Assembly: GCA_022071975.1 (NCBI GenBank) | Contig: JAJVIO010000019.1 | Location: 64,570-128,569 of the forward strand | Direction: 5' to 3' | DNA length: 64,000 nt | Origin: Planctomycetota bacterium | Lineage (GTDB): Bacteria > Planctomycetota > UBA8742 > UBA2392 | Part shown: positions 1 through 64,000 of the stretch, piece after piece | Position numbering within the stretch: the stretch's first letter is position 1 | How the letters are laid out: each line of letters opens with the position of its first letter | Translations under genes and position numbers: made by a program | The notes under the pieces: model-generated | What the model was told of the DNA's origin: nothing | The model's input: the letters and a program-made list of their open reading frames with translations, nothing else | Databases searched by the model: none

Positions 1-156
1 CAGGCGCGGTGGGGCCACACGGCGGTCTGGGACTCCGTCCGCAGCCGGATGGTGGTTGTCGGCGGCCTGGCCGGCAAGGCCGATGGCGGCGGAGGAGAGA
101 TTCCCCTGACCCAGGAAGCAGGCGCGGTGGTTGACACCTGGTTCTGGGGCGACTGA
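1..156 (+). CDS. 3' end of a Kelch/beta-propeller repeat protein (partial, runs off the window start)
   Basis: Frame 1 is open from nt 1 to TGA 154-156. The translation ..RWGHTAVWDSVRSRMVVVGG.. fits a Kelch-type repeat. Confidence 0.35.
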   Translation, partial: QARWGHTAVWDSVRSRMVVVGGLAGKADGGGGEIPLTQEAGAVVDTWFWGD

Positions 157-199
157 TCTGCCGCGTGCACTTCGCGCAAACCACCGTATCTTCTTGCGT

Positions 200-982
200 A
201 TGAAGGCAGCCCGCGACCTGCGTGAACTGTTCAGCTACCGCGAACTGGTCGTGGTGCTCGCGCGGCGGGAAATCCGGGCACGGTACAAGTACAGCATTCT
301 GGGCGCGGGCTGGGCGGTTGCCCTGCCCGTTGCGCTGATGCTGCTGTTCTCGGTGGTGTTTGCCCGCGTGGCAAACTTCGACACCGGCGGGATCCCCTAT
401 CCGGTTTTCGCCTACATCGGTCTGCTGCCGTGGCAGCTACACGCCGGCATGCTGACCGGCGGCGCGCGAAGCCTGATCGACAATCGCGCCCTGGTCACCA
501 AGGTTTACTTTTCACGCGAGGTGTTGCCGCTGTCCAGGGCGCTGGCGGCACTGTTCGACTTCGCAGTTGCTGCCATCGTGCTGGCTGGGCTGATGGCCTG
601 GTACGGCCTGACACCGGGTTCGGGCGTGTGGCTGGTACCGCTGGTGCTGCTGGTTCAAATCGCTTTTGGCGTCGGGCTGGCCATGCTGGTCGCAGGCGCC
701 AACCTGCTGTATCGCGACGTACAGTACGTGCTGCAGGTGGCGATCACGATCTGGATGTTCGCCAGCTCGGTCGTCTACCCGCTGCCGAGAGAGGGCTGGC
801 TGCGCTGGCTGAGCTACGTTAACCCGATCACCCCGATCCTGGACGCCTACCGCGCGCTGCTGCTGGGCGGTCGCTTCAACGCAGGAGAGTTCGCGGCCGC
901 CGCGGGAATCAGCCTGCTCACACTGGTCGCCGGCTGGCTCTGGTTCCGGCGCGTGGAAAAACGATTCGGGGAACTGGCATGA
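200..982 (+). CDS. ABC-2 type polysaccharide/O-antigen export permease (Wzm/TagG type)
   Basis: ORF track 131..982. The in-frame ATG at 200 gives MKAARDLRELFSYRELVVVLARREIRARYK.., a typical ABC-2 N-terminus followed by multiple TM helices. Its stop overlaps the ATPase start (ATGA). Confidence 0.8.
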   Translation: MKAARDLRELFSYRELVVVLARREIRARYKYSILGAGWAVALPVALMLLFSVVFARVANFDTGGIPYPVFAYIGLLPWQLHAGMLTGGARSLIDNRALVTKVYFSREVLPLSRALAALFDFAVAAIVLAGLMAWYGLTPGSGVWLVPLVLLVQIAFGVGLAMLVAGANLLYRDVQYVLQVAITIWMFASSVVYPLPREGWLRWLSYVNPITPILDAYRALLLGGRFNAGEFAAAAGISLLTLVAGWLWFRRVEKRFGELA

Positions 983-2229
983 CGGACCCCGGCGTGGTCT
1001 TCAAAGACGTGTGGAAGCGGCTCCCCCGCCGCACGGAAGTTTCGACGCTCGCCGAGTTGCTGTACGCGCTTCCGAAACGGGCGCTGCAGCGGCGCGACGA
1101 AGACGGCCTGCTTCCTCATGAATTCTGGGCCTTGCGCAACCTTTCCTTCGAGCTGCAGCCCGGAGAGTCCCTGGGCATCATCGGCCCCAATGGCGCCGGC
1201 AAGAGCAGCATTCTCAAGCTGATCTTCCGGATCTTTCGGGCGGACCGCGGCGCCGTGCGGGCAAAAGGCCGCGTGACGGGGCTCATTGAGCTCGGCGCCG
1301 GCTTCCACCCCATGCTGAGCGGTCGCGAGAATGTGTTCATCAACGGCTCGATCCTTGGCATGCGCCAGAAAGAAATCCGGCGCAAGTACGACAGCATCGT
1401 CGAGTTCGCTGAACTGGGCGAGTTCATGGACATGCCGGTCAAGAACTTCAGCAGTGGAATGCACGCGCGCCTGGCCTTCGCGATCGCCGCGCACGCCGAC
1501 CCGGACGTGCTGCTGGTTGACGAGGTGCTGGCGGTGGGCGACGCTTCTTTCCAGAACCGCTGCTACGAGTGGATCGAGAACCGTCGGCGCAAAGGCTGCA
1601 GCATCGTGATCGTCACGCACCAGTTGCACGTGGTGCAGTCCGCCACACGCTGCCTCTACCTGAGTGAGGGCAGGCAGGTGATGCTGGATGAGCCGGCGCC
1701 CGTAATCGACCGCTACCTGCGCGACCAGGCCGAACTCCTGGAACGCGCCGACGCGCAGCCGGCGGCCAGCCCCGGCATTACCCAGGTGCAACTGCTGGAC
1801 CGGCATGAGCGTCCCGTGCACGAAGTCGAGGCCGGCGCGCCCGTCACCCTGCGCGTTCACTGGAAGTTTCCTGAGCCCGTGATCGGCCCAGTGGTCACGC
1901 TGGACCTCTTTCATGATGACCCGCGATTCCTGATCTCGACACCGGGCGGCAACCTGGCCCAGCTCTCCAGCGGCGATTCACTCGCGACAGAAGTTGCCCA
2001 GGGCAGCGGGGCATTCGATGTACGTGTCGACGGGATGCACCTTCCCGTCGGCATGTATTGTGTGCGCGCGGCCGTGAAGGCGCACGGAGCGCTTACCGCC
2101 GCCATGCGCCGCGATGACGCGTTGCGTTTCGAGGTGCGGCGCCCGGCCGGCAGCGAGTCCCACGCGTTGATCGAGCTGGCCCAGAGCTGGAGCGTGGTCT
2201 CGCCGACGGAGTCGATCGAGAAACGATGA
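979..2229 (+). CDS. ABC transporter ATP-binding protein (Wzt/TagH type) with C-terminal extension
   Basis: Walker A GPNGAGKS, signature FSSGM, Walker B LLVDE. An extra C-terminal domain of ~170 aa resembles Wzt carbohydrate-binding modules. Confidence 0.85.
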   Translation: MTDPGVVFKDVWKRLPRRTEVSTLAELLYALPKRALQRRDEDGLLPHEFWALRNLSFELQPGESLGIIGPNGAGKSSILKLIFRIFRADRGAVRAKGRVTGLIELGAGFHPMLSGRENVFINGSILGMRQKEIRRKYDSIVEFAELGEFMDMPVKNFSSGMHARLAFAIAAHADPDVLLVDEVLAVGDASFQNRCYEWIENRRRKGCSIVIVTHQLHVVQSATRCLYLSEGRQVMLDEPAPVIDRYLRDQAELLERADAQPAASPGITQVQLLDRHERPVHEVEAGAPVTLRVHWKFPEPVIGPVVTLDLFHDDPRFLISTPGGNLAQLSSGDSLATEVAQGSGAFDVRVDGMHLPVGMYCVRAAVKAHGALTAAMRRDDALRFEVRRPAGSESHALIELAQSWSVVSPTESIEKR

Positions 2230-4001
2230 ACGACGTTTCCGACAGCAGCGAACGGCCGGCGCGCCTGCTCGTGATCGCGGCCGCGGCGCACAACCCCGGT
2301 GGGGTGTTCGGTGCTGTCGAGGTTCGAGGAGCCGGCGACGCCGACCAGGCGGCCCGTGCGGACTGCATCCGCGCCGACGCGGCAGGCGCTGAGGCGGCAA
2401 TCGGGCTGGGCAGGAAGTGGGGCGTCCCCGTGGTGCTGTTGGCCGACGCTGATCCGCAGTTTCTGAAGGAAGCGTCCTGCGTGCTCGCAGCCAGTGAATC
2501 CGCGGCAGCGAACTGTATCGAAGCCGGCGCCGATCCGGCCCGCGTGGTAACGATGCCGCCGGCCGTGGACCGAAGTCTGTTCACGCCGGAAGGCGAGGCC
2601 GCGGCCGGACCGCAGGGGAGGCCGCGTCTGCTGAGTTTGGAGCACGACAACCTGGATCGCGCGCTGCAGGCCAGCGCGCTGGCGACCGCCCGCCTGCCCG
2701 ATCTAAGGCTTGTGCAGATTGGCGGTGACAAGCCATTGCCAGCCTTCGCCGAGCGGCGCGAAGGACTGCACGAAAACGAGTTGCCCGCCTGGTTTCGCTG
2801 GGCCGACGCACTTCTGCTGCCTGCACGTTCGGATGGGCCGGTTGATGCGCTCGCGCGGGCGCTGGCCTGCGGGACGCCGTGCATTACTTCGAACAGGCCG
2901 CCGATGAATGAGGTTGTCACGGATCAGTGGGACGGCCTGCTGGTCGACCCCGAGAGCGCCGATGAAATTGCGCAAGCCATCCGCGGTGTTGCAGACCCGG
3001 CTGTTCAGGCGCGGTTGGCGGCCCCGGCACGGACCTCAAGCGAGAGTTTCGATTCCACGGCGGTGCAGGCGCGGGAAGCCGCACTGTACCGCTGGCTGCT
3101 TGGCCGACAGCGACCGATGATCAGCGTCGTGCTGCCTACCTATAACCGCGCCCGGCTGGTTGAGGCGGCCGTGCGCAACGTGCTGTCGCAGGATTACTCG
3201 AACCTCGAGTTGATCGTCGTCAATGACGGAAGCACCGACGCGACAGCCGAAATCCTGCGAAAGCTGTCAACGGACCTGAATGACTCGCGGCTTCGCGTTG
3301 TGAGCCGCGAAAATGGAGGTCTGCCAACCGCACTGAACACTGGCTTCGCAGCCGCAACGGGCGATTATTGGACCTGGACCAGCGACGACAACGCTTATCG
3401 GCCGGGGGCATTGTCCGCTCTGGCCCGTGAACTGATGCTCGATGCGACCATCGGCCTGGTTTATGCAGACATGTTGATCCGCGACGAAGCGGGCGTTCAA
3501 CGGCGCTTCGTCGCCGGGCCGCCCGAGCGACTTGAGGAAGGAAGTTGTGTGGGAGGCTGTTTCCTGTACCGCGCGGAGCTGGCGCGGCAGGTCGGCAAGT
3601 ATGATCCCGGCTACACGCTGGCTGAAGACTATGATTACTGGCTGCGCATGCATCGCATCGCGCGCTTCGCCTGGCTGCACCGGCTGCTGTATGACTATGC
3701 CGATGCGCCGCACAGCCTGACGCGCCGGAGATTTCGAGAAATGCAGGCCGTGCAGATGAAACTGTTTGAGCGCGAACAGGGCGGACGCGCCGACTGGCGC
3801 CAGCGAAAGTTTGAGCACCTGCTGCGGCACGCGTCGGCCGCCAAGAATCACGGCCTGCCTGGTGCTGCGATGTCCGCGGCCTGGGCCGCGATCCGCCAGC
3901 AACCCTCGGTCGCGCGCGGCTGGTGGGCGCTGCTGCGGGCGCTGACGCCGATGCCGCTTCTGAACCTGTCGCGCAGAATGCGGGGACTCGATGCCGGTTG
4001 A
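2226..4001 (+). CDS. Two-domain glycosyltransferase (GT4-like C-terminal half + GT2)
   Basis: The N-terminal half carries the GT1/GT4 donor-binding region (..ADALLLPARSDGPVDALARALACGTPCITSN..). The second half starts ISVVLPTYNR..IVVNDGSTD..WTSDDN, a GT2 signature. Confidence 0.75.
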   Translation: MNDVSDSSERPARLLVIAAAAHNPGGVFGAVEVRGAGDADQAARADCIRADAAGAEAAIGLGRKWGVPVVLLADADPQFLKEASCVLAASESAAANCIEAGADPARVVTMPPAVDRSLFTPEGEAAAGPQGRPRLLSLEHDNLDRALQASALATARLPDLRLVQIGGDKPLPAFAERREGLHENELPAWFRWADALLLPARSDGPVDALARALACGTPCITSNRPPMNEVVTDQWDGLLVDPESADEIAQAIRGVADPAVQARLAAPARTSSESFDSTAVQAREAALYRWLLGRQRPMISVVLPTYNRARLVEAAVRNVLSQDYSNLELIVVNDGSTDATAEILRKLSTDLNDSRLRVVSRENGGLPTALNTGFAAATGDYWTWTSDDNAYRPGALSALARELMLDATIGLVYADMLIRDEAGVQRRFVAGPPERLEEGSCVGGCFLYRAELARQVGKYDPGYTLAEDYDYWLRMHRIARFAWLHRLLYDYADAPHSLTRRRFREMQAVQMKLFEREQGGRADWRQRKFEHLLRHASAAKNHGLPGAAMSAAWAAIRQQPSVARGWWALLRALTPMPLLNLSRRMRGLDAG

Positions 4002-5091
4002 TGTCTCCGTCGTGGTCGGCACGCGGCCGGAAGCGATCAAGTGCGCGCCGGTGGTACTCGCATTGCGCGAACGCGGACTGAGCGTGCGGCTGGTTGCCAG
4101 CGGCCAGCATGCCGAGCTGCTGGATGACGCGCTGGCGGCGTTCGGCCTGGTGGCGGACGTCAACCTGCACGCCATGGTCGCGACACCCGACCTGTCCGCC
4201 CTGACCGCCCGGTTGCTCGAGCGCCTGGGCGGCGAGTTGCGCGTGAATCCGCCGCGCATGGTGCTTGTGCAAGGCGACGCTACAACCTGTCTGTCCGCCG
4301 CCATGGCGGCTTTCTACATGCACCTGCCCTGCGGCCACGTTGAAGCCGGCCTTCGCAGCGGAAACCTGGCCGCGCCGTGGCCCGAGGAGATGAACCGCCT
4401 GCTTGCCGATCGCCTCTGCACGCGACACTACGCGCCGACGCCCGGGGCGCGCGATGCCCTGTTGCGTGAGGGCTACTCGCCGGACTCGATCATCGTCACG
4501 GGCCAGACCGGCGTGGACGCCGCCTTGTGGATGGCAGACCGACTGGGAGACGCCCCACCCGAGGTGCTATGTGGAGTGAAAGGCCGCGTGGTGTTCGTGA
4601 CTGCCCACCGGCGCGAGAACCTCGGCGGCGGAATCGAGGCAATCTTGCGCGGCGTGGTTGCAGCGCTGGATGGGCACCCGGACTGCGCGGCCGTGCTGGC
4701 TTCGCATCCCAACCCTGACGTGCGTCGCGAAGTCGAGCGCGTGCGGCATCCGCGACTGCTGGTCTGCGATCCGCTGGAGTACGCGGATTCGATCTGGATG
4801 CTGAAGCACGCCGCCGTGATCGTAAGCGACAGCGGCGGCATCCAGGAGGAAGCGCCTTCCTTCGGCACGCCTGTGCTGGTGGCGCGTGACGTGACGGAGC
4901 GCCCGGAAGGCTTGCAGGCAGGCTTCCTCCGGCTGGTTGGCTCTGACGAGCGCCGGGTTGCGAGTGCGTTGGATGAAGTGCTTGCTGATTCGGGGCTGCG
5001 CGAACGCCTGAAGGGAACGCCCAACCCTTATGGCGACGGCCACGCCGCCGAACGCATCGCTGCTGACGTCGCGGGATTGCTGAAATCGTGA
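3991..5091 (+). CDS. wecB: UDP-N-acetylglucosamine 2-epimerase
   Basis: VVVGTRPEAIKCAPV.., HVEAGLRS, ..SDSGGIQEEAPSFGTPVLV.. are hallmark WecB/MnaA motifs. 366 aa. Confidence 0.85.
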   Translation: MPVDVSVVVGTRPEAIKCAPVVLALRERGLSVRLVASGQHAELLDDALAAFGLVADVNLHAMVATPDLSALTARLLERLGGELRVNPPRMVLVQGDATTCLSAAMAAFYMHLPCGHVEAGLRSGNLAAPWPEEMNRLLADRLCTRHYAPTPGARDALLREGYSPDSIIVTGQTGVDAALWMADRLGDAPPEVLCGVKGRVVFVTAHRRENLGGGIEAILRGVVAALDGHPDCAAVLASHPNPDVRREVERVRHPRLLVCDPLEYADSIWMLKHAAVIVSDSGGIQEEAPSFGTPVLVARDVTERPEGLQAGFLRLVGSDERRVASALDEVLADSGLRERLKGTPNPYGDGHAAERIAADVAGLLKS

Positions 5092-7316
5092 ACGAGCCTG
5101 ACAGACCAGCGCAGCGTTTTGAGCAGGCCCGCCCACGCGTGCTGTGGCTCGGGCGCATGATCTTCGGGAGGGGGTACCGCGTCCGCGAAGTCGAGCTCGC
5201 GCAACGGCTGGCGCGGCGCGCGCAGGTGTTCGCGCTGGACCGCACGCAGGCCATGGCCGGGCAGCGTCCCAGCCTCGGTGACAAGTTGCGCCTGCGCGTG
5301 GACTTGCTTCGAGCCCCATTCGAACTGCTGGAGGAAGGACCACTGGCGCGATTTACCATGCCCGTTGCCGCCGGCACCGGTCCTCTGCTGAACGAGTTGG
5401 CGGCCGGCTGGAACGAGCGCCGCCTGCGTGAGGCCCTGCGCCACTTCGACTGCAGGCAGGTCTACCTGAGCTCACCGTTCTTCTTCATGCCTCCGCGCGA
5501 GCGGGCGTACCGTCTGCACTTCGACGTGATCGACAATTTCCACGACCAATGGCCCGACACCCGTGTCGGCCGCGCAAGGCGCGAGTTCCACCGCGAGCAG
5601 TTGCGCCGCGCCGACAGCGTCTCGGCATCCAGCCTGCAGCTGTGCGACTACGTGCAGCGCCTGGCCGACCGCCCGGCCGTATACATCCCCAACGGTGCGC
5701 CGCTGGCTGAAATGCGCAAGGTGCCGCGCGCAGAGGCGGAGGCCATCCGCGAGCGTTATGGCCTGCGCGACCGCTTTGTGATCGGCTTCATCGGCAACCA
5801 CACCATGCCCTTCTACGGCATGGAGCGTCTGGTGCGCGGCTTCATGCAGGCGCGCACCAAACGGCCGGAACTCGCGTTGCTGGTGGTCGGACCCGACGGC
5901 GACCGCGCGCTCAGGTACTGCGCCGGCGAGGCTGATGGCGTGTTCGTAACCGGGCCCGTGCCCGTGGAGCAGGTGGGAGCGTACTTCCAGGCCTGTGACG
6001 CTGGCGCGCACCCTTACGATCCGCGGCCGCAGACCCACGATGCCATGGCGCTGAACGTGATCGAGTTCAGCGCCTGCAGCAAGCCTGTGCTGAGCAACCC
6101 GCTGACCGAGTTCCAGCGCCTGGCGTTACCCAACGTGCGATTCACGGACGGTGCTGCCATCCGCGACTGGGCCGCGGCGCTGGCCGATCCCGCCAGCTTT
6201 GCAGCCTTCGACGAAGACGCCCTGCAGCGCGCGCTGCAGCCTTTCGACTGGGATCGCTCGGCTGATCTGCTGGCGGGCGCCATGGGCCTGCCCGGCAGCA
6301 CGCAGCCTCCCGTACCCCCGCCCGACACGCGAATGCACGGGGTTGTGCAGTTCACCCGCCGGCCGCTGCCGGGTTACCACAGCATCGAGAAGCTGTTCGC
6401 GGCCGTGCGCGGCGCAATGCGACCCAAGGTTGACGTGCGGGTCGAGGAGTGTCCCGAAGTCAGCCGCGCCGTCCTGCCCAGGTTCCGGAACCTGCGCTGG
6501 GCGAAGCGCGCGGCCGGGGCTGTGAACCACGTCGTGGGCGACGTCCACTACCTGGCGCTTGGGTTGCCGGGTGCGCGCACGCTGCTGACAGTGCACGACT
6601 GCGTGGCGCTGCACCGCGGATCGAAGCTCAAGCGCGCCATCCTTCGCAAGCTGTACTTCCAGTGGCCGGTAGCGCGCGCGGCGAGGGTCAGCACGATCTC
6701 GCAGACGACCAAGGACGAGCTGGTGCGAGTAACCGGCTGCGACCCGGCCAAGGTGCGGGTGATTCCCAACTGCGTGGCGCCGGAGTTCCAGCACGCACCG
6801 CGCGAGTTCAATGCCGCGCGCCCCGTGCTGATGCTGGTGGGCACCCTGCCGCACAAGAACCTGGAACGCACGCTGGAGGCACTGCGCGGCATGCCCTGCC
6901 GGTTGAGAATCATCGGGCGCTTGACAAGTCAACAGCAGATGCTGCTGCGGGAGTTCGAGTACGTCAACGAGTTTGACCTGACCACCCGGCAGATGGCAGC
7001 CGCATATCGCGACTGCGACCTGCTGGTGTTCGCCAGTCTCTATGAAGGCTTCGGCATACCGATCCTGGAGGCGCAGGCCAGCGGCCGTCCGGTGGTGACA
7101 TCCAACCTGTCCAGCATGCCCGAGGTCGCGGGTGAAGGCGCCTGCCTGGTGGACCCCAATGACACGGAATCGATCCGTGCCGGAGTACTGCGTGTGGTCC
7201 AGGATCACGAATACCGCAACGGGCTGGTCGCGAAGGGCCTGCAGAACGTCGAGAAGTACCGGCCGGAGCGTGTCGCCGCAATGTACATGGAAGTCTACCG
7301 CGAACTATTGCTCTAG
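5088..7316 (+). CDS. Large glycosyltransferase with two GT4-like modules
   Basis: 742 aa. The C-terminal part has ..LLVFASLYEGFGIPILEAQASGRPVVTSN.. (GT4 E-x7-E region). The N-terminal half is a second Rossmann-type GT module. Confidence 0.7.
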   Translation: MNEPDRPAQRFEQARPRVLWLGRMIFGRGYRVREVELAQRLARRAQVFALDRTQAMAGQRPSLGDKLRLRVDLLRAPFELLEEGPLARFTMPVAAGTGPLLNELAAGWNERRLREALRHFDCRQVYLSSPFFFMPPRERAYRLHFDVIDNFHDQWPDTRVGRARREFHREQLRRADSVSASSLQLCDYVQRLADRPAVYIPNGAPLAEMRKVPRAEAEAIRERYGLRDRFVIGFIGNHTMPFYGMERLVRGFMQARTKRPELALLVVGPDGDRALRYCAGEADGVFVTGPVPVEQVGAYFQACDAGAHPYDPRPQTHDAMALNVIEFSACSKPVLSNPLTEFQRLALPNVRFTDGAAIRDWAAALADPASFAAFDEDALQRALQPFDWDRSADLLAGAMGLPGSTQPPVPPPDTRMHGVVQFTRRPLPGYHSIEKLFAAVRGAMRPKVDVRVEECPEVSRAVLPRFRNLRWAKRAAGAVNHVVGDVHYLALGLPGARTLLTVHDCVALHRGSKLKRAILRKLYFQWPVARAARVSTISQTTKDELVRVTGCDPAKVRVIPNCVAPEFQHAPREFNAARPVLMLVGTLPHKNLERTLEALRGMPCRLRIIGRLTSQQQMLLREFEYVNEFDLTTRQMAAAYRDCDLLVFASLYEGFGIPILEAQASGRPVVTSNLSSMPEVAGEGACLVDPNDTESIRAGVLRVVQDHEYRNGLVAKGLQNVEKYRPERVAAMYMEVYRELLL

Positions 7317-8497
7317 AAAAAGTCCGGCATCCAGGGTGTGGTGCCCGCGAACATGGCCTGCAGGGCGGCGTCGTGCTGCTCGGTGCCGGTCAGCAGGCCA
7401 GCGTGGCGCAGTTGTGCCGGCGCCAGGCTGCCGGAGTAGAGGGCAGCCAGACCGCGCACATGCAGGCGCGGACCGCCGCGACCACCGCGTTCGACCTGCA
7501 TGCGGCCGTCGCTGAGCTGTAAGGTCCAGTCGCCGGAGTTGTCGGGCAGGGCCGGGTCGTCAATCGTGACCTGAGCTTCTGTTTTCACGTGTGCCGAGTA
7601 GCCCCGCTGCTGCAGGGCGTCGGGCACTCTCACGATTCGCAGCATCCAGTCCTGGCGCTCGTGCACGCGCACCTCCTGGTTGAGCTGCAGTTCGATCAGC
7701 AGCGGGTCCTGCGGCGCGGCGTAGAAATACAGGTGGTTCGCCACGCTGCGGTTGCGGGCGAAGAAGCCCAACAACTCGCGGGCCGCGTCACGCGTCAGGC
7801 ACACGAGGTCGCGCGCGTGCATGTCGTAGCGGAAGCCGGCGCCAGGTTCGCGCTTCTGGATGTAGAGCGTATACCCCTCAGGCACGCCGTTGCGCTCAAC
7901 CACATAGGCGCACAGCGGCGTCTCGCGGGGTGCTCGTTTTACGCGCTCCCAGATTCTGTCAATGCGGTCGAGGCAGCCGTTCTCTACAGCGTGGCGACGC
8001 CGGTACAACTCGGACAGCAATTCCTGCGCCGAGTCGTCCAGCGGACGCACCTGCAGACTGCCATCTCCGTGGGGCAGCTCGCTGAGTCGGGCGGCATAGG
8101 CGCAGCGGGAGCCGGCGAACTCCCAGCCCAGGTTGCGGTACAGTTTTGGCGCGGCGGGGTAGAGCGTTGAGAGAGGGGCGCCAAGCTCGAAGTTCTCCTG
8201 CAGCAACGCGCTCATCAGCTCGCGGGCCATGCCCTGTGAGCGCAGCTCTGGCTTTACGCCGACGCCGGCCACGCCCCAGGTGGGCACGCTTCGCCCGCCG
8301 AAGAACTGGCCCATGCGGTAGAACACCAGGCCGGCCTGCACGTCGCCGTCACGCAGCAGGCGCACGTCGGGGCCTGCACTGTTGATCCAGCCGGTGAACG
8401 CGTCCACGTCCCCGGCGAAAGCCTGGGCGACGATCCCGGCGTAGCGGCGTCTTTCGGCGTCGCCGTCGGGCTCGCCGTAACGGGGAAGCTTGGCCAT
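7313..8497 (-). CDS. GNAT acetyltransferase, Eis-like (GNAT + SCP2-like C-terminus)
   Basis: The ORF track extends to 8764, but the in-frame ATG at 8497 gives MAKLPRYGEP... The GNAT core is ..VAGVGVKPELRSQGMARELM... Overall size and layout match Eis/MSMEG_3765-type enzymes. Confidence 0.7.
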   Translation of the reverse strand: MAKLPRYGEPDGDAERRRYAGIVAQAFAGDVDAFTGWINSAGPDVRLLRDGDVQAGLVFYRMGQFFGGRSVPTWGVAGVGVKPELRSQGMARELMSALLQENFELGAPLSTLYPAAPKLYRNLGWEFAGSRCAYAARLSELPHGDGSLQVRPLDDSAQELLSELYRRRHAVENGCLDRIDRIWERVKRAPRETPLCAYVVERNGVPEGYTLYIQKREPGAGFRYDMHARDLVCLTRDAARELLGFFARNRSVANHLYFYAAPQDPLLIELQLNQEVRVHERQDWMLRIVRVPDALQQRGYSAHVKTEAQVTIDDPALPDNSGDWTLQLSDGRMQVERGGRGGPRLHVRGLAALYSGSLAPAQLRHAGLLTGTEQHDAALQAMFAGTTPWMPDFF

Positions 8498-8501
8498 GGA
8501 T

Positions 8502-9761
8502 TCACTCCTGCCGGGTGCCGAGGATTTCCGCTTCGAACTCGCGCCGCCAGCCGCCCGCCCACAGCGCTTCGACCTGGTCCAGCTGGGCACGCACCGACTG
8601 CAGCTGATCGAACATGGCCAGCACCTCGCTGTCGGCTGGGCCCCGGCGCTGCAGCAGCGGGCGCAGCTTCGCCTCGAGCGCCCGGTTGGTGGCGCGCAAC
8701 TCGGCCAGGTCGGTGTTGCGGCCCATGCCTTCCAGGATCGCTTCAAGGCGCGCTTCCGAGTCAACGCTGATCACGGGGCGCAGTTTTTCCATGTCGGCGT
8801 CACTGGGTGGCGTGCCGGCGATCGCGACATCCATGGCCAGCAGGGCAACCGTCTGCTCCCCGGTCATCACCACGTCCAGCATCACGGCCTGGGTGGCCAG
8901 CGCGAGATCGGTTCCCTTCAGGCGCTTCAGCTGGTTGAGGGCGAAGGTGGCGCGTTCCGGCCACGGGCTGCGCGCCAGCGCCAGCAGCACCAGTACATCC
9001 TTGCCGACCAATTCACCAAGCTGCAACTCGGCCGCGGCGCGGTCCACGGCGCGCGGCAGGGCCAACTCATCCAGCGCATCCTGCAACTGGCGCAACGCCA
9101 GTCGCGGGGCCTGCGGGCGGCGGTCCTGATAGCGGCTCCAGGCAGGTTGCGCGAAGGGCGAGGCGATCGTTGAGCGCAGCACGGCGTCTTCTGCGGCAAA
9201 CGCCAGCAGTGAGCCGGGCTCCGCCACGGCCAGCACCTGCTCCGCGACGCCCTGGCCGCGCGCGCTGCTGAGCGTGCCGAGCAGGTTACAGCACTCGATG
9301 CGCTGGAACAGCTCGAGTTCGGGCTCTGCCAGGCGTTGCTCGATCAGCGCAAGCAGCTTGTCCTGGTCCGCGCTCTTGAGCCCGCGTGAAGCGATGGTCC
9401 GTTCCGCGCGGCGCGATTCGCGATTACACAGGGTGTCGAGGCACAGCCGCACCCGACCCTCATGCTCGGTGTGGGCCAGCACGCGCAGCAGAACTTCACG
9501 GCCGCGGCGCGGCTGGGCGGGCATTTCTTCAACAAGCTTCTCGAAGTGTTCCCGGGCGCCTCGCTCCACCAGCCGCTCGGCCTGCAGGCGCTGCTCCGGC
9601 ACGCGCGACGACAGGTAGGGAAGCACAGCCTGCAGGCTCTGCCAGCCGGGGGCGCTCTCCGCCGCAGGCTGCGGGGGTTGGTCGTCCTGCGCCAGCACGG
9701 AACCCAGCACCGCGAAGGCGATGACGGCCAGCAGCACGATTGTCAGGCGCAACCGGTTCAT
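8502..9761 (-). CDS. Secreted hypothetical protein (alpha-helical/HEAT-like)
   Basis: Signal peptide MNRLRLTIVLLAVIAFAVLGSVLAQ. Long helical Leu/Ala/Arg-rich sequence. Start overlaps the lnt stop. Confidence 0.5.
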   Translation of the reverse strand: MNRLRLTIVLLAVIAFAVLGSVLAQDDQPPQPAAESAPGWQSLQAVLPYLSSRVPEQRLQAERLVERGAREHFEKLVEEMPAQPRRGREVLLRVLAHTEHEGRVRLCLDTLCNRESRRAERTIASRGLKSADQDKLLALIEQRLAEPELELFQRIECCNLLGTLSSARGQGVAEQVLAVAEPGSLLAFAAEDAVLRSTIASPFAQPAWSRYQDRRPQAPRLALRQLQDALDELALPRAVDRAAAELQLGELVGKDVLVLLALARSPWPERATFALNQLKRLKGTDLALATQAVMLDVVMTGEQTVALLAMDVAIAGTPPSDADMEKLRPVISVDSEARLEAILEGMGRNTDLAELRATNRALEAKLRPLLQRRGPADSEVLAMFDQLQSVRAQLDQVEALWAGGWRREFEAEILGTRQE

Positions 9762-11653
9762 AACTCGATCTTCGTGGTGTCGCGGTTCTCAGCCACCTTA
9801 GCCCGGTGCCGCTTCAAACGCTGCTGCACGCGGCCCGCCAGCATCAACGGCATTATGCACAGGATCACGGCCAATGACAGCCAGCCTAGCCCGCGCTTCA
9901 CCATGGCCACGAAAACGGTCGGAGTCGGGTCCGCCAGAACCGCCGGGCGCATCAGCAGCAAACCTCTCACCTCGCGGTCGGAGCTGTCCACGCGCAGGGT
10001 TTCAAGCACGCGGCCCGCCGCGTCGATGCTGCAGGTGATGCCGGTGTTGGTGCCTCGCACCATGGGCACGCGCGACTCGATGCAGCGCAGCCGGCAGTAG
10101 TCCACGGCCTGGTCCAGCTCCGCGCTTTGCTTGAACCAGCCTTCGTTGCTGATGTTCACGTGGAAGTCCGGGTAGCGTTCCGGCTTCTCGTGCAGCTCGG
10201 CATAGCAGCCGGGCCAGGCGTACTCGTAGCAGATGCTGCTGGTGAACGCCCAGTCGCGGCCCTTCAGGCGCTCGGCTTTTGAGGGCAGCCGGAACGTGGT
10301 CAGGCGACGGCCGCGCTCGACCCGGCTGGCGTAGCCCTGCAGGCCCTCGGCATAGTCGATCATCACCTTGCGCACCAGCTCGACGTCTTCGATCGGGATG
10401 TACTCGCCGCCCGGCACCAGGTAGCGCTTGTCGTAACTGGCGGCCACGCGCCCCTGCGCGTCGAACAGCATCGCCGTGTTGTACTTGCGCAGGTCATACG
10501 TGTCCTGTTTCCAGGGTACGTCTCGCTCTTCGGCTGGAATGTCCGTCAGCGTGCCGACCAGCATGGGCACTTTGAACTCGTAGGCGATGCGGCCGCGCAG
10601 GTGCTCAACGTAGCTGGCGTTGCGGGTGCGGCCGTCGGCGGTGATCACGGTGCCTTCGAACAGCGAGCGATCGGGTACGCCGTCTACGTAGTAGGCGGCG
10701 GATTCTGCTTCGCGCCCGCGTGTCAGTCCGTCGCGCGTGGTGCCGTAGAACAGCATGGTCTCGGCCCAGCAGACCAGCTCGGCGCCGTCATCGACGGCCT
10801 GCTTCGTGAGCTTGAGGTGGTCAGAAAAGGCGTTGGGCAGTCGCAGCGGGTCGTTGCGCACCTTCACTTCCTGGGCCAGGTTGCCCTGCACGCCGGCGAC
10901 CAGGGGGCCGTCAGCCAGGGTGTCCGCGTCGATCTGCGCGATACGCACGAAGCCATAGATGCAGCTGGCCACCACGAAGAACAACGCCACGCCGGGAACC
11001 ACGAAACGACGCAGCGGATCGGTGCGGATCTTCAGCCTGGCCTCTTGGCCGTCGAAGTGCAGCAGCGAGGCGATGCCCAGCGCTGTCAGCGCCAGGCCCG
11101 CCGACAGGCCGTATTGGCCCCAGATATCGGCGGTCTGCACGAAGGGCGTGAACTCGGTGATGGAGGTGCCGAGCGGCAGCCAAGGGTAGGGAGCCGGGGT
11201 GTTGAACTCGTGAATGAACTCGAACCCCAGCCAGCTCAACGGCACCAACCACAGCAGGTGGCGCTGGCGCCGCGTGAGCAACCAGCGGATCACCATGGCG
11301 CTCACGCCGTAGTAGGCGGACATGGCGGTCGCCACGAACGCGAACATGGCGAAGATGATCCACTCATTGCCGGGATCGGTGACCATCTGCCCCAGCCACC
11401 ACATGTCGATCCAGAAATAGAACATGCCGACCAGCCAGCCGGCCAGCCAGGCACTTCGCGGGCGCAGACGCGGCAGCGCCATGAACAGCGGCGCCAGCGC
11501 CACCAGGCCCAACAGCGGCACGTCGAACGGCGGCTGCGACAGGGTCATCAGCACGGCTGAAAGCAGCACGGCGCCCCATACCCGCGGGCGGGCCTTGCCC
11601 TTCAACGGCTCGATTTCGATCGACTTCAGCATGTTGCACCAAGCCCCATTCAA
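9758..11653 (-). CDS. lnt: Apolipoprotein N-acyltransferase
   Basis: N-terminal polytopic membrane part plus a CN-hydrolase domain (..ELVCWAETM.., ..ICYEYAWPG..). An extra C-terminal TM helix is present. An alternative start is at MLKSIE.. (11632). Confidence 0.8.
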   Translation of the reverse strand: MNGAWCNMLKSIEIEPLKGKARPRVWGAVLLSAVLMTLSQPPFDVPLLGLVALAPLFMALPRLRPRSAWLAGWLVGMFYFWIDMWWLGQMVTDPGNEWIIFAMFAFVATAMSAYYGVSAMVIRWLLTRRQRHLLWLVPLSWLGFEFIHEFNTPAPYPWLPLGTSITEFTPFVQTADIWGQYGLSAGLALTALGIASLLHFDGQEARLKIRTDPLRRFVVPGVALFFVVASCIYGFVRIAQIDADTLADGPLVAGVQGNLAQEVKVRNDPLRLPNAFSDHLKLTKQAVDDGAELVCWAETMLFYGTTRDGLTRGREAESAAYYVDGVPDRSLFEGTVITADGRTRNASYVEHLRGRIAYEFKVPMLVGTLTDIPAEERDVPWKQDTYDLRKYNTAMLFDAQGRVAASYDKRYLVPGGEYIPIEDVELVRKVMIDYAEGLQGYASRVERGRRLTTFRLPSKAERLKGRDWAFTSSICYEYAWPGCYAELHEKPERYPDFHVNISNEGWFKQSAELDQAVDYCRLRCIESRVPMVRGTNTGITCSIDAAGRVLETLRVDSSDREVRGLLLMRPAVLADPTPTVFVAMVKRGLGWLSLAVILCIMPLMLAGRVQQRLKRHRAKVAENRDTTKIEL

Positions 11654-12348
11654 ACAATTACGGACGAAGCGGGCTTGTCCAGCAACTGCAAAAGTTCGAT
11701 CAGGGGGCCGGGGTCAAAGGCGTGTGGGAGCAACGCGGGTTCAAGCTCAAGCAGGCGCTGACCGGTAGCTGCGTCGTATAGCCGCGCCGCGCCGCGCGGC
11801 TGGGGTCCCTCGGCGGTGCGGAAGATGCGGCCTTTGAGCTCGCTATCCCAATGGGATTCGCACACGGCGCACTGCAGACGGTCGCCGCTGCGCGCCCAAG
11901 GCGGGCCGCCGCACAGGGGACAGTCGTTGCCGTCGCCTGAAAGCTCAAAGTGGCGCAGGCTGGCGGCCGCAACGGCTTCGTACAGGGGCTTGAGTGCAAC
12001 CCACAACGTGCCGGCCAACAGATGCGGGTCGAGGCCGTGACTTGCGGCCGCCGCCGCGAAGGCGTCGCCGCCGTCCTCGCGCCACAGGGCTTCGGCCAGG
12101 GTCTGCAGGTCAAGGCCGTTGCGGCGGGCATTCAGCAGGGCGCGCAGCTCGGCGCCGCGTTCGGGAAAGTCGGTGATCAGTTGCAGCACCACCAGGCTGT
12201 GGTAGTCGGCCGTGAGGGGTGAGTCACGACCCACAGCGCCCAGATCCAGCAACGGCGGTTCGTCACGGGGCGCGATTTTCACAAGCGCTCCGCGCGAATG
12301 CTCGATGGTTTCAAGCTGGCGCTGACGCAAGCGCAGCAATGCCGCCAT
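11650..12348 (-). CDS. Hypothetical zinc-ribbon protein (weakly FdhE-like)
   Basis: Two CxxC pairs (CPLCGG.., CAVCESHW). The ORF track extends to 12453, but that would overlap lysA by 47 nt, so the ATG at 12348 is preferred. Confidence 0.4.
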   Translation of the reverse strand: MAALLRLRQRQLETIEHSRGALVKIAPRDEPPLLDLGAVGRDSPLTADYHSLVVLQLITDFPERGAELRALLNARRNGLDLQTLAEALWREDGGDAFAAAAASHGLDPHLLAGTLWVALKPLYEAVAAASLRHFELSGDGNDCPLCGGPPWARSGDRLQCAVCESHWDSELKGRIFRTAEGPQPRGAARLYDAATGQRLLELEPALLPHAFDPGPLIELLQLLDKPASSVIV

Positions 12349-12406
12349 GGCGCGGCGCGAAAGGCCGCTGTCGGCCGCGGTCAGGCTGATCACCAGGGCC
12401 AGCGGG

Positions 12407-13735
12407 TCAAGCCTTCGCCTTGAAGCTTTCGCGTGGGGTGAGGCGTTCGCCACGTATCACGTCCTCGATCGTTTCGCGCTCGCGCGCCACCCAGTACTGG
12501 TCGCCGTCTACAATCACTTCGGCCGGGCGGCCCCTGGTATTGTAGTTGCTGGCCATGCTCATGCCGTAAGCGCCGCTGCTGAAGATCGCCAGCAGTTCGC
12601 CCTCGGCCATCTTCGGCAGCTTGCGCCCGAGCGCAAAGTAGTCGCCCGACTCGCAGATGGGGCCGACCACGTCGTAGGTCACGCCGTCGTCGGGTCCTTC
12701 TTCTTTAATGGGCGAATTTTCACCCAGCACCGGGCCGTCGGCCAGGCCGGGCGACTTCACCGGCCACGCCAGATGGAAGGCCTGGTAGATACTGGGGCGC
12801 AGCAGGTCGTTCATTGCGCCGTCAACGATCAGGAAGTCCTTGTCGCCGCTGGGCTTGTTATACACCACTTGCGTGAGAAGGATGCCGCCGTTGCCGCTGA
12901 TGAAACGGCCGGGCTCGCTGATCATCTTGAGTCCCAGCGCCTTGATGCGCGGCACCATCTGGGCCGCGAAGTCGGCAATGGGCAGGCCTTCGCCCACGTG
13001 GTAGCTGATGCCGAAGCCGCCGCCCACGTTGATGAACTCCAGTGGGAAGTCCTGCTGCTTCAGCTGCTTGATGAAGCCGGAAACCTTGTCGATCGCCTCG
13101 GCGTGGCGGTCGGCGTAGGTGATCTGGCTGCCGATGTGCAGGTGCAGGCCGCGCAGGCGCAGGTTTTTCAGCTCTTTGATTCGTTTCGCGCAGGCCTCGG
13201 CGCGGGCGAGGTCGATGCCGAACTTATTCTCGCGCTTGCCGGTGCTGATGTACTTGTGGGTCTTGGGATCGACGTCCGGGTTGATGCGCAGGGCCACGGG
13301 CGCCTCGGTCTTGCGCTTGGCGGCGACGCGGCTGATGGCCTCGAGCTCGGCCTCGGACTCCACGTTGAACATCAGGATGCCCTGCTCGAGGGCGTAGTCG
13401 ATTTCGTCGGGGGTTTTGCCGACGCCGGCGAACACGATTTTGCCCGGCTCGGCCCCTGCGCGCAGTGCGCGGTACACTTCACCCTTGCTGACGGCGTCGA
13501 AGCCGGAGCCCGCCAGCGCCATGGCGCGCAGGATGCCCAGGTTGCCGTTCGATTTGACGCTGTAGCACACCAGGGGCTCGACCTCGGCGAAGGCCTGCTT
13601 GATGGCGGCGTGCTGGCTCAGGAAATGGTTCTGGCTGTAGACGTAGACGGGCGTGCCGACTTTGGCCGCGATCTGCTTGACCGGCACGTTCTCACAGAAC
13701 AGCTCGCCGCCCTTGTAGTGGAATTCTTCGTTCAT
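12407..13735 (-). CDS. lysA: Diaminopimelate decarboxylase
   Basis: ..VGTPVYVYS.., ..CYSVKSN.. (PLP Lys), ..GGGFGI.., ..VGPICESGD... 442 aa. Confidence 0.9.
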   Translation of the reverse strand: MNEEFHYKGGELFCENVPVKQIAAKVGTPVYVYSQNHFLSQHAAIKQAFAEVEPLVCYSVKSNGNLGILRAMALAGSGFDAVSKGEVYRALRAGAEPGKIVFAGVGKTPDEIDYALEQGILMFNVESEAELEAISRVAAKRKTEAPVALRINPDVDPKTHKYISTGKRENKFGIDLARAEACAKRIKELKNLRLRGLHLHIGSQITYADRHAEAIDKVSGFIKQLKQQDFPLEFINVGGGFGISYHVGEGLPIADFAAQMVPRIKALGLKMISEPGRFISGNGGILLTQVVYNKPSGDKDFLIVDGAMNDLLRPSIYQAFHLAWPVKSPGLADGPVLGENSPIKEEGPDDGVTYDVVGPICESGDYFALGRKLPKMAEGELLAIFSSGAYGMSMASNYNTRGRPAEVIVDGDQYWVARERETIEDVIRGERLTPRESFKAKA

Positions 13736-13989
13736 GGTTCGTGTTCCGTGGCTGGTGGACCTTTTCCGGCTTTCTCTTTAGGCACCGGCAGCCCACGCGC
13801 AAGGGTGCGCCCGCCGCACGATCTGTGCAACCAGGGGTACAATCCCAGGCACCGCTCCCTACACAGACTCCTCGCGAAACGCACGGCCCATGAAATGGGC
13901 CAGCGGTTGGCGCCGCCGGTTGCCTGGCACCTGGCAGGGCCGCGCGCTTGCGCGTGCGGCTCTTGTTCCTGCTGCCGCCTGCACCACTG

Positions 13990-14790
13990 CTACTCGCCCG
14001 CGTTGGCTGTTCTTGAGCCGCGCTGGATGGTGGTGCTCAGCCAGGCGGGCTCGTCGGCCGGGCGGGTGTACTTGCCGAAGGTGAAGGTGGCTTGCGGGCG
14101 GTTGCCCGTGGGCTCGCGCCACCAATGGTAGCGCATGTGGTACCAGCGGCTCTTGTCGCGGTCGTCCTGCAGCACGGCGCCCGTGTGCTCGTGCTTGCGC
14201 TGGTGGCTTTCGTTGAAGTTTTCGGGGATATCCGTGACCATGCTGCCCGTACGGTTCTGGGGCAGGTGAGCAAAGCCCAGCTCGGTCCAGTCGGCGCCTT
14301 CCACGTAACCCGGGTAGAAGCGCACAACGCGCCACACGTCGATCTGCTTGATCATCGGCCCGACGCTTTCGTAGCCGCGCTCGTAATGACGGTCGCGCTG
14401 GAAGCTGGGCAGGCGGTAGACGATCTTGCCGTCGTCACGCCCCACGCGGTTCAGCTTGAAGGCCTCCACCAGCACCAGCGTCTCGCGGATCTTGCGGCCG
14501 TCGAAGCGCTCATAGATCACTTCCTGCACGATTTCCTGCACCACGGCGTTGTAGGCGAACTCGTCATTGGCGCGCAGCTCGAAGCCAAGGCTGACCTCGT
14601 AGCGATCCTCGTCGTATTCGGGCTCTGATCGCAGCTCAAGTTCGAGCTTGTACTCCGGCAGAACCTGAGGCTCGACCGGCGCGGCCTGGTAGTTTCCGGC
14701 GGTGGCGCAGCCGGAAGTGAGTGTACCCCCCGCTGCCAGCAGCAGCAGGATCGCTATACTCGCGGCGCGTCTTAAGAACACGGAAGCCAT
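13990..14790 (-). CDS. Lipoprotein of unknown function
   Basis: MASVFLRRAASIAILLLLAAGGTLTSGC is a lipobox. An upstream alternative start is at 14805. Confidence 0.55.
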   Translation of the reverse strand: MASVFLRRAASIAILLLLAAGGTLTSGCATAGNYQAAPVEPQVLPEYKLELELRSEPEYDEDRYEVSLGFELRANDEFAYNAVVQEIVQEVIYERFDGRKIRETLVLVEAFKLNRVGRDDGKIVYRLPSFQRDRHYERGYESVGPMIKQIDVWRVVRFYPGYVEGADWTELGFAHLPQNRTGSMVTDIPENFNESHQRKHEHTGAVLQDDRDKSRWYHMRYHWWREPTGNRPQATFTFGKYTRPADEPAWLSTTIQRGSRTANAGE

Positions 14791-15796
14791 GCAAACCCTG
14801 TCCAAAACCAGCGAGCTGACCCGGGCGCCATATTACAACCCATTCAGCCGCCTGATGAAACAGTGGTTCGGCGAGCCGGCGTACAAATTGACGCTGGATG
14901 CCGGTTTCACCTGCCCAAACATCGACGGCACCAAGGCCACGGGCGGCTGCACCTTCTGCGACAACGTCAGCTTCAGCCCGGCCCTGCGCACCGGCGTGAC
15001 ACGCATCGCCGAACAACTTGAGCAGGGCAAAGTCTTCTACCACGACCGCTTCAACGCCCGCATTTTCCTGGCCTATTTCCAGACTTTCACCAACACCTAC
15101 GCGAAGCTGGAACGGTTGAAGGCCCTTTATGACGAGGCCTTGGACGTGCCGGACATCGTGGGCATCTCAATTGGCACGCGGCCGGACTGCATCGACGCAG
15201 AGAAGCTGAAGCTGATCCAGGCCTACGCAGACGGCAGCGCCGAAGCGTGGCAGCGAAAGCTGGCCGAAGGCCGCACCCGCCTGGAGCGCCCCTTCGTGTG
15301 CGTCGAGTACGGCCTGCAGACTGTCCACGACGCCACGGCGGAGTACGTCAACCGTGCACACACCCACGCCGAGACGGTGGCGGCCGTTGAGCTTACCCGC
15401 GCTATCGCCCCGGACGCCCACCTGTGCCTGCACCTGATCAGCGGCCTGCCCGGCGAGACCGACGAGATGATCCACCAGACCATCGAGGAATGCGCGCGCC
15501 TGCGGCCGGACAGCATCAAGTTCCATCACCTGTACGTGTACGAGAACACGGTGATGGCGCGGCAGTACGAAGCCGGCGAGTTCGAGGTGCCCAGCCTGGA
15601 GCGGCACGTGCGCCTTGCCGCTGACTGCCTGGAACGCATGCCGCCCGACACCTGGGTACAGCGCCTGGTGGGGGAAGTCAGCAGCGGAGGCGTGATTGCG
15701 CCGCAGTGGGGTAAAACCAAGCTGCAGATTTACAACCTGATTTCCGATGAGCTCAAGCGCCGCGGCACCCACCAGGGCGCGCGCTGGCGCGCCTGA
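14789..15796 (+). CDS. Radical SAM protein, TIGR01212 (YhcC) family
   Basis: ..KLTLDAGFTCPNIDGTKATGGCTFCDN.. is the family's N-terminal signature. The start at 14789 gives a typical leader of ~30 aa. Confidence 0.8.
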   Translation: MQTLSKTSELTRAPYYNPFSRLMKQWFGEPAYKLTLDAGFTCPNIDGTKATGGCTFCDNVSFSPALRTGVTRIAEQLEQGKVFYHDRFNARIFLAYFQTFTNTYAKLERLKALYDEALDVPDIVGISIGTRPDCIDAEKLKLIQAYADGSAEAWQRKLAEGRTRLERPFVCVEYGLQTVHDATAEYVNRAHTHAETVAAVELTRAIAPDAHLCLHLISGLPGETDEMIHQTIEECARLRPDSIKFHHLYVYENTVMARQYEAGEFEVPSLERHVRLAADCLERMPPDTWVQRLVGEVSSGGVIAPQWGKTKLQIYNLISDELKRRGTHQGARWRA

Positions 15797-15933
15797 ATTT
15801 TGGATTTTGGATTGGCCGGGCGTGCGGGAAGCAGCCACCACAGACGGGCGCAAACATGAACGAGCCATCCGACCTGAGCGCTAACGCCACCCAATCCAAG
15901 TCAATCCAAAATCCAGAATCCAAAGTCCAAAAT
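15797..15933 (+). repeat. Heptad-periodic hairpin H1 (ATTTTGG units / TCCAAAA units)
   Basis: 5' arm ATTTTGGATTTTGGATTGG (15797-15815) starts directly after the radical-SAM TGA. 3' arm CCAATCCAAGTCAATCCAAAATCCAGAATCCAAAGTCCAAAAT (15891-15933). The lolD ATG (15856) lies in the loop. Confidence 0.75.
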
Positions 15934-16629
15934 GATGCCATTCTGGAGTGCACCAGCCTGAGCCGCGACTTCCAGTCCGGTGAGACCACGCTGCACGTGC
16001 TGCGCAGCGTGAACTTCAAGCTGTATGAAGGCGAGATCGCCAGCATCGTCGGCTCAAGCGGCGCCGGCAAGTCCACACTGCTGCACCTGCTGGGCCTGCT
16101 GGACACGCCCACCGAGGGCGACATCTTTTACCGCGGCCGCAACATCACGCGCCTGGGCCAGGAGGCGGCTGCCAGGGTGCGCAACCGCGAGTTCGGCTTC
16201 GTGTTCCAGAGCTTCCACCTGCTGCCCGACTTCACGGCGCTGGAAAACGTACTGATGCCCGCGCGCATCGGCGCGGGCTCGCTGCAGTGGATGCGCGAAG
16301 CCGGCAAGCTCAAGGAGCGCGCCGAGAGCCTGCTGACCCGCGTGGGCCTTGGTGAGCGCATGTCCCACGTGCCGAGCCGCTTAAGCGGCGGCGAGCGTCA
16401 GCGCGTGGCGCTGGCACGGGCCCTGGTCAACGAGCCGGCGGTGGTGTTCTGCGACGAGCCCACCGGCAACCTGGACAGCAAGACGGCCGACGAGATCTTC
16501 GCGCTGATCGAGCAGTTCAACCGCGAGCTGGGCAAGACCTTCCTGATCGTCACCCACGACGAACACATCGCCAGACGCGCCCAACGCCACCTGCACATGA
16601 GCGACGGCCGGTTCGTGCCGGCCGATTAG
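15856..16629 (+). CDS. lolD: Lipoprotein-releasing ABC transporter ATP-binding protein
   Basis: GSSGAGKSTLLHLLG, LSGGERQRVALARAL, VFCDEPTGNLD. MacB/LolD-type. The ~30-aa N-terminal extension is encoded by the repeat arm. Confidence 0.8.
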   Translation: MNEPSDLSANATQSKSIQNPESKVQNDAILECTSLSRDFQSGETTLHVLRSVNFKLYEGEIASIVGSSGAGKSTLLHLLGLLDTPTEGDIFYRGRNITRLGQEAAARVRNREFGFVFQSFHLLPDFTALENVLMPARIGAGSLQWMREAGKLKERAESLLTRVGLGERMSHVPSRLSGGERQRVALARALVNEPAVVFCDEPTGNLDSKTADEIFALIEQFNRELGKTFLIVTHDEHIARRAQRHLHMSDGRFVPAD

Positions 16630-17741
16630 GTCATCTTCTGCTTCTGGGCGTCGGTTACGGGCCAGATCGACTCCCACCAACGGGCCAGCGGATCGATGGC
16701 GACAAATGCAAAGGCCGCGAACAGCAAGCCGAACAGCACATCGGTCATGTAGTGATAGCCCAGGAACACGGTGGCGAACAACAACCCAGCCACGAAGGGC
16801 GCGTACACCAGGCCGACTTTTCGGTGGTACCTGAGGGCGATCACCATGGCGACGGTGGCGATGGCGACGTGGCCGGAGGGGAAGGCGTCCCAGCGTATCA
16901 CCTCGGCCTCATCGAGTGTGCGCTGCCAGAACTCCGTGAAGAACCAGGCGCCCGGTTCCGCCATCCACTGTGAAAACCCGCCCTCAAAACGCGGCCCGGT
17001 TGCGGGTACCAGGATGTAGCCGATGTAGGTGGTCATCAGCGCACCGGCAAACACCGCTGCCCCGTGCCGCACCTTGCGCCAGTCGCGCCTGAGCACCTGC
17101 GGCAGCACCGCCACCAGCGGCGAAACGTAATAGGACAGGTAGCACAGCATCATCAGCCCGACCAGCGCGGGAGTGTGAAACTGCCGGAACCACAGCGCCG
17201 GGTACACGCCCGCGATTGCCACGTCTGCTTCCTTTAACCACAGGTCCCACCAGGTAGCGGCCGGGTCGTAGACGACAAGCGGGTCGAAGGACACGTGGGT
17301 GTGAATGCCGGGAACGCCGGAAACGCCGGCGATGAAAGCCCCCAGCAGGTTGAACACAATAGGCACCAGCAGAATGGGCAGGAACACATAAACGAGGTTC
17401 GCGATGCTCAGCCACAGGGGCGCTTTGCGGCCGGTAGTGAAGAAGTTGCGGTGGTAGTACACGCCGAAGCGCTGGGCGATCAGGTAGGCGCACAGGATTT
17501 CAACCAGCTGCACCAGCAGCGAACCGTTGCCGATCTCGGCCCAGGCGTAGCGCGATTCATGCGGATAGAGGCGCAGGCCGGGCGCGACCATGCTCAGCAG
17601 CGTCCAGCCGATCACCAGCAGCATGAAGCCGACAATGAACAGGTCCATCGCCAGGAACTGACGCCGCAGGCCGGCCAGCATCGGGGACTTAGCATCTTGA
17701 GCGGCGGACAGCTGGGTGCTGGGGCTTAGCGTGGATTCCAT
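16626..17741 (-). CDS. PAP2-superfamily polytopic membrane protein (PAP2_C / sphingomyelin-synthase-like motifs)
   Basis: ..FPSGHVAIA.. and ..GYHYMTDVLFG.. resemble the S-G-H and H-Y-x-x-D-V motifs of PAP2_C lipid phosphotransferases. About 8 TM helices. Confidence 0.55.
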   Translation of the reverse strand: MESTLSPSTQLSAAQDAKSPMLAGLRRQFLAMDLFIVGFMLLVIGWTLLSMVAPGLRLYPHESRYAWAEIGNGSLLVQLVEILCAYLIAQRFGVYYHRNFFTTGRKAPLWLSIANLVYVFLPILLVPIVFNLLGAFIAGVSGVPGIHTHVSFDPLVVYDPAATWWDLWLKEADVAIAGVYPALWFRQFHTPALVGLMMLCYLSYYVSPLVAVLPQVLRRDWRKVRHGAAVFAGALMTTYIGYILVPATGPRFEGGFSQWMAEPGAWFFTEFWQRTLDEAEVIRWDAFPSGHVAIATVAMVIALRYHRKVGLVYAPFVAGLLFATVFLGYHYMTDVLFGLLFAAFAFVAIDPLARWWESIWPVTDAQKQKMT

Positions 17742-17795
17742 CGGCGGGTCGTCGGTCGGCGCAATGCCGGAGAATCGGGCCTGCGGCCGCGAACG

Positions 17796-18221
17796 TCAAG
17801 ATTCCGTTACGGCGTGCTGCGTCACTTCGACGTCGATCACGACTTCCGGCTCGTCTTTCAGGGGCCGGCCGCGGGCGATCCAGTCGTCGGCGCGCGTCAG
17901 GAAGGGCTTGATCAATGGGCCGATGATGGTGAGGGCGGCGGTGATCACGGCAGCGTCGTCCAGCAGACCGGTCAGCGGCACCATGTCGGGGATGGCATCA
18001 AGGGGCGAAACGAAATACAGGATCGCCAGCACCGCCGTGGCTTTGACTCCCAGGTTCACCCTGGGATCGCGGATCAGGTAGTACAGAGCGGTTGCCTGTC
18101 GGGCGAAGGGCACGCGCCCGGCGAACTGGCGCATTTTCTTCCAGAAGGCGGCCTTGGCGCGCTGGATGTCCTCGGCGCTGACGCCTTCCTTGAAAACGCT
18201 GCTGTAGTCGCGCTCTGCCAT
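17796..18221 (-). CDS. YkvA/DUF1232 family membrane protein
   Basis: ..LAILYFVSPLDAIPDMVPLTGLLDDAAVI.. is the DUF1232 core. Confidence 0.7.
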   Translation of the reverse strand: MAERDYSSVFKEGVSAEDIQRAKAAFWKKMRQFAGRVPFARQATALYYLIRDPRVNLGVKATAVLAILYFVSPLDAIPDMVPLTGLLDDAAVITAALTIIGPLIKPFLTRADDWIARGRPLKDEPEVVIDVEVTQHAVTES

Positions 18222-18412
18222 GACCTGTCATTGGAACAGTACGGGCAGGGATTTCAAAGGAAATGCGCCCAGGGCAGTGAACAGGGCACGGGAAAGCTAC
18301 AAATCTTCAGCAATTCGGCCCGGATTGGGCTCAATTGCGACAGCACTCACGTCCGATAAAGCCGGGAGATTGCGACCGCTGAAAGCGGTGCGGGCCAACT
18401 CGTAAACAAAAA

Positions 18413-18437
18413 GTTGTTGAATTCAGTTATCAACAAC
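18413..18437. promoter_or_regulatory. Perfect 8-bp inverted repeat GTTGTTGA-N9-TCAACAAC in an AT-rich island upstream of accD
   Basis: Read directly. Followed by TAGTAT (18445-18450). Candidate operator. Confidence 0.3.
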
Positions 18438-18550
18438 GATTGGCTAGTATGCGCTAACCAGTGGGAGAGCGAACCCTGCCGAAGTCTTGCCATAAGCTTC
18501 TGTGGTCTTTGGTGTTGTGACGCGGCTGGCACCCGGCCGCGCTCAGCCAG

Positions 18551-18578
18551 TTGACCGCGACCGGACCGCCGCTACCAT
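18551..18578 (+). promoter_or_regulatory. Candidate sigma70-type promoter of accD (TTGACC-N16-TACCAT)
   Basis: -35 at 18551-18556, -10 at 18573-18578, about 35 nt upstream of the AGGAGG RBS and ATG 18614. Confidence 0.35.
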
Positions 18579-18613
18579 CATCAAGCTTCGCTCACGTTGC
18601 CAGGAGGCGACCT

Positions 18614-19516
18614 ATGAGATGGGCTTTGACACGAAAGCGCGGCGCGCCCGACGGCCTGTGGATGAAGTGCCCTTCCTGTGAGGGCATGGTCTACCGCAAG
18701 GTTGTCGAGGAAGGTTTCCACGTCTGCCCCGAGTGCGGTTTCCACATGCGCCTGACCGCCGAGCAGCGGATGGAGTACCTGCTCGACCCGGGCACCTTCC
18801 AGCCCCTGTTCGAGAACCTTGAATCCACTGACCCGCTCGGTTTCAAGGGCAAGAAGTCCTACAAAGACAAGCTTGCCAAGGCACAGAAAGAGACCGGCCA
18901 CCGCGAGGCCGCCATCTTCGGCACCGCTGAAATCGGCGGCAAGGAAGTGGTCTTCGGCATCATCGACCCCAACTTCATCATGGGCAGCATGGGCAGCGTG
19001 GTGGGCGAAAAGATCGCCCGCGCCGCCGAGCACGCCCACGACAAGAAGCTGCCCCTGATCATCGTTTCGGGCTCGGGCGGCGGCGCGCGCATGGAAGAGG
19101 GCATCCTGTCCCTGTTCCAGATGGCCAAGACTTCGGCGGCGATCAAGCGCCTGCAGGACAAGGGCGGCGTGTACATCGCGGTGCTGACCAACGCCACCAT
19201 GGGCGGCAGCATGGCAAGCTGGGCGGCCCTGGGCGACATCACCATCGCCGAGCCGCAAGCCCTGCTGGGCTTTGCGGGCCCGCGTGTGATTGCGCAGACC
19301 GTGCGGCAGGAGCTTCCGCCAGGCTTCCAGACTTCCGAATTCCTGGTTGAGCACGGCTTTCTTGACCAGGTGGTGCACCGCAGCGAGATGCGCAGCCGCC
19401 TGATCAGCCTGCTCAGGTACACCTGCGCCGACATGCCGGCCTATCAGAAGACCACGGTCAAGCAGCGCCAGACCGCCAAGATCAAGGCGGGTTCCAGTGC
19501 AAGGGTCAGCGGGTAA
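18614..19516 (+). CDS. accD: Acetyl-CoA carboxylase carboxyltransferase beta subunit
   Basis: Zn-ribbon CPSCEGMVYRK..VCPECGFHMR, then ..GSMGSVVGEKI..SGGARMQEG-like region. RBS AGGAGG is 7 nt upstream of ATG 18614. Confidence 0.9.
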   Translation: MRWALTRKRGAPDGLWMKCPSCEGMVYRKVVEEGFHVCPECGFHMRLTAEQRMEYLLDPGTFQPLFENLESTDPLGFKGKKSYKDKLAKAQKETGHREAAIFGTAEIGGKEVVFGIIDPNFIMGSMGSVVGEKIARAAEHAHDKKLPLIIVSGSGGGARMEEGILSLFQMAKTSAAIKRLQDKGGVYIAVLTNATMGGSMASWAALGDITIAEPQALLGFAGPRVIAQTVRQELPPGFQTSEFLVEHGFLDQVVHRSEMRSRLISLLRYTCADMPAYQKTTVKQRQTAKIKAGSSARVSG

Positions 19517-19535
19517 GTTGGACGAGGAACCAGAA

Positions 19536-19563
19536 CCCCGCGCTTCGCCGCGGGGGTTTTTGT
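19536..19563 (+). terminator. Rho-independent terminator after accD
   Basis: CCCCGCG-cttcgc-CGCGGGG followed by GTTTTTG. Confidence 0.7.
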
Positions 19564-19592
19564 TGGGAGAGCCGGTGTCGGACGACTCTGTG

Positions 19593-20540
19593 ATGCAGCA
19601 CGCGCAACGCCAGTTCGTGGTGTTGCGCGATCACTGGAATGTCGATCACGCGCTCGCGGAAATCCGCAATCAGAAGGTCCCCGGGCCCATCCTGTACTTC
19701 TATGTGGTGAACGACGACGGCCGGCTGGTCGGCGTGCTGCCCACTCGCGCGCTGCTGACCGCGTCGCTGAACGCCACCATCGAATCCCTGATGGTCAAAC
19801 GCCTGGTTACCCTGCCCGAGGACGCGAGCCTGGAGACAGCCAGCGAGCTGTTCGTGATGCACCGCTTCCTGGCCATCCCCATCGTCGACAAGGAGATGCG
19901 GCCGATCGGCGTGATCGACGTCAACGCCTTCTCCAGTGAGGTGCTGGACATCGCCGAGCGCCGCAATGCCGACGTGCTGTTCGAGGCCATCGGCTTGCGA
20001 ATCTCCGGACTGACGGAGGTCTCGCCCGCCAAGGCCTTTCGCCTGCGCTTTCCCTGGCTGATCAGCACCATCGCCGGCGGTACGGCCTGCGCCCTGCTGT
20101 CTTCCGTGTTCGGCGCGACGCTGGCGGAAAGCATCGTGCTGGCGTTCTTCCTGACCCTGGTGCTGGGCCTGGGCGAAAGCGTGGCCACCCAGTCGATGAC
20201 GCTGGCACTGCAACTGCTGCGTTCAACCCAGCCCACCTTCAGCTGGTTCGTCTCCAAGATCTCGCGTGAGTTTGCCTCGGCGCTGCTGATTGGCGGTGCC
20301 TGCGGCCTGATCGTGGCGACTATCGCCCAGCTCTGGCACGGCAACTGGCTGGAGTCGGCGACAATTGGCGGCAGCATTGCGGGCTCGATACTCACCGCAG
20401 CGCTGCTTGGAGTGACGGTGCCGACATTGCTGCACACTCTGAAGCTGGACCCGCGCGTGGCTTCCGGCCCGCTCACGCTGGCACTCACGGACCTCGCCAC
20501 CATCACCATTTACTTCGGTACCGCCACACTGGTGCTGTAA
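19593..20540 (+). CDS. mgtE: MgtE-like Mg2+ transporter (CBS pair + MgtE membrane domain, no MgtE_N domain)
   Basis: A CBS pair (..HRFLAIPIVDKEMRPIGVIDV..) followed by a 5-TM MgtE-type domain (..ASGPLTLALTDLATITIYF..). Confidence 0.65.
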   Translation: MQHAQRQFVVLRDHWNVDHALAEIRNQKVPGPILYFYVVNDDGRLVGVLPTRALLTASLNATIESLMVKRLVTLPEDASLETASELFVMHRFLAIPIVDKEMRPIGVIDVNAFSSEVLDIAERRNADVLFEAIGLRISGLTEVSPAKAFRLRFPWLISTIAGGTACALLSSVFGATLAESIVLAFFLTLVLGLGESVATQSMTLALQLLRSTQPTFSWFVSKISREFASALLIGGACGLIVATIAQLWHGNWLESATIGGSIAGSILTAALLGVTVPTLLHTLKLDPRVASGPLTLALTDLATITIYFGTATLVL

Positions 20541-20591
20541 CCCGCACGCCTCTACGCCTGCGCCGGCAATCACGCTATAAACGCGCCCAGG

Positions 20592-21920
20592 GTGTTGCCT
20601 GTCATCTCCGAGTTGGGGCATCTCGGCTTCCTGGTTGACCTTGGCGTGGTGCTGGGCGCGGGCGTGATCGCCTCGCTGGCCATGGCCGTGCTGCGCCTGC
20701 CCGCCGTTACCGGCCTGCTGCTGGCGGGCGCGATCTGCGGGCCTTTCGGCCTGGCGCTCGTTGAAGACAAAGCAACCATCGACACTCTGGCCGAGGTCGG
20801 CGTAGTGCTGCTGCTGTTCACTATCGGCCTTGAGTTCCCGCTTTCGCGCTTCCTGCGCATCGGCAAGACGCTTGCCCTGGGCGGCAGCCTTCAGGTGGGC
20901 CTCACGTCCGCGGCGGTGGCGGGCGCCTGCCTGCTGCTGGGCCTTGAGTTCAAGTACGCCGTGCCGATTGCCTTTGCCGTGGCGTTGTCCAGCACGGCCA
21001 TCGTGCTGCGCGGCCTGAGCGACCGCGGCGAAGTAGACGCCCCCCACGGGCGCTTCATCGTCGGCACCCTGCTCTTCCAGGACCTGTGCGTGATCCCCAT
21101 GATGCTGACCCTGCCGGTGCTGGCGGGCTCGGGCACCCTGGCGGACATCGCCACCAGCGCTGCGGTGGCCCTGGGGACAGCCACCATAGCCGTGGTGGTT
21201 ACCTATGTGGTGTCGCGCTTGCTGATGCCATGGTTTCTGCGCAGCGTCGACAAGACCCGCAGCCGCGAGAGTTTCGTGCTGGCGATCCTGTCCATCTGCA
21301 CCGCGATCGCGCTGGCCACAGGCTACGCGGGCCTTTCGCTGGCACTGGGCGCGTTCCTTGCCGGAATCGTGATTGCCGATTCACCCTTTGCCAACCGAGC
21401 GCTCACGGAAGTCATGTCCCTGCGCGATGTGCTGACGGGCCTGTTCTTCATTTCGCTGGGCATGATGTTCGACTGGCGCACCGTGGTGGAAGGCCCCCTG
21501 CTGGTGGCCGGCGTATTCATCGCCATCTTCATCGGCAAGGCCATCCTGGCAACCCTGGCCGCGTTGGTGATGCGTTTCCCGCCGCGGGCAGCCATCATTG
21601 CGGGCTTCGGCCTGGCCCAGTTCGGCGAGTTCGGCTTCGTGCTGCTGAACACAGCCGCCGGGCAGGAGCCGTCACTGTTCGACGCCGCCGGCGAAGGGCG
21701 CTGGTTGTGGGCGGCAGCGCTGATCACCATGTTTGTCACGCCCCTGGTGCTGCGCTTCTCGCCGCACCTGGCCACGGGCGCCAGGCTGTTGCGGCCCCTG
21801 GAGCGGCTGCTGGGCGCGCGAGGCATCGACGAGCAGCCGAAGTCGGACGCCCAGCTCAGCGGACACGTGGTCGTGGCGGGCTACGGTGTTTCCGGCCGCA
21901 CGGTGGTCAACGCGTTGTAA
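20592..21920 (+). CDS. Kef-type (CPA2) cation:proton antiporter membrane domain plus the first strand/helix of its TrkA-N domain; ends at an in-frame TAA
   Basis: Twelve or more TM helices. The C-terminus ..GHVVVAGYGVSGRTVVNAL* contains the Rossmann GxGxxG motif. Confidence 0.75.
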   Translation: MLPVISELGHLGFLVDLGVVLGAGVIASLAMAVLRLPAVTGLLLAGAICGPFGLALVEDKATIDTLAEVGVVLLLFTIGLEFPLSRFLRIGKTLALGGSLQVGLTSAAVAGACLLLGLEFKYAVPIAFAVALSSTAIVLRGLSDRGEVDAPHGRFIVGTLLFQDLCVIPMMLTLPVLAGSGTLADIATSAAVALGTATIAVVVTYVVSRLLMPWFLRSVDKTRSRESFVLAILSICTAIALATGYAGLSLALGAFLAGIVIADSPFANRALTEVMSLRDVLTGLFFISLGMMFDWRTVVEGPLLVAGVFIAIFIGKAILATLAALVMRFPPRAAIIAGFGLAQFGEFGFVLLNTAAGQEPSLFDAAGEGRWLWAAALITMFVTPLVLRFSPHLATGARLLRPLERLLGARGIDEQPKSDAQLSGHVVVAGYGVSGRTVVNAL

Positions 21921-21929
21921 ACGGTAGGT

Positions 21930-22679
21930 GTGCCGTACCTGATAATGGAAATGAACGCCGAGACGGTGCGCGCGGCCAGCCAGGCCGGCGAGCCCGCCTT
22001 CTACGCCGACGTCACCAGCGAAGAAGCCCTGCACCACGCGCGGGTCGATCATGCCAGCGCGTTCCTGCTGACCATCAATGACCCCGGCGCCGTGCAGCGC
22101 ACGGTTGATGCCGTGCGACGCGTGGCGCCCGGGGTGCCGATCGTCGTGCGCGCCCGCTACCTGGCCGAACGCGAGGCACTGCTGAAAACCGGCGCCAGCG
22201 ACGTGGTGGTGGGGGAACTGGAAGCCGCCGTCGAGATACTTGCCCGGGTGCTGCGCCTGATGCAGGTGCCGCGCAACCTGATCAACCGCGAACTGGCGCT
22301 GGTGCGGGAGCGAACTCAGACCAGCGCCCGGCCATCAACCGTGCCGCGCAAGACCCTCGCCGAGCACGGCCTGATCGGGGAATTGAAGATCGAGACGTTC
22401 CAGGTGCCGGCCGTGGGCTACACCTGCGGCAAATCCTTGAAGGAGTTGCAGTTGCGCACACAGACCGGGGTGTCAGTGGTGGCCATGAGCCGCGACGGGC
22501 AGGTGATCGACAACCCCTCGCCCGAGATGCCGCTGCTGGAGGGGGATGTGCTGTACCTGCTGGGTTCACTCGAGAAGGTGCGCGACGCCCTGTATTTCCT
22601 TGAGGCCGGGGCAGTACCGGTGCCGGACGCGATCGGCGAGGCCACGCGCATGTGGAAGAAGAGCTCTCCGCCTGTTTAG
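21930..22679 (+). CDS. Remainder of TrkA-N plus TrkA-C (RCK) domain, same frame as 20592..21920
   Basis: ..VPYLIMEMNAETV..FYADVTSEEAL..IVVRARY.. continues the Rossmann fold. The C-terminal TrkA-C region is ..GKSLKELQLRTQTGVSVVAMSRDGQVI... Confidence 0.7.
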   Translation: MPYLIMEMNAETVRAASQAGEPAFYADVTSEEALHHARVDHASAFLLTINDPGAVQRTVDAVRRVAPGVPIVVRARYLAEREALLKTGASDVVVGELEAAVEILARVLRLMQVPRNLINRELALVRERTQTSARPSTVPRKTLAEHGLIGELKIETFQVPAVGYTCGKSLKELQLRTQTGVSVVAMSRDGQVIDNPSPEMPLLEGDVLYLLGSLEKVRDALYFLEAGAVPVPDAIGEATRMWKKSSPPV

Positions 22680-22972
22680 CGCCCCTCCAACGCCTCCTGC
22701 TGATCGCGAGCGCCGTGGATCAACGCTACAACAACAACCTCATCGTTCTCGTATCTGTAGTAAACCAGTACGGGATACCGCTTCATCACGAACTTGCGCA
22801 GACCGTTGTACTCCGTTGGGTACATCTCGGGAAATTCGGTCAGCACGCCCAGATGATCATCGAGGACCTGCACAAAGCGGATTCCCAAGCCTGGTCGTTG
22901 CGACTCGTAGAAGGCCGTAAGCTGTGCGATGTCGCGGCGTGCGAGACGTCAGAACGCGTACCGGAACTGACC
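22676..22972 (-). pseudogene. RelE/ParE-family toxin, apparently decayed (in-frame TGA + frameshift at the 5' end)
   Basis: C-terminal ..YPVLVYYRYENDEVVVVALIHGARD.. is ParE/RelE-like. Upstream in the same frame it reads GQFRYAF*RLARRDIAQLTAFYESQRPGLG, with TGA at 22949-22951. The only ATG (overlapping the antitoxin stop) is in another frame. Confidence 0.6.
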
Positions 22973-23218
22973 TCATGCCGCGTCCGACGCTTCACCAAGT
23001 AACTCGGCGCGCAGATCTTCCCATGACACCCAATCGTCCGGGTTTTCTTCCATGTCTTTCAGACGGGCGTCAAGAATCGGCATGTGCCAGTCTGGGATTG
23101 GCGCTGATTTGGACGACTGCGCAAGTACGGCTTCAACAAGGGCATTTGCCAGCAATAAGCGATCTTTGTCGCCGAGTGCCATGGCCTTCTGAAGCAGTTC
23201 TCGGACGGCTTTCGTCAT
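22973..23218 (-). CDS. Addiction-module antitoxin (TIGR02574-like)
   Basis: 81 aa. ..LLLANALVEAV...IPDWHMPILDARLKDMEENPDD.VSWEDL.. is typical of the 'putative addiction module component' family that pairs with ParE toxins. Confidence 0.65.
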   Translation of the reverse strand: MTKAVRELLQKAMALGDKDRLLLANALVEAVLAQSSKSAPIPDWHMPILDARLKDMEENPDDWVSWEDLRAELLGEASDAA

Positions 23219-23326
23219 GCCTGAATTGTAGCAGCCGGATTCAACCGGGTCCAAGACCCCAAATCGTTGACGTGAAGGGGTCCAAGAGGCAAAAGCGTGG
23301 TCCCCGCTGCATCCACGGAGGACCGC

Positions 23327-24457
23327 ATGCGCGAAACACCGCTTCGGCAAGAGCACGAGAAACTCGGCGCCCGCATGGTTGATTTCGCCGGCTGGTACAT
23401 GCCGGTCACCTACACCAACATCAAGGAAGAGCACGTCCGCGTACGGACCAAGGTGGGCCTGTTCGACGTGTCCCACATGGGGCGCTACTGGATCGGCGGG
23501 CGCGACCACATCAAGCTCACCGACCGCATCATCACCAACAGCCGCGCGACCATGAAGCCGGGCCAGATCCGCTACAGCCTGATCCTCAACGGCCAGGGCG
23601 GCATCCTCGACGACGTGCTGGTCTACAGCATGGGTGACCAGGGCACCTTGCTGGTGGTCAACGCCGGCAACCGCCAGGTGATCTGGGACTGGATCGCCCG
23701 CGAGCGCAAGGGCTTCGTCGTTGACGTCACCGACATGAGCAACGACTACGCCATGATCGCCATGCAGGGGCCGGAAAGCGTCGCGCTGCTGAACAAGATC
23801 AGCGACCTCGACACCAAGGCACTCAAGTACTACCACCTCACCCGCAGCACCGTACTCGGCGAGCCCGAAGTAATCGTCTCGCGCACCGGCTACACCGGCG
23901 AAGACGGCTTTGAATTGATCATGCCCACCAACAAGGCCGTCCACTTCTGGAGCGAGCTGATGAACGTGGGCAAGCCGCAGGGTGTTGGACCCGCCGGCCT
24001 GGGCTGCCGCGACACCCTGCGTCTTGAGGCCGGCATGCCGCTGCACGGCCACGAGATCAGCGACACCATCAACCCGCTGGAAGCCGGCCTGGATTGGGCC
24101 GTGAAGCTGGACAAGGAAGACTTCATCGGCAAGCAGGCCACCCTGGACCTGAAGGAAAAGGGGCTGACCCAGAAGCTGGTGGGACTGCACATCGCCGGCA
24201 AGCGCATCCCTCGACAGGACCAGGAAGTAATTCGCGACGGCAAGGTTGTCGGCAAGGTCTGCAGCGGCACCAAGGCGCCCTGGCTGGACGAGATCATCGC
24301 CACGGCCTACGTGCCGGCCAACGCCACCGCCATCGGCACCACCTACCACGTGGACTTCCCGGCCAAGGGCACGCGGGCCGTGAAGCCGGGCGAAACCACC
24401 ATGCAGACCGCCTTGGTGGTGCCGCTGCCGTTCTACAAGCGGCCGGGGAAGAAGTAG
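23327..24457 (+). CDS. gcvT: Glycine cleavage system aminomethyltransferase T
   Basis: MRETPLRQEHEKLGARMVDFAGWYMPV.., ..GLFDVSHMG.., ..RTGYTGEDGFEL... Confidence 0.9.
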   Translation: MRETPLRQEHEKLGARMVDFAGWYMPVTYTNIKEEHVRVRTKVGLFDVSHMGRYWIGGRDHIKLTDRIITNSRATMKPGQIRYSLILNGQGGILDDVLVYSMGDQGTLLVVNAGNRQVIWDWIARERKGFVVDVTDMSNDYAMIAMQGPESVALLNKISDLDTKALKYYHLTRSTVLGEPEVIVSRTGYTGEDGFELIMPTNKAVHFWSELMNVGKPQGVGPAGLGCRDTLRLEAGMPLHGHEISDTINPLEAGLDWAVKLDKEDFIGKQATLDLKEKGLTQKLVGLHIAGKRIPRQDQEVIRDGKVVGKVCSGTKAPWLDEIIATAYVPANATAIGTTYHVDFPAKGTRAVKPGETTMQTALVVPLPFYKRPGKK

Positions 24458-24461
24458 TTTT

Positions 24462-24535
24462 CAGGCGGCAGGCAGCAGGCGGCAGTCAAGCAACACACGT
24501 AGTTTCTGCCGCCTGCTAACTGCCGCCTGCCGCCT
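24462..24535 (+). repeat. Heptad-periodic hairpin H2 (CAGGCGG/CAGGCAG units)
   Basis: 5' arm CAGGCGGCAGGCAGCAGGCGGCAG (24462-24485), 20-nt loop, 3' arm CTGCCGCCTGCTAACTGCCGCCTGCCGCCT (24506-24535). Confidence 0.8.
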
Positions 24536-24586
24536 CAAACAGAAGTGACAACCATTCAGCGCAGGGCACACAGTAAGGAAAATCCT

Positions 24587-24985
24587 ATGGCTCGACCCAA
24601 AAACGTTCGCTACCTGGAGTCCCATGAGTGGGGCCGCCTCGAGAGCGATGGCACCATCACCATCGGCATCACCGACTTCGCCGTGGACCAGCTCAATGAC
24701 CTGACCTTCGTCGATCTGCCGGAAGTGGGCGACACGGTCACCAAGGGTGAGCCCTTCGGCGAAATCGAAAGCGTGAAGGCTGTAAGCGACTTGATCAGCC
24801 CCGTCAGCGGCGAGATCGTGGCCGTGCACGAAGACGTGGACGGCGACGACTTCAGCGCCCTGAAGACCGACGCCTTCGGCAAGGGCTGGCTGATCAAGGT
24901 AAAGCCCGACAACGCTGACGAGCTGAATGAAGGCACCAAGGACCTCGCCGCCTACGAAAAGCAGCTCGAGGAAGAAGCCCACTAA
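24587..24985 (+). CDS. gcvH: Glycine cleavage system H protein
   Basis: ..YLESHEWGRLE.., lipoyl-Lys motif ..GEIESVKAVSDL... Confidence 0.9.
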   Translation: MARPKNVRYLESHEWGRLESDGTITIGITDFAVDQLNDLTFVDLPEVGDTVTKGEPFGEIESVKAVSDLISPVSGEIVAVHEDVDGDDFSALKTDAFGKGWLIKVKPDNADELNEGTKDLAAYEKQLEEEAH

Positions 24986-25067
24986 CTCAAAATGAAAAAT
25001 GCAAAATTCATAATTGCCCCCGCCGGGCGCACCAATTTTGAATTTTGAATTTTGCATTCTGAATTCC
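24986..25067 (+). repeat. Heptad-periodic hairpin H3 (AT-rich; CAAAATG / GAATTTT units)
   Basis: Arms 24986-25016 and 25033-25067. I count 26 of 31 positions complementary. Loop is cccccgccgggcgcac. Confidence 0.85.
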
Positions 25068-25077
25068 AAGGACTCCC

Positions 25078-26448
25078 ATGCCGTTCATCCAGCACACTGC
25101 CGAAGACACCGCCGCGATGCTTAAAGCCATTGGCGCCAAAAGCATCGACGACCTCTACGTTGACATCCCGAAGGACATCCGGGTCAAGCCTGACGGCGAC
25201 AAGGTCAAGCTGAACCCCAGCATGGGCGAGCTCGAGGTCACTCGTCACATCAACGCGCTTCTGGCCAAGACCAAAAACGCCGGCGACTACGCCTTCTTCC
25301 GTGGCGCCGGCATCTACAACCACCACGTCAGCACACTGACCGACCACATCGCGCTGTATGACGGCAACTTCATCACCGCCTACACGCCGTACCAGCCGGA
25401 GTGCAGCCAGGGCACCCTCACCAGCGTGTTTGAGTTCCAGAGCTGCATCGCGACCCTGACGGGCTTCGAGGTCAGCAACGCCGGCATGTACGACGGGGCC
25501 AGCGCACTGGCCGAGGCCGTGCTGATGGGCTACCGCCTCACGGCCGACAACTTCCGCAAGGAAACCCGCGAAACCGTGGTGCTGGCCGGCGCCATCCACC
25601 CCGAGTACGCGGCCACGGTCAAAACCTATTGCGAGACCACCGGCCTCAAGCTGGTGCAGGTCGGAGCCGGCAAGGACGGCCGCGTGGACGCCGCAGCGCT
25701 GCAGGCGGCACTCACACGCGAAGCGGCCGTGGTGGCAATCCAGTCGCCCAACTTCTTCGGCGTGATCGAAGACGTGGAAGCGCTGGTGAAGCAGGCTCAC
25801 GACGCTGAGACCATGATCGTGCAGGTAATCGGCGAGCCGGTCAGTCTCTCGCTGCTCCAGACGCCCGCCGAGGCCGGCATCGACATCTGCGTGGGCGAAG
25901 GCCAGGCCATCGGCAACCACATGTTCATGGGCGGACCGGCATTCGGCTTCTTCGCCAGCCGCAAGGACTACGTGCGCAAGATGCCCGGCCGCATCGTCAG
26001 CGAGACGACGGACAAGGACGGCAAGCGCGCGTTTGCGCTGGCGCTGGCCACGCGCGAGCAGCACATCCGGCGCGAGAAGGCCACCAGCAACATCTGCACC
26101 AACCAGGCCCTGTGCGCCCTGCGCGCGCTGATCCAGCTGGCGGCCTGGGGCAAGGGCGGCTTCACCGAGCTCGGCCGCCAGATCGTCAGCAAGACTCAGT
26201 ATGCGCTGAAGACTCTGGGTGCTGTGAAGGGCGTCGAGCTGCCGCACCAGGGCAGCCCGGTGTTCAACGAGTTCGTGATCCGCACCAAGCCGGGTCTCGA
26301 CGCCAAGCTGCAAGCCCAAGGCATCATCGGCGGCCTGCCCCTCGAAAGCGTAAGCATGGGCCCGGCCGGCGACTACCTGGTAGCAATCACCGAAATGACC
26401 ACCAAGGAAGAAATCGACAAGTACGCCAAGGCATTGAGTCAGGCGTGA
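25078..26448 (+). CDS. gcvPA: Glycine dehydrogenase (decarboxylating) subunit 1
   Basis: MPFIQHTAEDTAAMLKAIG.., ..YTPYQPE.SQG.L.., 456 aa. Matches the split P-protein alpha subunit. Confidence 0.9.
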   Translation: MPFIQHTAEDTAAMLKAIGAKSIDDLYVDIPKDIRVKPDGDKVKLNPSMGELEVTRHINALLAKTKNAGDYAFFRGAGIYNHHVSTLTDHIALYDGNFITAYTPYQPECSQGTLTSVFEFQSCIATLTGFEVSNAGMYDGASALAEAVLMGYRLTADNFRKETRETVVLAGAIHPEYAATVKTYCETTGLKLVQVGAGKDGRVDAAALQAALTREAAVVAIQSPNFFGVIEDVEALVKQAHDAETMIVQVIGEPVSLSLLQTPAEAGIDICVGEGQAIGNHMFMGGPAFGFFASRKDYVRKMPGRIVSETTDKDGKRAFALALATREQHIRREKATSNICTNQALCALRALIQLAAWGKGGFTELGRQIVSKTQYALKTLGAVKGVELPHQGSPVFNEFVIRTKPGLDAKLQAQGIIGGLPLESVSMGPAGDYLVAITEMTTKEEIDKYAKALSQA

Positions 26449-26940
26449 AGCGCGAGGCTGGAGGCGTGAGCTTACAGCAACTGCGGGAAATGACATGGCG
26501 ACGTCGGACCAATCAGGATACCGCAACTTGCGTGTCTGGCAGCGAGCCATGGACTGCGCAGAGATGGTTCACACGGTCACCAGGGGCTTCCCCAAGGACG
26601 AGCTCTACGGACTTACCAGCCAGATCAGGCGAGCGGCGAACTCAGTTCCGCTCAACATAGCCGAGGGCTACAAGCGTCGGCGCTACAAGCGGAAGTACCT
26701 GCAAGCGCTGACTTACGCCAGCGGGTCCGAAGGAGAAGTAGAGACGGCAATTGAGCTGGCGCAGCGGTTCAAGTACATCGCGCCGAACCAGGCGGGCGAG
26801 ATGGCAGCGCAGTATGACGAAGTAGGCCGTATGTTGAGCGCTTTGATAGCGCGAATCGAAGCCGACATTGAAAAGGAGGAGCGCGAAGGCGGCGGCAAGC
26901 GTGAGTAGTTTCTCACGCCTCACGCCCAACGCCTCACGCC
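26442..26940 (+). repeat. Heptad-periodic hairpin H6 (AGGCGTG / CTCACGC units) whose 'loop' contains a whole gene
   Basis: 5' arm GGCGTGAAGCGCGAGGCTGGAGGCGTGAG (26442-26470, includes the gcvPA TGA). 3' arm CTCACGCCTCACGCCCAACGCCTCACGCC (26912-26940), ending 8 nt before the gcvPB ATG. Confidence 0.75.
26495..26908 (+). CDS. Four-helix-bundle protein (TIGR02436 / '23S rRNA intervening sequence protein' family)
   Basis: ..YRNLRVWQRAMD.., ..QIRRAANSVPLNIAEGY.., ..ASGSEGEVETAIELA.. are the characteristic family motifs. 137 aa. Confidence 0.85.
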   Translation: MATSDQSGYRNLRVWQRAMDCAEMVHTVTRGFPKDELYGLTSQIRRAANSVPLNIAEGYKRRRYKRKYLQALTYASGSEGEVETAIELAQRFKYIAPNQAGEMAAQYDEVGRMLSALIARIEADIEKEEREGGGKRE

Positions 26941-26948
26941 AAACATTC

Positions 26949-28448
26949 ATGACGAACATTCCCGCCAATCCCGCCGAGCAGCTGCTGTTCGAGATCAGCA
27001 AGCCCGGGCGTCGCTGTGTGACTTTCCCGGCGCTGGACGTTCCCGAGGTTGACCCCGTGGACGCCCTCAAAGGCGCGAAGCTGCGCTCTGAGCCCGCGCG
27101 CCTGCCCGAAATCGGCGAGCTTGACCTGGTGCGCCACTTCAAGAACCTGGCCCAGAAGAACTACAGCGTGGACAAGAACTTCTACCCGCTGGGCAGTTGC
27201 ACCATGAAGTACAACCCCAAGATCAACGTCACCCTGCTGGCCCAGCCCGGCTACACCAAGGCCCACCCCTACCTGCCCGAGCAGGACATCCAGGGCCACC
27301 TCGAGCTGATGTACAACCTCGAGCACTACCTGCGCGAAGTCAGCGGCCTTGACGAAGTCACCCTGCAGCCCGCCGCCGGCGCCCATGGCGAGCTCACCGG
27401 CGTGATGTGCATCAAGGCCTACTTTGAGGACAAGGGCGAAGGCGCACAGCGCACGGAGTTCCTGATCCCCAGCGCCGCCCACGGCACCAACCCGGCGACC
27501 GCAGCCATGGCCGGCTTCAAGGCCGTCACGCTGAAGGAAGCCGCCAACGGCAACATCGACCTCGAAGAGCTTAGAAAAAAGGTCGGCCCCCAGACGGCCG
27601 GCATGATGATCACCAACCCCAGCACGCTGGGCATCCTCGAGCCGAAGATGCGCGAGATCGCCGAGATCCTGCACGGCGTTGGCGCGCAACTGTACATGGA
27701 CGGCGCGAACATGAACGCGATCAGCGGCATCGTGCAGCCCGGCGACTACGGCATCGACGTCATGCATTTCAATCTGCACAAGACGTTCAGCGTGCCCCAC
27801 GGCGGCGGCGGCCCCGGCGCCGGGCCGATCGCCGTGCGCAAGCACCTGGCCCCCTTCCTGCCCAAGCCGCGCATCAAGAAGAACGCCGACGGCAGCTTCG
27901 CGTTCGACTACGACCGGCCGAAGTCGGTCGGCAAGGTGCGCAGCTTCTTCGGCAATTTCGGCGCGCTGGTGATGGCCTACATCTACATGACGCAGCTCGG
28001 CCGTGAGGGCGTGCGGCGCATGAGCCAGTACGCGGTTTTGTCCGCGAACTACATAAGGGTGATGCTGCGCGACTACTACCACGTGCACCACGACCGCACC
28101 AACGCCCACGAGTGCGTGTTCACGGACCTGAAGCAGGACAAGGAAAACGGCGTGCACACGCTGGACATCGCCAAGCGGCTGATCGACTACGGCATCCACC
28201 CCATGACCATCTACTTCCCGCTGCCCCAGAACACCGGCGGCCACGGCGCCATGATGGTCGAGCCGACCGAGACGGAGAGCAAGGAAAGCATCGACTACTT
28301 CATCGAGTGCATGAAGAAGATCGCGCAGGAGTGCAAGGACAACCCGGAGCTGGTAAAGACCGCGCCGCACACGACGCCGGTGAAGAAAGTGGACGAAAAG
28401 ACCGCCAGCACCAACCCGCAGCTCTACTGCCCGATGTGCCTTGGTTAG
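26949..28448 (+). CDS. gcvPB: Glycine dehydrogenase (decarboxylating) subunit 2
   Basis: ..LGSCTMKYNP.., ..HFNLHKTFSVPHGGGGPG.. (PLP Lys region). Start ATG 26949 (MTNIPANPAEQ..). Confidence 0.9.
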   Translation: MTNIPANPAEQLLFEISKPGRRCVTFPALDVPEVDPVDALKGAKLRSEPARLPEIGELDLVRHFKNLAQKNYSVDKNFYPLGSCTMKYNPKINVTLLAQPGYTKAHPYLPEQDIQGHLELMYNLEHYLREVSGLDEVTLQPAAGAHGELTGVMCIKAYFEDKGEGAQRTEFLIPSAAHGTNPATAAMAGFKAVTLKEAANGNIDLEELRKKVGPQTAGMMITNPSTLGILEPKMREIAEILHGVGAQLYMDGANMNAISGIVQPGDYGIDVMHFNLHKTFSVPHGGGGPGAGPIAVRKHLAPFLPKPRIKKNADGSFAFDYDRPKSVGKVRSFFGNFGALVMAYIYMTQLGREGVRRMSQYAVLSANYIRVMLRDYYHVHHDRTNAHECVFTDLKQDKENGVHTLDIAKRLIDYGIHPMTIYFPLPQNTGGHGAMMVEPTETESKESIDYFIECMKKIAQECKDNPELVKTAPHTTPVKKVDEKTASTNPQLYCPMCLG

Positions 28449-28598
28449 GTTGTAGCGCTTAGGTTGCAGGTTGTAGGGAGGACGTTTGAATCTTGAGCGT
28501 CACGCGTTGATCACCCGGATCGCAGGATAGCTCGCGGTCTAAAACAACCCACGCGATGCTTGATCCCTATCACCTACAACCTATTACCTACTACCTGA
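28446..28598 (+). repeat. Heptad-periodic hairpin H5 (TAGGTTG / ACCTACn units) with ~85-nt loop
   Basis: 5' arm TAGGTTGTAGCGCTTAGGTTGCAGGTTGTAGGG (28446-28478, starts with the gcvPB TAG). 3' arm CCCTATCACCTACAACCTATTACCTACTACCTGA (28565-28598). Confidence 0.7.
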
Positions 28599-28630
28599 GT
28601 CAATTCTCACCCAGTCCAGAGAGCGCTCCC

Positions 28631-29815
28631 ATGGAACTCGTGCCATCCCATCGCGTCGCCAGCATCGGCGCTTACGCGTTTGCCGCCGTTGACGAAAAAG
28701 TAGCCGAGCTGAAAGCCAGGGGCATCACGCCCATCGACTTCGGCGTCGGCGACTACCAGGACCCCACGCCGCGGCTGATCCGCCAGGCCTGCAAAAAAGC
28801 CATCGACCAGCACGCCACCGACGGCTACCCCAGCTACATCGGCTCGCTGCCGTACCGCGAGGCGATCGCCGCCTGGCTGAAGCGCCGCTTCGGCGTCAGC
28901 CTTGACCCCAAGACCCAGATCACCAGCACCATCGGCAGCAAGGAGGGCATCTTCAACTTCGCCGAGGCATTCGTGAACCCCGGCGAATACGTGATCTGCC
29001 CCAGCCCCGGCTATCCGCCTTACAAGCGCGGCACCCTGTTCGCCGAGGGCGTGGCGTACTTCGTGGCCGTCACCCACAAGAACAAGTGCAAGTACGACTT
29101 CAAAAAGATCCCGCCCGAGGTCGCCGAGCGCGCGCGCATCATGTGGGTCACCACGCCCAGCAGCCCGCTGGGCTACGTGGCCGAGCTCGACTTCCTGAAA
29201 GCGGCCTACGAGTTCTGCCAGCAGCACGACATCATCCTCGCCAGCGACGAGGCGTACTCCGAGCTGTACTTCAAAGATCCGCCCCACAGCGCGCTGGAAG
29301 TCGCGGCTCAGAATAACTTCGACGGCGTGGTGCAGTTCCACTCGCTGTCAAAACGGAGCATTATGACCGGCTGGCGCGTGGGCTGGGTGGCCGGCGACAA
29401 GCGCGCTATCGACGCGTTCAAGAAGGTCAAGACCAACATCGACAGCGGCACGCCCAACTTCATCCAGGACGCCGCCATTGCGGCACTGGCCGACGAAAAG
29501 CACGTGCAGAAGCTGCGCAGCATGGTCAAGCGCAAGCGCAACATCATCTGCACCGCGCTGCGCAAGGCCGGCCTGAAGAACTGCAAGAACCCCGCCGGCC
29601 TGTACCTGTGGCAGAAAGCCCCGGAGGGCATGCGCGGCGAGGAATTCGCCACCCTGCTGATTGAGAAGTGCCACGTGGTGACCACGCCCGGCGAATGGCT
29701 GAGCGACGAGGTGGACGGAGAGAACCCCGGCGCCGGCCACGTGCGCTTCGCCTTCGTGCCGCCCATGGCCGAGGTGCAGCAGGCCGCCGAGCGCATCGCG
29801 CAGTTGAAGCTATAG
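28631..29815 (+). CDS. Class I/II aminotransferase (LL-diaminopimelate aminotransferase-like)
   Basis: ..ITPIDFGVGDYQDPTP.., ..HSLSKRSIMTGWRVGW.. (PLP Lys), 394 aa. Confidence 0.7.
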   Translation: MELVPSHRVASIGAYAFAAVDEKVAELKARGITPIDFGVGDYQDPTPRLIRQACKKAIDQHATDGYPSYIGSLPYREAIAAWLKRRFGVSLDPKTQITSTIGSKEGIFNFAEAFVNPGEYVICPSPGYPPYKRGTLFAEGVAYFVAVTHKNKCKYDFKKIPPEVAERARIMWVTTPSSPLGYVAELDFLKAAYEFCQQHDIILASDEAYSELYFKDPPHSALEVAAQNNFDGVVQFHSLSKRSIMTGWRVGWVAGDKRAIDAFKKVKTNIDSGTPNFIQDAAIAALADEKHVQKLRSMVKRKRNIICTALRKAGLKNCKNPAGLYLWQKAPEGMRGEEFATLLIEKCHVVTTPGEWLSDEVDGENPGAGHVRFAFVPPMAEVQQAAERIAQLKL

Positions 29816-29876
29816 GGGCAGGCCCATGTGCCCGCCCGGGGTCGAAGGCCGCCGCACAGGGCGGGCGCTACGGGAT
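29813..29876. repeat. GC-rich palindromic element, copy a (TAGGGGCAGGCCCATGTGCCCGCCCG...GGGCGGGCGCTACGGG)
   Basis: Hairpin GGGCAGGC-ccatgt-GCCCGCCC. It starts with the TAG stop of the aminotransferase. Near-identical 26-mer at 33816. Confidence 0.7.
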
Positions 29877-29913
29877 TGCTGCCTCGCCGGAATTCGTTAG
29901 GTACAATGACCCT

Positions 29914-30492
29914 ATGGACTGCCAGTGCTGCAACAAGAAGCCCGCCCGAATACGCATCTGCGATGTTGAAGAGAACAACATCGGGGAGCAGATCAACGTC
30001 TGCCCCGACTGCTTCAACCTCATCAAGCGCTACATGTTCGACATCACCAAGCCGCTGATGACCACGCCCGACGTGATCCGCGAAGTACAGGGCCTGCTCA
30101 CGGCCGGCGAAACCTCCCTTGCCACGCTGCCTGAGCCGGGCGGCATCACCCCGGTTGGAAAGGAACCCGTGCCGGTCTGCCCTGACTGCGGCATGTCGCT
30201 TTCCGAGTTCCGCGCCCGCGGCCGTTTCGGCTGTCCGCGCGACTACGAAGTGTTCGCCGAGCACCTGGACCCGCTGTTCGAGCGCATCCATGACGTGCAG
30301 CCAGCCCGCCACCAGGGCCACCTGCCCGAGAAGTCGGGCGGCGAAGAAGTCGTGCAGCGGCGCCAGACCGTGGCCGACCTGCGCAAACGCCTTGACGCGG
30401 CCGTGGCTGAAGAAAACTACGAACTGGCGGCGCGCCTGCGCGACCAGATCGCCGAGCTGGAGTCGCGGCCCAAGGCGGAGGAACGTTCGTGA
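29914..30492 (+). CDS. mcsA: Protein-arginine kinase activator McsA-like (zinc fingers + UVR motif)
   Basis: MDCQCCNKK..VCPDCF.., CPDCGMS..FGCPRDY.., C-terminal UVR ..AVAEENYELAARLRDQIAELE.. ATGA/GTGA-coupled to mcsB. Confidence 0.7.
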   Translation: MDCQCCNKKPARIRICDVEENNIGEQINVCPDCFNLIKRYMFDITKPLMTTPDVIREVQGLLTAGETSLATLPEPGGITPVGKEPVPVCPDCGMSLSEFRARGRFGCPRDYEVFAEHLDPLFERIHDVQPARHQGHLPEKSGGEEVVQRRQTVADLRKRLDAAVAEENYELAARLRDQIAELESRPKAEERS

Positions 30493-31553
30493 GCGAAGCC
30501 TTCGACAACTTCCCTCACATCCTGGGCGAGTGGCTGAAAGGCACTGGTCCCGACAGCGACATCGTGGTCAGCACCCGCGTGCGCTTCGCCCGCAACGTGC
30601 GGGGCTTCCCGTTCACCGGCCGCGCCAGCGACGCCCAGCGCAGCGAAGTGCTGAAGCTGTGTGAGGACGCGCTCAAGCAGGTGCACCTCGACCGCAGCGT
30701 GGTCACGCTCGAGCTGGACAAGCTGCCCGAGCTGAAGCGCGACGTGCTGGTCGAGCGCCACCTGATCAGCCGCGAGCTGGCCAGCGGCGAGGGCCCGCGC
30801 GGCGTGACCTTCGGGCGCGGCGAGATGCTCAGCATCATGATCAACGAGGAAGACCACCTGCGCCTGCAGTGGATCAAGTCCGGCTTCGACGTGGACCGCG
30901 CCTTCCACGCACTGTGCAAGGTGGACCGCGCCCTCGAGAAGACCCTGCCCTACGCCACCAGCGACCGCTACGGCTACCTGACGGCGTGCCCCACCAACGT
31001 GGGCACCGGCATGCGCGTCAGCGTGATGGTGCACCTGCCGGCCCTTACCCTGAAAGAAAACATCGACCAGGTCTTCAAGGCCGCCCAGCGCATGAACCAC
31101 GCCGTGCGCGGCCTGTACGGCGAAGGCACCCGCGCGTTCGGCGACATGTACCAGATCAGCAACCAGACCACTCTCGGCCGCAGCGAAGAGCAGATCGTGG
31201 AGGCCATCAAGGCGATCGTGCCCAAGATCCTGGAGTTCGAGCGCCAGCGCCGCGGCCAGCTGTACACCGAAGACCGCAGCTTCGTCGAAGACAAGGTGCT
31301 GCGCTCGCTGGCGCTGCTGCGCTCGGCCCGGCGCCTGAACGTGCAGGAGATGATGTCGCACCTGTCGATGCTGCGCCTGGGCGTTGACCTCGGCATCGTC
31401 GCGGACGTGCCGGTGCGCACGCTCAATGAGCTGTTCATCCTGGGCCAGCCCTCGCACCTGCAGGAGAGTGAAGGGCGCATGCTGCCGGCCAACGAGCGCG
31501 ATACCCGCCGCGCCGAGCTGGTGCGCTCGCGCCTCGCGGCCGGAAGCAACTGA
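30489..31553 (+). CDS. mcsB: Protein arginine kinase (ATP:guanido phosphotransferase)
   Basis: ..RVRFARNVRGFPF.., ..NEEDHLRLQ.., ..LTACPTNVGTGMRVSVMVHLPAL... Confidence 0.85.
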   Translation: MSEAFDNFPHILGEWLKGTGPDSDIVVSTRVRFARNVRGFPFTGRASDAQRSEVLKLCEDALKQVHLDRSVVTLELDKLPELKRDVLVERHLISRELASGEGPRGVTFGRGEMLSIMINEEDHLRLQWIKSGFDVDRAFHALCKVDRALEKTLPYATSDRYGYLTACPTNVGTGMRVSVMVHLPALTLKENIDQVFKAAQRMNHAVRGLYGEGTRAFGDMYQISNQTTLGRSEEQIVEAIKAIVPKILEFERQRRGQLYTEDRSFVEDKVLRSLALLRSARRLNVQEMMSHLSMLRLGVDLGIVADVPVRTLNELFILGQPSHLQESEGRMLPANERDTRRAELVRSRLAAGSN

Positions 31554-32752
31554 TGAGCGACACTTACCGCGACACCAGCCGGCTGTTCACCATCCGCCTG
31601 CCCAAAGGCTTTGAGCGTGACCCCCGCGCCAAGAGCCTTGTGTTCCGGAACCCGGAAATCGACGGCACGGTTACCGTAAGCTGCCTGCGCCACCGCACTG
31701 GCGACGCCGACGTCAACCTGTTCGACGCGCTGCCCAGCCGCGAGGCCATGGGCAACATCCAGCGCGGCCAGCGCGACGGCATGAACTTCGTGTATGGCGA
31801 CTACGAGGGCGAGCTGCAGAACCGCCCCGAATACTGGCGCTGGTGGACCCTGCAGCGCGGCCCGGTCGGCATCGTGGTCAGCTTCAATGGCGCGCCGGAA
31901 ACTGCAGACGACCCCGAGCCCGTCGATCAGTTCGTGGCCGGCATACGCATCACCGAGCACCCCCCGCTTTCCGTGGAAGAATTCACGGTGCTTGGTGCCG
32001 AGGTGTACGCCCGTGCATTGGGCAAGGACAAACCCGCCATCAACAAGCCCCTTGAGCTCAACACCGGCAACAACTCCACCCTGCGCCTCGACAACGCCTA
32101 CATCAGCTACCTCGATGAATGGGACGTGAACCACCAGGCCGACCCGCAACCCTTGCTGCAGCAGTGGTTCGAACGCCTGTGGGGTGAACACGTCGAAGTG
32201 CTGGGCCCCTTCGAAGACGTGCGCTCGCTGATCTACCCCATCGTCAAGCCCTGGGGATTCGGCCGCGAAACCAAGGTGCCCGTGCTGCGCCGCAGCATCA
32301 TCGACGGCGAGCTGGAACTGCTGGCGGCCGTGGACACCGGCCGCACGCTGCGCTTCCTGAGCAGTGAAGACCTCGCGCGCTGGGAAGGGGTGAGCGAAGA
32401 GGACGTGTTTTTCTACGGCCGCGAAAATCTTTCCGCGCTGTCGCAGGACATGCAGTTGCAGGCCCTGGCGGATGCGGACGGCACGCCTCGGGCGGTGATC
32501 GTCGCCAGCGGGGACAGCTACGACGCTTCGCGCCTGATGCTGCCGGAGCTGTACAACAAGCTGTCCGAGGTGCTGGGCCCCAACCTGCTGGTAGGCGTGC
32601 CCAACCGCGACTTCATGATCGTGCTGACAGAGGACGACCATGAGCTGGTGGAGAACGTAAGCAACCAGGTAAAGATCGACGCCGAAACCCGCCCCTACTC
32701 CATCAGCGGCAAGCTCTACCGCCTGACCAAAGACGGCGTCCAGCCCAGGTGA
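31553..32752 (+). CDS. Hypothetical protein (possibly DUF1444-like C-terminal half)
   Basis: 399-aa ORF with normal GC3 bias, translationally coupled to mcsB (TGATG). No motif that I can name with confidence. Confidence 0.5.
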   Translation: MSDTYRDTSRLFTIRLPKGFERDPRAKSLVFRNPEIDGTVTVSCLRHRTGDADVNLFDALPSREAMGNIQRGQRDGMNFVYGDYEGELQNRPEYWRWWTLQRGPVGIVVSFNGAPETADDPEPVDQFVAGIRITEHPPLSVEEFTVLGAEVYARALGKDKPAINKPLELNTGNNSTLRLDNAYISYLDEWDVNHQADPQPLLQQWFERLWGEHVEVLGPFEDVRSLIYPIVKPWGFGRETKVPVLRRSIIDGELELLAAVDTGRTLRFLSSEDLARWEGVSEEDVFFYGRENLSALSQDMQLQALADADGTPRAVIVASGDSYDASRLMLPELYNKLSEVLGPNLLVGVPNRDFMIVLTEDDHELVENVSNQVKIDAETRPYSISGKLYRLTKDGVQPR

Positions 32753-32830
32753 CAGGTTTCAGGTTTCAGGTTTCTGTGTTCACGGTATTGTGTTGCCCCT
32801 GAAACCTGGAACCTGACACCTGAAACCTGA
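32753..32830 (+). repeat. Heptad-periodic hairpin H4 (CAGGTTT / CCTGAAA units)
   Basis: 5' arm CAGGTTTCAGGTTTCAGGTTTCTGTGTTCAC starts directly after TGA 32750-32752. 3' arm CCTGAAACCTGGAACCTGACACCTGAAACCTGA ends 4 nt before ATG 32835. 19 of 21 outer positions pair. Confidence 0.85.
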
Positions 32831-32834
32831 TCTC

Positions 32835-33818
32835 ATGACGAACCCACTTGATGTTGTTGCCATCGGCAATGCGCTGGTTGACGTGCTGGCGCACTCGGAC
32901 GACGAATTCCTCACCGCGCGCGGTATCGAAAAAGGCTCCATGCGCCTGATCAACGCGCAGCAGGCCGAAGAGCTTTACGGCCAGATGGGTCCCGGCGTGG
33001 AATGCTCCGGCGGCAGCGCGGCCAACACCGTGGCCGGCATCGCTTCGCTCGGAGGCAAGGCCGGCTTCATCGGCAAGGTCGCCGGCGACCAGCTGGGCAA
33101 AATCTTCAAACACGACATCACGGCGCTCGGGGTCGAGTTCAACAGCGCCCCGACCTTCGACACCAGCCCCACCGGGCGCTGCCTGGTGTTCGTCACCCCC
33201 GACGCCCAGCGCACCATGCAGACCTTCCTGGGCAGCGCCGGCGAAGTCAGCCCCGCCGACGTGGACGCCGGGCTGATCCAGCGCGCGCAGGTGACCTACT
33301 TCGAGGGCTACCTGTTCGACGCGCCGCCCGCCAAACAGGCCTACCTGAAGGCCGCCGAGATCGCCCACGCGGCCGGCAAGAAAGTCAGCCTCACCCTCAG
33401 CGACAAGTTCTGCGTGGACCGCCACCGCGCCGAGTTCAAAGACCTGGTGCACGGCCACATCGACGTGCTGTTCGCCAACGAGCTGGAGATCATCGCGCTG
33501 TACGAGACCGGCGGCTTCGACGAGGCCGTTGCGGCCGTGCGCGGCAAGTGCGATATCGCGGTGCTGACCCGCAGTGAAAAGGGCGCGCTGATCGTGACGC
33601 CGGAGCAGACCATCGAGGTGAAGGCTCAGCCGGTCGCCAAGGTCGAGGACACCACCGGCGCCGGCGACTTGTTCGCCGCGGGCTTCCTGTACGGCTACAC
33701 TCACGGCAAGCCGCTGGCCGAATGCGGCAGGATCGCAGCTATCTGCGCGGCCGAGATCATCAGCCACGTTGGCGCCCGGCCGGACACCAACCTGGCGGAG
33801 CTGGTGGCGCGCACGTAG
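32835..33818 (+). CDS. PfkB-family kinase (adenosine kinase-like)
   Basis: ..GGSAANT.., ..DTTGAGDLFAAGFLYG.. (PfkB signature 2), 327 aa. Confidence 0.8.
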   Translation: MTNPLDVVAIGNALVDVLAHSDDEFLTARGIEKGSMRLINAQQAEELYGQMGPGVECSGGSAANTVAGIASLGGKAGFIGKVAGDQLGKIFKHDITALGVEFNSAPTFDTSPTGRCLVFVTPDAQRTMQTFLGSAGEVSPADVDAGLIQRAQVTYFEGYLFDAPPAKQAYLKAAEIAHAAGKKVSLTLSDKFCVDRHRAEFKDLVHGHIDVLFANELEIIALYETGGFDEAVAAVRGKCDIAVLTRSEKGALIVTPEQTIEVKAQPVAKVEDTTGAGDLFAAGFLYGYTHGKPLAECGRIAAICAAEIISHVGARPDTNLAELVART

Positions 33819-33916
33819 GGGCGGGCCCATGTGCCCGCCCGTTGGCACTTCCGTCGGCAGCATCTCCTGCCTACACTCCGCGAGCAAAGCGGGCGGCCAC
33901 GCGGGGCCGCCCCTAC
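33815..33916. repeat. GC-rich palindromic element, copy b, with ~12-bp terminal inverted repeats
   Basis: GTAGGGGCGGGCC (33815-33827) versus GGCCGCCCCTAC (33905-33916). Internal hairpin GGGCGGGC-ccatgt-GCCCGCCC. Contains the TAG stop of the kinase gene. Confidence 0.7.
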
Positions 33917-33925
33917 GGGGGCGCC

Positions 33926-35308
33926 ATGCTCGGGGTCTTTGAACCAACCTGGATTCCCATGGCCGTGCTGGGGGTGATCATGCTGATCACCTACCTGTTC
34001 ATTGCGTTCGAGAAGCTGCACAAGAGCGTGTGCGCCATCGTGGGTGCTATCGCGGCCGTGGTGGCCGCCATGGCTTTCGGCCTGTTCGGCAAGTCGGGCT
34101 ATCACGAAGTGCACGAGATCATCGGGCACGACCTGAACATCCTGGGCGTCATCATCGGCACCAGCATCCTTGTGGATACCGTGGGCGGCAGCGGGCTGTT
34201 CCACTTCATCGGCATCCGCGTCGTGAAGCTGACCGGCGGCGAGCCGAAACGGCTGTTCCTGTTCGTGTGCATCCTGACTTTCCTGTTTGTCAGCCTGCTG
34301 ACCATCGCGCCGGGCACGCTTTTAATGGCCTCGCTGGCGCTGGTGATCTGCCGCACCCTGGGCTACCACCCCAAACCCTACCTGATCGCCGTCGCCATCG
34401 TGGCCAACAGCGCGGCGCTGACCACCTTCAGCAGCGGCATCGCCACACTGATGATCGGCACGGCGGCCGAGATCCCCTACTTCCAGTTCTTCATCGGCAG
34501 CACGCCGCTGGCGTTCGCCACGGCCGCGGTGGCGTTCCTGGTGCTGGTCAAGCTGTACGGCAGGAAGCTGCTGGAAGACGCGGCCAAGGCCGGCGACCCC
34601 GCCACCCTGAAGCAGAAGGTGGCCGGCTTCGACGAGTGGGCGATGGTGAAAGACCGCCGCGTGTTCCGGCGCAGCGCGGGCGTGCTGGGCGCCACGGTGG
34701 TGGGCTTCGCCACCGCGCAGGCCCTGCACGTCGGGCTTGATTTCGTCGCCATGGCGGGCGGCATGGCGGCCCTGTTGTTCTGCGCCGGCGACCCGGAGCA
34801 GGCGATCAAGAAGGTGAAGTGGCCGGTGATCCTGTTCTTCGTGGGCCTGTTCGTGATCATCGGCGCGGTGAAGGCCACGGGTCTGCTGGCGGCCACGGCC
34901 GACGCGCTGGTCAGCCTGGGCGGCGGCAGCGGCACGGTGCTGGTGCTGATCATCGGACTGTTCGTGTTGGGCTTCAGCGGCTTCATCGACAACATCCCCC
35001 TGGCGGCAACCATGATCCCGGTGCTGGACCCGATCGCCGCGGACAACCCGGCCCTGGCGCCGGCCCTGTTCTGGGTGCTGATCGCGGCCGCCAACCTGGG
35101 CGGCAACAGCACGCCGATTGGCAGCGTCAGCAGCGTGATCGCCCTGCACGCGCTGGAAAGCGACCGCGGCGAAAAAGTGGGTTGGGGCGAGTACATGAAG
35201 GCGGGCGGCCTGATTCTGGCCGTGCAGTCCGTGCTGGTACTCGGCTACGTCCTGTTGATGATGAACCTGGGCTGGTTCCCGGACCTGCCTAAGTACGTGA
35301 AAGGATAG
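33926..35308 (+). CDS. ArsB/NhaD (CitMHS-like) family permease
   Basis: About 12 TM helices. ..LLTIAPGTLLMASLALV.., ..DNIPLAATMIPVL.., ..AANLGGNSTPIGS.. are typical of the ArsB/NhaD permease superfamily. Confidence 0.7.
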   Translation: MLGVFEPTWIPMAVLGVIMLITYLFIAFEKLHKSVCAIVGAIAAVVAAMAFGLFGKSGYHEVHEIIGHDLNILGVIIGTSILVDTVGGSGLFHFIGIRVVKLTGGEPKRLFLFVCILTFLFVSLLTIAPGTLLMASLALVICRTLGYHPKPYLIAVAIVANSAALTTFSSGIATLMIGTAAEIPYFQFFIGSTPLAFATAAVAFLVLVKLYGRKLLEDAAKAGDPATLKQKVAGFDEWAMVKDRRVFRRSAGVLGATVVGFATAQALHVGLDFVAMAGGMAALLFCAGDPEQAIKKVKWPVILFFVGLFVIIGAVKATGLLAATADALVSLGGGSGTVLVLIIGLFVLGFSGFIDNIPLAATMIPVLDPIAADNPALAPALFWVLIAAANLGGNSTPIGSVSSVIALHALESDRGEKVGWGEYMKAGGLILAVQSVLVLGYVLLMMNLGWFPDLPKYVKG

Positions 35309-35310
35309 CC

Positions 35311-36249
35311 ATGTCCAACACGCCCCTGGACGACGACTTGCACGAAACCATGTCGCGCTTCAAGGCGGCGGCGCAGGCCCAGCCCATAGAACTGCCGAAA
35401 GTCGAGCCGCCCGGGCGAATACTGGTCGCCTTCGACCAGAGCAACCAGGACAGTGCGGTGGCGGATGTCGCCCGGGAACTGTGTCTGCGCTTCGGCGCTA
35501 CGGCGGTGCTGACGCTGGCCAACCCGGGGCTCAACGTCGACACTTATCGCCAGCACCTCGAAGGCATGAAGGCGAAGCTGCCCGGTGTGAACTGCGAGAT
35601 CGCGCCGCAGCAGGATGATGAAGACCCCGCTGACGCCATCCTCGATGCCAAGCGCGCGGCGGGTGCAAAGCTCTTGGTCATGGACGCGCCCTACCTCGAG
35701 GACTTCAGCCGCCTCGGGCGCGATTCGGTGGGCAGCACGGCCGAGCGCGTGCTGGCCAAGGCCAGCGTGCCGATTCTGTTCGTGCGCGAGCCGCGCGAGG
35801 GGCTGGCGAACAGCCTGTCCAGGCCGCTGGTCAAGCTGCACGTGCGCCAGGCCGAGGCCGCGCAGGCACTGGCCACGACCTTCAGGCTGGGCGGCAACGC
35901 CGCGCAGTTCCGGGTGCTGTTCGTGGTGGATGCGGCCGCGATGGCTGAAGCCGCCGCCCTGCTGGGCCACGAAGTGGACCCGGCCAGACTGACAGACGAC
36001 GCCCTGCTGGCGGATGCGCAGGCTGCGGCGGGCTCGCTGGTGGCGGCGGCCCAGCGCTGGGCCACGGAGAACAAGGCGGCGCTGAAGGTGGATTTCAAGA
36101 TCGGTAGTGACCCGGACGTCACCGCGCGCGAGGCCAACGACGGCAATCACCTGCTGGTGCTGCCTTGCCCAGCCGACCGCAACACAGCAGCGTACGGCCG
36201 GGCGCTCACTGTGCTGAGACTCAGCAGCGCACCGGTGCTGATGGTGTGA
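35311..36249 (+). CDS. Tandem universal stress protein (UspA) domains
   Basis: ..ILVAFDQS.. and ..GRDSVGSTAERVLAKASVPILFV.. (Usp ATP-binding-like C-terminal motif), then a second Usp-like half. Confidence 0.7.
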   Translation: MSNTPLDDDLHETMSRFKAAAQAQPIELPKVEPPGRILVAFDQSNQDSAVADVARELCLRFGATAVLTLANPGLNVDTYRQHLEGMKAKLPGVNCEIAPQQDDEDPADAILDAKRAAGAKLLVMDAPYLEDFSRLGRDSVGSTAERVLAKASVPILFVREPREGLANSLSRPLVKLHVRQAEAAQALATTFRLGGNAAQFRVLFVVDAAAMAEAAALLGHEVDPARLTDDALLADAQAAAGSLVAAAQRWATENKAALKVDFKIGSDPDVTAREANDGNHLLVLPCPADRNTAAYGRALTVLRLSSAPVLMV

Positions 36250-36257
36250 AATGGGGC

Positions 36258-36282
36258 GTAGGGGCGGCGAGATGCTGCCGCC
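36258..36282. repeat. GC-rich palindromic element, copy c (GTAGGGGCGGCGAGATGCTGCCGCC)
   Basis: Shares GTAGGGGCGG with copies a and b. Shares the 12-mer GAGATGCTGCCG with the reverse complement of 33855-33874. Confidence 0.55.
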
Positions 36283-36399
36283 TGGCCCGACCACCGACCT
36301 CTACTCTTACCAAAACAGTCAACGTGGACACGCGGGGTCCAGTTTCATAATCCCGTTATGTTCTGGCGCTGGTGCCTGGTGAGCCGCTATCCTCTGGTC

Positions 36400-36855
36400 A
36401 TGGAGACCAAGGCCGCACTCGCCTACGTTCGCGAGTTCCTGCGTATTTACTGGGCTAACGAGCACGCGCACGAAGCATGGTCGCGCGAGCTCGAGGCTCA
36501 GCACGGCCTGACCGCCAAGCAGTACGCCCTGCTGCGGGCTGTTGAGCGTTCGCAAGACATCACCACAACCAGTTTGACGGAGCTGCTGGGCAAGGCACAG
36601 CCCGCCATCACCCAGATGTTGAACCGCCTCGAGAAGAACGGCTACATCACCCGCGAGGTCAACCCGGCCGACAAGCGTAAACGCGAGTTGAAGCTGACCA
36701 AGAAGGCGCAGAAGGTGCTGGACAGCGTTGAGCCCGTGGGGCCCACGCGGGTAGCGCTGGCGCTCGAGCACGCCAACGACCGAGAGGCCGGCCAGGTCAT
36801 CAAGTCCATGGAAACCATCCACGACTGGATGACCAAACGCCGCATGGCGCCCTGA
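36400..36855 (+). CDS. MarR-family transcriptional regulator
   Basis: ..LTAKQYALLRAVERSQDITTTSLTELLGKAQPAITQMLNRLEKNGYITREVNPADKR.. is a winged-HTH MarR core. Confidence 0.8.
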   Translation: METKAALAYVREFLRIYWANEHAHEAWSRELEAQHGLTAKQYALLRAVERSQDITTTSLTELLGKAQPAITQMLNRLEKNGYITREVNPADKRKRELKLTKKAQKVLDSVEPVGPTRVALALEHANDREAGQVIKSMETIHDWMTKRRMAP

Positions 36856-36877
36856 GCATGCCGCCGAAACCGCACGC

Positions 36878-37273
36878 TCACTCGGTGAAGGTGGGATTCA
36901 TGGGATCGAACAGGGTGCCGAAGTGGTCTACTGGCTGCTTCAGTGTCTCGATCAAATCCTCGCCCGCCCGGCGCATTTCTTCCCGGTGCTTCTGGGCCAT
37001 CTCCTCGCCGGCGACGTCCGTGTACAGCAGGTGCACCGTGATGAACGCCTTGAAATCCGACAGCTCGATGTACAGGCCGTCGTAGGCCGTGTTGAACACG
37101 TAGCTGAAGGTGCTCTGTTTGCCTTCGGGGATCTTGTTGTTCGGGTAGCCGAAGTGGTGCAGCGCGGCATACATCGCCGCCCAGGGCGCGAGCTCGTATT
37201 CCTCGAGCAGGTCCAGGCGGCCGCGACGATGCTCGTCGATGAACTTCAGTGTGCGCTTGTCGGTCAGATCCAC
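36878..37273 (-). CDS. Hypothetical protein
   Basis: 131-aa ORF downstream of coaC on the same strand with a non-repetitive composition. No recognisable motif. Confidence 0.45.
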   Translation of the reverse strand: MDLTDKRTLKFIDEHRRGRLDLLEEYELAPWAAMYAALHHFGYPNNKIPEGKQSTFSYVFNTAYDGLYIELSDFKAFITVHLLYTDVAGEEMAQKHREEMRRAGEDLIETLKQPVDHFGTLFDPMNPTFTE

Positions 37274-37334
37274 GAGCCGTTCCTGGCCAAGGTGTTAAGG
37301 GGTCAGACCCCACCGGGCTGACGTTACCAACAGT

Positions 37335-37904
37335 CTACCCCGTCACTTTGACATCGTCCAATCCGAGCAGCGCAAACACTTGCTTGGCAATAACTTGCGG
37401 CTCCGACAGGCGGCCTTCTCCCTGCCAGCCGCAGGCAAGGTCGCCGCTTTCGGGCGCGATGAAGTGATAGCCGCGCTCTCGCAGGGTCTTCACGTTTTCA
37501 ACCGTGGCCGGGTTCTTCCACATGCGGGTGTTCATGGCCGGCGCGAACACGATCGGCTTTTCGTCCGGCAGGCTGGACATGATCAGCGTGCTGACCGGCT
37601 CATCGGCGATGCCGTGGGCCGCCTTGGCCAGGATGTTGGCCGTGGCGGGCGCGATCAGCAGCAGGTCAAGCTCGTCAGCGAGGTCGATGTGCTTGGGCTT
37701 GCTGTGCGTGGGCTCCCACAGGCTGGTGATCACCGGGTTGCCTGTCAGCGCCAGAAAGGTCTGCGGCCCCACAAACTGCGTCGCGGAGGGCGTCATGGCG
37801 ACGGTTACCTCCGCGTGGCCACGCAGATACTTGTGCAGCACGGCGATCTTGAACGCCGCGATGCTGCCGCAAACGCCGATCACGATGTGCGGCCGATCAG
37901 CCAT
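37335..37904 (-). CDS. coaC: Phosphopantothenoylcysteine decarboxylase (stand-alone flavoprotein domain)
   Basis: ..IVIGVCGSIAAFK.., ..LLIAPATANILAKAAHGIAD.., ..PAMNTRMW.. are HFCD/CoaC motifs. Only 189 aa, with no CoaB half. Confidence 0.8.
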   Translation of the reverse strand: MADRPHIVIGVCGSIAAFKIAVLHKYLRGHAEVTVAMTPSATQFVGPQTFLALTGNPVITSLWEPTHSKPKHIDLADELDLLLIAPATANILAKAAHGIADEPVSTLIMSSLPDEKPIVFAPAMNTRMWKNPATVENVKTLRERGYHFIAPESGDLACGWQGEGRLSEPQVIAKQVFALLGLDDVKVTG

Positions 37905-38150
37905 CTACTTGCCGGTCTTGATGACCGTCTCGTTGTCTTCGCCGAGCTTGATGAGCCCGCGCTTGAGCTCTTCGACGGCGATGTAGATGAAGTCCTTTTC
38001 GTGCTGCTGGCCGACGCGAACCAGGCGCGGCATGCCGCCCACCAGCTCATTGACGCGGCGCTGCAGCAGCACGGTGAGGCGGAACTTGCCGCCGGCCATG
38101 CTGTAAAGCCCTTCCAGTTCCGGGTAATCGAGTGCGAATGCCATGGTCAC
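37905..38150 (-). CDS. rpoZ: DNA-directed RNA polymerase omega subunit (probable)
   Basis: 81 aa. ..GKFRLTVLLQRRVNELVGG.. resembles the omega core helix. The conserved gmk-rpoZ-coaBC neighbourhood supports the call. Confidence 0.6.
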   Translation of the reverse strand: MTMAFALDYPELEGLYSMAGGKFRLTVLLQRRVNELVGGMPRLVRVGQQHEKDFIYIAVEELKRGLIKLGEDNETVIKTGK

Positions 38151-38166
38151 TCCGTTTTCTAAGAGT

Positions 38167-38235
38167 CCAGAGGTCAGAGGTTGGAGGCCGGAGAACTGCT
38201 TTTCCCTGGCCTCTGACCTCTGGTCTCCGGCCTCT
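38167..38235 (-). repeat. Heptad-periodic hairpin H7 (plus-strand CAGAGGT / GACCTCT units) between gmk and rpoZ
   Basis: CCAGAGGTCAGAGGTTGGAGGCCGGAGAA (38167-38195), loop ctgcttttccct, GGCCTCTGACCTCTGGTCTCCGGCCTCT (38208-38235, overlapping the gmk stop). Confidence 0.8.
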
Positions 38236-38857
38236 AGCTCATATCGAGGCCGGGATACAACGTTTCGCCGGCCTGCTTGCGTTCCAGTAACTTGCGCCTG
38301 GCCTGCTGCACCAGGCTGTGTACTTCTTCAACACAGGTATCGAGGTCCTTGTTCACCACGATGTGGTTGTAGATCTCGGCCGCGACCTGCATTTCCATGT
38401 CCGCGCGTTCAAGCCGCAGAGTCTGCTGTTTAGCATCTTCGGTGCGACGGCCCTCAAGGCGCTTGACCAGTTCTTCTTTGCTGGGCGGCGCGAGAAAAAT
38501 CAACTCCGAGTCATATCCCTTGCCGCGCACCTGCTGTCCGCCGTTCACGTCGATCACCAGCAGGAACGCCTTGCCTGCTTTCAAAGCTTCGCGCAGGGGC
38601 TGTTTCGGCGTACCGTACCAGTTGCCGACGACCTGCGCGTATTCGATCAGTTCGTTCGCGTCACGCAGCTTCTCGAACTCTTCGACGCTGGTGAAGCGGT
38701 AATCCACCCCATCCACTTCGCCACCACGCGGCGCCCTTGTCGTGACGCTGATCGAGCGCAGATAGCCGCCCTTTTCCAGCAGCCGGTTGGCAACAGTCGT
38801 CTTGCCGACGCCCATGGGGCCGGAAAGCACGACAAGGATGCCCGGCAAGTCTTCCAT
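38234..38857 (-). CDS. gmk: Guanylate kinase
   Basis: ..VLSGPMGVGKTTV.., ..TTRAPRGGEVDGVDYRF.., start at MEDLPGILVV (38857). Confidence 0.9.
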   Translation of the reverse strand: MEDLPGILVVLSGPMGVGKTTVANRLLEKGGYLRSISVTTRAPRGGEVDGVDYRFTSVEEFEKLRDANELIEYAQVVGNWYGTPKQPLREALKAGKAFLLVIDVNGGQQVRGKGYDSELIFLAPPSKEELVKRLEGRRTEDAKQQTLRLERADMEMQVAAEIYNHIVVNKDLDTCVEEVHSLVQQARRKLLERKQAGETLYPGLDMS

Positions 38858-38919
38858 TCCAGCGTTCGGAACGCGGACGTCTCGTCCGCAAATGCGGGCC
38901 GGAGGCCCGCGCTCCGCCC

Positions 38920-39801
38920 TCACTCGAGGTTCTGCACCTGTTCCTTGATCTTCTCGATCTCCGACTTCATGGCCACCGCGATCGTTGCCAGCTCAGCGTC
39001 ATTGGCCTTGCTGGCGATCGTGTTGGTCTCGCGCAGCATTTCCTGCGCGATGAAATCCAACCTGCGCCCCACCTCGCCCTTGCCCGCGATCACCTGCTGG
39101 AACTGCTCGCAGTGGTGGGCAAGGCGCGTGGTTTCTTCCGTGATATCACAGCGGTCAGCGAAGAAGGCGACCTCTTTCACCAGGTCGGCCTGCTCCAGCT
39201 TTTGGCCGCTGTCGGCCATCAGCTTCTCGATGCGCGCCTTCAGCTTGTCGCGGTATTCCTCAACCACCTGCGGCGCGCGTTTTTCGACCTCTTTGGCGTG
39301 GGTCGCCACCAGCGCCACCCGTGTGGTCATGTCGGTCATCAGCGCGGCGCCTTCTTTGGCGCGCATTTCCAGCAGGCCTTTCAGCGCCTCATCCATGGCG
39401 CCCAGGGCGGCCTGCTTCAACTGCTCGTCCAGCTCCAGCTTCTCGGACTCTTCCAACACCACGCCCGGCATCGCCAGCAGGTCTTTGAACTCGGGTGCGC
39501 TGCCGCCAACTTCGGCAGCCAGCTTCTTCAAGCGCGGCAGCCAGTCGCGTAGCAGCGGCTCATTCAGGCTGTAGCTGGTTCCGCGCTGCCCGCGCTCAAG
39601 CTGGATGTTGGCGTACACCGAGCCGCGCTGCAGCTTGGCGCGAATTGCCGCCTCCAGTTCAGACTCCAGCTCGTTCAGCAGGTCCGGCAGCCGCAGCGAT
39701 ACCTTCAGGAAGCGGTTGTTCACCGACTTCAACTCGACGGTCAGCGCGCCTCCCGGGTGCTGGGCGGTCGCGCGGCCGAAGCCGGTCATTCCGTACGGCA
39801 C
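38920..39801 (-). CDS. yicC: YicC-family stress-induced protein (endoribonuclease YloC/YicC)
   Basis: MPYGMTGFGRA.., ..ELKSVNNRFL.., C-terminal ..EIEKIKEQVQNLE is the family signature. Confidence 0.85.
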   Translation of the reverse strand: MPYGMTGFGRATAQHPGGALTVELKSVNNRFLKVSLRLPDLLNELESELEAAIRAKLQRGSVYANIQLERGQRGTSYSLNEPLLRDWLPRLKKLAAEVGGSAPEFKDLLAMPGVVLEESEKLELDEQLKQAALGAMDEALKGLLEMRAKEGAALMTDMTTRVALVATHAKEVEKRAPQVVEEYRDKLKARIEKLMADSGQKLEQADLVKEVAFFADRCDITEETTRLAHHCEQFQQVIAGKGEVGRRLDFIAQEMLRETNTIASKANDAELATIAVAMKSEIEKIKEQVQNLE

Positions 39802-40122
39802 TTATTCGCCTCCGTCGGCGGGCTGTTCTTCCTGGGTTTCGTCCAGGCCCTTGACGTCGGACTTGGTGCCGCCGGTGCTGACCAGGCTGAATACCAGGGC
39901 CAGAACGATGAAAGTGCCGCCCATGAAGGTGATGACTTTATCCACCACGGCCTGGCCCTTGGTGCCGAAGGCGCCGCCGCCCTCGCCGCCGCCGAAAGCC
40001 GCGCCGATGCCGCCGGCGTCGCTCTGGCGGAACAGCACGAACACGACCAGCGCCACGGCGTTGATCACGAACACGATGGCAAGAATCGTAAGCAGGGTGG
40101 GGTTTGCGGCGGCCAGTGTCAT
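39802..40122 (-). CDS. secG: Preprotein translocase subunit SecG
   Basis: Two TM helices flanking a Gly-rich loop ..GGIGAAFGGGEGGGAFG... 106 aa, adjacent to tpiA as in many bacteria. Confidence 0.8.
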   Translation of the reverse strand: MTLAAANPTLLTILAIVFVINAVALVVFVLFRQSDAGGIGAAFGGGEGGGAFGTKGQAVVDKVITFMGGTFIVLALVFSLVSTGGTKSDVKGLDETQEEQPADGGE

Positions 40123-40838
40123 TTGATCTCCCTCGCTGCGTCGTCGATTGCCCGCAGGCTTTCCAGTTCCAGGCTCGCGCCGCCGACCAGCACGCCGTCA
40201 ACATCCGGCTGCGACATCAGCTCAAGCGCGTTGTCGGGTTTGACGCTGCCCCCGTACAGGATGGGCAGCTTGTTCAAACCCAGCTTCTTCAATTCTTCCC
40301 GGATAAAGGCGTGCATCTCTGCCGCCTGCCCCGGTGTCGCGGTTTCGCCCGTGCCGATCGCCCAGACAGGCTCGTAGGCCACTGCGGCGATTCCTTCCGT
40401 CCCGGCCAGCGTTGACAGGTGGTCCTTCACCACCGCCTGCGCCTTGCCGGCCTTGCGCTGCTCCAGCGTTTCGCCCACGCAGTAGAGCGGCTTCAAGCCC
40501 GCTTCCAGCGCGCGTTTCAGCTTGCGGGCCAGCAAATTGGCGCCCTCGCTGTGGCCATGCCTGCGCTCGCTGTGGCCGACCAGCACCAGACTGCAGCCCG
40601 TGTCGGCCAGCATTTCCGCGCTGACGTCGCCGGTGAAGGCGCCGTCGGCCTCGGGACTTACGTCCTGGGCGCCCAGCTTCAACCCGCTGCCGATCAGCGC
40701 GTCGTGCACCGGCGCCAGGTGCGGAAAGGCCGGAAACAGCCAGCAGTTCCGCCCGTCAGATTTCAAAGCCGAAGCCAACTCCACGGCCGACTGCCGCCTC
40801 AGATTCATCTTCCAGTTGGCGGCAACGATCTTCGGCAA
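40119..40838 (-). CDS. tpiA: Triosephosphate isomerase
   Basis: ..AANWKMN.., ..VGHSERR.., ..AYEPVWAIGTG.., ..ILYGGSV... TTG start. Confidence 0.9.
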   Translation of the reverse strand: MPKIVAANWKMNLRRQSAVELASALKSDGRNCWLFPAFPHLAPVHDALIGSGLKLGAQDVSPEADGAFTGDVSAEMLADTGCSLVLVGHSERRHGHSEGANLLARKLKRALEAGLKPLYCVGETLEQRKAGKAQAVVKDHLSTLAGTEGIAAVAYEPVWAIGTGETATPGQAAEMHAFIREELKKLGLNKLPILYGGSVKPDNALELMSQPDVDGVLVGGASLELESLRAIDDAAREIK

Positions 40839-40999
40839 ATTAGCCCCTTCCCGCCTTCGCCAAGGCTACGGCGGGCAAGCCCCGCCCCGCCTGCGCTAAA
40901 GCTTCGGCGGGCAGGCGAAACGGGCGAAACACGGTAACACCGGCCTAGGCCCTGTAAAGTACGGGCACAGGCTGGTTTGTGACCAAAAACCATGCCCAG

Positions 41000-41128
41000 C
41001 CCGCCACGGGAGTGGCGGGAATCACCTGTGCCAATCGTCCACCTGAGCCCGAGAACATCAAAGCCCAGATGCTTCCAAAATCAGACGGGACCAATGACCC
41101 ACCCAATCCCCGCCACTTCCGTGGCGGG
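41000..41128. repeat. Inverted pair of 20-nt palindromes CCCGCCAC-N4-GTGGCGGG bracketing ~89 nt
   Basis: 41000-41019 (loop GGGA) and 41109-41128 (loop TTCC). Flanks are also inverted copies (CCCAGCCCGCCACGGRAGTGGCGGGRAT). A third related hairpin is at 50307-50327. Confidence 0.65.
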
Positions 41129-41160
41129 CTGGGGCGCAACATCGCTTTCATCGCTACATT

Positions 41161-41844
41161 GTGCCGATGCCAGTGTACGAGTTGCCTGAGGAAATTGCGT
41201 TTCCGGACCCTGCTTTGGCGGAGCCTGATGGCCTGCTGGCTGTGGGCGGCGACCTTTCCGCTGAGCGTCTGCTTACGGCCTACGCGCTGGGCATCTTTCC
41301 CTGGCCGCACCGGGGCTGGCCGATGCTTTGGTTCAGCCCGGACCCGCGCATGGTGCTGTTTCCCGCCGAGCTGAAGCTGTCACGCAGCCTGCGCCAGAGC
41401 ATCCGCAAAGGCCGTTACGAAATCCGCTTCGACACCGACTTCGCGGGCGTGATCGCCAATTGCGCCAAAGTAAAGCGCCCGGGCCAGCGCGGCACCTGGA
41501 TCAGCAAGCCCATGGTCAAGGCCTACACCGAGCTGCACAAGCTCGGTTTCGCCCATTGCGCAGAAGCCTGGCTTGAGGGCAAGCTGGTGGGCGGCGTGTA
41601 CGGCGTGTCGTTGGGCGCCGCCTACTTCGGCGAATCCATGTTCGCCCTTGAGCCCGACGCCAGCAAGGTCGCCTTCGCCGCCCTGGTGGGCAAGCTGAAA
41701 GAGTGGGAGTTTCATTTCATCGACGCCCAGGTTCACACCGCGCACCTGGAGCGCTTCGGCGCGCGTCTGATCCCGCGCGTTGAATACCTGCAACGGCTGG
41801 AGAAAGCCCTGCAAGTTCCCACCCGCCGCGGCCCTTGGATCTAA
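41161..41844 (+). CDS. aat: Leucyl/phenylalanyl-tRNA--protein transferase
   Basis: ..FPDPALAEPDGLLAVGGDLS.ERLL.AY..GIFPW.., ..GESMF... 227 aa. Confidence 0.85.
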   Translation: MPMPVYELPEEIAFPDPALAEPDGLLAVGGDLSAERLLTAYALGIFPWPHRGWPMLWFSPDPRMVLFPAELKLSRSLRQSIRKGRYEIRFDTDFAGVIANCAKVKRPGQRGTWISKPMVKAYTELHKLGFAHCAEAWLEGKLVGGVYGVSLGAAYFGESMFALEPDASKVAFAALVGKLKEWEFHFIDAQVHTAHLERFGARLIPRVEYLQRLEKALQVPTRRGPWI

Positions 41845-42006
41845 GAGCCTGTCTGGATACCCAGAGTGAGACTGATTCGGAGCGCCGGGCGAGTGATGCG
41901 AGGCGCCCGACTGAGGCGTAGCCGCTGCTACGCCGCAGGGAGGGCAACGAAGCAGCGCGAAGCCCGCCGCCCGAATCAGACCGCGAGTGGGTTTCCAGAC
42001 AGGCTC
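41845..42006. mobile_element. MITE-like structured element (about 160 bp) between convergent stop codons
   Basis: Terminal inverted repeats AGCCTGTCTGGA..TCCAGACAGGCT plus inner CTGATTCGG..CCGAATCAG. Nested hairpin GGCGTAGC-cgct-GCTACGCC. Flanked by CTAAG on both sides. Confidence 0.55.
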
Positions 42007-42533
42007 TAAGGCTTGAACACACTTACACTGCAGACGTTGTCAAATGGCAGGCCGGCCGTGCGGTTGGCTGTGCGCACGGATTCGGCGTCCGGCGCCGCGT
42101 AGAGGCACAGCATGCGCTTGCGGTCCTTCGCGAAATAGCTGCGCAGGAACTTCACGCGGTGCTGCTGCAGGCACCAGGCGAAGGCGTCTTCCTGGGCCTG
42201 CACGTCGTCGAACGCAACCGGCTGCTTCCAGCTGCGTGTCACAAGTACCAGCTCACCGGATTCAGGCTGAACCAGGTCGGGCTCCGGCCCGTGCATCGTG
42301 GCGCTGTACACATGGCTGAAGGGCGCGTCGCCGTTGCGATTGGCGGTGCGCACGGATTCAGCGTCAGGTGCGCGGAACACGCAATCCAGCCGGTGACCAT
42401 CACGGGACAGGTAGGCGCGAACGTGTTCCACGCGATAGATGTCCGCGCAGCCCCGCAGCCGCGCGCGCAGGGCCCGGATGTCGTCAAAGTTTACTGCCTG
42501 CGGCAGTTCGCGCTCGACGATGACCCACTCCAT
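42006..42533 (-). CDS. Tandem DUF4242 (SCO4226-like, putative nickel-binding) protein
   Basis: Two repeats: ..RVEHVRAYLSRDGHRLDCVFRAPDAESVRTANRNGDAPF.. and ..RVKFLRSYFAKDRKRMLCLYAAPDAESVRTANRTAGLPF.. ATG overlaps the regulator's TGA. Confidence 0.65.
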   Translation of the reverse strand: MEWVIVERELPQAVNFDDIRALRARLRGCADIYRVEHVRAYLSRDGHRLDCVFRAPDAESVRTANRNGDAPFSHVYSATMHGPEPDLVQPESGELVLVTRSWKQPVAFDDVQAQEDAFAWCLQQHRVKFLRSYFAKDRKRMLCLYAAPDAESVRTANRTAGLPFDNVCSVSVFKP

Positions 42534-45500
42534 CAGCGACTCCTCCCCGCGCCGGCCACGGCTTCAACCATTTCTTTGACCTTGCGCGCCAGCCGCTCGG
42601 CGGGGAGCTTTCCCAGCGCGGCAACCTGCTGCTTTGCCGCCCGCGTATCACCGTTTGCCTCCGCGGCCTGCAGCAGCAGCAGCCTGGCGGCGGCGGCATC
42701 TGTGGGGCGCTGCAGCAGCTCGGCCAGCCGCAATGCTTCCGTGGCGCGTGCCGCCGCATGCCCGGTGCGGGCCTGCCGCAGGTCCAGCGCGGCCATTTGA
42801 AGAAGCGCGTGCAGCAGGTGCTGCTTGGCGTCTACCTCGCGCAGCTGCGCGACGTCGCGCTCAAACTCGGATTGCGTGTCCTTCCCCGCAGCCTGGCGCG
42901 CGACATCCAGCATCACCGCGGCGCAAGGCGCCTCGCTGCCGCCGCGCAGCTTCTGGCCGATCTCAAGCAACTCCTCGGCCAGCGGCAGCGCGGCGTCGGT
43001 ATTGCCGCGTTCGAGCTCGAGCAACAGCCGGTGATCCAGCACCTGGAACTCGGAAACCCGGTCGCCGCGCGCCCGCGCCAGCGACTGCGCGCGTTCGAAC
43101 AGGCCGGCGGCTTCTTCCACTTTCCCCTCGTGCAGTCGCAGCATGCCGGCCGCGTGCAGCATGCCCGCGGATTCCACGCCGCTGCGGCGCGCCATGGCGT
43201 TGGCTTCCAGCAGCAGGGCCTCGGCCTGGCCGAGGTCGCGCTCGAGCATGGCGAGACAGCGGGCGGCCTCGGCCATGGCGAGCGCGCGCTGCTCGGGGCC
43301 GGCGTCGCGGCTGGCGACCTCGGCACGCATCATCTGGCGCTGGGCGTCGCCCCATTCGCCCCCCTCCCAGCGCAGCCAGGCGGCCATGTGGAATCCGAGC
43401 CGCGCGTGCTCAAGGCAGCCGAGGTCCAGGGCGTGCTCGGCCAGCTGCTGCAGCTCGACGGCGACCTGGCCCAGCTTCTCGGGCTTGCGGGCGCCCAGCT
43501 GTACCTCATGCAGTTCCAGCATCAGGCGGGTACGCTGTGGGTCATCGAGCTTTGCGGCGAAAGCCATGCCGCGGCGCGCGAATCCGTCGGCCTCGCTGCC
43601 CGCGAACAGGCGCAGGCAGCGGCGACCGGCCGCCACGCAGCTTTCGGCGGCCAGCTTGAACTCACCGGCCTGCGAGGCGTGGTGGGCGACGTCGGCGGCG
43701 ATGCGCCCGTCCGGGTCTTCGCGCGCCGCCAGCAGTTGCGCGACTTTCAGGTGCATCAAGCGGCGGCGCGGGCCGGACAGCTCGTCATAGATGGCGCGGC
43801 GGGTGATCTCGTGGGGGAATGCGAACGCGCCCAGCGGCGTGCGGGCGTCGGCCACGCTCTGCATCAGGGCGTGGCGCTCGAGCGTTTCCAGGGACTCGAC
43901 CAGCGGCTCGGGTTCAAGTTTCGCGAGTTCGCCCAGCAGCTCGGCGGGCGCGTAGCAGCCCACCACCGAGCCCCAGCGCAGCACATCGAGGGCGTTTGCC
44001 GGCAAGGTTTCCGTGCGCTCCCGGATCGCGTCGGTGATCGAAGCGGGCAGTGACTCACGGCCGCCCGCACCTCGCGCGAGCTCAAGCGCAAACAGCGGGT
44101 TGCCGCCGCTGTCCCGGATGATGGCGTCTACGTCCGCCCCGGGCGCGACCGCGCGGACAAGCCTGCCCGCTTCGGCCTCCGGCAGAGGCGACAGTTCACG
44201 CTCGGCCAGCAGCCCGTCGCGATTCAGCTGGCGCACGAGGCGCAGAGCGGCATCGTTGTCCGGCAACTCGCCGGGTCGGGTCGCAAGCAGCAGCAGCAGC
44301 GGACGGTGCCGGTTGGTACGCAGGGCGTAATGCAGCAGCTCTGCGCTGGCGGCATCCAGCCACTGCACGTCATCCAGCATCAGCACCACAGGCGGCGCTG
44401 AGTGCGCGCGGGCGGCAATCAGCTCGCTGATCGCTCCGTACAGCTGCTCCCGGCTGCCGGACTGTTGGCCGGCGGCGCCCAGAAGCGGCGCGAGCTCGCG
44501 TCCGAGCTGGGCGCCGATGGCGTGTTTCGAGACGCGGCCGAGGGCGTCGATCCAAGGGCCATAGGGGCGCTGCTGCTCGATTTCAAAGCAGCGCCCGGCC
44601 AGCACGGTGGCGCCGGACTTTGACAGCCGGTGGCCGATCTCGTCCATCAGCCTCGACTTGCCGATGCCGGGCGGCCCTGACAGCAACAGGCCGTGGGCGC
44701 GCCGCTTTTCGCGCGTCGATTCGGCAAGCAAGCTGATCTCCTGCAGTTCCGCGTCACGCCCGAACAGCGGGGCGCGGATTGCGGTGGCCGTGTCAGTGCG
44801 CCTGTCAGGCGTGACCGGCGCGGGCTGGACCGGCGCCTGCAACGCCTGAAGCAGCTCGGGCACTGGCTGTTCGCCCAGCTCACCCAGCAGCCGCCTGGCA
44901 GATTCGAACTGGGTTTGTGCCTCTCGTTGCCGGCCGGCCGCGACCAGCAACCGCACCAGTTGCGCCTGGGCCGACTGGTTGAGGGGATCAACCTGTGCCA
45001 GCCGCCGCGCGAGGTGCAAAGCGCTTTCCGGGTCGGATTTGCGCCGCACGCCCTCAGCCAGCAGGCGCGCGTGGGCGCGGCGGGCGGTTTCCCGCTGGCT
45101 GGAGACCCAGCTGTGGAAGTCAGTAAACTCGGTAAGTTCCAGACCTTCCAGGAATTCGCCGCGCACCTGGGCCAGCAGTTCTTCCAGCTCCGCGTCGGTA
45201 AGCTCCTCAGGCTTGGCTGCGCACAACTCAGTCAGGTCGATGCGCGCGCCCGAAGCCTCGAACGTCACTTCTTCCCGCGTGGCTTTGAGGCGCTCGACAT
45301 CGTCGTTCACCAGCGGGCGCAGCTTTGACAGGCACCAGCGCAGGGCGCCGCGCGGGTCGTCGGCCACGTCCCAGAACATGCCGCATAGACGATCGCGCCG
45401 CTGAGGTTTGGCCGTCACGGCCAGGTAGGCCAACAGTGCGCGGGTCTTCTTGGACTGCGGCAATTCAACGGGCAAGCCGTTGCGCAGCACGCGCACTTCG

Positions 45501-45535
45501 CCAAGTAGCCCGATTTGCAGTCCAGCGCCGCCCAT
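42533..45535 (-). CDS. SARP/AfsR-type regulator: OmpR-like wHTH + BTAD + P-loop (AAA/STAND) ATPase + TPR region
   Basis: ..LLGEVRVLRNGLPVELPQSKKTRALLAYLAV..RDRLCGMFW.. (wHTH), a BTAD helical segment, Walker A LLSGPPGIGKSRL, Walker B VVLMLDDVQW, and a long helical-repeat C-terminus. An alternative GTG start is at 45601. Confidence 0.75.
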   Translation of the reverse strand: MGGAGLQIGLLGEVRVLRNGLPVELPQSKKTRALLAYLAVTAKPQRRDRLCGMFWDVADDPRGALRWCLSKLRPLVNDDVERLKATREEVTFEASGARIDLTELCAAKPEELTDAELEELLAQVRGEFLEGLELTEFTDFHSWVSSQRETARRAHARLLAEGVRRKSDPESALHLARRLAQVDPLNQSAQAQLVRLLVAAGRQREAQTQFESARRLLGELGEQPVPELLQALQAPVQPAPVTPDRRTDTATAIRAPLFGRDAELQEISLLAESTREKRRAHGLLLSGPPGIGKSRLMDEIGHRLSKSGATVLAGRCFEIEQQRPYGPWIDALGRVSKHAIGAQLGRELAPLLGAAGQQSGSREQLYGAISELIAARAHSAPPVVLMLDDVQWLDAASAELLHYALRTNRHRPLLLLLATRPGELPDNDAALRLVRQLNRDGLLAERELSPLPEAEAGRLVRAVAPGADVDAIIRDSGGNPLFALELARGAGGRESLPASITDAIRERTETLPANALDVLRWGSVVGCYAPAELLGELAKLEPEPLVESLETLERHALMQSVADARTPLGAFAFPHEITRRAIYDELSGPRRRLMHLKVAQLLAAREDPDGRIAADVAHHASQAGEFKLAAESCVAAGRRCLRLFAGSEADGFARRGMAFAAKLDDPQRTRLMLELHEVQLGARKPEKLGQVAVELQQLAEHALDLGCLEHARLGFHMAAWLRWEGGEWGDAQRQMMRAEVASRDAGPEQRALAMAEAARCLAMLERDLGQAEALLLEANAMARRSGVESAGMLHAAGMLRLHEGKVEEAAGLFERAQSLARARGDRVSEFQVLDHRLLLELERGNTDAALPLAEELLEIGQKLRGGSEAPCAAVMLDVARQAAGKDTQSEFERDVAQLREVDAKQHLLHALLQMAALDLRQARTGHAAARATEALRLAELLQRPTDAAAARLLLLQAAEANGDTRAAKQQVAALGKLPAERLARKVKEMVEAVAGAGRSR

Positions 45536-45691
45536 CGCGTCCAATTTCACTGTTTTCACACGAATCGGGGCCAAAAACTTTCGGAATTCTTGTCTTACCA
45601 CGTTGGCTCAAACGCTTCTTCATACGGTCGCACCCTACTTTTCTCCCGTGGGCGGATGGGCCGCCCGAGCAAAAGACACGGGAGAAACACA

Positions 45692-46609
45692 ATGACAACC
45701 GCAACGAAGTTCAGCTTCGAAGACGCCCTGGCCGCCTCGCAGAAGGTCAACTGGAAGATTGAAGACATCATCGGCGGCAACAGGCGCCTCGACTTCAGCC
45801 GCTCGTTCCTGCCCGAAGGCCTGGCGCGCACGGAAGAGCTGGCGTTCCTGGATGCCGACGAGCGCCGGGTGCTGAGCCAGATCCGCGGCCACGCCTACCT
45901 CAACATCTTCGGCCTGGTCGAGGAGTTCATCCTTCCCTTCGTGCTTGACCACGCGCGTCCCAGCCTGGCCGGCGACGACTACCGCACACGCGCCCTGCTG
46001 CAGTTCGCCGGCGAAGAGGCCAAGCACATCCACCTGTTCAAGACCTTCGCCGAGGAGTTCCGCAAGGGCTTCGGCCACGAGTGCCAGATGATCGGCCCGC
46101 CCCAGGCCATCGCCCGCGAGGTACTGAGCCACCATCCGCTCGGCGTCGCGCTGGTGATCCTGCACATCGAGTGGATGACCCAGCGGCACTTCATCGAGGC
46201 CATTACCGGCGACCTCGAGATCGACCCGCAGTTCAAGAGCCTGCTGCGCCATCACTGGATGGAGGAGGCCCAGCACGCGAAGCTCGACACGCTCATGGTG
46301 GAAGCCATCGCCGACTCCTGCACGCCAGGCGAGATCGAGCACGGCGTGGACGAGTACCTGGCGATCGGCGGCTTCATTGACGAAGGCCTCAAGGCCCAGA
46401 CCCGGTTCGACCTGGAAGCCTTCGAGCGCGCCACCGGACGCGTACTCAATGTGGAGGAGCGCGAAGAGTTCCTGCGCGTGCAGCACCAGGCCAACCGCTG
46501 GACCTACCTCGGGACCGGCATGTCGCACCCCGAGTTCCTGAAAACCGTGGGCTCGCTCAGCGACGTGCAGCGCGCCCGCCTTGAACAAGTCGCGCCGGCG
46601 TTCTGCTAG
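45692..46609 (+). CDS. Ferritin-like diiron oxygenase (AurF/PF11583-like)
   Basis: Paired E..H motifs: ..FAGEEAKHIHLF.., ..HIEWMTQRHF.., ..HHWMEEAQHAKLD... 305 aa. Start ATG 45692 follows GGGAGAAAC. Confidence 0.55.
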   Translation: MTTATKFSFEDALAASQKVNWKIEDIIGGNRRLDFSRSFLPEGLARTEELAFLDADERRVLSQIRGHAYLNIFGLVEEFILPFVLDHARPSLAGDDYRTRALLQFAGEEAKHIHLFKTFAEEFRKGFGHECQMIGPPQAIAREVLSHHPLGVALVILHIEWMTQRHFIEAITGDLEIDPQFKSLLRHHWMEEAQHAKLDTLMVEAIADSCTPGEIEHGVDEYLAIGGFIDEGLKAQTRFDLEAFERATGRVLNVEEREEFLRVQHQANRWTYLGTGMSHPEFLKTVGSLSDVQRARLEQVAPAFC

Positions 46610-46616
46610 CGCCTGA

Positions 46617-46642
46617 GGGGCCCCGCCGTGGGGCGGGGCCCC
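46617..46642 (+). repeat. Perfect 11-bp GC-only hairpin (GGGGCCCCGCC-gtgg-GGCGGGGCCCC) in the intercistronic spacer
   Basis: Read directly. No U-tract follows. Confidence 0.7.
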
Positions 46643-46662
46643 GCACTTCCCCGGAGACTGCC

Positions 46663-47046
46663 ATGTCCAACGTGTTCGCACCGCCCGTTGACCTGCGCCC
46701 CGACGCCGAAATCCTGGCCGCGCTGGTGGATGAAACCTACACGGAGTTGGCCCGTGCCCCATACGCGGGTTTCCACTTCAACACGGGCGCGAGCTACGCC
46801 CTGGAGCGGCTGGGCTACGACGCCGGCGAGTTGCTGGCGCTGCCCGTGGAAAGCACCTCGCGCTTCGCCGGCCTGGGCAACCCGCTGGCAGAAGCCTATC
46901 TGCAGCCCGGCGAAGTGCTGCCCGATTCCGTCTGCGGCGCGCGGGCGGTCCGCCGCTTCGATTCGTTCTCCGGCACGGTTTCCGGCCGGCGCATTCCCCG
47001 CAAGTACAACCTGCACGCGGCCAACATCGTGGCCTGGCGCGCCTGA
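46663..47046 (+). CDS. Truncated paralogue of the downstream methyltransferase (N-terminal ~90 aa only)
   Basis: Aligns with 47060..: V.ETYT..A..P...FHF..G..YA...LGYD..EL..LP...T.RFAGLGNPLA......PGE. Similarity is lost at the SAM GxGxG motif (..PDSVCGARAV..). Confidence 0.45.
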   Translation: MSNVFAPPVDLRPDAEILAALVDETYTELARAPYAGFHFNTGASYALERLGYDAGELLALPVESTSRFAGLGNPLAEAYLQPGEVLPDSVCGARAVRRFDSFSGTVSGRRIPRKYNLHAANIVAWRA

Positions 47047-47059
47047 CCTGGAGAGAGCC

Positions 47060-47845
47060 ATGAACGAAGCATGCATCGTCACCCCCAACCGCGACTACCT
47101 GAAGAACATCGTGCGCGAGACTTACACGGCCGTCGCGGACGACCCTGCCACTGAGTTCCACTTTCATGTCGGGCTGGAGTACGCCGTGCGGCTGCTCGGT
47201 TACGACCGCGCCGAGCTGGAGTCACTGCCGGAGATCGCCACCTTGCGCTTTGCCGGGCTTGGCAACCCGCTGGCGATCGGGCCGATCCACCCGGGCGAAA
47301 CCGTGGTGGACCTGGGCAGCGGCGCGGGCACGGACCTGCTGCTGGCCGCGCGACGCGTGGGCCGGCTCGGACGCGTCATCGGTGTCGACCCGACGCCCGC
47401 CATGCGGAGCACCGCCTGGCAGGCCGCGTGCGAAGCCGGCCTCGCGGAGCAGGTCTGGATGCTGGAGGGCGAGGTGGAGTCGATCCCGCTGACGGACGGC
47501 GTCGCCGACGTGGTGATCAGCAACGGCGTGTTGAACCTGGGCGTGGACAAGGCCCGGGTGTTCCGCGAGATCGCCCGCGTACTGAAGCCCGGCGGGCGCG
47601 CCTACCTGGCCGACGCCGTGATCGACCGCCCATTCGGCCCCGCCACGCTGAGCGACCCGGCCCTGTGGGCTTCCTGAGTGGCAGGCGCTCTGCCGGTGGC
47701 AGAGCTGCACAGCCTGATGGAACAGGCCGGGCTGAAAGACGCGCGGGTCACCGCCGAGTTCAAGAGTTTCCAGGGCACCAGCTCCGAGCTACAGGTGGCC
47801 CCGCACATGAGGCTGCGCGCCGCCAACTTCACGGCGCGCAGGTAG
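47060..47845 (+). CDS. ArsM-like SAM-dependent methyltransferase with in-frame TGA (47675-47677) at the conserved C-terminal Cys position; candidate selenoprotein, or a truncated gene ending at 47677
   Basis: ..VVDLGSGAGTDLL.. (SAM motif I), ..DVVISNGVLNL.., ..LKPGGRAYLAD.., then ..DPALWAS[TGA]VAGALPVAELHSLMEQAGLKDARV.., which matches the ArsM/AS3MT ..LW/Y-x-x-C-x-x-GA.. block. The frame stays open to TAG 47843-47845. Confidence 0.6.
47681..47708 (+). promoter_or_regulatory. Candidate bacterial SECIS stem-loop
   Basis: GCA-ggc-GCTCTGCC-GGU-GGCAGAGC-UGC: an 8-bp upper stem, a 3-bp lower stem, and apical loop GGU starting 18 nt after the UGA. Confidence 0.45.
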
Positions 47846-47859
47846 CGTGGCGCACCGGG

Positions 47860-47890
47860 CAGGGACAGGCACCCGTCGTGCCTGTCCCTG
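47860..47890. terminator. Bidirectional terminator hairpin between convergent genes
   Basis: Perfect 13-bp stem CAGGGACAGGCAC-ccgtc-GTGCCTGTCCCTG. Confidence 0.6.
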
Positions 47891-47901
47891 ACGGCAGCGG
47901 A

Positions 47902-48897
47902 CTAAGCCATAGGCGCGTTGTTCAGCAGGCTCAATTCGGTGTTAAGCGCGCCGATGTGGTAGTGGATGTCGCTGATCCCGAAACCGGGTAGCCTTGCCAC
48001 GTGGGTGTCCACGTAGGTGCGCGCCTGGGCCGCCGTTTCGAACAGGTACACGCCGGAGGCACGACCGGCGTCACGGTCTTCACTCCAGAACTTCCAGCGC
48101 AGGCCCGGCAACTCGTTCAGGCTTTCGGCCAGCATGCGGTAGGTCGCGGTCATCTCGCGCCCCCAGGGTCCCGGGTAGGCGAAGTCGATCTGCAGCAGGG
48201 CGGGGGCGCAGCAGTCCGGGTCCACGCCCAGGGCCTTGGCCAGCGCCAGCCATTGGGCGGGCGGCAGTGCGCGGTGGGCCGCATGCAGCAGCTGCTCATA
48301 CAACGGGCGCGGCAGCTTGGCGCTTGCCCCGCGAAGCAGGGCCTCGCGCTCGGCGGCCGTGGCGGCGGGCAGAATCTCGGCCACGAAGGCTACCAGTACA
48401 TCCGGTTTCAGGCCGGCCATCACGCGGCCTTCCATGGCGCGCAGTTCGGCGTCGCTGAAGTGCTCGTGGAACAGGGGCAGCAATCGCTCTTCCTCGCGCG
48501 CCATGTGGTCGAGTTGATCGGCCATGAAGTAACCGAACTCGAGGTACAGGCGCCGGCCCGGTTCGTCGCGCTCAGGGGCGCAGGTGACCTCTTCGGCCAG
48601 CTGCCGCAGTCCGCGGGTGGCTGCGGCCAGGCCGGCGTGCTCCTGCCCAAAAGTGCCCAAAACTTCGGGCCGTGCCTGCGTCAGCGCGGCGTGGGTGGTG
48701 GTCTCCTCGGCGGCTGCGTGGGCATCGCTGAGCTGCAGCACGCTTTCCAGCCCGGCCAAAGCGGCGCGGGCGGACTTGGCGTCCTGCCATTCGGCAGCGC
48801 CCAGGGTTGCCAGCACGCGGCCGAAGGCGCGGCGCAGTGCCTTGTGGGGCAGGTTGTAGATGTCAACTCGGGTCGGGGTCAGCATGGCGGTGGTCAT
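47902..48897 (-). CDS. Hemerythrin-like domain fused to a YdhR-type (ABM-fold) putative monooxygenase domain
   Basis: The N-terminal half has His/Glu-rich helices (..LPHKALRRAF.., ..DQLDHMAREEERLLPLFHEHF..). The C-terminal ..LLQIDFAYPGPWGREM..LNELPGLRWKFWSEDRDAGRASGVYLFETAAQARTYV.. parallels E. coli YdhR. RBS AGGAG precedes ATG 48897. Confidence 0.65.
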   Translation of the reverse strand: MTTAMLTPTRVDIYNLPHKALRRAFGRVLATLGAAEWQDAKSARAALAGLESVLQLSDAHAAAEETTTHAALTQARPEVLGTFGQEHAGLAAATRGLRQLAEEVTCAPERDEPGRRLYLEFGYFMADQLDHMAREEERLLPLFHEHFSDAELRAMEGRVMAGLKPDVLVAFVAEILPAATAAEREALLRGASAKLPRPLYEQLLHAAHRALPPAQWLALAKALGVDPDCCAPALLQIDFAYPGPWGREMTATYRMLAESLNELPGLRWKFWSEDRDAGRASGVYLFETAAQARTYVDTHVARLPGFGISDIHYHIGALNTELSLLNNAPMA

Positions 48898-48964
48898 TGT
48901 CGTCTCCTGTTCAGGGGCGCTACCCGCGCCCGTGTGCAGAAAAGTAGCGCGTCTGTTATCATGC

Positions 48965-48983
48965 TTCCAATTCATGTATGGAA
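48965..48983. promoter_or_regulatory. Candidate LysR-type box TTCCA-N9-TGGAA
   Basis: 5-bp inverted repeat with a 9-bp AT-rich spacer in the 93-bp divergent region, 8 nt upstream of the lysR ATG. Confidence 0.3.
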
Positions 48984-48990
48984 TGGTCCC

Positions 48991-49926
48991 ATGCAGCATG
49001 TGAATATTGAATCCGCCAACCTGAACCTGATGGTGGTGCTGGACGCACTGCTTGAATCCCGCAGCGTCACCCGCGCCGCCGAGCACCTGGGGCTCACCCA
49101 GCCGGCCGTCAGCCACGCCTTGGCGCGTCTGCGCGAACTGCTGCGTGACCCTTTGCTGGTCCGCGGGCGCGGCGGGCTGGTGCCGACGCCGCGCGCGCAG
49201 GCGCTGGCCGCGCCGTTGCGCCAGGGGTTGAACCAGCTCGAGCAGGTGCTGCGGCACGAGGGGGGCTTCGACCCCGCCAGCAGCGCGCGCCGCTTCAGCA
49301 TCGCCACCGTGGACTACCCGCACCTGACCGGCCTGCGCAGCCTGCTGGCCCGCCTGCAGCGCGAGGCGCCGGGCGTCAGCGTGGAAAGCCAGATGATCGG
49401 CCCGCGCCTGGCGGAGCAGCTGGAAAGCGGCGAGCTGGATGTCGCCCTGGCGGGCGTGGAAGTCGAGGCGATTCTGGCGTCAACTCCGGGCATGCAGTCG
49501 CGGCTGATCGTCAGCGAAGACCTGATGTGTATTGCGCGCAAAGACAATCCGCTGCTGCGGCGCGGCCTTGACCTGGAGACCTACCTGCGACTCGGCCACG
49601 TTACAGTGATGGCGGAAGGCGGTGCTTGCGACCAGCACGTGGATCTCAGTCTGCGGCGCATGAAGAAGTCGCGCCGCATTGCCGCCGCGGTGCCGCATTT
49701 CATCGCCGCGCCTTTGTTGGTGGCAGAAAGCGACTACATCAGCACCCTGCCGCGCGCACTGGTGGAGTACGTCTGCACGTTGTTGCCGCTGAAGATGCAC
49801 ACGCCACCGCTCAAGCTGCCGCGGGGAGAAGCGTACTTGTGGTGGCACGCGCGCTTTGACAACGATCCTGCGCACAGATGGTGGCGCGAACAACTGATGC
49901 AAGCATTCTCCCCATACAGGGGATGA
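48991..49926 (+). CDS. LysR-family transcriptional regulator
   Basis: ..LNLMVVLDALLESRSVTRAAEHLGLTQPAVSHALARLRE.. is the HTH, followed by a substrate-binding domain. 311 aa. Confidence 0.85.
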   Translation: MQHVNIESANLNLMVVLDALLESRSVTRAAEHLGLTQPAVSHALARLRELLRDPLLVRGRGGLVPTPRAQALAAPLRQGLNQLEQVLRHEGGFDPASSARRFSIATVDYPHLTGLRSLLARLQREAPGVSVESQMIGPRLAEQLESGELDVALAGVEVEAILASTPGMQSRLIVSEDLMCIARKDNPLLRRGLDLETYLRLGHVTVMAEGGACDQHVDLSLRRMKKSRRIAAAVPHFIAAPLLVAESDYISTLPRALVEYVCTLLPLKMHTPPLKLPRGEAYLWWHARFDNDPAHRWWREQLMQAFSPYRG

Positions 49927-49968
49927 ACGAAACAATTCCCGTGCTTAACTCGCTGAAACTCCAGAACG

Positions 49969-50277
49969 CTAACGCGAGCGTCGGGGCGCGAGGCGCAGGA
50001 TCTGCTGAAGGCGCGCCACAGGCTCGGCAGCAGGCGGTTCAGGCTGCTGCTTGAGCTGGCTGCTGAGCCAGCCGGAGGCGTAGTCGGCCATTTTCTTCGC
50101 CACAGCGTCACTGGAAAGCGGGCGAAATACCGCCGTGCTGACGGGAGAGTCCGGGTCGCCGCCCATTTCTTCGGGTGTTTCGTACCAGACGTGGCCCATG
50201 TTCATCAGGGTCGGGCATTCGGGCATGCCGAACTCTTTCACCAGCTTCTGGTACAGTTGGACGGCCTCATTGGACAT
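49969..50277 (-). CDS. Small hypothetical protein
   Basis: 102 aa from ATG 50277 (MSNEAVQLYQKLVKEFGMPECP..). The upstream part of the tracked ORF looks non-coding (it translates a repeat). Confidence 0.4.
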   Translation of the reverse strand: MSNEAVQLYQKLVKEFGMPECPTLMNMGHVWYETPEEMGGDPDSPVSTAVFRPLSSDAVAKKMADYASGWLSSQLKQQPEPPAAEPVARLQQILRLAPRRSR

Positions 50278-50399
50278 GGTTCTGATGGTAAGCAGGAAGG
50301 CCCCTTCCCGCCAGCGTGAATGGCGGGCGGAAAAAAAACTGCTCCGGGCGGGAACCGGGGGCGTAAAGGGCGGGTCTCTTTCACGGACATGGATCACGG

Positions 50400-50924
50400 A
50401 TGCCGGGCCAGGGCTCGAATGAAAACCTGCTACCAGGCCCCGGCAGCACGTCGCACAGCGACGAGTTCCGGGTGTTGTTTGAGCGTTACCACGACGCCGT
50501 GTTCCGCCAGATTGCGCTGATGCTCGGGCGCGATTCGGCCGCCGCGGAGGACGTAGCCCAGGAAACCTGGTTGCGGATTTCGCGGAGCTTGAAAACTTTC
50601 GAGGGCCGCTCGGGCTTCTACGCGTGGGCCTGCCGCATCGCTTCCAATGAGGTGAAGCGCTGGTGGGGGCGCAACCGCAGGCCGACAAGCCTGGGCCCTG
50701 AGCCAAGTGAGGACCCCGGGGAAGGGCGCGAACGCGATGAACTGGTTCGCGAAGCCCTCAGGCGCATCCCCGAAGAGTTCCGGCAGCCGCTGCTGCTGGA
50801 CTTGTGGGAAGGACTGAGCGTCGCGGAGATCAGCAGGGCGTTGGGAGTGCCGGAAGGGACCGTGAAGTCCCGCCTGCACCGGGCGCGCGAGAAGTTCAGG
50901 CAGGCATGGCAGGAGTTGCAGTAG
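50400..50924 (+). CDS. ECF (sigma-70 group 4) RNA polymerase sigma factor
   Basis: Region 2 ..FERYHDAVFRQIALMLGRDSAAAEDVAQETWLRI... Region 4 ..LSVAEISRALGVPEGTVKSRLHRAREKF... Confidence 0.85.
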   Translation: MPGQGSNENLLPGPGSTSHSDEFRVLFERYHDAVFRQIALMLGRDSAAAEDVAQETWLRISRSLKTFEGRSGFYAWACRIASNEVKRWWGRNRRPTSLGPEPSEDPGEGRERDELVREALRRIPEEFRQPLLLDLWEGLSVAEISRALGVPEGTVKSRLHRAREKFRQAWQELQ

Positions 50925-50946
50925 GGGCGCAACCGCGCAGACAGAC

Positions 50947-51768
50947 ATGAACGACGATTTCGACAACCTGATCCGCAACGCAAAGCCGGCCGTGCCCGCA
51001 GGGGCCCGCGCCAGGGTGCTGGAGTACGTGGGGGCGCACGGTGCGGTCGCCTCCGCGCCGGCGCCCTGGCGTGTGTTCCTGCGCGCGGCAGCGCTGGTGC
51101 TGCTGGCGGTGTTTGCCGGCGTGGCCGCGGCCCTTGTCTCTCGGCCGGAGACTGCCCCGGCGGTTGATCCCGTTGCGCAGCTTGCCGCTGACGTGAAAGC
51201 ACTGGAAACGCAGGTGGCGGCTCTGGAGCGTGACTCTCTGTACGAGCAGCTGGCCGGTCTGCAGGCTGAGGTTGCGGCGCTGGAAAGTTCCCGTACCGAC
51301 AGCGCCACGGCCTTGGAGCAGGTGGTGATGGCACAACTCGAGGCCCGTGAATCGCGCGAACGCGAGGAATGGCGGCAGCGCCACATCGAGCACATGCGCC
51401 GCCATTACGCCGAAGAGCAGGAAGCCACCGTAGAGCGCTTGCGCCGCGATCTGAACCTGAGCGCCGAGCAGGAGAAAGCCGTGCGCGAGTTGCTGACTGA
51501 AACCGGCAAGCAGGCCGAGGAGCTGATCGGTGAGGTCTACACGGGCCGTCGCCACCGTCGCGACCCGCGCATGCACGACAAGTTCGCGGAGCTGGCGAAC
51601 GAAACGGAGAAGAAGCTGGCTGAGCTGCTGAACGAACAGCAGCGCGGGCGGATGGAAGGAACGGGGATCGTAAGTGCGGCCCCTGAGGACTGGGCGCCAA
51701 GGTCGGAATTCCGGGATGACACGGACCTCGACGTCTGGACAAACTGGATCAATGTAACGCGCGAGTAG
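50947..51768 (+). CDS. Putative anti-sigma factor / membrane-anchored coiled-coil protein with an LTXXQ-like motif
   Basis: Short cytoplasmic N-terminus, one TM helix (..AAALVLLAVFAGVAAALV..), and a coiled-coil periplasmic part with ..LNLSAEQEKAVRELL... Confidence 0.45.
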   Translation: MNDDFDNLIRNAKPAVPAGARARVLEYVGAHGAVASAPAPWRVFLRAAALVLLAVFAGVAAALVSRPETAPAVDPVAQLAADVKALETQVAALERDSLYEQLAGLQAEVAALESSRTDSATALEQVVMAQLEARESREREEWRQRHIEHMRRHYAEEQEATVERLRRDLNLSAEQEKAVRELLTETGKQAEELIGEVYTGRRHRRDPRMHDKFAELANETEKKLAELLNEQQRGRMEGTGIVSAAPEDWAPRSEFRDDTDLDVWTNWINVTRE

Positions 51769-51785
51769 CGCCCCAAGGAGAGAAG

Positions 51786-52619
51786 ATGAAATCAGCATGG
51801 TTGATTGCGGCGGTTCTGGCATCGGTGGTGGCAGGCGCGGGTGGCGGCTACGTGGCGGTGCAGTACGCCGGCCAACAGCCGGCCCCGGCCAAAGTGGAAG
51901 TGGCGGCGACGGACCTCGACAGCGGCACAGACCACAGCGCCGATCTGAAGCAGCAGTCGGATGAAATCAACAAGCTGCGCGCTGACCTTGGCACGCTGCT
52001 GGTGCGCGTGGAGAACGCCGAGAAGGCCGGCGCCGAGAACGCCGAACTGAAGAAACAGATCAGCGATCTGCAGACCCGGATCGAGGCCCTGAAGGCCTCG
52101 GGCGGCACAGTGACGTCCAACGATTCCGGCGGCGCCATGACACCCGCACCGGACACCAACACGCCGGAGTTTGAGGCGGCCGTGGCTGCTGCGATCGAGA
52201 AGCGTGAAGCAGCCCAGCGCGCCGAACGCGACGCCGAGCGCCAGAAGCAGATGGAGGAATGGGCCAACCAGCGCAACAAGGCGATCGTGGACAAACTCGC
52301 CACGGACCTGTCGCTGACCGAAGTGCAGAAGACGAACATCGAGACGATCCTGAAAGACCAGGACGCCAAGCGCGCCGAGGTGATGCAACGCGGTCGCGCC
52401 GCGCGCGACGCTGGTGAAGAGTTCGACTGGGGCACCGAAATGGGAGCCGTCAGCACAGCGGCCGTCGAGGCCGTGCGCGCCGAGCTTTCCTCGGCCCAGT
52501 TGACCACCTTCAACGAACTGCTGGGAGACAGCAACAGCCTTGACGCACTGGCGGGTCGCCAGGGCCGCTTCGGCCCGGGCGGTGGCCCCGGCGGCGGTCG
52601 CGGCGGACGCGGCAACTAG
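51786..52619 (+). CDS. Membrane-anchored coiled-coil protein with an LTXXQ (Spy/CpxP/metal-resistance-like) motif and a Gly/Arg tail
   Basis: Signal anchor MKSAWLIAAVLASVVAGAGGG.., ..LSLTEVQKTNIETIL.., C-terminus ..GPGGGPGGGRGGRGN. Confidence 0.45.
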   Translation: MKSAWLIAAVLASVVAGAGGGYVAVQYAGQQPAPAKVEVAATDLDSGTDHSADLKQQSDEINKLRADLGTLLVRVENAEKAGAENAELKKQISDLQTRIEALKASGGTVTSNDSGGAMTPAPDTNTPEFEAAVAAAIEKREAAQRAERDAERQKQMEEWANQRNKAIVDKLATDLSLTEVQKTNIETILKDQDAKRAEVMQRGRAARDAGEEFDWGTEMGAVSTAAVEAVRAELSSAQLTTFNELLGDSNSLDALAGRQGRFGPGGGPGGGRGGRGN

Positions 52620-52634
52620 ATTCACCAGCTCAAG

Positions 52635-52667
52635 CACGCCGGGGAATACTCCCCGGCGTGTTGCTTT
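52635..52667. terminator. Rho-independent (bidirectional) terminator
   Basis: Perfect 11-bp stem CACGCCGGGGA-atac-TCCCCGGCGTG followed by TTGCTTT, between convergent genes. Confidence 0.7.
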
Positions 52668-52678
52668 AACCGTTGAGA

Positions 52679-54019
52679 TCAGCCGCCGGCAGGAATCGGT
52701 ATCTGCATTTTGACCGCGTCCCACACCTTCCAGAGCGCCGAAATCACCGCCAGCAGAAACAGCGGCTGCATGATGAAGTTGTGCACCAGGATCTTGCGCT
52801 GGTACTTCCATGGCGCGGGGCGCGCGCGGCGGAAGCGCTGCATGGCCAGGTGCTCCTCGCGTGATCGCAGCTTGACGATGCTGACGGTCAGGTATACGCG
52901 CGCCACGTTGTAGAGCAGCAGCGCAACGGTCAGCGTGGCGTGGGTCCAGCCCAGCAGGCTGTCCATGCCGTAGAAGCCGAACAGCAGGATCTCCCAGACC
53001 GGGATCATCTCGTACTTCTGTTCTTCCAGGAACGGGATGTTCAGCGCCAGGCCGGAAAGGCCTGCAGCGCCGGCCGCCATGGCCATCTTGGTAACCAGCG
53101 GCGCGATGAACGCCAGCAGGAACATCAGGTGGAACGCGAGCAGCGTGCCCGAGTAGTTGTCGCGCAGCACCTCCCACTCGTTGTCAACGAAAGCGTTCTG
53201 CAAATCCACGCTGCTGCGGTCTTCGCACTGGTTGGCAATCACCTCGCTGTCCACGGTGATGCCCTCGAAGCTGACGTCTTTCAGCTTCAGCTCGCCCTGC
53301 ACCTCGGCGGCCCAACTGCCTGAGCGGCGGTCCTCAGCCTTGTGGCTTACGGAGGTTTCGGACCAGGCGGCCGCGCCGGCAGTGACGCGGCAATCCTGCA
53401 GGTCGGCGTTCCGAAGCGCCACGGACGCGAAGTTGCCCGTGATCACGCATTCGCGCACGGACACGCCGTTGAACGACAGGTGTCCGCCGCCGCCCTTGAA
53501 TTCAAGGTTGCGCAGCCTGGTGCGCGGGTTGGCAGCGCCGGACTCGACGCGGACGTCACCCGTGGCCGGAATCGTGATCAACTTCGCGGCCTGCATCGAC
53601 CAGCAGTCGCGAACCACCAGCACGCGAGCGTCCAGCGTTGCGTCTTCGATGACGCGGCATTCCTGTAACGTGACCTGCTCTGCCTGGATGCGGCAGTTGC
53701 GGATTTCGCCGCAGCCCTCGAACGCCAGCTCCAGCGCCAGCTCATCGGCGCAGCGGATCGTGACGTTGCTGAGGTTGACGTTGCGGAACGTGACGCGCCG
53801 CCCCTCGACCCGCGGGCCGACCAGGATGTCGCCGTCGCTGAGGCTGCCGTTGCGGATGCTGTAGAAGTGCGAGGTGATGTCGAGGTGGACTTCGCCCAGG
53901 GCGCGTTTTTCGCCCTTCAGGTCGATGACGCGCTCGGCCGCCACCGCCGCCACCGCCCCCAGGGCGTCAATGGGCGTGCGCGAGCCAAACCAGGATCGGG
54001 TCAGGGAAGTCATCGTCAC
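52679..54019 (-). CDS. Membrane protein with an N-terminal beta-helix/pentapeptide-like repeat region and C-terminal TM domain
   Basis: Repetitive ..NVNLSNVTIRCAD.., ..LRNADLQDCRVT.., ..LKDVSFEGITV.. segments, then about 4 TM helices. Confidence 0.5.
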   Translation of the reverse strand: MTMTSLTRSWFGSRTPIDALGAVAAVAAERVIDLKGEKRALGEVHLDITSHFYSIRNGSLSDGDILVGPRVEGRRVTFRNVNLSNVTIRCADELALELAFEGCGEIRNCRIQAEQVTLQECRVIEDATLDARVLVVRDCWSMQAAKLITIPATGDVRVESGAANPRTRLRNLEFKGGGGHLSFNGVSVRECVITGNFASVALRNADLQDCRVTAGAAAWSETSVSHKAEDRRSGSWAAEVQGELKLKDVSFEGITVDSEVIANQCEDRSSVDLQNAFVDNEWEVLRDNYSGTLLAFHLMFLLAFIAPLVTKMAMAAGAAGLSGLALNIPFLEEQKYEMIPVWEILLFGFYGMDSLLGWTHATLTVALLLYNVARVYLTVSIVKLRSREEHLAMQRFRRARPAPWKYQRKILVHNFIMQPLFLLAVISALWKVWDAVKMQIPIPAGG

Positions 54020-54038
54020 CTTTTACCCGGCGACCCGC

Positions 54039-54281
54039 CTAGCCGTAAATGTACTGGGTGCTGTCGGGCAGCCTGCCCACGGCCCAGTGGTTCCAGACCG
54101 CCTTGCAGGCGCACTGGTAGAAGGTGTTGGTTTCGTCGCCCGGGCAGGGCTCAAGCAGCTGCATGTCGCCGGTGCGGCGCTCGATGCTCATCACGCCAAC
54201 CACGCCGTCCTCCGGGCTGAACGAGTAATGCACAGCCGCGCCGTTCTCACTGCTCTTCCAGATGTAGATGTAGGTTGCCAC
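54039..54281 (-). CDS. Small hypothetical protein
   Basis: 80-aa ORF 19 nt upstream of 52679..54019 on the same strand, with a non-repetitive sequence. Confidence 0.4.
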   Translation of the reverse strand: MATYIYIWKSSENGAAVHYSFSPEDGVVGVMSIERRTGDMQLLEPCPGDETNTFYQCACKAVWNHWAVGRLPDSTQYIYG

Positions 54282-54317
54282 GTTGCCGTTCCGTCAGTCG
54301 GCAGGCATTCTTGGAGC

Positions 54318-55844
54318 ATGGAGCCCGAGGCGCAAGAGAAAGGACGACTGCTGCCCGCGATATTGGCGGCCTCGGCGCTGGTCGCGTTGCTGCTGGTGCT
54401 GGCGGCGGGCACTGGCGCCGGCCCGGGCATCAGTCCTGACGGCGTGGTCTACATCGACGCCGCCCGCCACTTCGCCGAGGGCGCAGGCCCGCTGGCCACG
54501 GATGCCCACGGCAACACGCGGCTGGTGACCACCTGGCCCCCGCTGTTCCCCGCCCTGATGGGCTTCGGCGCGTTGCTGGGTCTTGAGCCCGCGACCGCCG
54601 CACTGCTGCTGAACGCGTGGTCTCACGCGGCACTCGCGCTGCTGGTCGGCCTGCTGGCCTGGCGTTGCAGCGGCAACGGCAGAGCCGGCGCGATTGCCGC
54701 CTGGTTAGTGGCAGTGGCGCCCCGCGCCGTCAATTACGCAAGCTGGGTGCTGACCGAATCGCTGTTTTTGGCCCTCGCGACAGGGGCGCTGCTGGTGCTG
54801 GTCGGATGGCTGCGTGAAGGCGGTTGGCGTCGGCCGGTGGGGGCGGGGTTGCTGGTAGCGCTGGCCTGCATGCAGCGCTATGCCGGCTATGCCTGGCTTG
54901 TGGCGTTGCCGATGTGGCTTTTGCTGCAGCCCGGTCGGTCCATCCGCGAGAGATCGCGGGCGGCGGTCGTCTTCGCGGGCGTCGCACTGCCGCTGCCCCT
55001 GTTCTGGCGCGTGGTCATGTGGGTATTGCAGTCCAGGCTGGATTCGCGCAGTGGAACCGCCGCTCTGCCCACATGGCTGCACGTGAAGTCGCTGGGGCAC
55101 TCGCTTTCGACTTGGCTGATGCCTGAGACGTCACCCATGCTGTTGCGTGCGGCCGTGGCCGTGCTGGTCGCGGGCGCGATGTTGTGGGGCGCGGTGTACG
55201 TGGTGCGGCGCAGGGCGGATCCGATCCTGGCGCCGGGGATGTTGCTGCTGATCGTTGGTGGCTGCTACGCACTGCTGGTGGCGGTAACGGTCGTGTTCCT
55301 GGATCGCGCCCTGCAGCCTGAGCCGCGCATTGTGTTGCCCCTGTTGCCGCTGGCGCTGGTGGCGCTGGCCTGGGCGCTCAGCGCCCTGCGGGGGCGCCTT
55401 TGGTGGGCGGGATTCGTCCTGGTCGTTCTGCTGGGTACGGGTAGCCTGGTGCGCTCGGTCTGGCTGATCACGGAGCTGCGCGATGGACTAGGCTATTCGT
55501 CGCCCGAGTATCGCGAATCGCCAACACTGGAGGCGGCGCTGGAGCAGCCGGGGCCGCTGTACGCTTCCAACCCGCAGCCGCTGATCCTGCGCGGCGTGCC
55601 GGCCCGCGCGCTGCCGCTGGACGGCACGATCGAGTACCTGATGCCCCTGGGCGCGTCTCCCTGGGCTAACACGGCTGAAGCGCGCCGCGAGTTGCGCGAA
55701 AAGCTTGCCGAGGGCGGCTGCGTGGTGTGGCTCAAGCGCGACGGACCGGTCGATGAGCTTAAGGCCGAGCTCGACCTGGTAACACTGGCCGCCTACGACG
55801 ACGGCGAGCTGCTGGTTGGGCGTCAGGCGCAAGCGCGGAAGTAA
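54318..55844 (+). CDS. GT-C fold glycosyltransferase (ArnT/PMT, GT39/GT83-like)
   Basis: About 11 TM helices. The first loop is ..[19 protein letters not shown].. (the D-x-x-Y region typical of ArnT/PMT-like enzymes), with a soluble C-terminal domain. Start ATG 54318. Confidence 0.55.
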
Positions 55845-56752
55845 TCGATAGTGCGTTGCAGGCCGGCTTCCAAGGCGGTGCTCGGCTTAAAACCCAGTTC
55901 CGCGCCGGCGCGGGTGATGTCCGGGCAGCGGCGGCCGGGGTCGTCGGGCTGGGCGGGCCCGTCCACGATCGTGCTGCTGCTGCCTGTCAGGCGCAGGATG
56001 GTCTCGGCCAGCTCACGAATGCTGATCTCGTGCGGGTTGCCCAGGTTGAAAGGCTGGTGGCGCAACTTGCCCTGATAATCCATCAGCGACACCAGGCCGC
56101 CGATCAAGTCATCCACGTAGCAGAAGCTGCGGCTCTGGCGCCCGCCGCCGTACAGCCGCAAGGGCTCGCCGCGCAGGGCCGCCAGTATGAAGTTGCTGAC
56201 CACGCGGCCGTCATCGGGCGCCATGCGCGGGCCGTAGGTGTTGAAGATGCGGGCGATGCGCACGTCGATGCCGTGTTCGCGGTGGTATTCCATCATGAGG
56301 GTTTCGGCGATGCGCTTGCCTTCGTCGTAGCAGGCGCGCGGGCCGAGCTGGTTGACGTTGCCCAGGTAGTCCTCGCGCTGGGGCGAAAGCTGGGGGTCAC
56401 CGTACACCTCGCTGGTGCTGGCCAGCAGGATGCGCGCGCCGGTGCGTCGCGCCAGGCCCAGCATATTCATGGTGCCCAGCACGTTGGTCTTGACGGTACG
56501 CACCGGGTTGGACTGGTAGTGCACGGGGCTGGCCGGGCATGCCAGGTGATAGACCTGTTCGGCGTCCAGTTTGATGGGATTGATCAGGTCGTGTTCGATG
56601 AACTCGAAGTCGCCCTGCAGGCGCTCGATATTGGCGCGCGAGCCGGTGCTGAGGTTATCCAGGCACAGCACGTGATGGCCCGCCGCCAGCAGGCGCTCAC
56701 ACAAATGGCTGCCGAGAAACCCGGCGCCGCCGGTCACGAGAATGCTGGTCAT
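55823..56752 (-). CDS. UDP-glucuronate decarboxylase (UDP-xylose synthase)-like SDR
   Basis: ..[19 protein letters not shown].., ..LDNLSTG.., ..YDEGKR..E.. are extended-SDR motifs of the UXS/ArnA-C type. Confidence 0.8.
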
Positions 56753-56755
56753 GGC

Positions 56756-57517
56756 CTAGTCCGCCAGGCCGCCGTCGGCGATGGTGTCCACCAGCAGCGC
56801 GGTTCCCAGTCCGCTGGCGGTGGTGCCCACGATGCGGGCGTAGATGCCCAAGGCGCGCTCCATGTCCTGCAACCAGGACTGGTCGAGGAACAGCACGTCG
56901 CCCGGGTGCAGCGGCAGGTCCACCTGGTTGCCGACCACGGCCTCGGCCAGGTCATAGCGGAATACTTTGCGGTCCTTGATCGACTTGATGTTGCGCACGA
57001 CGTACAGGTAAGGCGTCACGTCCAGGTCCGGCTCACCGGGGCCGCCTGCCAGCGCCACGGCCTCGATCACGCCCATGTTCTTGCGATACGGGATTACGCC
57101 GCCGTTGCCGCGTTGTCCGACGCCGTTGCGCTCGTTCACGCCGCCGAAGTTGCCGATGAACACAATCGGGTCCGGACCGTTCACCCGCTTCAAGTAGAGG
57201 GTCATGGTCGGGTTGACGTAGTAGCGGGTGAGCTTCGACTTCAGGGTTTCACGGGTCTGCTTGAGGGTCATGCCCATCACGTCGATTTCGCCGGCCCACT
57301 TGAAGGTGGCGCTGCCGTCGGGCAGCACGGTGGTTTCCCAGTCGTATTCTTCGTCTTCCGCGATTTCGACCTGCACCACGTCGCCGGGCGTCAGCGTGTA
57401 CACGTATGGGTCGGGCGGCAGTTCGGTCAGAGTCGAGACGTCGGTGTAGGTGTCGGGCGAATGACAAGCGCCCAGCAGCAGCGCGAACAGGCAGGCCAGT
57501 GTAAGTCGGAGCGTCAT
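56756..57517 (-). CDS. Polysaccharide export outer-membrane lipoprotein (Wza-like, Poly_export + SLBB)
   Basis: Lipobox ..LLLGAC. ..YTLTPGDVVQVEI.. (PES motif region). A C-terminal SLBB-like ..LHPGDVLFL... Confidence 0.75.
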   Translation of the reverse strand: MTLRLTLACLFALLLGACHSPDTYTDVSTLTELPPDPYVYTLTPGDVVQVEIAEDEEYDWETTVLPDGSATFKWAGEIDVMGMTLKQTRETLKSKLTRYYVNPTMTLYLKRVNGPDPIVFIGNFGGVNERNGVGQRGNGGVIPYRKNMGVIEAVALAGGPGEPDLDVTPYLYVVRNIKSIKDRKVFRYDLAEAVVGNQVDLPLHPGDVLFLDQSWLQDMERALGIYARIVGTTASGLGTALLVDTIADGGLAD

Positions 57518-59586
57518 ACGGTCCTCGCGGTGCGCATCTGGCGGCGGCGCAGCAGGCCGATGGCCACGCCGATGCCGACCACCAGGCCCAGGATCAGGCC
57601 CACGGCGATGCCGATCAGGGTTTCGCGCTCGATCTTGCGGGCGTCGGAGGCCGGGCTGACCAGCGCAAGCTCGCGGTCGGCGGAGGCTTTCACCACCGTG
57701 AGCTCTTCGATCACGATCTCGGTGCGGTCCTTTGCGCGCAGCAGGTCCTGTTCGTCGCGACGCAGGGCCTCGGAGGCGAGGTAGTCCTCTCGCAGACCCT
57801 CCAGCTCAGTTTCCAGTCTCGGAATCCGCTGGTCGAGGTACGCGACGCGATCCTGGGCGATGGTCATCCGTGAGCGCGCGCGCGCTACGCGATCTTCAGC
57901 CAGGGCGCGCACCGGGTTCAGCTTGCGCTCATCGAGGTCTTCCGGCGCGCCTTTTTCGAGTTCGCGGATTTCGGCCTTTACCAGCTCAATGTCCTCCTGG
58001 AGCTCGCGAATCTTCTCCTGGATCGGGTGATCGGGCCCGAAGTTGTTGCGCTTGCGAGCATGCTCATACAACTCGCGCTCCAGCTGCTCGAGGAAGCTGC
58101 GGCGCGCGGCTATGCGTTCGTTCTGCTGCGGCAACTCGTACTCGGGCAGACGCTGGGCGATGGTGGTTTGCGCGTCCAGTTCTTCACGCGAAGCGCCCAG
58201 TTCGATCTTTGCCTCCTGCAGGTCTTCCCTTGACTGCTGGATCTCCGCCACCAGCTGTCGGGTGCGTGACTCGATGTCCACACCGATCGCCTCTACGTCA
58301 CCGGTCGCGAACTCCTGCAGGCGCTTCTGGTACACTGCCTCCAGGTCCTGTTCGATCCGCTTGTTGCGCGTCTCATAGTCGGCCAGGTTCAGGGTCGCCT
58401 CGCGCGTCACGTGTTCATAATGCACGCGCCGGAACTCCTCGGCCGCGGCTCCGGCGATCGCCTGCGCAAGCTTGGCGTCAGTGTGGACGGCCTTGAACTC
58501 GATCAGGTAGGCCTCGCGGCTGGTCTCGTTGACGTTCACCGTCAGCGCTTTGGCCACGGCGTCCACCGTCACGGAATGCTTCTCAAGTTGTTCGAGCTTC
58601 GGGTTTTCGCCGGGGGCCCAGCCTGTTTCAGCAAGCCGATGGCTGATGCGCTGATGAAAGCTGTGAAGCTTGACCAGCTCAAGCACCGTTTTGGCGGGCA
58701 ACGACGGCACGTATTCGCTGGTTTCTCCGGTGATGGGCGCGCGCAGGCGCGATGTCGGCGTCTTCTGCAGCAGCGCGCTGCTCTCGAAGCGGTCGGAGCT
58801 TGCGGCCATGGCGAGGTAGCCGAAGGCCGCGAACACCAGCATGCTGAACAGCACCACGTGCCAGCTCGCTAGCGCGGCCCGACCCACGAGTTCGAAGATA
58901 TCCTGGCCGGCCCCGACGCCCGAGGCTTGGGTCTGGGGTGCGGGGGACACGCGCTCGCGCTCCTCCTGCTCAATCAGGATGCGCCCGATTACCGGGGATT
59001 CGCCTTGGGTTGCGGCAGTGCGGGCCGAGGGCTGCTCGGGTACGGCTTCAAGAGCCGGGCGGATGTTTGGTTTCCAGGGCCGGCGCGCCAGCAGGTCGCC
59101 AAGTGTGTAGGCGGAAGCGCGGTCGGTGGCGAACTCAAGCGGGCGATCCACGCTGTCGCGCCCGAGCTGGTTCAGTTCCGAGCCCAGGTACTCGACAAAG
59201 GCGTCGAGTTCTTCGCGCGTGTCGTGGCCGCGGTCGCCGGATTCAACCCGGCGGGCAAGTTCCCCGGCGCGGCCCAGCAGGGTCAACGCGGCAGCCACCA
59301 CGCCCAGCCTGGCGTAGTCATCGGATGAAAGGGCGTCAAGGATGGTGCTTGAGGCTTGCGAAGCCGCTGCGGTATCGCCGCTGCGCAGCAGCCGCCGCAC
59401 GACGTCAACGGATTCCAGCACCTCAAGGGTGCGCCCCTGTTTCTCGAACTCGCCGCGCAGGTGGTCGTCAACTGCACCCTCGGCGCCGGACAGCAGCTCC
59501 GAAATACGGCGACGCGCGCCGGAGTAATCCCCCCGGGCGGCCAGCTTGCGGACCTGCTCAATGACAGCCTGCATGTCTGACGCCAA
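57514..59586 (-). CDS. Wzz/GumC-type polysaccharide chain-length determinant with a ~230-aa N-terminal extension
   Basis: TM helix, a long periplasmic coiled coil, then a C-terminal TM helix (..LIGIAVGLILGLVVGIGVAIGLL..). No kinase Walker motifs seen. Confidence 0.65.
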   Translation of the reverse strand: MASDMQAVIEQVRKLAARGDYSGARRRISELLSGAEGAVDDHLRGEFEKQGRTLEVLESVDVVRRLLRSGDTAAASQASSTILDALSSDDYARLGVVAAALTLLGRAGELARRVESGDRGHDTREELDAFVEYLGSELNQLGRDSVDRPLEFATDRASAYTLGDLLARRPWKPNIRPALEAVPEQPSARTAATQGESPVIGRILIEQEERERVSPAPQTQASGVGAGQDIFELVGRAALASWHVVLFSMLVFAAFGYLAMAASSDRFESSALLQKTPTSRLRAPITGETSEYVPSLPAKTVLELVKLHSFHQRISHRLAETGWAPGENPKLEQLEKHSVTVDAVAKALTVNVNETSREAYLIEFKAVHTDAKLAQAIAGAAAEEFRRVHYEHVTREATLNLADYETRNKRIEQDLEAVYQKRLQEFATGDVEAIGVDIESRTRQLVAEIQQSREDLQEAKIELGASREELDAQTTIAQRLPEYELPQQNERIAARRSFLEQLERELYEHARKRNNFGPDHPIQEKIRELQEDIELVKAEIRELEKGAPEDLDERKLNPVRALAEDRVARARSRMTIAQDRVAYLDQRIPRLETELEGLREDYLASEALRRDEQDLLRAKDRTEIVIEELTVVKASADRELALVSPASDARKIERETLIGIAVGLILGLVVGIGVAIGLLRRRQMRTARTV

Positions 59587-59701
59587 TCAGTCTCCCCGCA
59601 TCCGGCGCCGCGGCGAAAGAAATCCTCGCCCCGAAGACGTCCGAATATCGTACCCTTTGTTAAGTATCGTCTTTCAAGGGCCCAGACTCAAGCGCAAGTC
59701 G

Positions 59702-61222
59702 ATGCAACCGACGGCCATACTTCCATCTGAGCCCGAGGGTCTGCGCAATCCGCGACTGCGCAAGGCACTTGCGTCATCACTGGCCATTGCGACCGTTGGC
59801 ACCTTGCTCGGGGCGGCGGCCTACAACACCGACCCGTTGCTGGGCTCGGCCCTTGGCGCCGGCGTGGGTTTCCTGCTGGGCGCGATTGTCGGCGCTTTCA
59901 CCGACTGGCGCATCGGGCTGGCGCTGCTGGTGGTGGTCCTGATCGGTGAAGACTCCCTTCGCAAAGCCGTGCCGGGATCCCCTTACACGATTTCCCTCGG
60001 CAAGGATCTCCTGATAGCCGCCTGCTACCTGTGCTATGCCTTCCGGCCGCAATTGCGCAGGCCGCTGCGCCGGGCGGACAATCTTGAGCAGTGGGGCATT
60101 TACTTTCCCATCCTGGCATGGATGGCCTTTGTCGTGCTGGAGGCGGCGAACCCGGCCATTCCCAACATACTGGTCGGCATCTCGGGAATCCGTACCTGGC
60201 TGCTGTACATGCCGATGATGGTGCTGATGTCGAACTTCTTCCGAAGCAACACGTCGGCCGACAGTTTCCTGCGGGCGCTGGCCTACCTGGCGATCCCGAT
60301 CTTTATCATCACGCTGCTTCAGAACTCTTTCTACGACAGCCTTCCGCCATTTCTGCGTGAAAGCGCGTTCCGAAAGATCCGCATTCTCGAGAGCGGCGGA
60401 GAAGTCCGTTACAACGAATCGATCTTCGCCAGCCCTACCCTGCTGGCGCTCGTATGCGTGTTCCAGCTTTGCCTGGTAATCGGGCTGCTGAAGGTTGCCC
60501 GACCGCGTCGGCAACGCATCTGGCTCTGGATTGCTGGTTACTGTGCGATCATGTCGGCTCACCTGTCTGGCATCCGCACCGGCCTGCTGTTCTGTGGCAT
60601 CGCCATCCTGACCTGCCTGCCCTTGATCCTGTACCGGTTCGAGAAGTTGCCGGGCCAGCCGCGACGCCACCGACCGGGGCTGATCACCGGCGGTCTGATC
60701 GGGCTGTTGCTGGGCTCAATGCTGGTCGGCTTCATGGAGGGCAACCGGGCGGAGGCATTCTGGACATCCATCCAGCCGCAACTCGTGGAAGAGCGCATGG
60801 ACGTCGCCATCGCTGTTACCGATGACTTCGGCGGCGGCCTGTTGGGCAACGGCACTGGCAGTGCGGGCAAGTCTGGGCGCGTGATGAACCTTCTGGGCAA
60901 ACCGAGCCCCGGCAACGAAGCCGTTGAGTGGGGCACCGCGCTGGTGCGCTACAGCTTCGGGGTTGTGGGTATGTGGCTGGGCGCAATCCTCGGACTTTGG
61001 GCGCTCTTTGGCTTGCTGCGCGCCGCGACGGTGAACCGTGACGCGCCCTTTGCGCCGGTCCGCTATGTGCTATGGGTGTACGTTGGCGCGCAGTTAAGCT
61101 GGTTCCTGTTCAAGGCCTACCCGGTGCTGGAAAACGGGACCCTGGGAGTGTTGTACTGGAGCAGCGCCGGGCTGATCATCGGCCTGCGCAGGCTGGATGA
61201 AGTCACAGAGGTCAGAGGCTAG
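59702..61222 (+). CDS. O-antigen ligase/polymerase-like (Wzy_C) membrane protein
   Basis: About 11 TM helices with a large loop ..RILESGGEVRYNESIFASPT.. and ..MSAHLSGIRTGLL.. (Wzy_C-like). Start ATG 59702. Confidence 0.65.
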   Translation: MQPTAILPSEPEGLRNPRLRKALASSLAIATVGTLLGAAAYNTDPLLGSALGAGVGFLLGAIVGAFTDWRIGLALLVVVLIGEDSLRKAVPGSPYTISLGKDLLIAACYLCYAFRPQLRRPLRRADNLEQWGIYFPILAWMAFVVLEAANPAIPNILVGISGIRTWLLYMPMMVLMSNFFRSNTSADSFLRALAYLAIPIFIITLLQNSFYDSLPPFLRESAFRKIRILESGGEVRYNESIFASPTLLALVCVFQLCLVIGLLKVARPRRQRIWLWIAGYCAIMSAHLSGIRTGLLFCGIAILTCLPLILYRFEKLPGQPRRHRPGLITGGLIGLLLGSMLVGFMEGNRAEAFWTSIQPQLVEERMDVAIAVTDDFGGGLLGNGTGSAGKSGRVMNLLGKPSPGNEAVEWGTALVRYSFGVVGMWLGAILGLWALFGLLRAATVNRDAPFAPVRYVLWVYVGAQLSWFLFKAYPVLENGTLGVLYWSSAGLIIGLRRLDEVTEVRG

Positions 61223-61302
61223 AGGTCGGAGGTAAGGGTACTGTCCCCGCGCTGACAGGCCGTGGCGTATCCCCGGCCTATGACTTCTAATCTCTGCCCT
61301 CT
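61205..61302 (+). repeat. Heptad-periodic hairpin H8 (CAGAGGT units / CTnnnCT units)
   Basis: 5' arm CAGAGGTCAGAGGCTAGAGGTCGGAGGTAAGGG (61205-61237) includes the last 5 codons and the TAG of the upstream gene. 3' arm CCCCGGCCTATGACTTCTAATCTCTGCCCTCT (61271-61302) abuts ATG 61303. Confidence 0.7.
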
Positions 61303-62373
61303 ATGAAAGTCCTGCACGTTATCCCAAGTATCGCGCCGGCCCAGGGCGGCCTGCGCACCGGCACACTGGCAACCTGCCGCGCCATGCAGGCCGTGGGCAT
61401 CACGCCGGAGATTGCCTGCCTGGATGCGCAAGCGGACGCGGAGGGCATCGCGGTCCACTGCTTCAGGCCGGGTTTGCGTGTGCTGGGAGCGAGCAGAACC
61501 ATGCGCGAATGGCTGAGCGCGCATGCGGGCGAATACCAGGCCGTCATCGCACACGTTGTCTGGCTGAACCCGGCCCATTACGCCGCCGCGGCGGCGGCCA
61601 AAGCCGGCGTGCCGCTGTACCTTGCATCGCGCGGGATGCTGGACCCGGATGCCCTGGCACATCATCGACTGCGCAAACTGATCCGCTGGCACCTGGGTGC
61701 CCGCAAGCTGGTGCGCAGCAGCGTGCTGGTGTTTTCATCTGAAGCCGACCGACAGCGCAGTCTGTCGCACCCTGAGCTTTCGGGCGCGCGCGCCGTGGTG
61801 GTACCCAACCCCGTCGAGCCGATCCAGCCGCATGACCAACCCGGCCCGCCCCTGATCGTGTGCCTGAACCGCCTGCACCCGCGTAAGGGCGTCCGTGAAT
61901 GGGTGGCGGCGTTGCTCGCGCTCAAGGCTGAGGGTCTGCCTTTCCGCGCCATCCACGCCGGTCCGGTCGAGGACGCCGCCTACGCTGCTCAAGTGATGAA
62001 CAGCGCAGCGGGGATCGTTAACTTCAAAGGCGTGATCGACAACCCGGCCGCTCGTGAGCTGATCGCGTCCGCGCGCATCGTGGTGCACCCTGCGGTAGGC
62101 TTCGAGAATTTCGGCAATGTAATCGCGGAGGGTATAGCCGCCGGGCGCGCGGTGGTGGCATCGCGCCGGGCGCTGGTGACGCCGGAACTGGAGGCCGCCG
62201 GCGTGGTCATCGGCGTGGAGCCCACGATCGAGCAGCTGGCCGCCGCCATGCGCAAGCTGTTACAGGATGACCGCGCAACTGCCGAACTGGGCCGCAGGGC
62301 CCGCACTTATGCGAACGAACACTTCAGCCTTCAGGCCGTGGGCCGGCGCTGGCGCGACATCCTGCGAGGCTGA
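61303..62373 (+). CDS. GT4-family glycosyltransferase
   Basis: MKVLHVIPS.. and the C-terminal ..VHPAVGFENFGNVIAEGIAAGRAVVAS.. E-x7-E region. Confidence 0.8.
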   Translation: MKVLHVIPSIAPAQGGLRTGTLATCRAMQAVGITPEIACLDAQADAEGIAVHCFRPGLRVLGASRTMREWLSAHAGEYQAVIAHVVWLNPAHYAAAAAAKAGVPLYLASRGMLDPDALAHHRLRKLIRWHLGARKLVRSSVLVFSSEADRQRSLSHPELSGARAVVVPNPVEPIQPHDQPGPPLIVCLNRLHPRKGVREWVAALLALKAEGLPFRAIHAGPVEDAAYAAQVMNSAAGIVNFKGVIDNPAARELIASARIVVHPAVGFENFGNVIAEGIAAGRAVVASRRALVTPELEAAGVVIGVEPTIEQLAAAMRKLLQDDRATAELGRRARTYANEHFSLQAVGRRWRDILRG

Positions 62374-62454
62374 CGCGGCTTCTCCACAAGCAGCAAACCC
62401 TTACCAAGCATGACTCGAAACTTATAGTGGAGTCTGCACTTACACATTGCGGGG

Positions 62455-63396
62455 ATGCGCTGCATGAGCAACGAGCTGGCACCGGAAGGACCGGAACTTG
62501 TCCCGGAAGGCATGGGCTTCGATGAAGAAGCAGGCAGCGAGGATGCTTCCCACCTGCTGCCGCCCATTCGCGAGTTGCCGCAAGACCGCGAGTACCTGCC
62601 CGGTGCCTTCTACAGCATCCAGGCCGCTAACGGTACGCCCGCCAACCCGCCCCAGCAGCTGGGTGAAATCCTCGGCCAGGGGTTGTTCCAGAGCTTGACC
62701 GACGTGCACTTGTTCGGGCGCAATGCCGATTCAGAACCATGGCTCGAGGTCGGCCCCATGACGCCGGAACCCGTGCAGATCCTGGTGAGCCAGGAACTGC
62801 TGCCGGCCACCGGCGAGCCGCTGGCACAGGACGACCTGGAGATGTTTGAAATGGTCGCCGGCCGCGTCGCCAAGACACTCAAGCGCGGCAAACAGCCGCC
62901 GAAGGAAGACGCCGCCAAGGCCGCCACGCGCAGCGCTGAGCTGGCGGGCATGAAGGGAAAGCTGGCCGACACGTTCGGGCTCGCGCTGAATGGCAGCTTC
63001 AAGCTGGCTGATGTGACGGACTGCTGCCTCTGCCTCGGTATGAAGCGTGTGGGGGACGGCTTTGCCTGGTTCGGCGGCAAGGCCACCGGCGACCCGATCT
63101 TCCATGTAACCGTGGCGGGCGCAAAACTGGCGCCGGGCGCACAGGGCGCGACGAAAAAGATCAACTTCAACTACAAGGTCGCGGCCGTGAACCAGCCCCG
63201 CAAAGTGCTGGAGCGCATCTTTGCCTGCACCTACTACTTCCATAAGCGCCTGGGGGGCGATGTGACCCTCGACGATGGCAGCGCCCCCGGCGACGGCGTC
63301 GCGCGTGGCGAACACCCGCGCCTGGAGGCCGCGATCAAGAAGGTCGAAGCCGCCCGCCTGCGCCCGGGCCATGTCGTGACCAGGCGCCTGGCATAG
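62455..63396 (+). CDS. Hypothetical protein (C-terminal half weakly ZipA_C-like)
   Basis: 313-aa ORF with an acidic/Pro-rich N-terminus. The C-terminal ..FHVTVAGAKLAPG..INFNYKVAAV..YYFHKRLGGDVTLDDG.. has a pattern reminiscent of ZipA C-terminal domains. Not verified. Confidence 0.45.
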   Translation: MRCMSNELAPEGPELVPEGMGFDEEAGSEDASHLLPPIRELPQDREYLPGAFYSIQAANGTPANPPQQLGEILGQGLFQSLTDVHLFGRNADSEPWLEVGPMTPEPVQILVSQELLPATGEPLAQDDLEMFEMVAGRVAKTLKRGKQPPKEDAAKAATRSAELAGMKGKLADTFGLALNGSFKLADVTDCCLCLGMKRVGDGFAWFGGKATGDPIFHVTVAGAKLAPGAQGATKKINFNYKVAAVNQPRKVLERIFACTYYFHKRLGGDVTLDDGSAPGDGVARGEHPRLEAAIKKVEAARLRPGHVVTRRLA

Positions 63397-63399
63397 TGA

Positions 63400-64000
63400 T
63401 CACTGTTCCCAGGGCGCCAGCTTGAGTGGCTCGCCGGCCTGCATCCGCTGCAGGTCTCGTTTGGCGTCTTCCATGAATGAAAGGCCGGGCGGCGCTTTGT
63501 GCAGGAAGCGAGCCGCTTCCTCGGTAACCGCGGGCTCGTTTGGTTTGCCAGCCACGCGGTAGGATACCAGGTGGAACATCCAGTCGATCGCCGGTTCGTC
63601 GCTCGCGGCGGACAGCTTGCGCAACTCCGCGATGTCGTTCAGCCACACAAGCAGCAGTGCCATGCTGCGCCGCGTATCATCGGCCGCCTCTGACTGACCA
63701 TGCGCGGACTGCAGATCGGCCACACGCTTCAAGCTCTCAGCGGCCTCGCGTGTCAGCTGCCGGGCGCGGTCGACTCCGAGCTGCCGGTCGGTCACCACCA
63801 TGCCTTTGTTCACGGCCGCGAGCAGCTTCAGTGCCATCACGAATTCCGGCTCGGTTTTCAGCAGCTCGCGCAGCTTTTCGGCGCAGGCGGCGAAGCGTTC
63901 CGAGTCGTACTCAAGCTCCGCGGACTGATAGGCCAGCAGGGTCTTTGCCTTCGTGTGCGGCGAGGGGCGCTCACGCGTGTCGCTCAGCGACTCCGGCTCG
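63400..64000 (-). CDS. Helical (TPR-like) hypothetical protein, 5' end beyond the window
   Basis: The frame of ORF 63400..63840 stays open, with no start codon, up to nt 64000 (..LAYQSAELEYDSERFAACAEKLRELLKTEPEFVMALKLL..). Confidence 0.5.
   Translation of the reverse strand, partial: EPESLSDTRERPSPHTKAKTLLAYQSAELEYDSERFAACAEKLRELLKTEPEFVMALKLLAAVNKGMVVTDRQLGVDRARQLTREAAESLKRVADLQSAHGQSEAADDTRRSMALLLVWLNDIAELRKLSAASDEPAIDWMFHLVSYRVAGKPNEPAVTEEAARFLHKAPPGLSFMEDAKRDLQRMQAGEPLKLAPWEQ

Follow-up and report, generated by a model that had tools for sequence, protein, structure and literature searches.

A 23S rRNA intervening sequence-type protein gene enclosed in a heptad-repeat hairpin between gcvPA and gcvPB of a planctomycete

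The locus described here raises the question of why a gene of the "23S rRNA intervening sequence protein" family (S23p; PF05635/TIGR02436), a very large family of unknown function named after a handful of rRNA intervening sequences (IVS), should lie between two cistrons of a protein-coding operon, and whether the complementary heptad repeats on both sides of it belong to the gene, to the operon or to neither. The window analysed is a 64,000-nt stretch of a Planctomycetota contig; at gathering thresholds it has no matches in Rfam, rRNA included. All positions refer to the window and all features of the junction are on the plus strand. We call the gene and its family 4HB, for four-helix bundle, and the gene together with its arms the cassette.

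Anatomy of the gcvPA-gcvPB junction

gcvPA (25078..26448 in the ORF list, 96% identical to its counterpart in the related locus L001) codes for glycine dehydrogenase subunit 1, and PF02347 is on record for gcvPA of identical contigs. Its last codons and its TGA (26446-26448) fall within the first heptad of the 5' arm, GGCGTGAAGCGCGAGGCTGGAGGCGTGAG (26442..26470), which is G-rich and consists of a G followed by four GCGTGAG-type heptads (GCGTGAA, GCGCGAG, GCTGGAG and GCGTGAG). A 24-nt leader (26471..26494) separates this arm from the ATG of the 4HB gene (26495..26908, 137 aa) and includes the motif TTACWGCAAC...GGAA, common to the aligned cassettes of the window, L001 and L003. The C-rich 3' arm, CTCACGCCTCACGCCCAACGCCTCACGCC (26912..26940; period 7, 4.1 copies), is made of the heptads CTCACGC, CTCACGC, CCAACGC and CTCACGC and a final C. 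It ends 8 nt ahead of the ATG (26949) of gcvPB, which codes for glycine dehydrogenase subunit 2 (26949..28448 in the ORF list, 93-95% identical to relatives). The two arms (inverted-repeat pair I12) are 29 nt long each, both with a detectable period of 7, are 79% complementary with 23 Watson-Crick pairs and are separated by 441 nt.

An earlier note, made from the sequence alone, had placed a gene inside a heptad hairpin at exactly these positions, with the gcvPA stop in one arm, the gcvPB start 8 nt behind the other and 4HB motifs in the 137-aa ORF, and we could confirm each of these points. It had also pointed to a local alternative hairpin, which is indeed there: the last 4HB codons (GCGTGAG), the TAG stop, TTT and the first unit of the 3' arm (CTCACGC) can be read from the sequence as a hairpin at 26899..26918. 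This hairpin is kept in all strain copies and absent in L001 and L003; the minimum free energy (MFE) fold favours the long-range stem over it.

The same cassette occurs in the same context on at least 15 independent metagenome contigs and is therefore no assembly artefact. The GGCGTGAGGCGTGAG pattern rises beyond chance level only at the gcvPA-gcvPB locus. No promoter-like or terminator-like site was found on the plus strand between 23000 and 29000.

The 4HB protein

The family assignment, proposed from motifs, proved to be safe: the ORF widely clears the cut-offs of both PF05635 (E=4.8e-34; 117.2 bits, 33.8 being required) and TIGR02436 (E=4.9e-33; 113.6 bits, 24 being required), and at least 230 homologues of the protein are found at E<=1e-10. 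The AF2 model (pLDDT 93.5) has four long helices and is matched by Foldseek to 2GSC (TM 0.92-0.94, rmsd 1.0 A), 2RLD (TM 0.81-0.89), 4DWL and 8UB7, while the sequence matches 2GSC at E=1.4e-18. By model, structural search and sequence, the protein meets the criterion of a four-helix-bundle fold like that of XCC0516 and BT_0352.

dN/dS of the 4HB gene is 0.10 against a 97%-identical variant and 0.06-0.10 across three orthologous pairs, which equals gcvPA; judged by these ratios, the protein is maintained by purifying selection. The family is basic (median pI 9.15). The crystal structures 2GSC and 2RLD contain five chains each (A-E), and the protein is probably pentameric, on the sole basis of these chains and of published statements, without a multimer model. 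It most likely acts on nucleic acid and plausibly on its own flanking repeats; this is untested and there are no binding data. No defence-system model of PADLOC fits the 4HB protein or the GxxExxY protein that replaces it in one relative (see below).

Pairing of the arms

Taken alone, a 29-nt inverted repeat with 79% complementarity is unexceptional in this G+C-rich window, for which 201 inverted-repeat pairs are listed. That the arms are not a chance pair follows from their periodicity, their position, the orthologues and the family-wide statistics given below. When the 511-nt RNA is folded, the MFE and centroid structures both contain the terminal stem, and the arms with a short loop fold with z=-6.4, none of 200 shuffles being as good. 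Strain variants restore pairing at an A:C mismatch of the 5' arm (GTGAAGCG to GTGAGGCG). Long stems (-40 to -64 kcal/mol) are also predicted for all the orthologous cassettes, which are built on four different heptads. A lack of pairing and co-variation in relatives would have refuted the earlier claim; it passes this test, as the arms still pair though the heptad sequence changes.

The stem of the window is interrupted by one 3x3 and one 2x2 internal loop, which could reduce or redirect its cutting by RNase III, and it is more stable in the antisense (-53.8 kcal/mol) than in the sense (-45.9 kcal/mol) orientation. In the 99 cassettes of the family-wide survey, arm mismatches comprise 87 G:T and 94 A:C, with no preference for G:U in the sense strand, and a smaller wobble count is likewise flat (40 G:T against 37 A:C). 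Being without signal, this test cannot tell RNA from DNA function. The mean stability gain of sense over antisense (1.1-1.6 kcal/mol) is too small to interpret. Given the lack of G:U bias and the stabler antisense stem, selection specifically for the sense RNA stem is not demonstrated.

Turnover of the cassette in relatives

Comparison of the gcvPA-gcvPB junction across 15 relatives has shown the cassette to be present, absent or replaced. The junction may hold other 4HB cassettes, with different heptads and arms that are still complementary, a GxxExxY nuclease gene in a hairpin of its own (in L007, with non-heptad arms), an empty hairpin or nothing at all, as in L002 and L004, where a spacer of 38-45 nt has no hairpin. 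Between the window and L001, DNA identity drops from 92-98% to 45-70% exactly across the cassette. Rapid divergence of the window 4HB gene in place can be excluded, since its synonymous sites are saturated in this comparison while dS of the flanking gcvPA is 0.28; on the evidence of these substitution rates, the window cassette is a replacement and has not diverged where it stands.

The earlier note had left two readings open, namely that arms and gene form one cassette or that 4HB genes home into pre-existing stems. We favour the former and not the latter, because arms and gene change together (window against L001, L009 and L014), because the GxxExxY gene of L007 brings its own non-heptad arms and because one empty hairpin of the window keeps the 3' tail of a deleted 4HB gene.

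Other heptad hairpins of the window

Seven further heptad hairpins had been claimed for the window and six were found, so that together with the loaded one there are seven, each with a different heptad. Hairpins are located at 15793-15931, 32746-32831 and about 61206-61300. The gcvT-gcvH spacer contains an empty hairpin of the CAGGCGG type (24462..24539, plus strand; recognised by pairs I14 and I15 and by periodicity) that is only about 45-50% identical to L001, the flanking genes being 92-98% identical. Another empty hairpin, of the AAAATGA/AATTTTG type (24984..25065, plus strand; pair I4 and periodicity), lies in the gcvH-gcvPA spacer, and a heptad hairpin with other heptads was found there in 14/14 relatives inspected (L006 was left out).

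The hairpin that follows gcvPB (28443..28595, plus strand) has arms at 28443-28478 (GGTTAGG TTGTAGC...) and 28564-28595 (CCCTATC ACCTACA...), and its loop retains the last ~62 nt of a 4HB ORF, TGA included (28502-28563). The orthologous hairpin of L001 (7352-7825) has the same arms around a complete 4HB gene (TIGR02436, 2.3e-27). By this orthology, the "empty" hairpin of the window is a decayed 4HB cassette.

Heptad arms across the 4HB family

It had been suggested that other 4HB genes should be bracketed by heptad-periodic inverted repeats as well. We surveyed two independent samples from many phyla, 154 4HB loci in all (78 + 76), and called a gene bracketed at an ungapped flank inverted-repeat score of 12 or more; this score was used since RNAduplex energies of the 120-nt flanks are too noisy. 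Complementary arms bracket the 4HB gene in 99/154 loci (51/78 and 48/76), or 64%. The same score was reached by 25/468 and 12/456 mismatched-locus pairs and by 7/393 other genes of the same loci, the three kinds of control spanning 1.8-5%. Self-identity of the arms is 0.70 and 0.68 in the two samples at lag 7, 0.72 at lag 14 and 0.23-0.36 at other lags. The suggestion was thus borne out, and packaging in a heptad hairpin is the normal state of the 4HB family, covering about two thirds of its genes; about one third have no detectable arms. No prior description of such a general rule was found in the literature.

The arms of the 99 cassettes have a median length of 30 nt (29 nt in the window), four units being commonest. 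The start codon follows the 5' arm at a median distance of 24 nt (also 24 in the window), the 3' arm follows the stop codon at a median of 11 nt (3 in the window) and the two arms are a median of 411 nt apart (441 in the window). In 86/99 cassettes, G exceeds C in the 5' arm (p=2e-14). An upstream ORF ends within 80 nt of the cassette on the same strand in 75/99 cases and on the opposite strand in 10.

The period of the repeats, 7 nt around 4HB and 8-10 nt around GxxExxY genes, goes with the gene family inside, also when a single MAG is considered. A candidate heptad motif, S-A-G-T-N-G-S, looked strong at first (4.74 bits against 3.17+-0.13). With duplicate heptads removed, it gives 3.86 against 3.47+-0.16 in the second set alone (null maximum 3.90) and 3.51 against 3.01+-0.13 in the union of the sets, so a strong shared motif has to be rejected and the weak remaining signal is a hint only. 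A search of viral contigs with 4HB patterns yielded one relative only, likewise with heptad arms, and this copy says little about vectors. The motif GCGTAATAGCTCAC, which we take to be a conserved 23S motif near helix 45, was present in none of 325 loci in a crude check.

Comparison with known systems

The parallel with 23S rRNA IVS, drawn in the earlier note, turned out to be closer than claimed. In Coxiella, the S23p (PF05635) ORF of the IVS is enclosed by terminal inverted repeats that form a 28-bp stem; the 5' part of this IVS consists of tandem heptamers (GACAGAT), the copy number of which varies by strain, and RNase III cuts at the first repeat, as mapped by RACE and shown in vitro (PMC4990558). 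The Coxiella ORF was reported as decaying and probably untranslated (PMC4990558), whereas that of the window is under purifying selection. S23p-type IVS (Coxiella burnetii, Leptospira and others) share with the window element the PF05635 ORF in the loop of a ~28-bp terminal-repeat stem, heptamers in the stem region in the case of Coxiella, a size of about 430-500 nt and transcription as part of the host transcript, which for the window is inferred. They differ in their location, helix 25 or 45 of 23S rRNA against the spacer of the protein-coding gcvPA-gcvPB operon, and in their excision by RNase III, which is known for them and only inferred here.

The STRR heptamer repeats of Nostoc/Anabaena were reportedly described by Mazel et al. 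in 1990. The window arms meet the criteria (units, copies, orientation and placement) of the intergenic heptamer repeats of the Xanthomonas GGGAATC class, from which they differ in the unit itself, GCGTGAG in the window. Repeats of this kind are 7-nt tandem units, mostly in about four copies, between co-oriented genes; they are transcribed, their G-rich strand follows stop codons and its complement precedes starts, and Xanthomonas has 70-75 convergent inverted pairs of them (PMC4692102; PMC4679880). They were interpreted as G-quadruplex formers or as binding sites of an unknown regulator, without a link to 4HB genes, and the TAACTGA repeats of Beggiatoaceae are direct, not inverted (PMC4692102; PMC4679880).

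Avd, the accessory protein of DGR, has a four-helix-bundle fold homologous to that of the window protein (4DWL, 8UB7). It forms a basic barrel of five subunits and has as its ligand an RNA stem-loop encoded beside avd, and the 3' end of avd joins a long-range RNA duplex (bioRxiv 10.1101/2023.10.23.563531). The window protein matches phrog_3206 at 1e-11 and misses the DGR-Avd models NF033474 (35 against a cut-off of 80 bits) and PF22296 (28.7 against 40). The long ORFs listed between 24000 and 29500 are all gcv genes or one neighbour after gcvPB (ORF from 28556 in the ORF list, likely start near 28631), RT models not being included, and long direct repeats resembling a TR/VR pair are absent from the repeat scan of the whole window.

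TRAP and HutP are oligomeric rings that bind evenly spaced short motifs in single-stranded RNA, and HutP reads UAG at 4-nt spacing, i.e., with a period of 7. The comparison is an analogy only: there are about four units per arm against five chains in the 4HB crystal structures, the AG-centred motif shared by cassette heptads is weak after dereplication, and the proteins are not homologous, with no binding data for 4HB. REP/BIME and MITEs resemble the window element as extragenic palindromes in operons, with deletion derivatives and patchy presence. A REP or MITE, however, has one sequence genome-wide and depends on a cognate transposase (RAYT or IS element), whereas each cassette has its own heptad and neither a transposase nor a target-site duplication was seen; with seven heptads in seven hairpins, the window fails the criterion of the same sequence at many loci.

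Proposed mechanism and alternatives

The observed anatomy, family-wide rule, strand asymmetry, co-orientation with host genes, turnover and decay are, in our opinion, best explained if the junction element is an IVS-type 4HB cassette in an mRNA operon, co-transcribed, looped out and processed by RNase III. We consider this probable, with considerable reserve, as co-transcription, pairing in vivo, RNase III cleavage and the target of the protein are inferred without transcript data. The cassette starts with a G-rich arm of about four heptads; a leader of ~24 nt, the PF05635 gene, a short gap and the complementary C-rich arm, again of about four heptads, follow in this order, and the whole is fitted exactly between the gcvPA stop, supplied by the first heptad, and the gcvPB start. 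Without a promoter or terminator of its own, it would be transcribed as part of the gcv operon. Once transcribed, the arms would pair into an imperfect ~29-bp stem, looping out the 441-nt insert and bringing the gcvPA stop near the gcvPB start. RNase III would most likely cut this stem, as it does in the homologous S23p-type IVS; the 4HB message would thereby be freed and the flanking cistrons parted, so that the host would pay little for the insertion. Arms and gene are inherited, lost and exchanged as one unit, and internal deletion leaves "empty" heptad hairpins. RNase III cleavage would abolish the translational coupling of gcvPA and gcvPB, which the geometry of the stem otherwise suggests.

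It is also conceivable that the stem is not cleaved and serves the host as a regulatory hairpin, for translational coupling or insulation, with the 4HB gene as a tolerated passenger of its loop. Ribosomes that end translation at the gcvPA stop, within the outer end of the 5' arm, would melt the stem and so expose the stretch directly ahead of the gcvPB start, which lies 8 nt past the 3' arm. Cassettes are co-oriented with their neighbours, loaded and empty hairpins alike have the 5' arm at or just past a stop and the 3' arm just before a start, and some hairpin, whatever its sequence, occupies every gcvH-gcvPA spacer inspected, suggesting that the structure itself is kept. We hold this explanation doubtful without dismissing it: at the gcvPA-gcvPB junction of L002 and L004 the structure is evidently dispensable, arms move with the gene and are not fixed to the site, homologous rRNA elements undergo cleavage, and the 7-nt period is left unexplained. 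Alternatively, the arms may act at the DNA level, as terminal inverted repeats or as a single-stranded hairpin or cruciform used in insertion, excision or recombination; empty hairpins would then be MITE-like deletion derivatives and the RNA stem a by-product. The sharply bounded replacement of a cassette at one site, with its saturated dS, patchy presence in close relatives, the existence of a deletion derivative, the lack of a G:U-over-A:C bias and the heptad arms of the viral-contig copy would all fit DNA mobility. It nevertheless seems unlikely to us, since the cassettes neither contain nor adjoin a transposase or recombinase, target-site duplications were not seen and arm sequences are locus-specific, so that no single sequence-specific transposase could recognise them all. 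Moreover, the strong G-rich/C-rich asymmetry follows gene orientation (86/99) and the cassettes run in the direction of the host genes, which speaks for a strand-specific process, transcription for example, and against a symmetric DNA structure.

The repeats might matter as G-quadruplex (and i-motif) tracts, with complementarity being secondary, as proposed for GGGAATC in Xanthomonas and GGGGAYT in Nostoc. Rehm et al. 2015 (PMC4692102) reported that such heptamers form G-quadruplexes in vitro, occur preferentially as four units and are placed in the same way with respect to ORFs; in addition, the 5' arms of the cassettes are G-rich, and a Pseudoxanthomonas 4HB gene (L246) is flanked by GGGAAT-type heptads. 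Most cassette heptads, however, have no G-tracts of three or more (e.g., CAGTTGC, GTAGCTA, AGTAAGT, AAAATGA), the window arm has GG runs only, and what is kept from locus to locus is that an arm is complementary to its own partner, which leaves this proposal very improbable. The last possibility, that two unrelated tandem repeats lie next to an ordinary small gene by chance, has as its only support that single inverted repeats of this size and quality are ordinary in the window; it is refuted by the family-wide statistics and by pairing that survives the change of heptads, and its probability is practically nil.

Implications for the 4HB family

A wider reading, which we offer as a speculation and think improbable as it stands, is that PF05635 proteins are the missing trans-acting partners of bacterial heptamer repeats and bind their own heptads, orphan repeats being decayed cassettes or extra sites. 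It is hinted at by the repeat period that follows the gene family, the weak AG-centred motif, the four-unit arms and the basic pI. If true, a ring oligomer would bind four to five tandem heptads flanking its own gene, in RNA or single-stranded DNA, much as Avd binds the avd-adjacent stem-loop or HutP and TRAP bind periodic triplets, and a cassette would amount to a protein with its cognate sites. Hundreds of orphan heptad repeats and hairpins in genomes such as those of Xanthomonas, Nostoc and planctomycetes would then be decayed cassettes or additional binding sites, forming a post-transcriptional network or a selfish propagation system overlooked since the STRR repeats were described.

Independently of this speculation, a stem-plus-ORF with heptads is the usual packaging of 4HB genes over many phyla, mostly in ordinary operons, which suggests a cassette origin for many "empty" hairpins between genes. 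Three literatures are joined in this way: those on rRNA intervening sequences, on bacterial heptamer repeats with their G-quadruplex claims and on Avd-like proteins. For annotation, the cassettes constitute a class of fast-turnover intercistronic elements, which differ even where the genes of two genomes are 96% identical.

The glycine-cleavage operon and its four-helix-bundle gene

The + strand of this part of the window carries a glycine-cleavage operon: gcvT (23297-24457), gcvH (ending at 24985), gcvPA (25078-26448) and gcvPB (26949-28448). No promoter-like or terminator-like sites are present on this strand between 23000 and 29000. The nearest genomes are those of uncultured Planctomycetota; the gcvPA protein of locus L001 (JAOSKM010000002) is 96% identical. 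Here L001-L015 denote gcv loci of relatives, and higher L numbers denote other collected loci.

Between gcvPA and gcvPB lies an ORF of 137 aa (26495-26908, + strand). By its sequence it belongs unambiguously to the four-helix-bundle (4HB) family, matching PF05635 (E=4.8e-34, 117 bits, cut-off 33.8) as well as TIGR02436 (E=4.9e-33). The AlphaFold model, based on 50 homologues, consists of four long helices (pLDDT 93.5). Its top structural match is XCC0516 (2GSC, TM 0.92-0.94), followed by BT_0352 (2RLD, ‘S23 ribosomal protein family’) and then by Avd, the accessory protein of diversity-generating retroelements (4DWL, 8UB7). Beyond a cluster of 97-100% identity the closest homologue is merely 62-63% identical. 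Within its protein family the element is unremarkable.

The gene is enclosed by two heptad-periodic arms of 29 nt each, which are 79% complementary and 441 nt apart. The 5' arm, GGCGTGAAGCGCGAGGCTGGAGGCGTGAG (26442-26470, + strand), holds the gcvPA TGA, and the 3' arm, CTCACGCCTCACGCCCAACGCCTCACGCC (26912-26940, + strand), stops 8 nt short of the gcvPB ATG. The earlier note had described a 4HB gene within a heptad hairpin at this junction; the arms lie exactly where it placed them, and the HMM matches confirm the identity of the gene. The arms are predicted to pair with each other: their terminal stem is present in both the MFE and the centroid structures of a 511-nt RNA fold, and the arms with a short joining loop fold at -45.9 kcal/mol (z=-6.4).

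The identical context and cassette (arms, leader and gene) are found on at least 15 independent metagenome contigs. At position 26449 the window has A, leaving an A:C mismatch in the stem, and most metagenome copies, among them ten others with an identical protein (L163-L172), have G, which makes a G:C pair. A 97%-identical variant (L161, L162) has a second A:C mismatch repaired and one G:C pair broken.

Heptad arms across the 4HB family

Two independent sets of 80 loci, taken from one-genome-per-species contigs, were collected with the window's subfamily (set 1) and with XCC0516 (set 2) as seeds. They cover Planctomycetota, Acidobacteriota, Bacteroidota, Proteobacteria, Verrucomicrobiota, Chloroflexota, Firmicutes, candidate phyla and more. 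The score of a gene was that of the strongest ungapped inverted repeat joining the 120 nt 5' of its start to the 120 nt 3' of its stop, and scores of at least 12 were taken as positive. The threshold was reached by 51/78 genes in set 1 and 48/76 in set 2, against 25/468 and 12/456 when the upstream flank was combined with the downstream flank of a different locus, and 7/393 for the remaining ORFs (100 codons or longer) of these loci. The expectation that other 4HB genes would also be flanked by inverted repeats is thus borne out.

Self-identity of the arms is 0.70 and 0.68 at lag 7 and 0.72 at lag 14, and 0.23-0.36 at the remaining lags. The best lag among the 99 positive loci is 7 in 82 and 8 in 14. 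The period-8 arms (14/99; e.g., GAAGGAGT and AGACGCGG) occur, for instance, in L107, L138 and L141 of set 1 and in several loci of set 2. The median arm is 30 nt long, or about 4.3 units, four being the commonest number; the 5' arm lies 24 nt from the start, the 3' arm 11 nt from the stop, and 411 nt separate the arms. The window element, with 29, 24, 3 and 441 nt for arm, arm to start, stop to arm and inter-arm distance, is typical. The lone relative found on a viral contig (L326, IMGVR_UViG_3300044998_001332, ~1450-1900) has heptad arms GGCTGGA upstream and TCCAGCC downstream of its 4HB gene.

G exceeds C in the upstream arm of 86/99 cassettes (p=2e-14). In 75/99 the 80 nt before the cassette include the end of a same-strand ORF of 120 codons or more, and in 10/99 that of an opposite-strand one; on the downstream side the neighbour shares the strand in 53, lies opposite in 17 and is absent in 29. 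These asymmetries follow the way the genes are transcribed and speak for a function tied to one strand, whether in the RNA or through a link to transcription.

Gain, loss and replacement of cassettes

The gcvPA-gcvPB spacer was compared in 15 related genomes. It holds a 4HB gene in L001 and L003 (arm unit GGAGGCG), L009 (GGGAGTC) and L014 (CTAGGCG). In L007 (5366-5860) it holds a gene of the GxxExxY family (TIGR04256, 5.9e-41; PF13366 PDDEXK_3) within a non-heptad inverted repeat of its own. L010, L011 and L013 have a heptad hairpin without a gene (CAGATGA), L005, L006 and L008 a short hairpin only, L012 and L015 130-170 nt with other inverted repeats, and L002 and L004 a plain spacer of 38-45 nt. 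The comparison proposed in the earlier note yields loaded, empty and plain versions, with pairing kept while the heptads change: every loaded junction is predicted to form a long stem (-40 to -64 kcal/mol) despite the differing heptads. One base separates the window unit GCGTGAG from the GCGGGAG of L001/L003. The change is repeated in several 5'-arm units (2/4 in the window), and the 3'-arm units opposite them have changed accordingly (CTCACGC vs CTCCCGN), which makes this a concerted compensatory change.

In the window-L001 alignment the genes have 92-98% DNA identity, which falls to 45-70% exactly at each intercistronic hairpin and at 26430-26945. For gcvPA dS is 0.28 and dN/dS 0.09, whereas the two junction 4HB genes have reached saturation at synonymous sites, with a dN of 0.32. 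This saturation, set against the flanking gcvPA, together with the collapse of identity, rules out in-place descent of the window cassette from that of L001. One of the two cassettes has taken the place of the other together with its arms; the boundaries of the exchange lie at the final gcvPA codons and just ahead of the gcvPB ATG. Truly orthologous 4HB pairs (window/L161, L001/L003, L010/L011) have dN/dS of 0.06-0.10, indicating a protein-coding gene on which purifying selection acts. The L001 sequence contains a frameshift in the junction 4HB gene and in gcvPB (~5421-5465 and 5853-6194); these are more likely sequencing or assembly errors of the MAG, and could be pseudogenes.

Another heptad hairpin lies 3' of gcvPB (28443-28595, arms 28443-28478 and 28564-28595, loop of ~85 nt). 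In L001 its counterpart (7352-7825) has the same arms around a complete 4HB gene (TIGR02436, 2.3e-27), and the window loop at 28502-28563 aligns with the final ~62 nt of that ORF, stop included. This ‘empty’ hairpin is a decayed 4HB cassette, a deletion derivative, and empty heptad hairpins can be relics of cassettes. Between the two readings left by the earlier note, such decay favours arms and gene as one cassette over entry of 4HB genes into existing stems.

Other repeats and the GxxExxY genes

The gcvT-gcvH and gcvH-gcvPA hairpins (24462-24539, 24984-25065) are hypervariable among L001-L015; between the window and L001 they are just 23-50% identical. A heptad hairpin occupies the gcvH-gcvPA spacer of the window and of 14/14 relatives compared (L006 excluded), with lineage-specific heptads (AAAATGA, CAGGTTT, GGGGCTT, CAATGAA, GTCAGAA and others). 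A short G+C-rich stem-loop (e.g., GGCGCGCACGGCGCGCC) lies right after the gcvH stop, ahead of the heptad hairpin, in most relatives (L001, L003-L005, L011 and L013-L015), and is absent from the window. Outside the operon, heptad hairpins of the ATTTTGG, CAGGTTT and CAGAGGT types are located at 15793-15931, 32746-32831 and ~61206-61300. In a stringent scan of the window all heptad-periodic segments were arms of inverted pairs; G outnumbers C in the upstream arm of 5/6 of the other window hairpins, with one tie. The G+C-rich part of the window also has long inverted repeats (arms of 37-46 nt) and a 36-nt tandem repeat (33805-33926, 40995-41133, 41841-42010, 40842-40913), which lack the heptad period and seem to belong to another class of repeat.

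GxxExxY (PD-(D/E)XK) genes are likewise enriched for flanking inverted repeats (22/60 vs 40/360 controls). The period of their arms is ~8-10 nt, often with a CRCAAAG-like unit, and a lag-7 signal is absent. In MAG CAVOUU01 the 4HB gene (L160) has CAGTTGC heptads and the GxxExxY gene (L190) CCTTCGTG-type units. Together with the arm periods, this shows that the repeat type tends to follow the enclosed gene; in one counter-example the octad GGAGACGC is common to L138 (4HB) and L203 (GxxExxY).

Relation to known elements and possible mechanism

In the Coxiella 23S rRNA intervening sequence (IVS) an S23p ORF is enclosed by terminal inverted repeats that form a 28-bp stem. Tandem GACAGAT heptamers, in strain-variable number, make up the 5' part of this IVS, and RNase III cleaves within the stem, at the first repeat (PMC4990558). 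All sequence-level features of this IVS are shared with the window element except the host transcript, which supports the IVS-like interpretation of the earlier note; the cassette is a variant of the known IVS-like 4HB stem-loop with an mRNA operon as host. Avd is a homologue of the 4HB protein. It forms a positively charged pentameric barrel ‘similar to S23 ribosomal proteins’ and binds an RNA stem-loop encoded next to avd, whose 3' end is part of a long-range RNA duplex (bioRxiv 10.1101/2023.10.23.563531). In Xanthomonas, GGGAATC heptamers, usually four units, follow stop codons, with the complement before start codons; they make 70-75 convergent inverted pairs, are transcribed, and were read as G-quadruplex formers (Rehm et al., 2015, PMC4692102). 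A Pseudoxanthomonas homologue of XCC0516 (L246) has GGGAAT-type heptads on its flanks. STRR repeats occur in cyanobacteria. These and the TAACTGA repeats in Beggiatoaceae (PMC4679880) are probably related phenomena.

Our computations establish the anatomy, the predicted pairing and its retention despite sequence change, the family-wide association and periodicity, the strand asymmetry, co-orientation with host genes, purifying selection on the ORF, and cassette gain, loss, replacement and decay. In the mechanism that we infer, the cassette would be co-transcribed with gcv, the stem would form in vivo, and RNase III would cut it as in the homologous rRNA elements. We regard an IVS-like 4HB stem-loop within an mRNA operon as a reasonably probable reading overall; the RNase III step, argued by analogy, has an even chance at best. 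The arms have no excess of G:U-compatible mismatches (87 vs 94) and the antisense stem in the window is more stable than the sense stem, both of which speak against selection on a stem in the sense RNA. A hairpin that couples the genes without being cleaved and a mobile element acting at the DNA level both remain live explanations, and both are compatible with the IVS-like reading, which itself leaves the 7-nt period and the movement of cassettes unexplained. That a 4HB oligomer binds the heptads themselves is an open possibility, for which there are no binding data.

A full-text search of incomplete coverage found no paper linking 4HB genes generally to heptad-periodic inverted repeats, and no description of 4HB cassettes in mRNA operons. 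Database curators may have noted the association elsewhere; the general heptad-arm rule for the family appears to be previously undescribed, and it makes the function of this large orphan family testable.

Follow-up and report, generated by a model that had tools for sequence, protein, structure and literature searches.

ArsM-like selenoproteins with a UxxG motif have already been catalogued among the prokaryotic selenoproteins (PMC13188914, Table 1; PMC2398784). The 'arsenite methyltransferase' selenoprotein family is of the PRK11873/NF008823 type; it was entered in the catalogue by Zhang and colleagues, following Fomenko et al. 2007 (PMC13188914; PMC2398784). Arsenite methyltransferases themselves are recognised by the presence of at least three of four conserved cysteines, corresponding to Cys44, Cys72, Cys174 and Cys224 of CmArsM (PMC5552862). 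The bSECIS model for bacterial selenocysteine (Sec) insertion elements describes an apical loop of 3-9 nt on an upper stem of 4-16 bp, with a G at one or both of the first two loop positions and the loop lying 16-37 nt from the UGA (PMC13188914). Full sets of Sec-insertion genes occur in some Planctomycetes (PMC4807772).

We analysed a 64-kb stretch of DNA from a Planctomycetota bacterium, referred to below as the window. We conclude, with a probability of about 0.9 and from comparison of sequences, that positions 47060-47845 encode a 261-residue SAM methyltransferase belonging to the ArsM/AS3MT superfamily, with a UGA at codon 206 that is translated as selenocysteine. The gene is an unannotated example of a type of selenoprotein that is already known. 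The features of the locus are as follows.

45692-46609, plus strand: AurF-like (di-iron, ferritin-like) gene (Pfam AurF, 26 bits, cut-off 29.6)
46663-47046, plus strand: 127-aa open reading frame, remnant of an internally deleted tandem methyltransferase paralogue (NCBIfam, tblastn)
47050-47055, plus strand: Shine-Dalgarno-like GGAGAG, 4 nt 5' of the ATG, read from the sequence
47060-47845, plus strand: ArsM-like SAM methyltransferase gene as predicted with recoding, comprising 261 codons (Sec206 among them) and the TAG stop
47675-47677, plus strand: in-frame UGA, predicted to be read as selenocysteine at residue 206 (alignment to 5evj, 4kw7 and 4fr0)
47678-47842, plus strand: 55-codon C-terminal extension, made only if the UGA is recoded and homologous to the C-terminus of the Cys forms
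47687-47705, plus strand: putative bacterial SECIS core, an 8-bp stem with a GGU apical loop, 17 nt after the UGA
47860-47890, no strand assigned: 13-bp perfect hairpin with a 5-nt loop, between convergent genes and after the TAG

The initial annotation had pointed out that the open reading frame stops at the TGA and that the same frame runs on for 55 codons with a normal GC3 bias, and translation bore out both points. Codons 1-205 run from the ATG at 47060 to the TGA at 47675-47677, and are followed in frame by VAGALPVAELHSLMEQAGLKDARVTAEFKSFQGTSSELQVAPHMRLRAANFTARR up to the TAG at 47843-47845; GC3 in this gene is 0.95 before the TGA and 0.87 after it. The start codon agrees with homologues, which begin M-x-x-x-C. 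With the UGA read as Sec, the peptide around residue 206 is SDPALWAS-U-VAGALPVAELHSLMEQAGLK, giving the motif U206-V-A-G209, that is, a single Sec of the UxxG type in an ArsM-like methyltransferase domain. TGA is the most frequent ordinary stop of the genes in the window, and the genome is therefore not recoded. Only one other TGA in the 64 kb has coding-type composition on both sides, at 17798 on the minus strand, and it looks like the junction of two adjacent genes in the same frame.

A SAM-binding class I methyltransferase domain is present in the protein, with Pfam matches to Methyltransf_31 (E = 5.9e-23), Methyltransf_11 and Methyltransf_25, and the best NCBIfam match is to PRK11873 arsenite methyltransferase (NF008823), at 202.6 bits and below the cut-off of 263. 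When the protein was aligned with solved ArsM structures using phmmer, the TGA fell on the arsenic-binding Cys of the ..L[YL]GEC[LG]xGAL block (ECLGGAL/ECLAGAL), as had been proposed from the local sequence. This column is Cys224 in CmArsM (residue number from PMC5552862). The remaining arsenic-binding positions are different. GLGNP is found in place of GCGNP and SNGVLNL in place of SNCVxNL, so that Leu67 occupies the position of Cys72 and Gly156 that of Cys174, and there is no Cys near the position of Cys44; ahead of residue 206 the protein contains just two cysteines, Cys5 and Cys124. In human AS3MT the UGA column corresponds to Cys206. Of the four ArsM cysteines, the protein thus retains a counterpart of Cys224 alone, in the form of Sec206, and falls short of three of the four. 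The initial annotation had also noted the absence of two ArsM cysteines, and this extends well beyond the window, since these two positions are Leu/Val and Gly in 85 of 85 family members scored. We conclude, as had been suggested, that the enzyme is not an arsenite methyltransferase of the canonical type.

The Sec/Cys column was scored in 85 homologous loci, and was TGC or TGT in 52 of them and TGA in 33. In the full-length homologues it corresponds to the conserved Cys of LWAAC[IV]xGAL, and the full-length Cys forms, of approximately 261-283 aa, align end to end with the recoded protein. The TGA loci come from Planctomycetota, Acidobacteriota, Chloroflexota, Actinomycetota and other phyla, all of them from metagenome-assembled genomes or metagenomic contigs. 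Wherever the contig was long enough, an in-frame homologous tail was intact after the TGA. Five independent lineages, with 62-96% protein identity, have the TGA in the same column followed by 55-56 homologous in-frame codons that finish at the same place, which upholds the earlier proposal that the gene continues past the TGA. When the tails were compared over ten lineage pairs, there were 165, 172 and 292 differences at the first, second and third codon positions, respectively, that is, an excess at third positions, and no indels.

The stem-loop proposed immediately after the TGA was found in part as described. Its arms, 47687-47694 (GCTCTGCC) and 47698-47705 (GGCAGAGC), pair perfectly over 8 bp around a GGT loop at 47695-47697; the additional lower stem that can be drawn for the window sequence is not conserved among homologues and we rejected it as part of the element. 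The upper stem-loop has a predicted energy of -13.4 kcal/mol, below the bSECIS energy ceiling of -7.5 kcal/mol, and the 3-nt GGU loop, 8-bp stem and 17-nt spacing also agree with every constraint of the bSECIS model. We estimated how often such a stem would arise by chance. For perfectly paired stems of 8 bp or longer that enclose 3-9 nt with a G at loop position 1 or 2, the window's own base rate predicts 0.0055 in the 16-37 nt interval. The 65-nt context (-30.8 kcal/mol) is, when folded alone, ordinary for G+C-rich DNA (z = -1.33, with 15 of 200 shuffled sequences as stable). Rfam gave only chance-level matches, both for the whole window at the gathering threshold and for 47560-47920 at E values up to 10, and it may be that Rfam has no model of such an element. 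At the level of sequence, the question of whether the hairpin goes beyond chance is settled by the comparison of homologues.

Alignment of homologues had been put forward in the initial annotation as a check, and in this alignment the column is either Cys or TGA and the hairpin goes with the TGA. It is present in 33 of 33 TGA loci, with its loop 16-17 nt past the UGA and so within bacterial SECIS geometry throughout, and a mean energy of -10.8 kcal/mol; at the same site it is found in none of the 52 Cys loci, for which the mean is -2.4 kcal/mol (Mann-Whitney p = 1.4e-13 for Sec versus Cys loci). Over 31 distinct homologous sequences the stem positions are paired in 91.9% of cells, compared with 29-50% in slid controls, and compensatory changes are seen at two stem pairs (UA/CG and CG/UA/AU). 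The apical loops are GGA, GGU, GUC or, in one clade, the 5-nt CGUGC. A covariance model gave 59.8 bits at the window and 47-70 bits at the Sec loci, as against 30 bits at most at the Cys loci. Codon choice likewise differs between the two forms: Sec forms have GCT for Ala+4 (19 of 31), CTG for Leu+5 (31 of 31) and GCA for Ala+8 (30 of 31), whereas Cys forms have GCG for Ala+4 (35 of 52) and a residue other than Ala at +8. The stem thus retains the rare synonymous Ala codons GCU and GCA in the Sec forms. We also considered whether the hairpin might be a by-product of the encoded peptide GALPEAEL; however, the Cys forms L011 and L071, which have the same peptide, use other codons and form no hairpin. 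These observations support the view that the hairpin is a SECIS element common to the TGA forms of the family.

Three other accounts of the TGA have to be set against this. If the TGA were a genuine stop, the product would be a 205-residue truncated enzyme and the 55 codons would be untranslated or made as a separate peptide by re-initiation at a GTG. Several database annotations take this form, with P0001, P0002, P0006, P0007 and P0050 all recorded as proteins of 205-208 aa and a 56-aa open reading frame called directly after the TGA in L005; a GTG does follow the TGA in the clade of the window sequence, where re-initiation is possible in principle. However, the next codon is GTA in L006 and ATC or ATT in the other Sec clades, none of which is a normal start, and the tail is still conserved in these sequences. 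A split gene also does not predict a break at the catalytic Cys column in 33 loci along with a hairpin specific to the TGA forms, and the truncated enzyme would lack the conserved active-site residue as well as the C-terminal strands found in all Cys forms. We therefore regard this as very improbable. A similarly slight chance is given to read-through of the UGA by something other than Sec: a suppressor tRNA, near-cognate decoding as Trp or Cys, or tRNA(Sec) charged with Cys under selenium scarcity. In its favour, some selenoproteins are known to receive Cys in place of Sec when selenium is limiting, and most relatives have Cys at this position; TGA, however, ends most of the genes in the window, so that general suppression is not at work.

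The account to which we give the least credence, and which is barely plausible, is that a recent mutation of TGC or TGT to TGA inactivated the gene, or that the TGA is an error of sequencing or assembly. A single base change would suffice, and the decayed paralogue next to the gene indicates that gene decay happens at this locus. The possibility of a point-mutated Cys, raised in the initial annotation, is nevertheless countered by conservation of the TGA over 33 loci, including independent assemblies whose proteins are 62-96% identical. A pseudogene would also not be expected to keep its tail in frame, to show an excess of synonymous over non-synonymous codon changes against its closest relatives (13 versus 6 against L008, and 4 versus 2 against L003), or to preserve, through rare synonymous codons, a structure that is specific to the TGA forms. 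We favour the reading of the UGA as selenocysteine because it stands at the Cys column and because conservation across phyla extends jointly to the UGA, the downstream frame and the hairpin.

No selA, selB, selD or tRNA-Sec gene was present in the 64-kb window or in the fetched loci. ARAGORN identified no tRNA or tRNA-Sec in the window, a Pfam search of the ten window proteins of a size compatible with SelA, SelB or SelD returned none of the three, and tblastn of the window and all loci with approximate E. coli SelA, SelB and SelD probes gave no matches, which is a weak negative. We infer that Sec is inserted here and that selA, selB, selC and selD lie elsewhere in the genome. By analogy with known systems, the mRNA hairpin, starting 10 nt past the UGA with its 8-bp stem and GGU loop, would act as a bacterial SECIS element; SelB-GTP carrying Sec-tRNA(Sec) would bind to it and deliver the charged tRNA to a ribosome with the UGA in its A site. 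Such delivery would out-compete release factor 2, and translation would then run on to the TAG at 47843. In the protein, homology suggests that Sec206 replaces the substrate-binding Cys (CmArsM Cys224) facing the methyl group of SAM. As the only arsenic-binding position kept, Sec206 probably holds the methyl acceptor as its sole soft ligand or nucleophile, and it may, again by homology, cooperate with the conserved N-terminal Cys5.

After the TAG, the 13-bp perfect stem described in the initial annotation is present (arms 47860-47872 and 47878-47890, within wider 22-nt arms at 47851-47872 and 47878-47899 that are 82% complementary). Its designation as a terminator fared less well, as the hairpin has no U tract and nothing in 45400-48400, this hairpin included, was flagged when that interval was scanned for promoters and terminators; we retain it as a possible terminator candidate.

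Upstream of the methyltransferase gene, an AurF-like homologue adjoins the family gene in 35 of 87 loci, mostly directly upstream, and on this gene order we take the AurF-like gene to be a conserved upstream partner. The AurF-like protein of the window had no PDB match at E values up to 1 and no NCBIfam match. Between the two genes lies the 127-aa open reading frame, which keeps approximately 93 N-terminal and 35 C-terminal residues of a methyltransferase paralogue and has no SAM-binding core, Sec codon or SECIS; its NCBIfam matches are restricted to residues ~14-93. The segment is missing from the closest relatives L003 and L008. A recent duplication of the adjacent gene was considered as its origin and rejected, given an identity of only about 51% to the N-terminus of that gene and a tail that fits another paralogue, namely the intact upstream Sec-type paralogue in L006. 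A SCO4226-like protein is also found in the gene context, as is MddA (methanethiol methyltransferase) in some Cys-type relatives.

The methyl acceptor is probably, though this is speculative, not inorganic arsenite. From the AurF-like, SCO4226-like and MddA gene context one might speculate that it is a small chalcogen, metalloid or thiol-reactive substrate. A broader and distinctly tentative proposal, which we think has less than an even chance of being correct, is that a large family mislabelled 'arsenite methyltransferase' retains a single chalcogen residue (Cys or Sec) in the ArsM active site and acts on a non-arsenic small-molecule substrate, with Sec as catalytic nucleophile or ligand; sulfide, methanethiol, selenide or other thiol-reactive species would be candidate substrates. 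If so, the fact that Cys and Sec have been exchanged repeatedly, over ten or more phyla, would point to this residue as chemically rate-limiting. We also considered whether the family might be the H2S/methanethiol methyltransferase MddH; this appears less likely, as the published description places MddH in the UbiE family (COG2226) and does not connect it with ArsM-like proteins. Since Cys-type orthologues are present in cultured strains, among them Lysobacter niastensis, Plasticicumulans lactativorans DSM 25287 and Thioalkalivibrio denitrificans ALJD, the substrate is open to experiment.

The nearest named relative, P0002, is held in its NCBI record as a truncated 205-aa protein, and it is for this reason that the branch is not annotated as a selenoprotein. 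At least 33 loci from many phyla appear to be mis-annotated as truncated in the same way as the relatives of the window gene. The family-specific SECIS covariance model gives a clean separation of Sec and Cys forms and offers a means of correcting these annotations. As the family does not reach three of the four cysteines by which arsenite methyltransferases are recognised, counts of arsM in environmental surveys may overstate the potential for arsenic methylation. The Sec would, in addition, mark the single active-site residue that is indispensable to the ArsM-like family.

Compared with CmArsM (PDB 4fr0/4fs8), Chlamydomonas ArsM (5evj) and human AS3MT, the window protein has the fold and the SAM-binding motifs in common. 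It shares with canonical ArsM the N-terminal FHFHxG..Y...LGY..ELxxLP...RFxGxGNP and the third arsenic-binding Cys block (phmmer E = 8e-27 to 5e-25), but retains one of the four conserved cysteines, as Sec, and at 261 aa is without the C-terminal extra domain of the PDB ArsM chains (377-387 aa). The putative SECIS resembles those of the E. coli fdhF/fdnG type in being a stem-loop within the coding sequence, just past the UGA, with a small loop that begins with G. Unlike the E. coli elements, to which its sequence is unrelated, its conserved part is a stem of 7-8 bp with a 3-nt loop (5 nt in one clade) and no conserved lower stem, and SelB binding is here putative. The methyltransferase domain also aligns, over residues ~8-240 and with 155-187 bits, to the NCBIfam fusion selenoproteins NF041537 (ArsM/AhpD), NF041536 (ArsM/DUF2284) and NF047649 (methyltransferase/UXPK-star), for which the same UxxG Sec motif is listed. 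These scores are, however, far below the respective cut-offs of 460-575, and in contrast to those families the window protein has no second domain, contains one Sec and ends at residue 261. With the catalogued UxxG ArsM-like selenoproteins it shares membership of the ArsM superfamily, a single Sec, the existence of Cys homologues and a SECIS directly after the UGA. It differs from the catalogued PRK11873-type family, represented by WP_011987699.1 and compared here by description, in scoring below the NF008823 cut-off, and may further differ in having no equivalents of Cys72 and Cys174.

The methyltransferase gene was found to remain open beyond its in-frame TGA, as the initial annotation had claimed. 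The elements of the gene are as follows.

47050-47055, + strand: Shine-Dalgarno-like GGAGAG upstream of the ATG at 47060
47060 to 47675-47677, + strand: first segment by translation, ATG and 205 codons to the TGA
After the TGA to 47843-47845, + strand: in-frame continuation by translation, VAGALPVAEL...ANFTARR, 55 codons to the TAG
47687-47694 / 47698-47705, + strand: arms of a hairpin, 8 bp and perfect, with a GGT loop (47695-47697) 17 nt after the UGA
47860-47872 / 47878-47890: arms of a 13-bp perfect stem after the TAG

GC3 of the frame is 0.95 upstream of the TGA and 0.87 downstream, so that the coding-type bias noted previously does continue past it. Across both strands of the whole window only one other TGA has coding-type composition on either side, at 17796-17798 (- strand), where a 141-aa gene directly precedes a 371-aa gene in the same frame; this looks like two adjacent genes rather than a recoding site. 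Ordinary genes in the window end in TGA more often than in either of the other stop codons, so the source genome does not have an altered code. The suggestion of a terminator behind the second stop held only in part: the 13-bp stem is there, but it lacks a U tract, and an intrinsic-terminator scan did not flag it.

A protein search with the methyltransferase returned thousands of relatives. In every full-length one (approximately 261-283 aa), LWAAC[IV]xGAL stands where the window has its TGA, and five independent entries (62-96% identity) had been called at 205-208 aa, ending exactly at ..LWA[SHY]. When the DNA of these five was inspected (one on a 3.09-Mb Planctomycetes MAG contig, the rest from four other metagenome sources), each had a TGA at the Cys column followed by 55-56 in-frame codons that run to a common end point and correspond by homology to the C-terminal part of the Cys forms. 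With 80 further loci, from a scan limited to a single genome for each species, 85 were scored in total, and the homologue comparison called for initially gave a clear result, with TGA at the column in 33 loci and TGC/TGT in 52: the active-site Cys column holds a Sec/Cys pair. The TGA loci come from Planctomycetota, Binatia, Polyangiales, Betaproteobacteria, Acidobacteriota, Chloroflexota, Actinomycetota, Gemmatimonadota, Dormiibacterota and Spirochaetaceae. Over ten lineage pairs, the tail differs more at third codon positions than at the other two (165/172/292 by position); of the codon changes relative to the close relative L008, 13 are synonymous and 6 non-synonymous, and no indels were seen in the tail among the Sec lineages.

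A sequencing error is excluded by the occurrence of TGA in 33 of 85 loci together with the conserved in-frame tail, and a recent inactivating mutation by the same TGA across lineages together with that tail; the 'point-mutated Cys' that the initial annotation had offered as its alternative is likewise ruled out by the conservation of TGA in the 33 loci. Re-initiation after the TGA, with a second peptide as its product, does not account for the conserved tail, because the codon that follows the TGA, GTG in the window's clade, is GTA in the homologous locus L006 and ATC or ATT elsewhere. The tail is coding, and dependent on read-through.

All 33 TGA loci have a SECIS-type hairpin alongside the UGA. 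In the window it lies directly after the TGA and has the 8-bp perfect stem and GGT loop originally described. Its 65-nt context, folded alone, is not unusual for its composition (z = -1.33); at the window's base rate, 0.0055 such perfect stems with a small G-initiated loop would be expected per permitted 16-37 nt interval. The hairpin is at the same place in all TGA loci, with the loop 16-17 nt after the UGA, and typical forms are GCUCUGCC-GGA-GGCAGAGC, CUGCU/AGCAG, CUGCA/UGCAG and CCCUGC-CGUGC-GCAGGG (5-nt loop). A comparable hairpin was never found at the site in Cys loci, even where the peptide GALPEAEL is identical, and mean energy is -10.8 kcal/mol in TGA loci versus -2.4 for the best model-compliant hairpin in Cys loci (Mann-Whitney p = 1.4e-13); the retention of the hairpin that the initial annotation had asked about is therefore specific to TGA homologues. 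In an alignment of 31 distinct sequences the 8-bp stem has 91.9% of its cells paired, a figure that falls to 29-50% if one arm is shifted by 1-3 columns, with compensatory changes at two pairs (UA to CG or GC; CG to UA or AU). This conservation covers the upper stem as first drawn, but the additional lower stem of the window's own fold is not conserved among homologues.

Sec forms use GCT for Ala at +4 (codons counted after the Sec/Cys column) in 19/31, CTG for Leu at +5 in 31/31 and GCA for Ala at +8 in 30/31, whereas Cys forms use GCG at +4 in 35/52 and never have Ala at +8. This codon usage shows that selection acts on the RNA at the hairpin. A covariance model built from the alignment scored Sec loci at 47-70 bits (59.8 for the window) and Cys loci at no more than 30, and also picked up two Sec-type paralogues outside the training set. 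The published bacterial SECIS model specifies a loop of 3-9 nt, a stem of 4-16 bp, a G at loop position 1 or 2, a spacing of 16-37 nt and an energy of at most -7.5 kcal/mol (PMC13188914); the window hairpin lies within every one of these limits, as had been proposed for its geometry.

By the established bacterial pathway, SelB-GTP with Sec-tRNA(Sec) would bind the hairpin and the UGA would be decoded by this complex in competition with RF2, the predicted product being a 261-residue selenoprotein. No tRNA-Sec, selA, selB or selD was found in the 64-kb window, which says little about the remaining genome, or in the fetched loci; full Sec-insertion gene sets are documented for some Planctomycetes (PMC4807772).

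The window protein has class I SAM methyltransferase domains in Pfam (Methyltransf_31, E = 5.9e-23). Its top NCBIfam match is the arsenite methyltransferase PRK11873/NF008823 (202.6 bits, below the cut-off of 263), followed by three curated ArsM-domain selenoprotein families, all far under their own cut-offs. With phmmer it aligns to the ArsM structures 5evj, 4kw7 and 4fr0 (E = 8e-27 to 5e-25), and the TGA column is the Cys of ..GEC[LG]xGAL, the block with CmArsM Cys224 and human AS3MT Cys206. The placement of the TGA at an arsenic-binding Cys in the initial annotation was thus correct, and so was the noted loss of the other two, since FYGCGS (Cys72) and SNCVCNL (Cys174) of ArsM align to FAGLGN and SNGVLNL. 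FAG[VL]GNP and SNGV occur in all 85 members scored, Sec and Cys forms alike, and therefore the whole family is without Cys72 and Cys174 equivalents. The literature asks of an ArsM at least three of four conserved cysteines, a count that the window protein's whole family does not reach (PMC5552862). What is left is one invariant residue, either Cys or Sec; most members also have a Cys close to the N-terminus (Cys5 in the window), replaced in a Chloroflexota/Actinomycetota clade by a Cys seven residues after Sec.

The neighbouring genes are as follows.

42006-42563, - strand: two-domain SCO4226-like (nickel-responsive) protein, divergent from the AurF-like/methyltransferase pair
42533-45601, - strand: AAA_16-type regulator, 1022 aa, also divergent from the pair
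45692-46609, + strand: AurF-like di-iron (ferritin-like) protein
46663-47046, + strand: 127-aa ORF between the AurF-like gene and the methyltransferase, with N- and C-terminal homology
47902-48897, - strand: convergent fusion of hemerythrin HHE cation-binding and YdhR-type putative mono-oxygenase domains

Beyond the fusion gene is a divergent LysR-family regulator gene (end 49926). The AurF-like gene adjoins the methyltransferase in 35/87 loci, including the window and its clade, and is usually immediately upstream; its Pfam AurF match is weak, and sequence searches of PDB and NCBIfam gave no match. The SCO4226-like and AAA_16-type pair is also present in locus L003, and in L007 a SCO4226-like gene precedes the AurF-like gene. 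One Cys-type entry, P0009 (323 aa), is called fused to the C-terminal ~60 residues of the AurF-like family (..NRWTFLGSGMTHPRF...APAFC); the fusion may be genuine, or an artefact of gene calling at a locus with the AurF-like gene downstream. In ten Cys-type loci (L050, L016, L022, L023, L024, L034, L042, L043, L045 and L063) the methyltransferase has a bona fide MddA methanethiol S-methyltransferase within a few kb (NF045656, 345 bits versus a cut-off of 270; L050 7948-8763), a hint of some connection with how volatile sulfur or selenium compounds are methylated. By analogy with ArsM Cys224, we infer that Sec206 is the ligand or nucleophile holding a soft methyl acceptor opposite SAM, the acceptor probably being other than inorganic arsenite.

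The first ~93 residues of the 127-aa ORF match the N-terminal region of the methyltransferase family and the last ~35 match the tail of an upstream Sec-type paralogue in L006 that is intact, with its own TGA and SECIS. The ORF is without the SAM-binding core, Sec codon and SECIS, and the ~395-bp segment containing it is missing from the closest relatives, L003 and L008. It looks like what remains of a second, tandem methyltransferase paralogue after an internal deletion. In an Acidobacteria MAG (L082; 2245-2301 and ~1500-3100, - strand) a Sec-type paralogue, ..DLWTG-U-IAGALLEAEL (covariance model 63.5 bits), adjoins a more distant Cys-type relative on the opposite strand, and therefore Sec and Cys versions coexist in one genome. 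The variant SECIS with the 5-nt loop marks a Sec clade from Chloroflexota, Actinomycetota, Gemmatimonadota and Dormiibacterota (L072, L077, L078, L080, L081 and L083-L087); these proteins have U-IAGALP-C and no N-terminal Cys, and the Cys seven residues past Sec may be an alternative partner for it. L069 (~3950-4850), a second copy in the genome that carries L017, is probably a decayed paralogue: a stop interrupts its frame before the active-site block, and its Cys/Sec column is Tyr. The Cys-type gene of Burkholderiaceae bacterium 16 (L070, ~3900-4740) contains a frameshift; it is a pseudogene, or else the assembly is wrong here.

The closest named relative of the locus is the Planctomycetota MAG contig JACKIE010000011.1 (93% protein and 87-89% DNA identity), whose NCBI record is a truncated 205-aa 'methyltransferase domain-containing protein'; the window protein itself scores under every curated NCBIfam cut-off. 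An 'Arsenite methyltransferase' (PRK11873/NF008823, UxxG, one Sec) is among the known prokaryotic selenoproteins (PMC13188914; PMC2398784), catalogued from Fomenko et al. 2007 (PMC13188914), and NCBIfam has curated models for three ArsM-domain fusion selenoproteins that share this UxxG motif (PMC13188914). The corresponding motif of the window protein is U-V-A-G, and it is therefore a selenoprotein of a known kind. We rate the window gene as an unannotated addition to this already known selenoprotein type.
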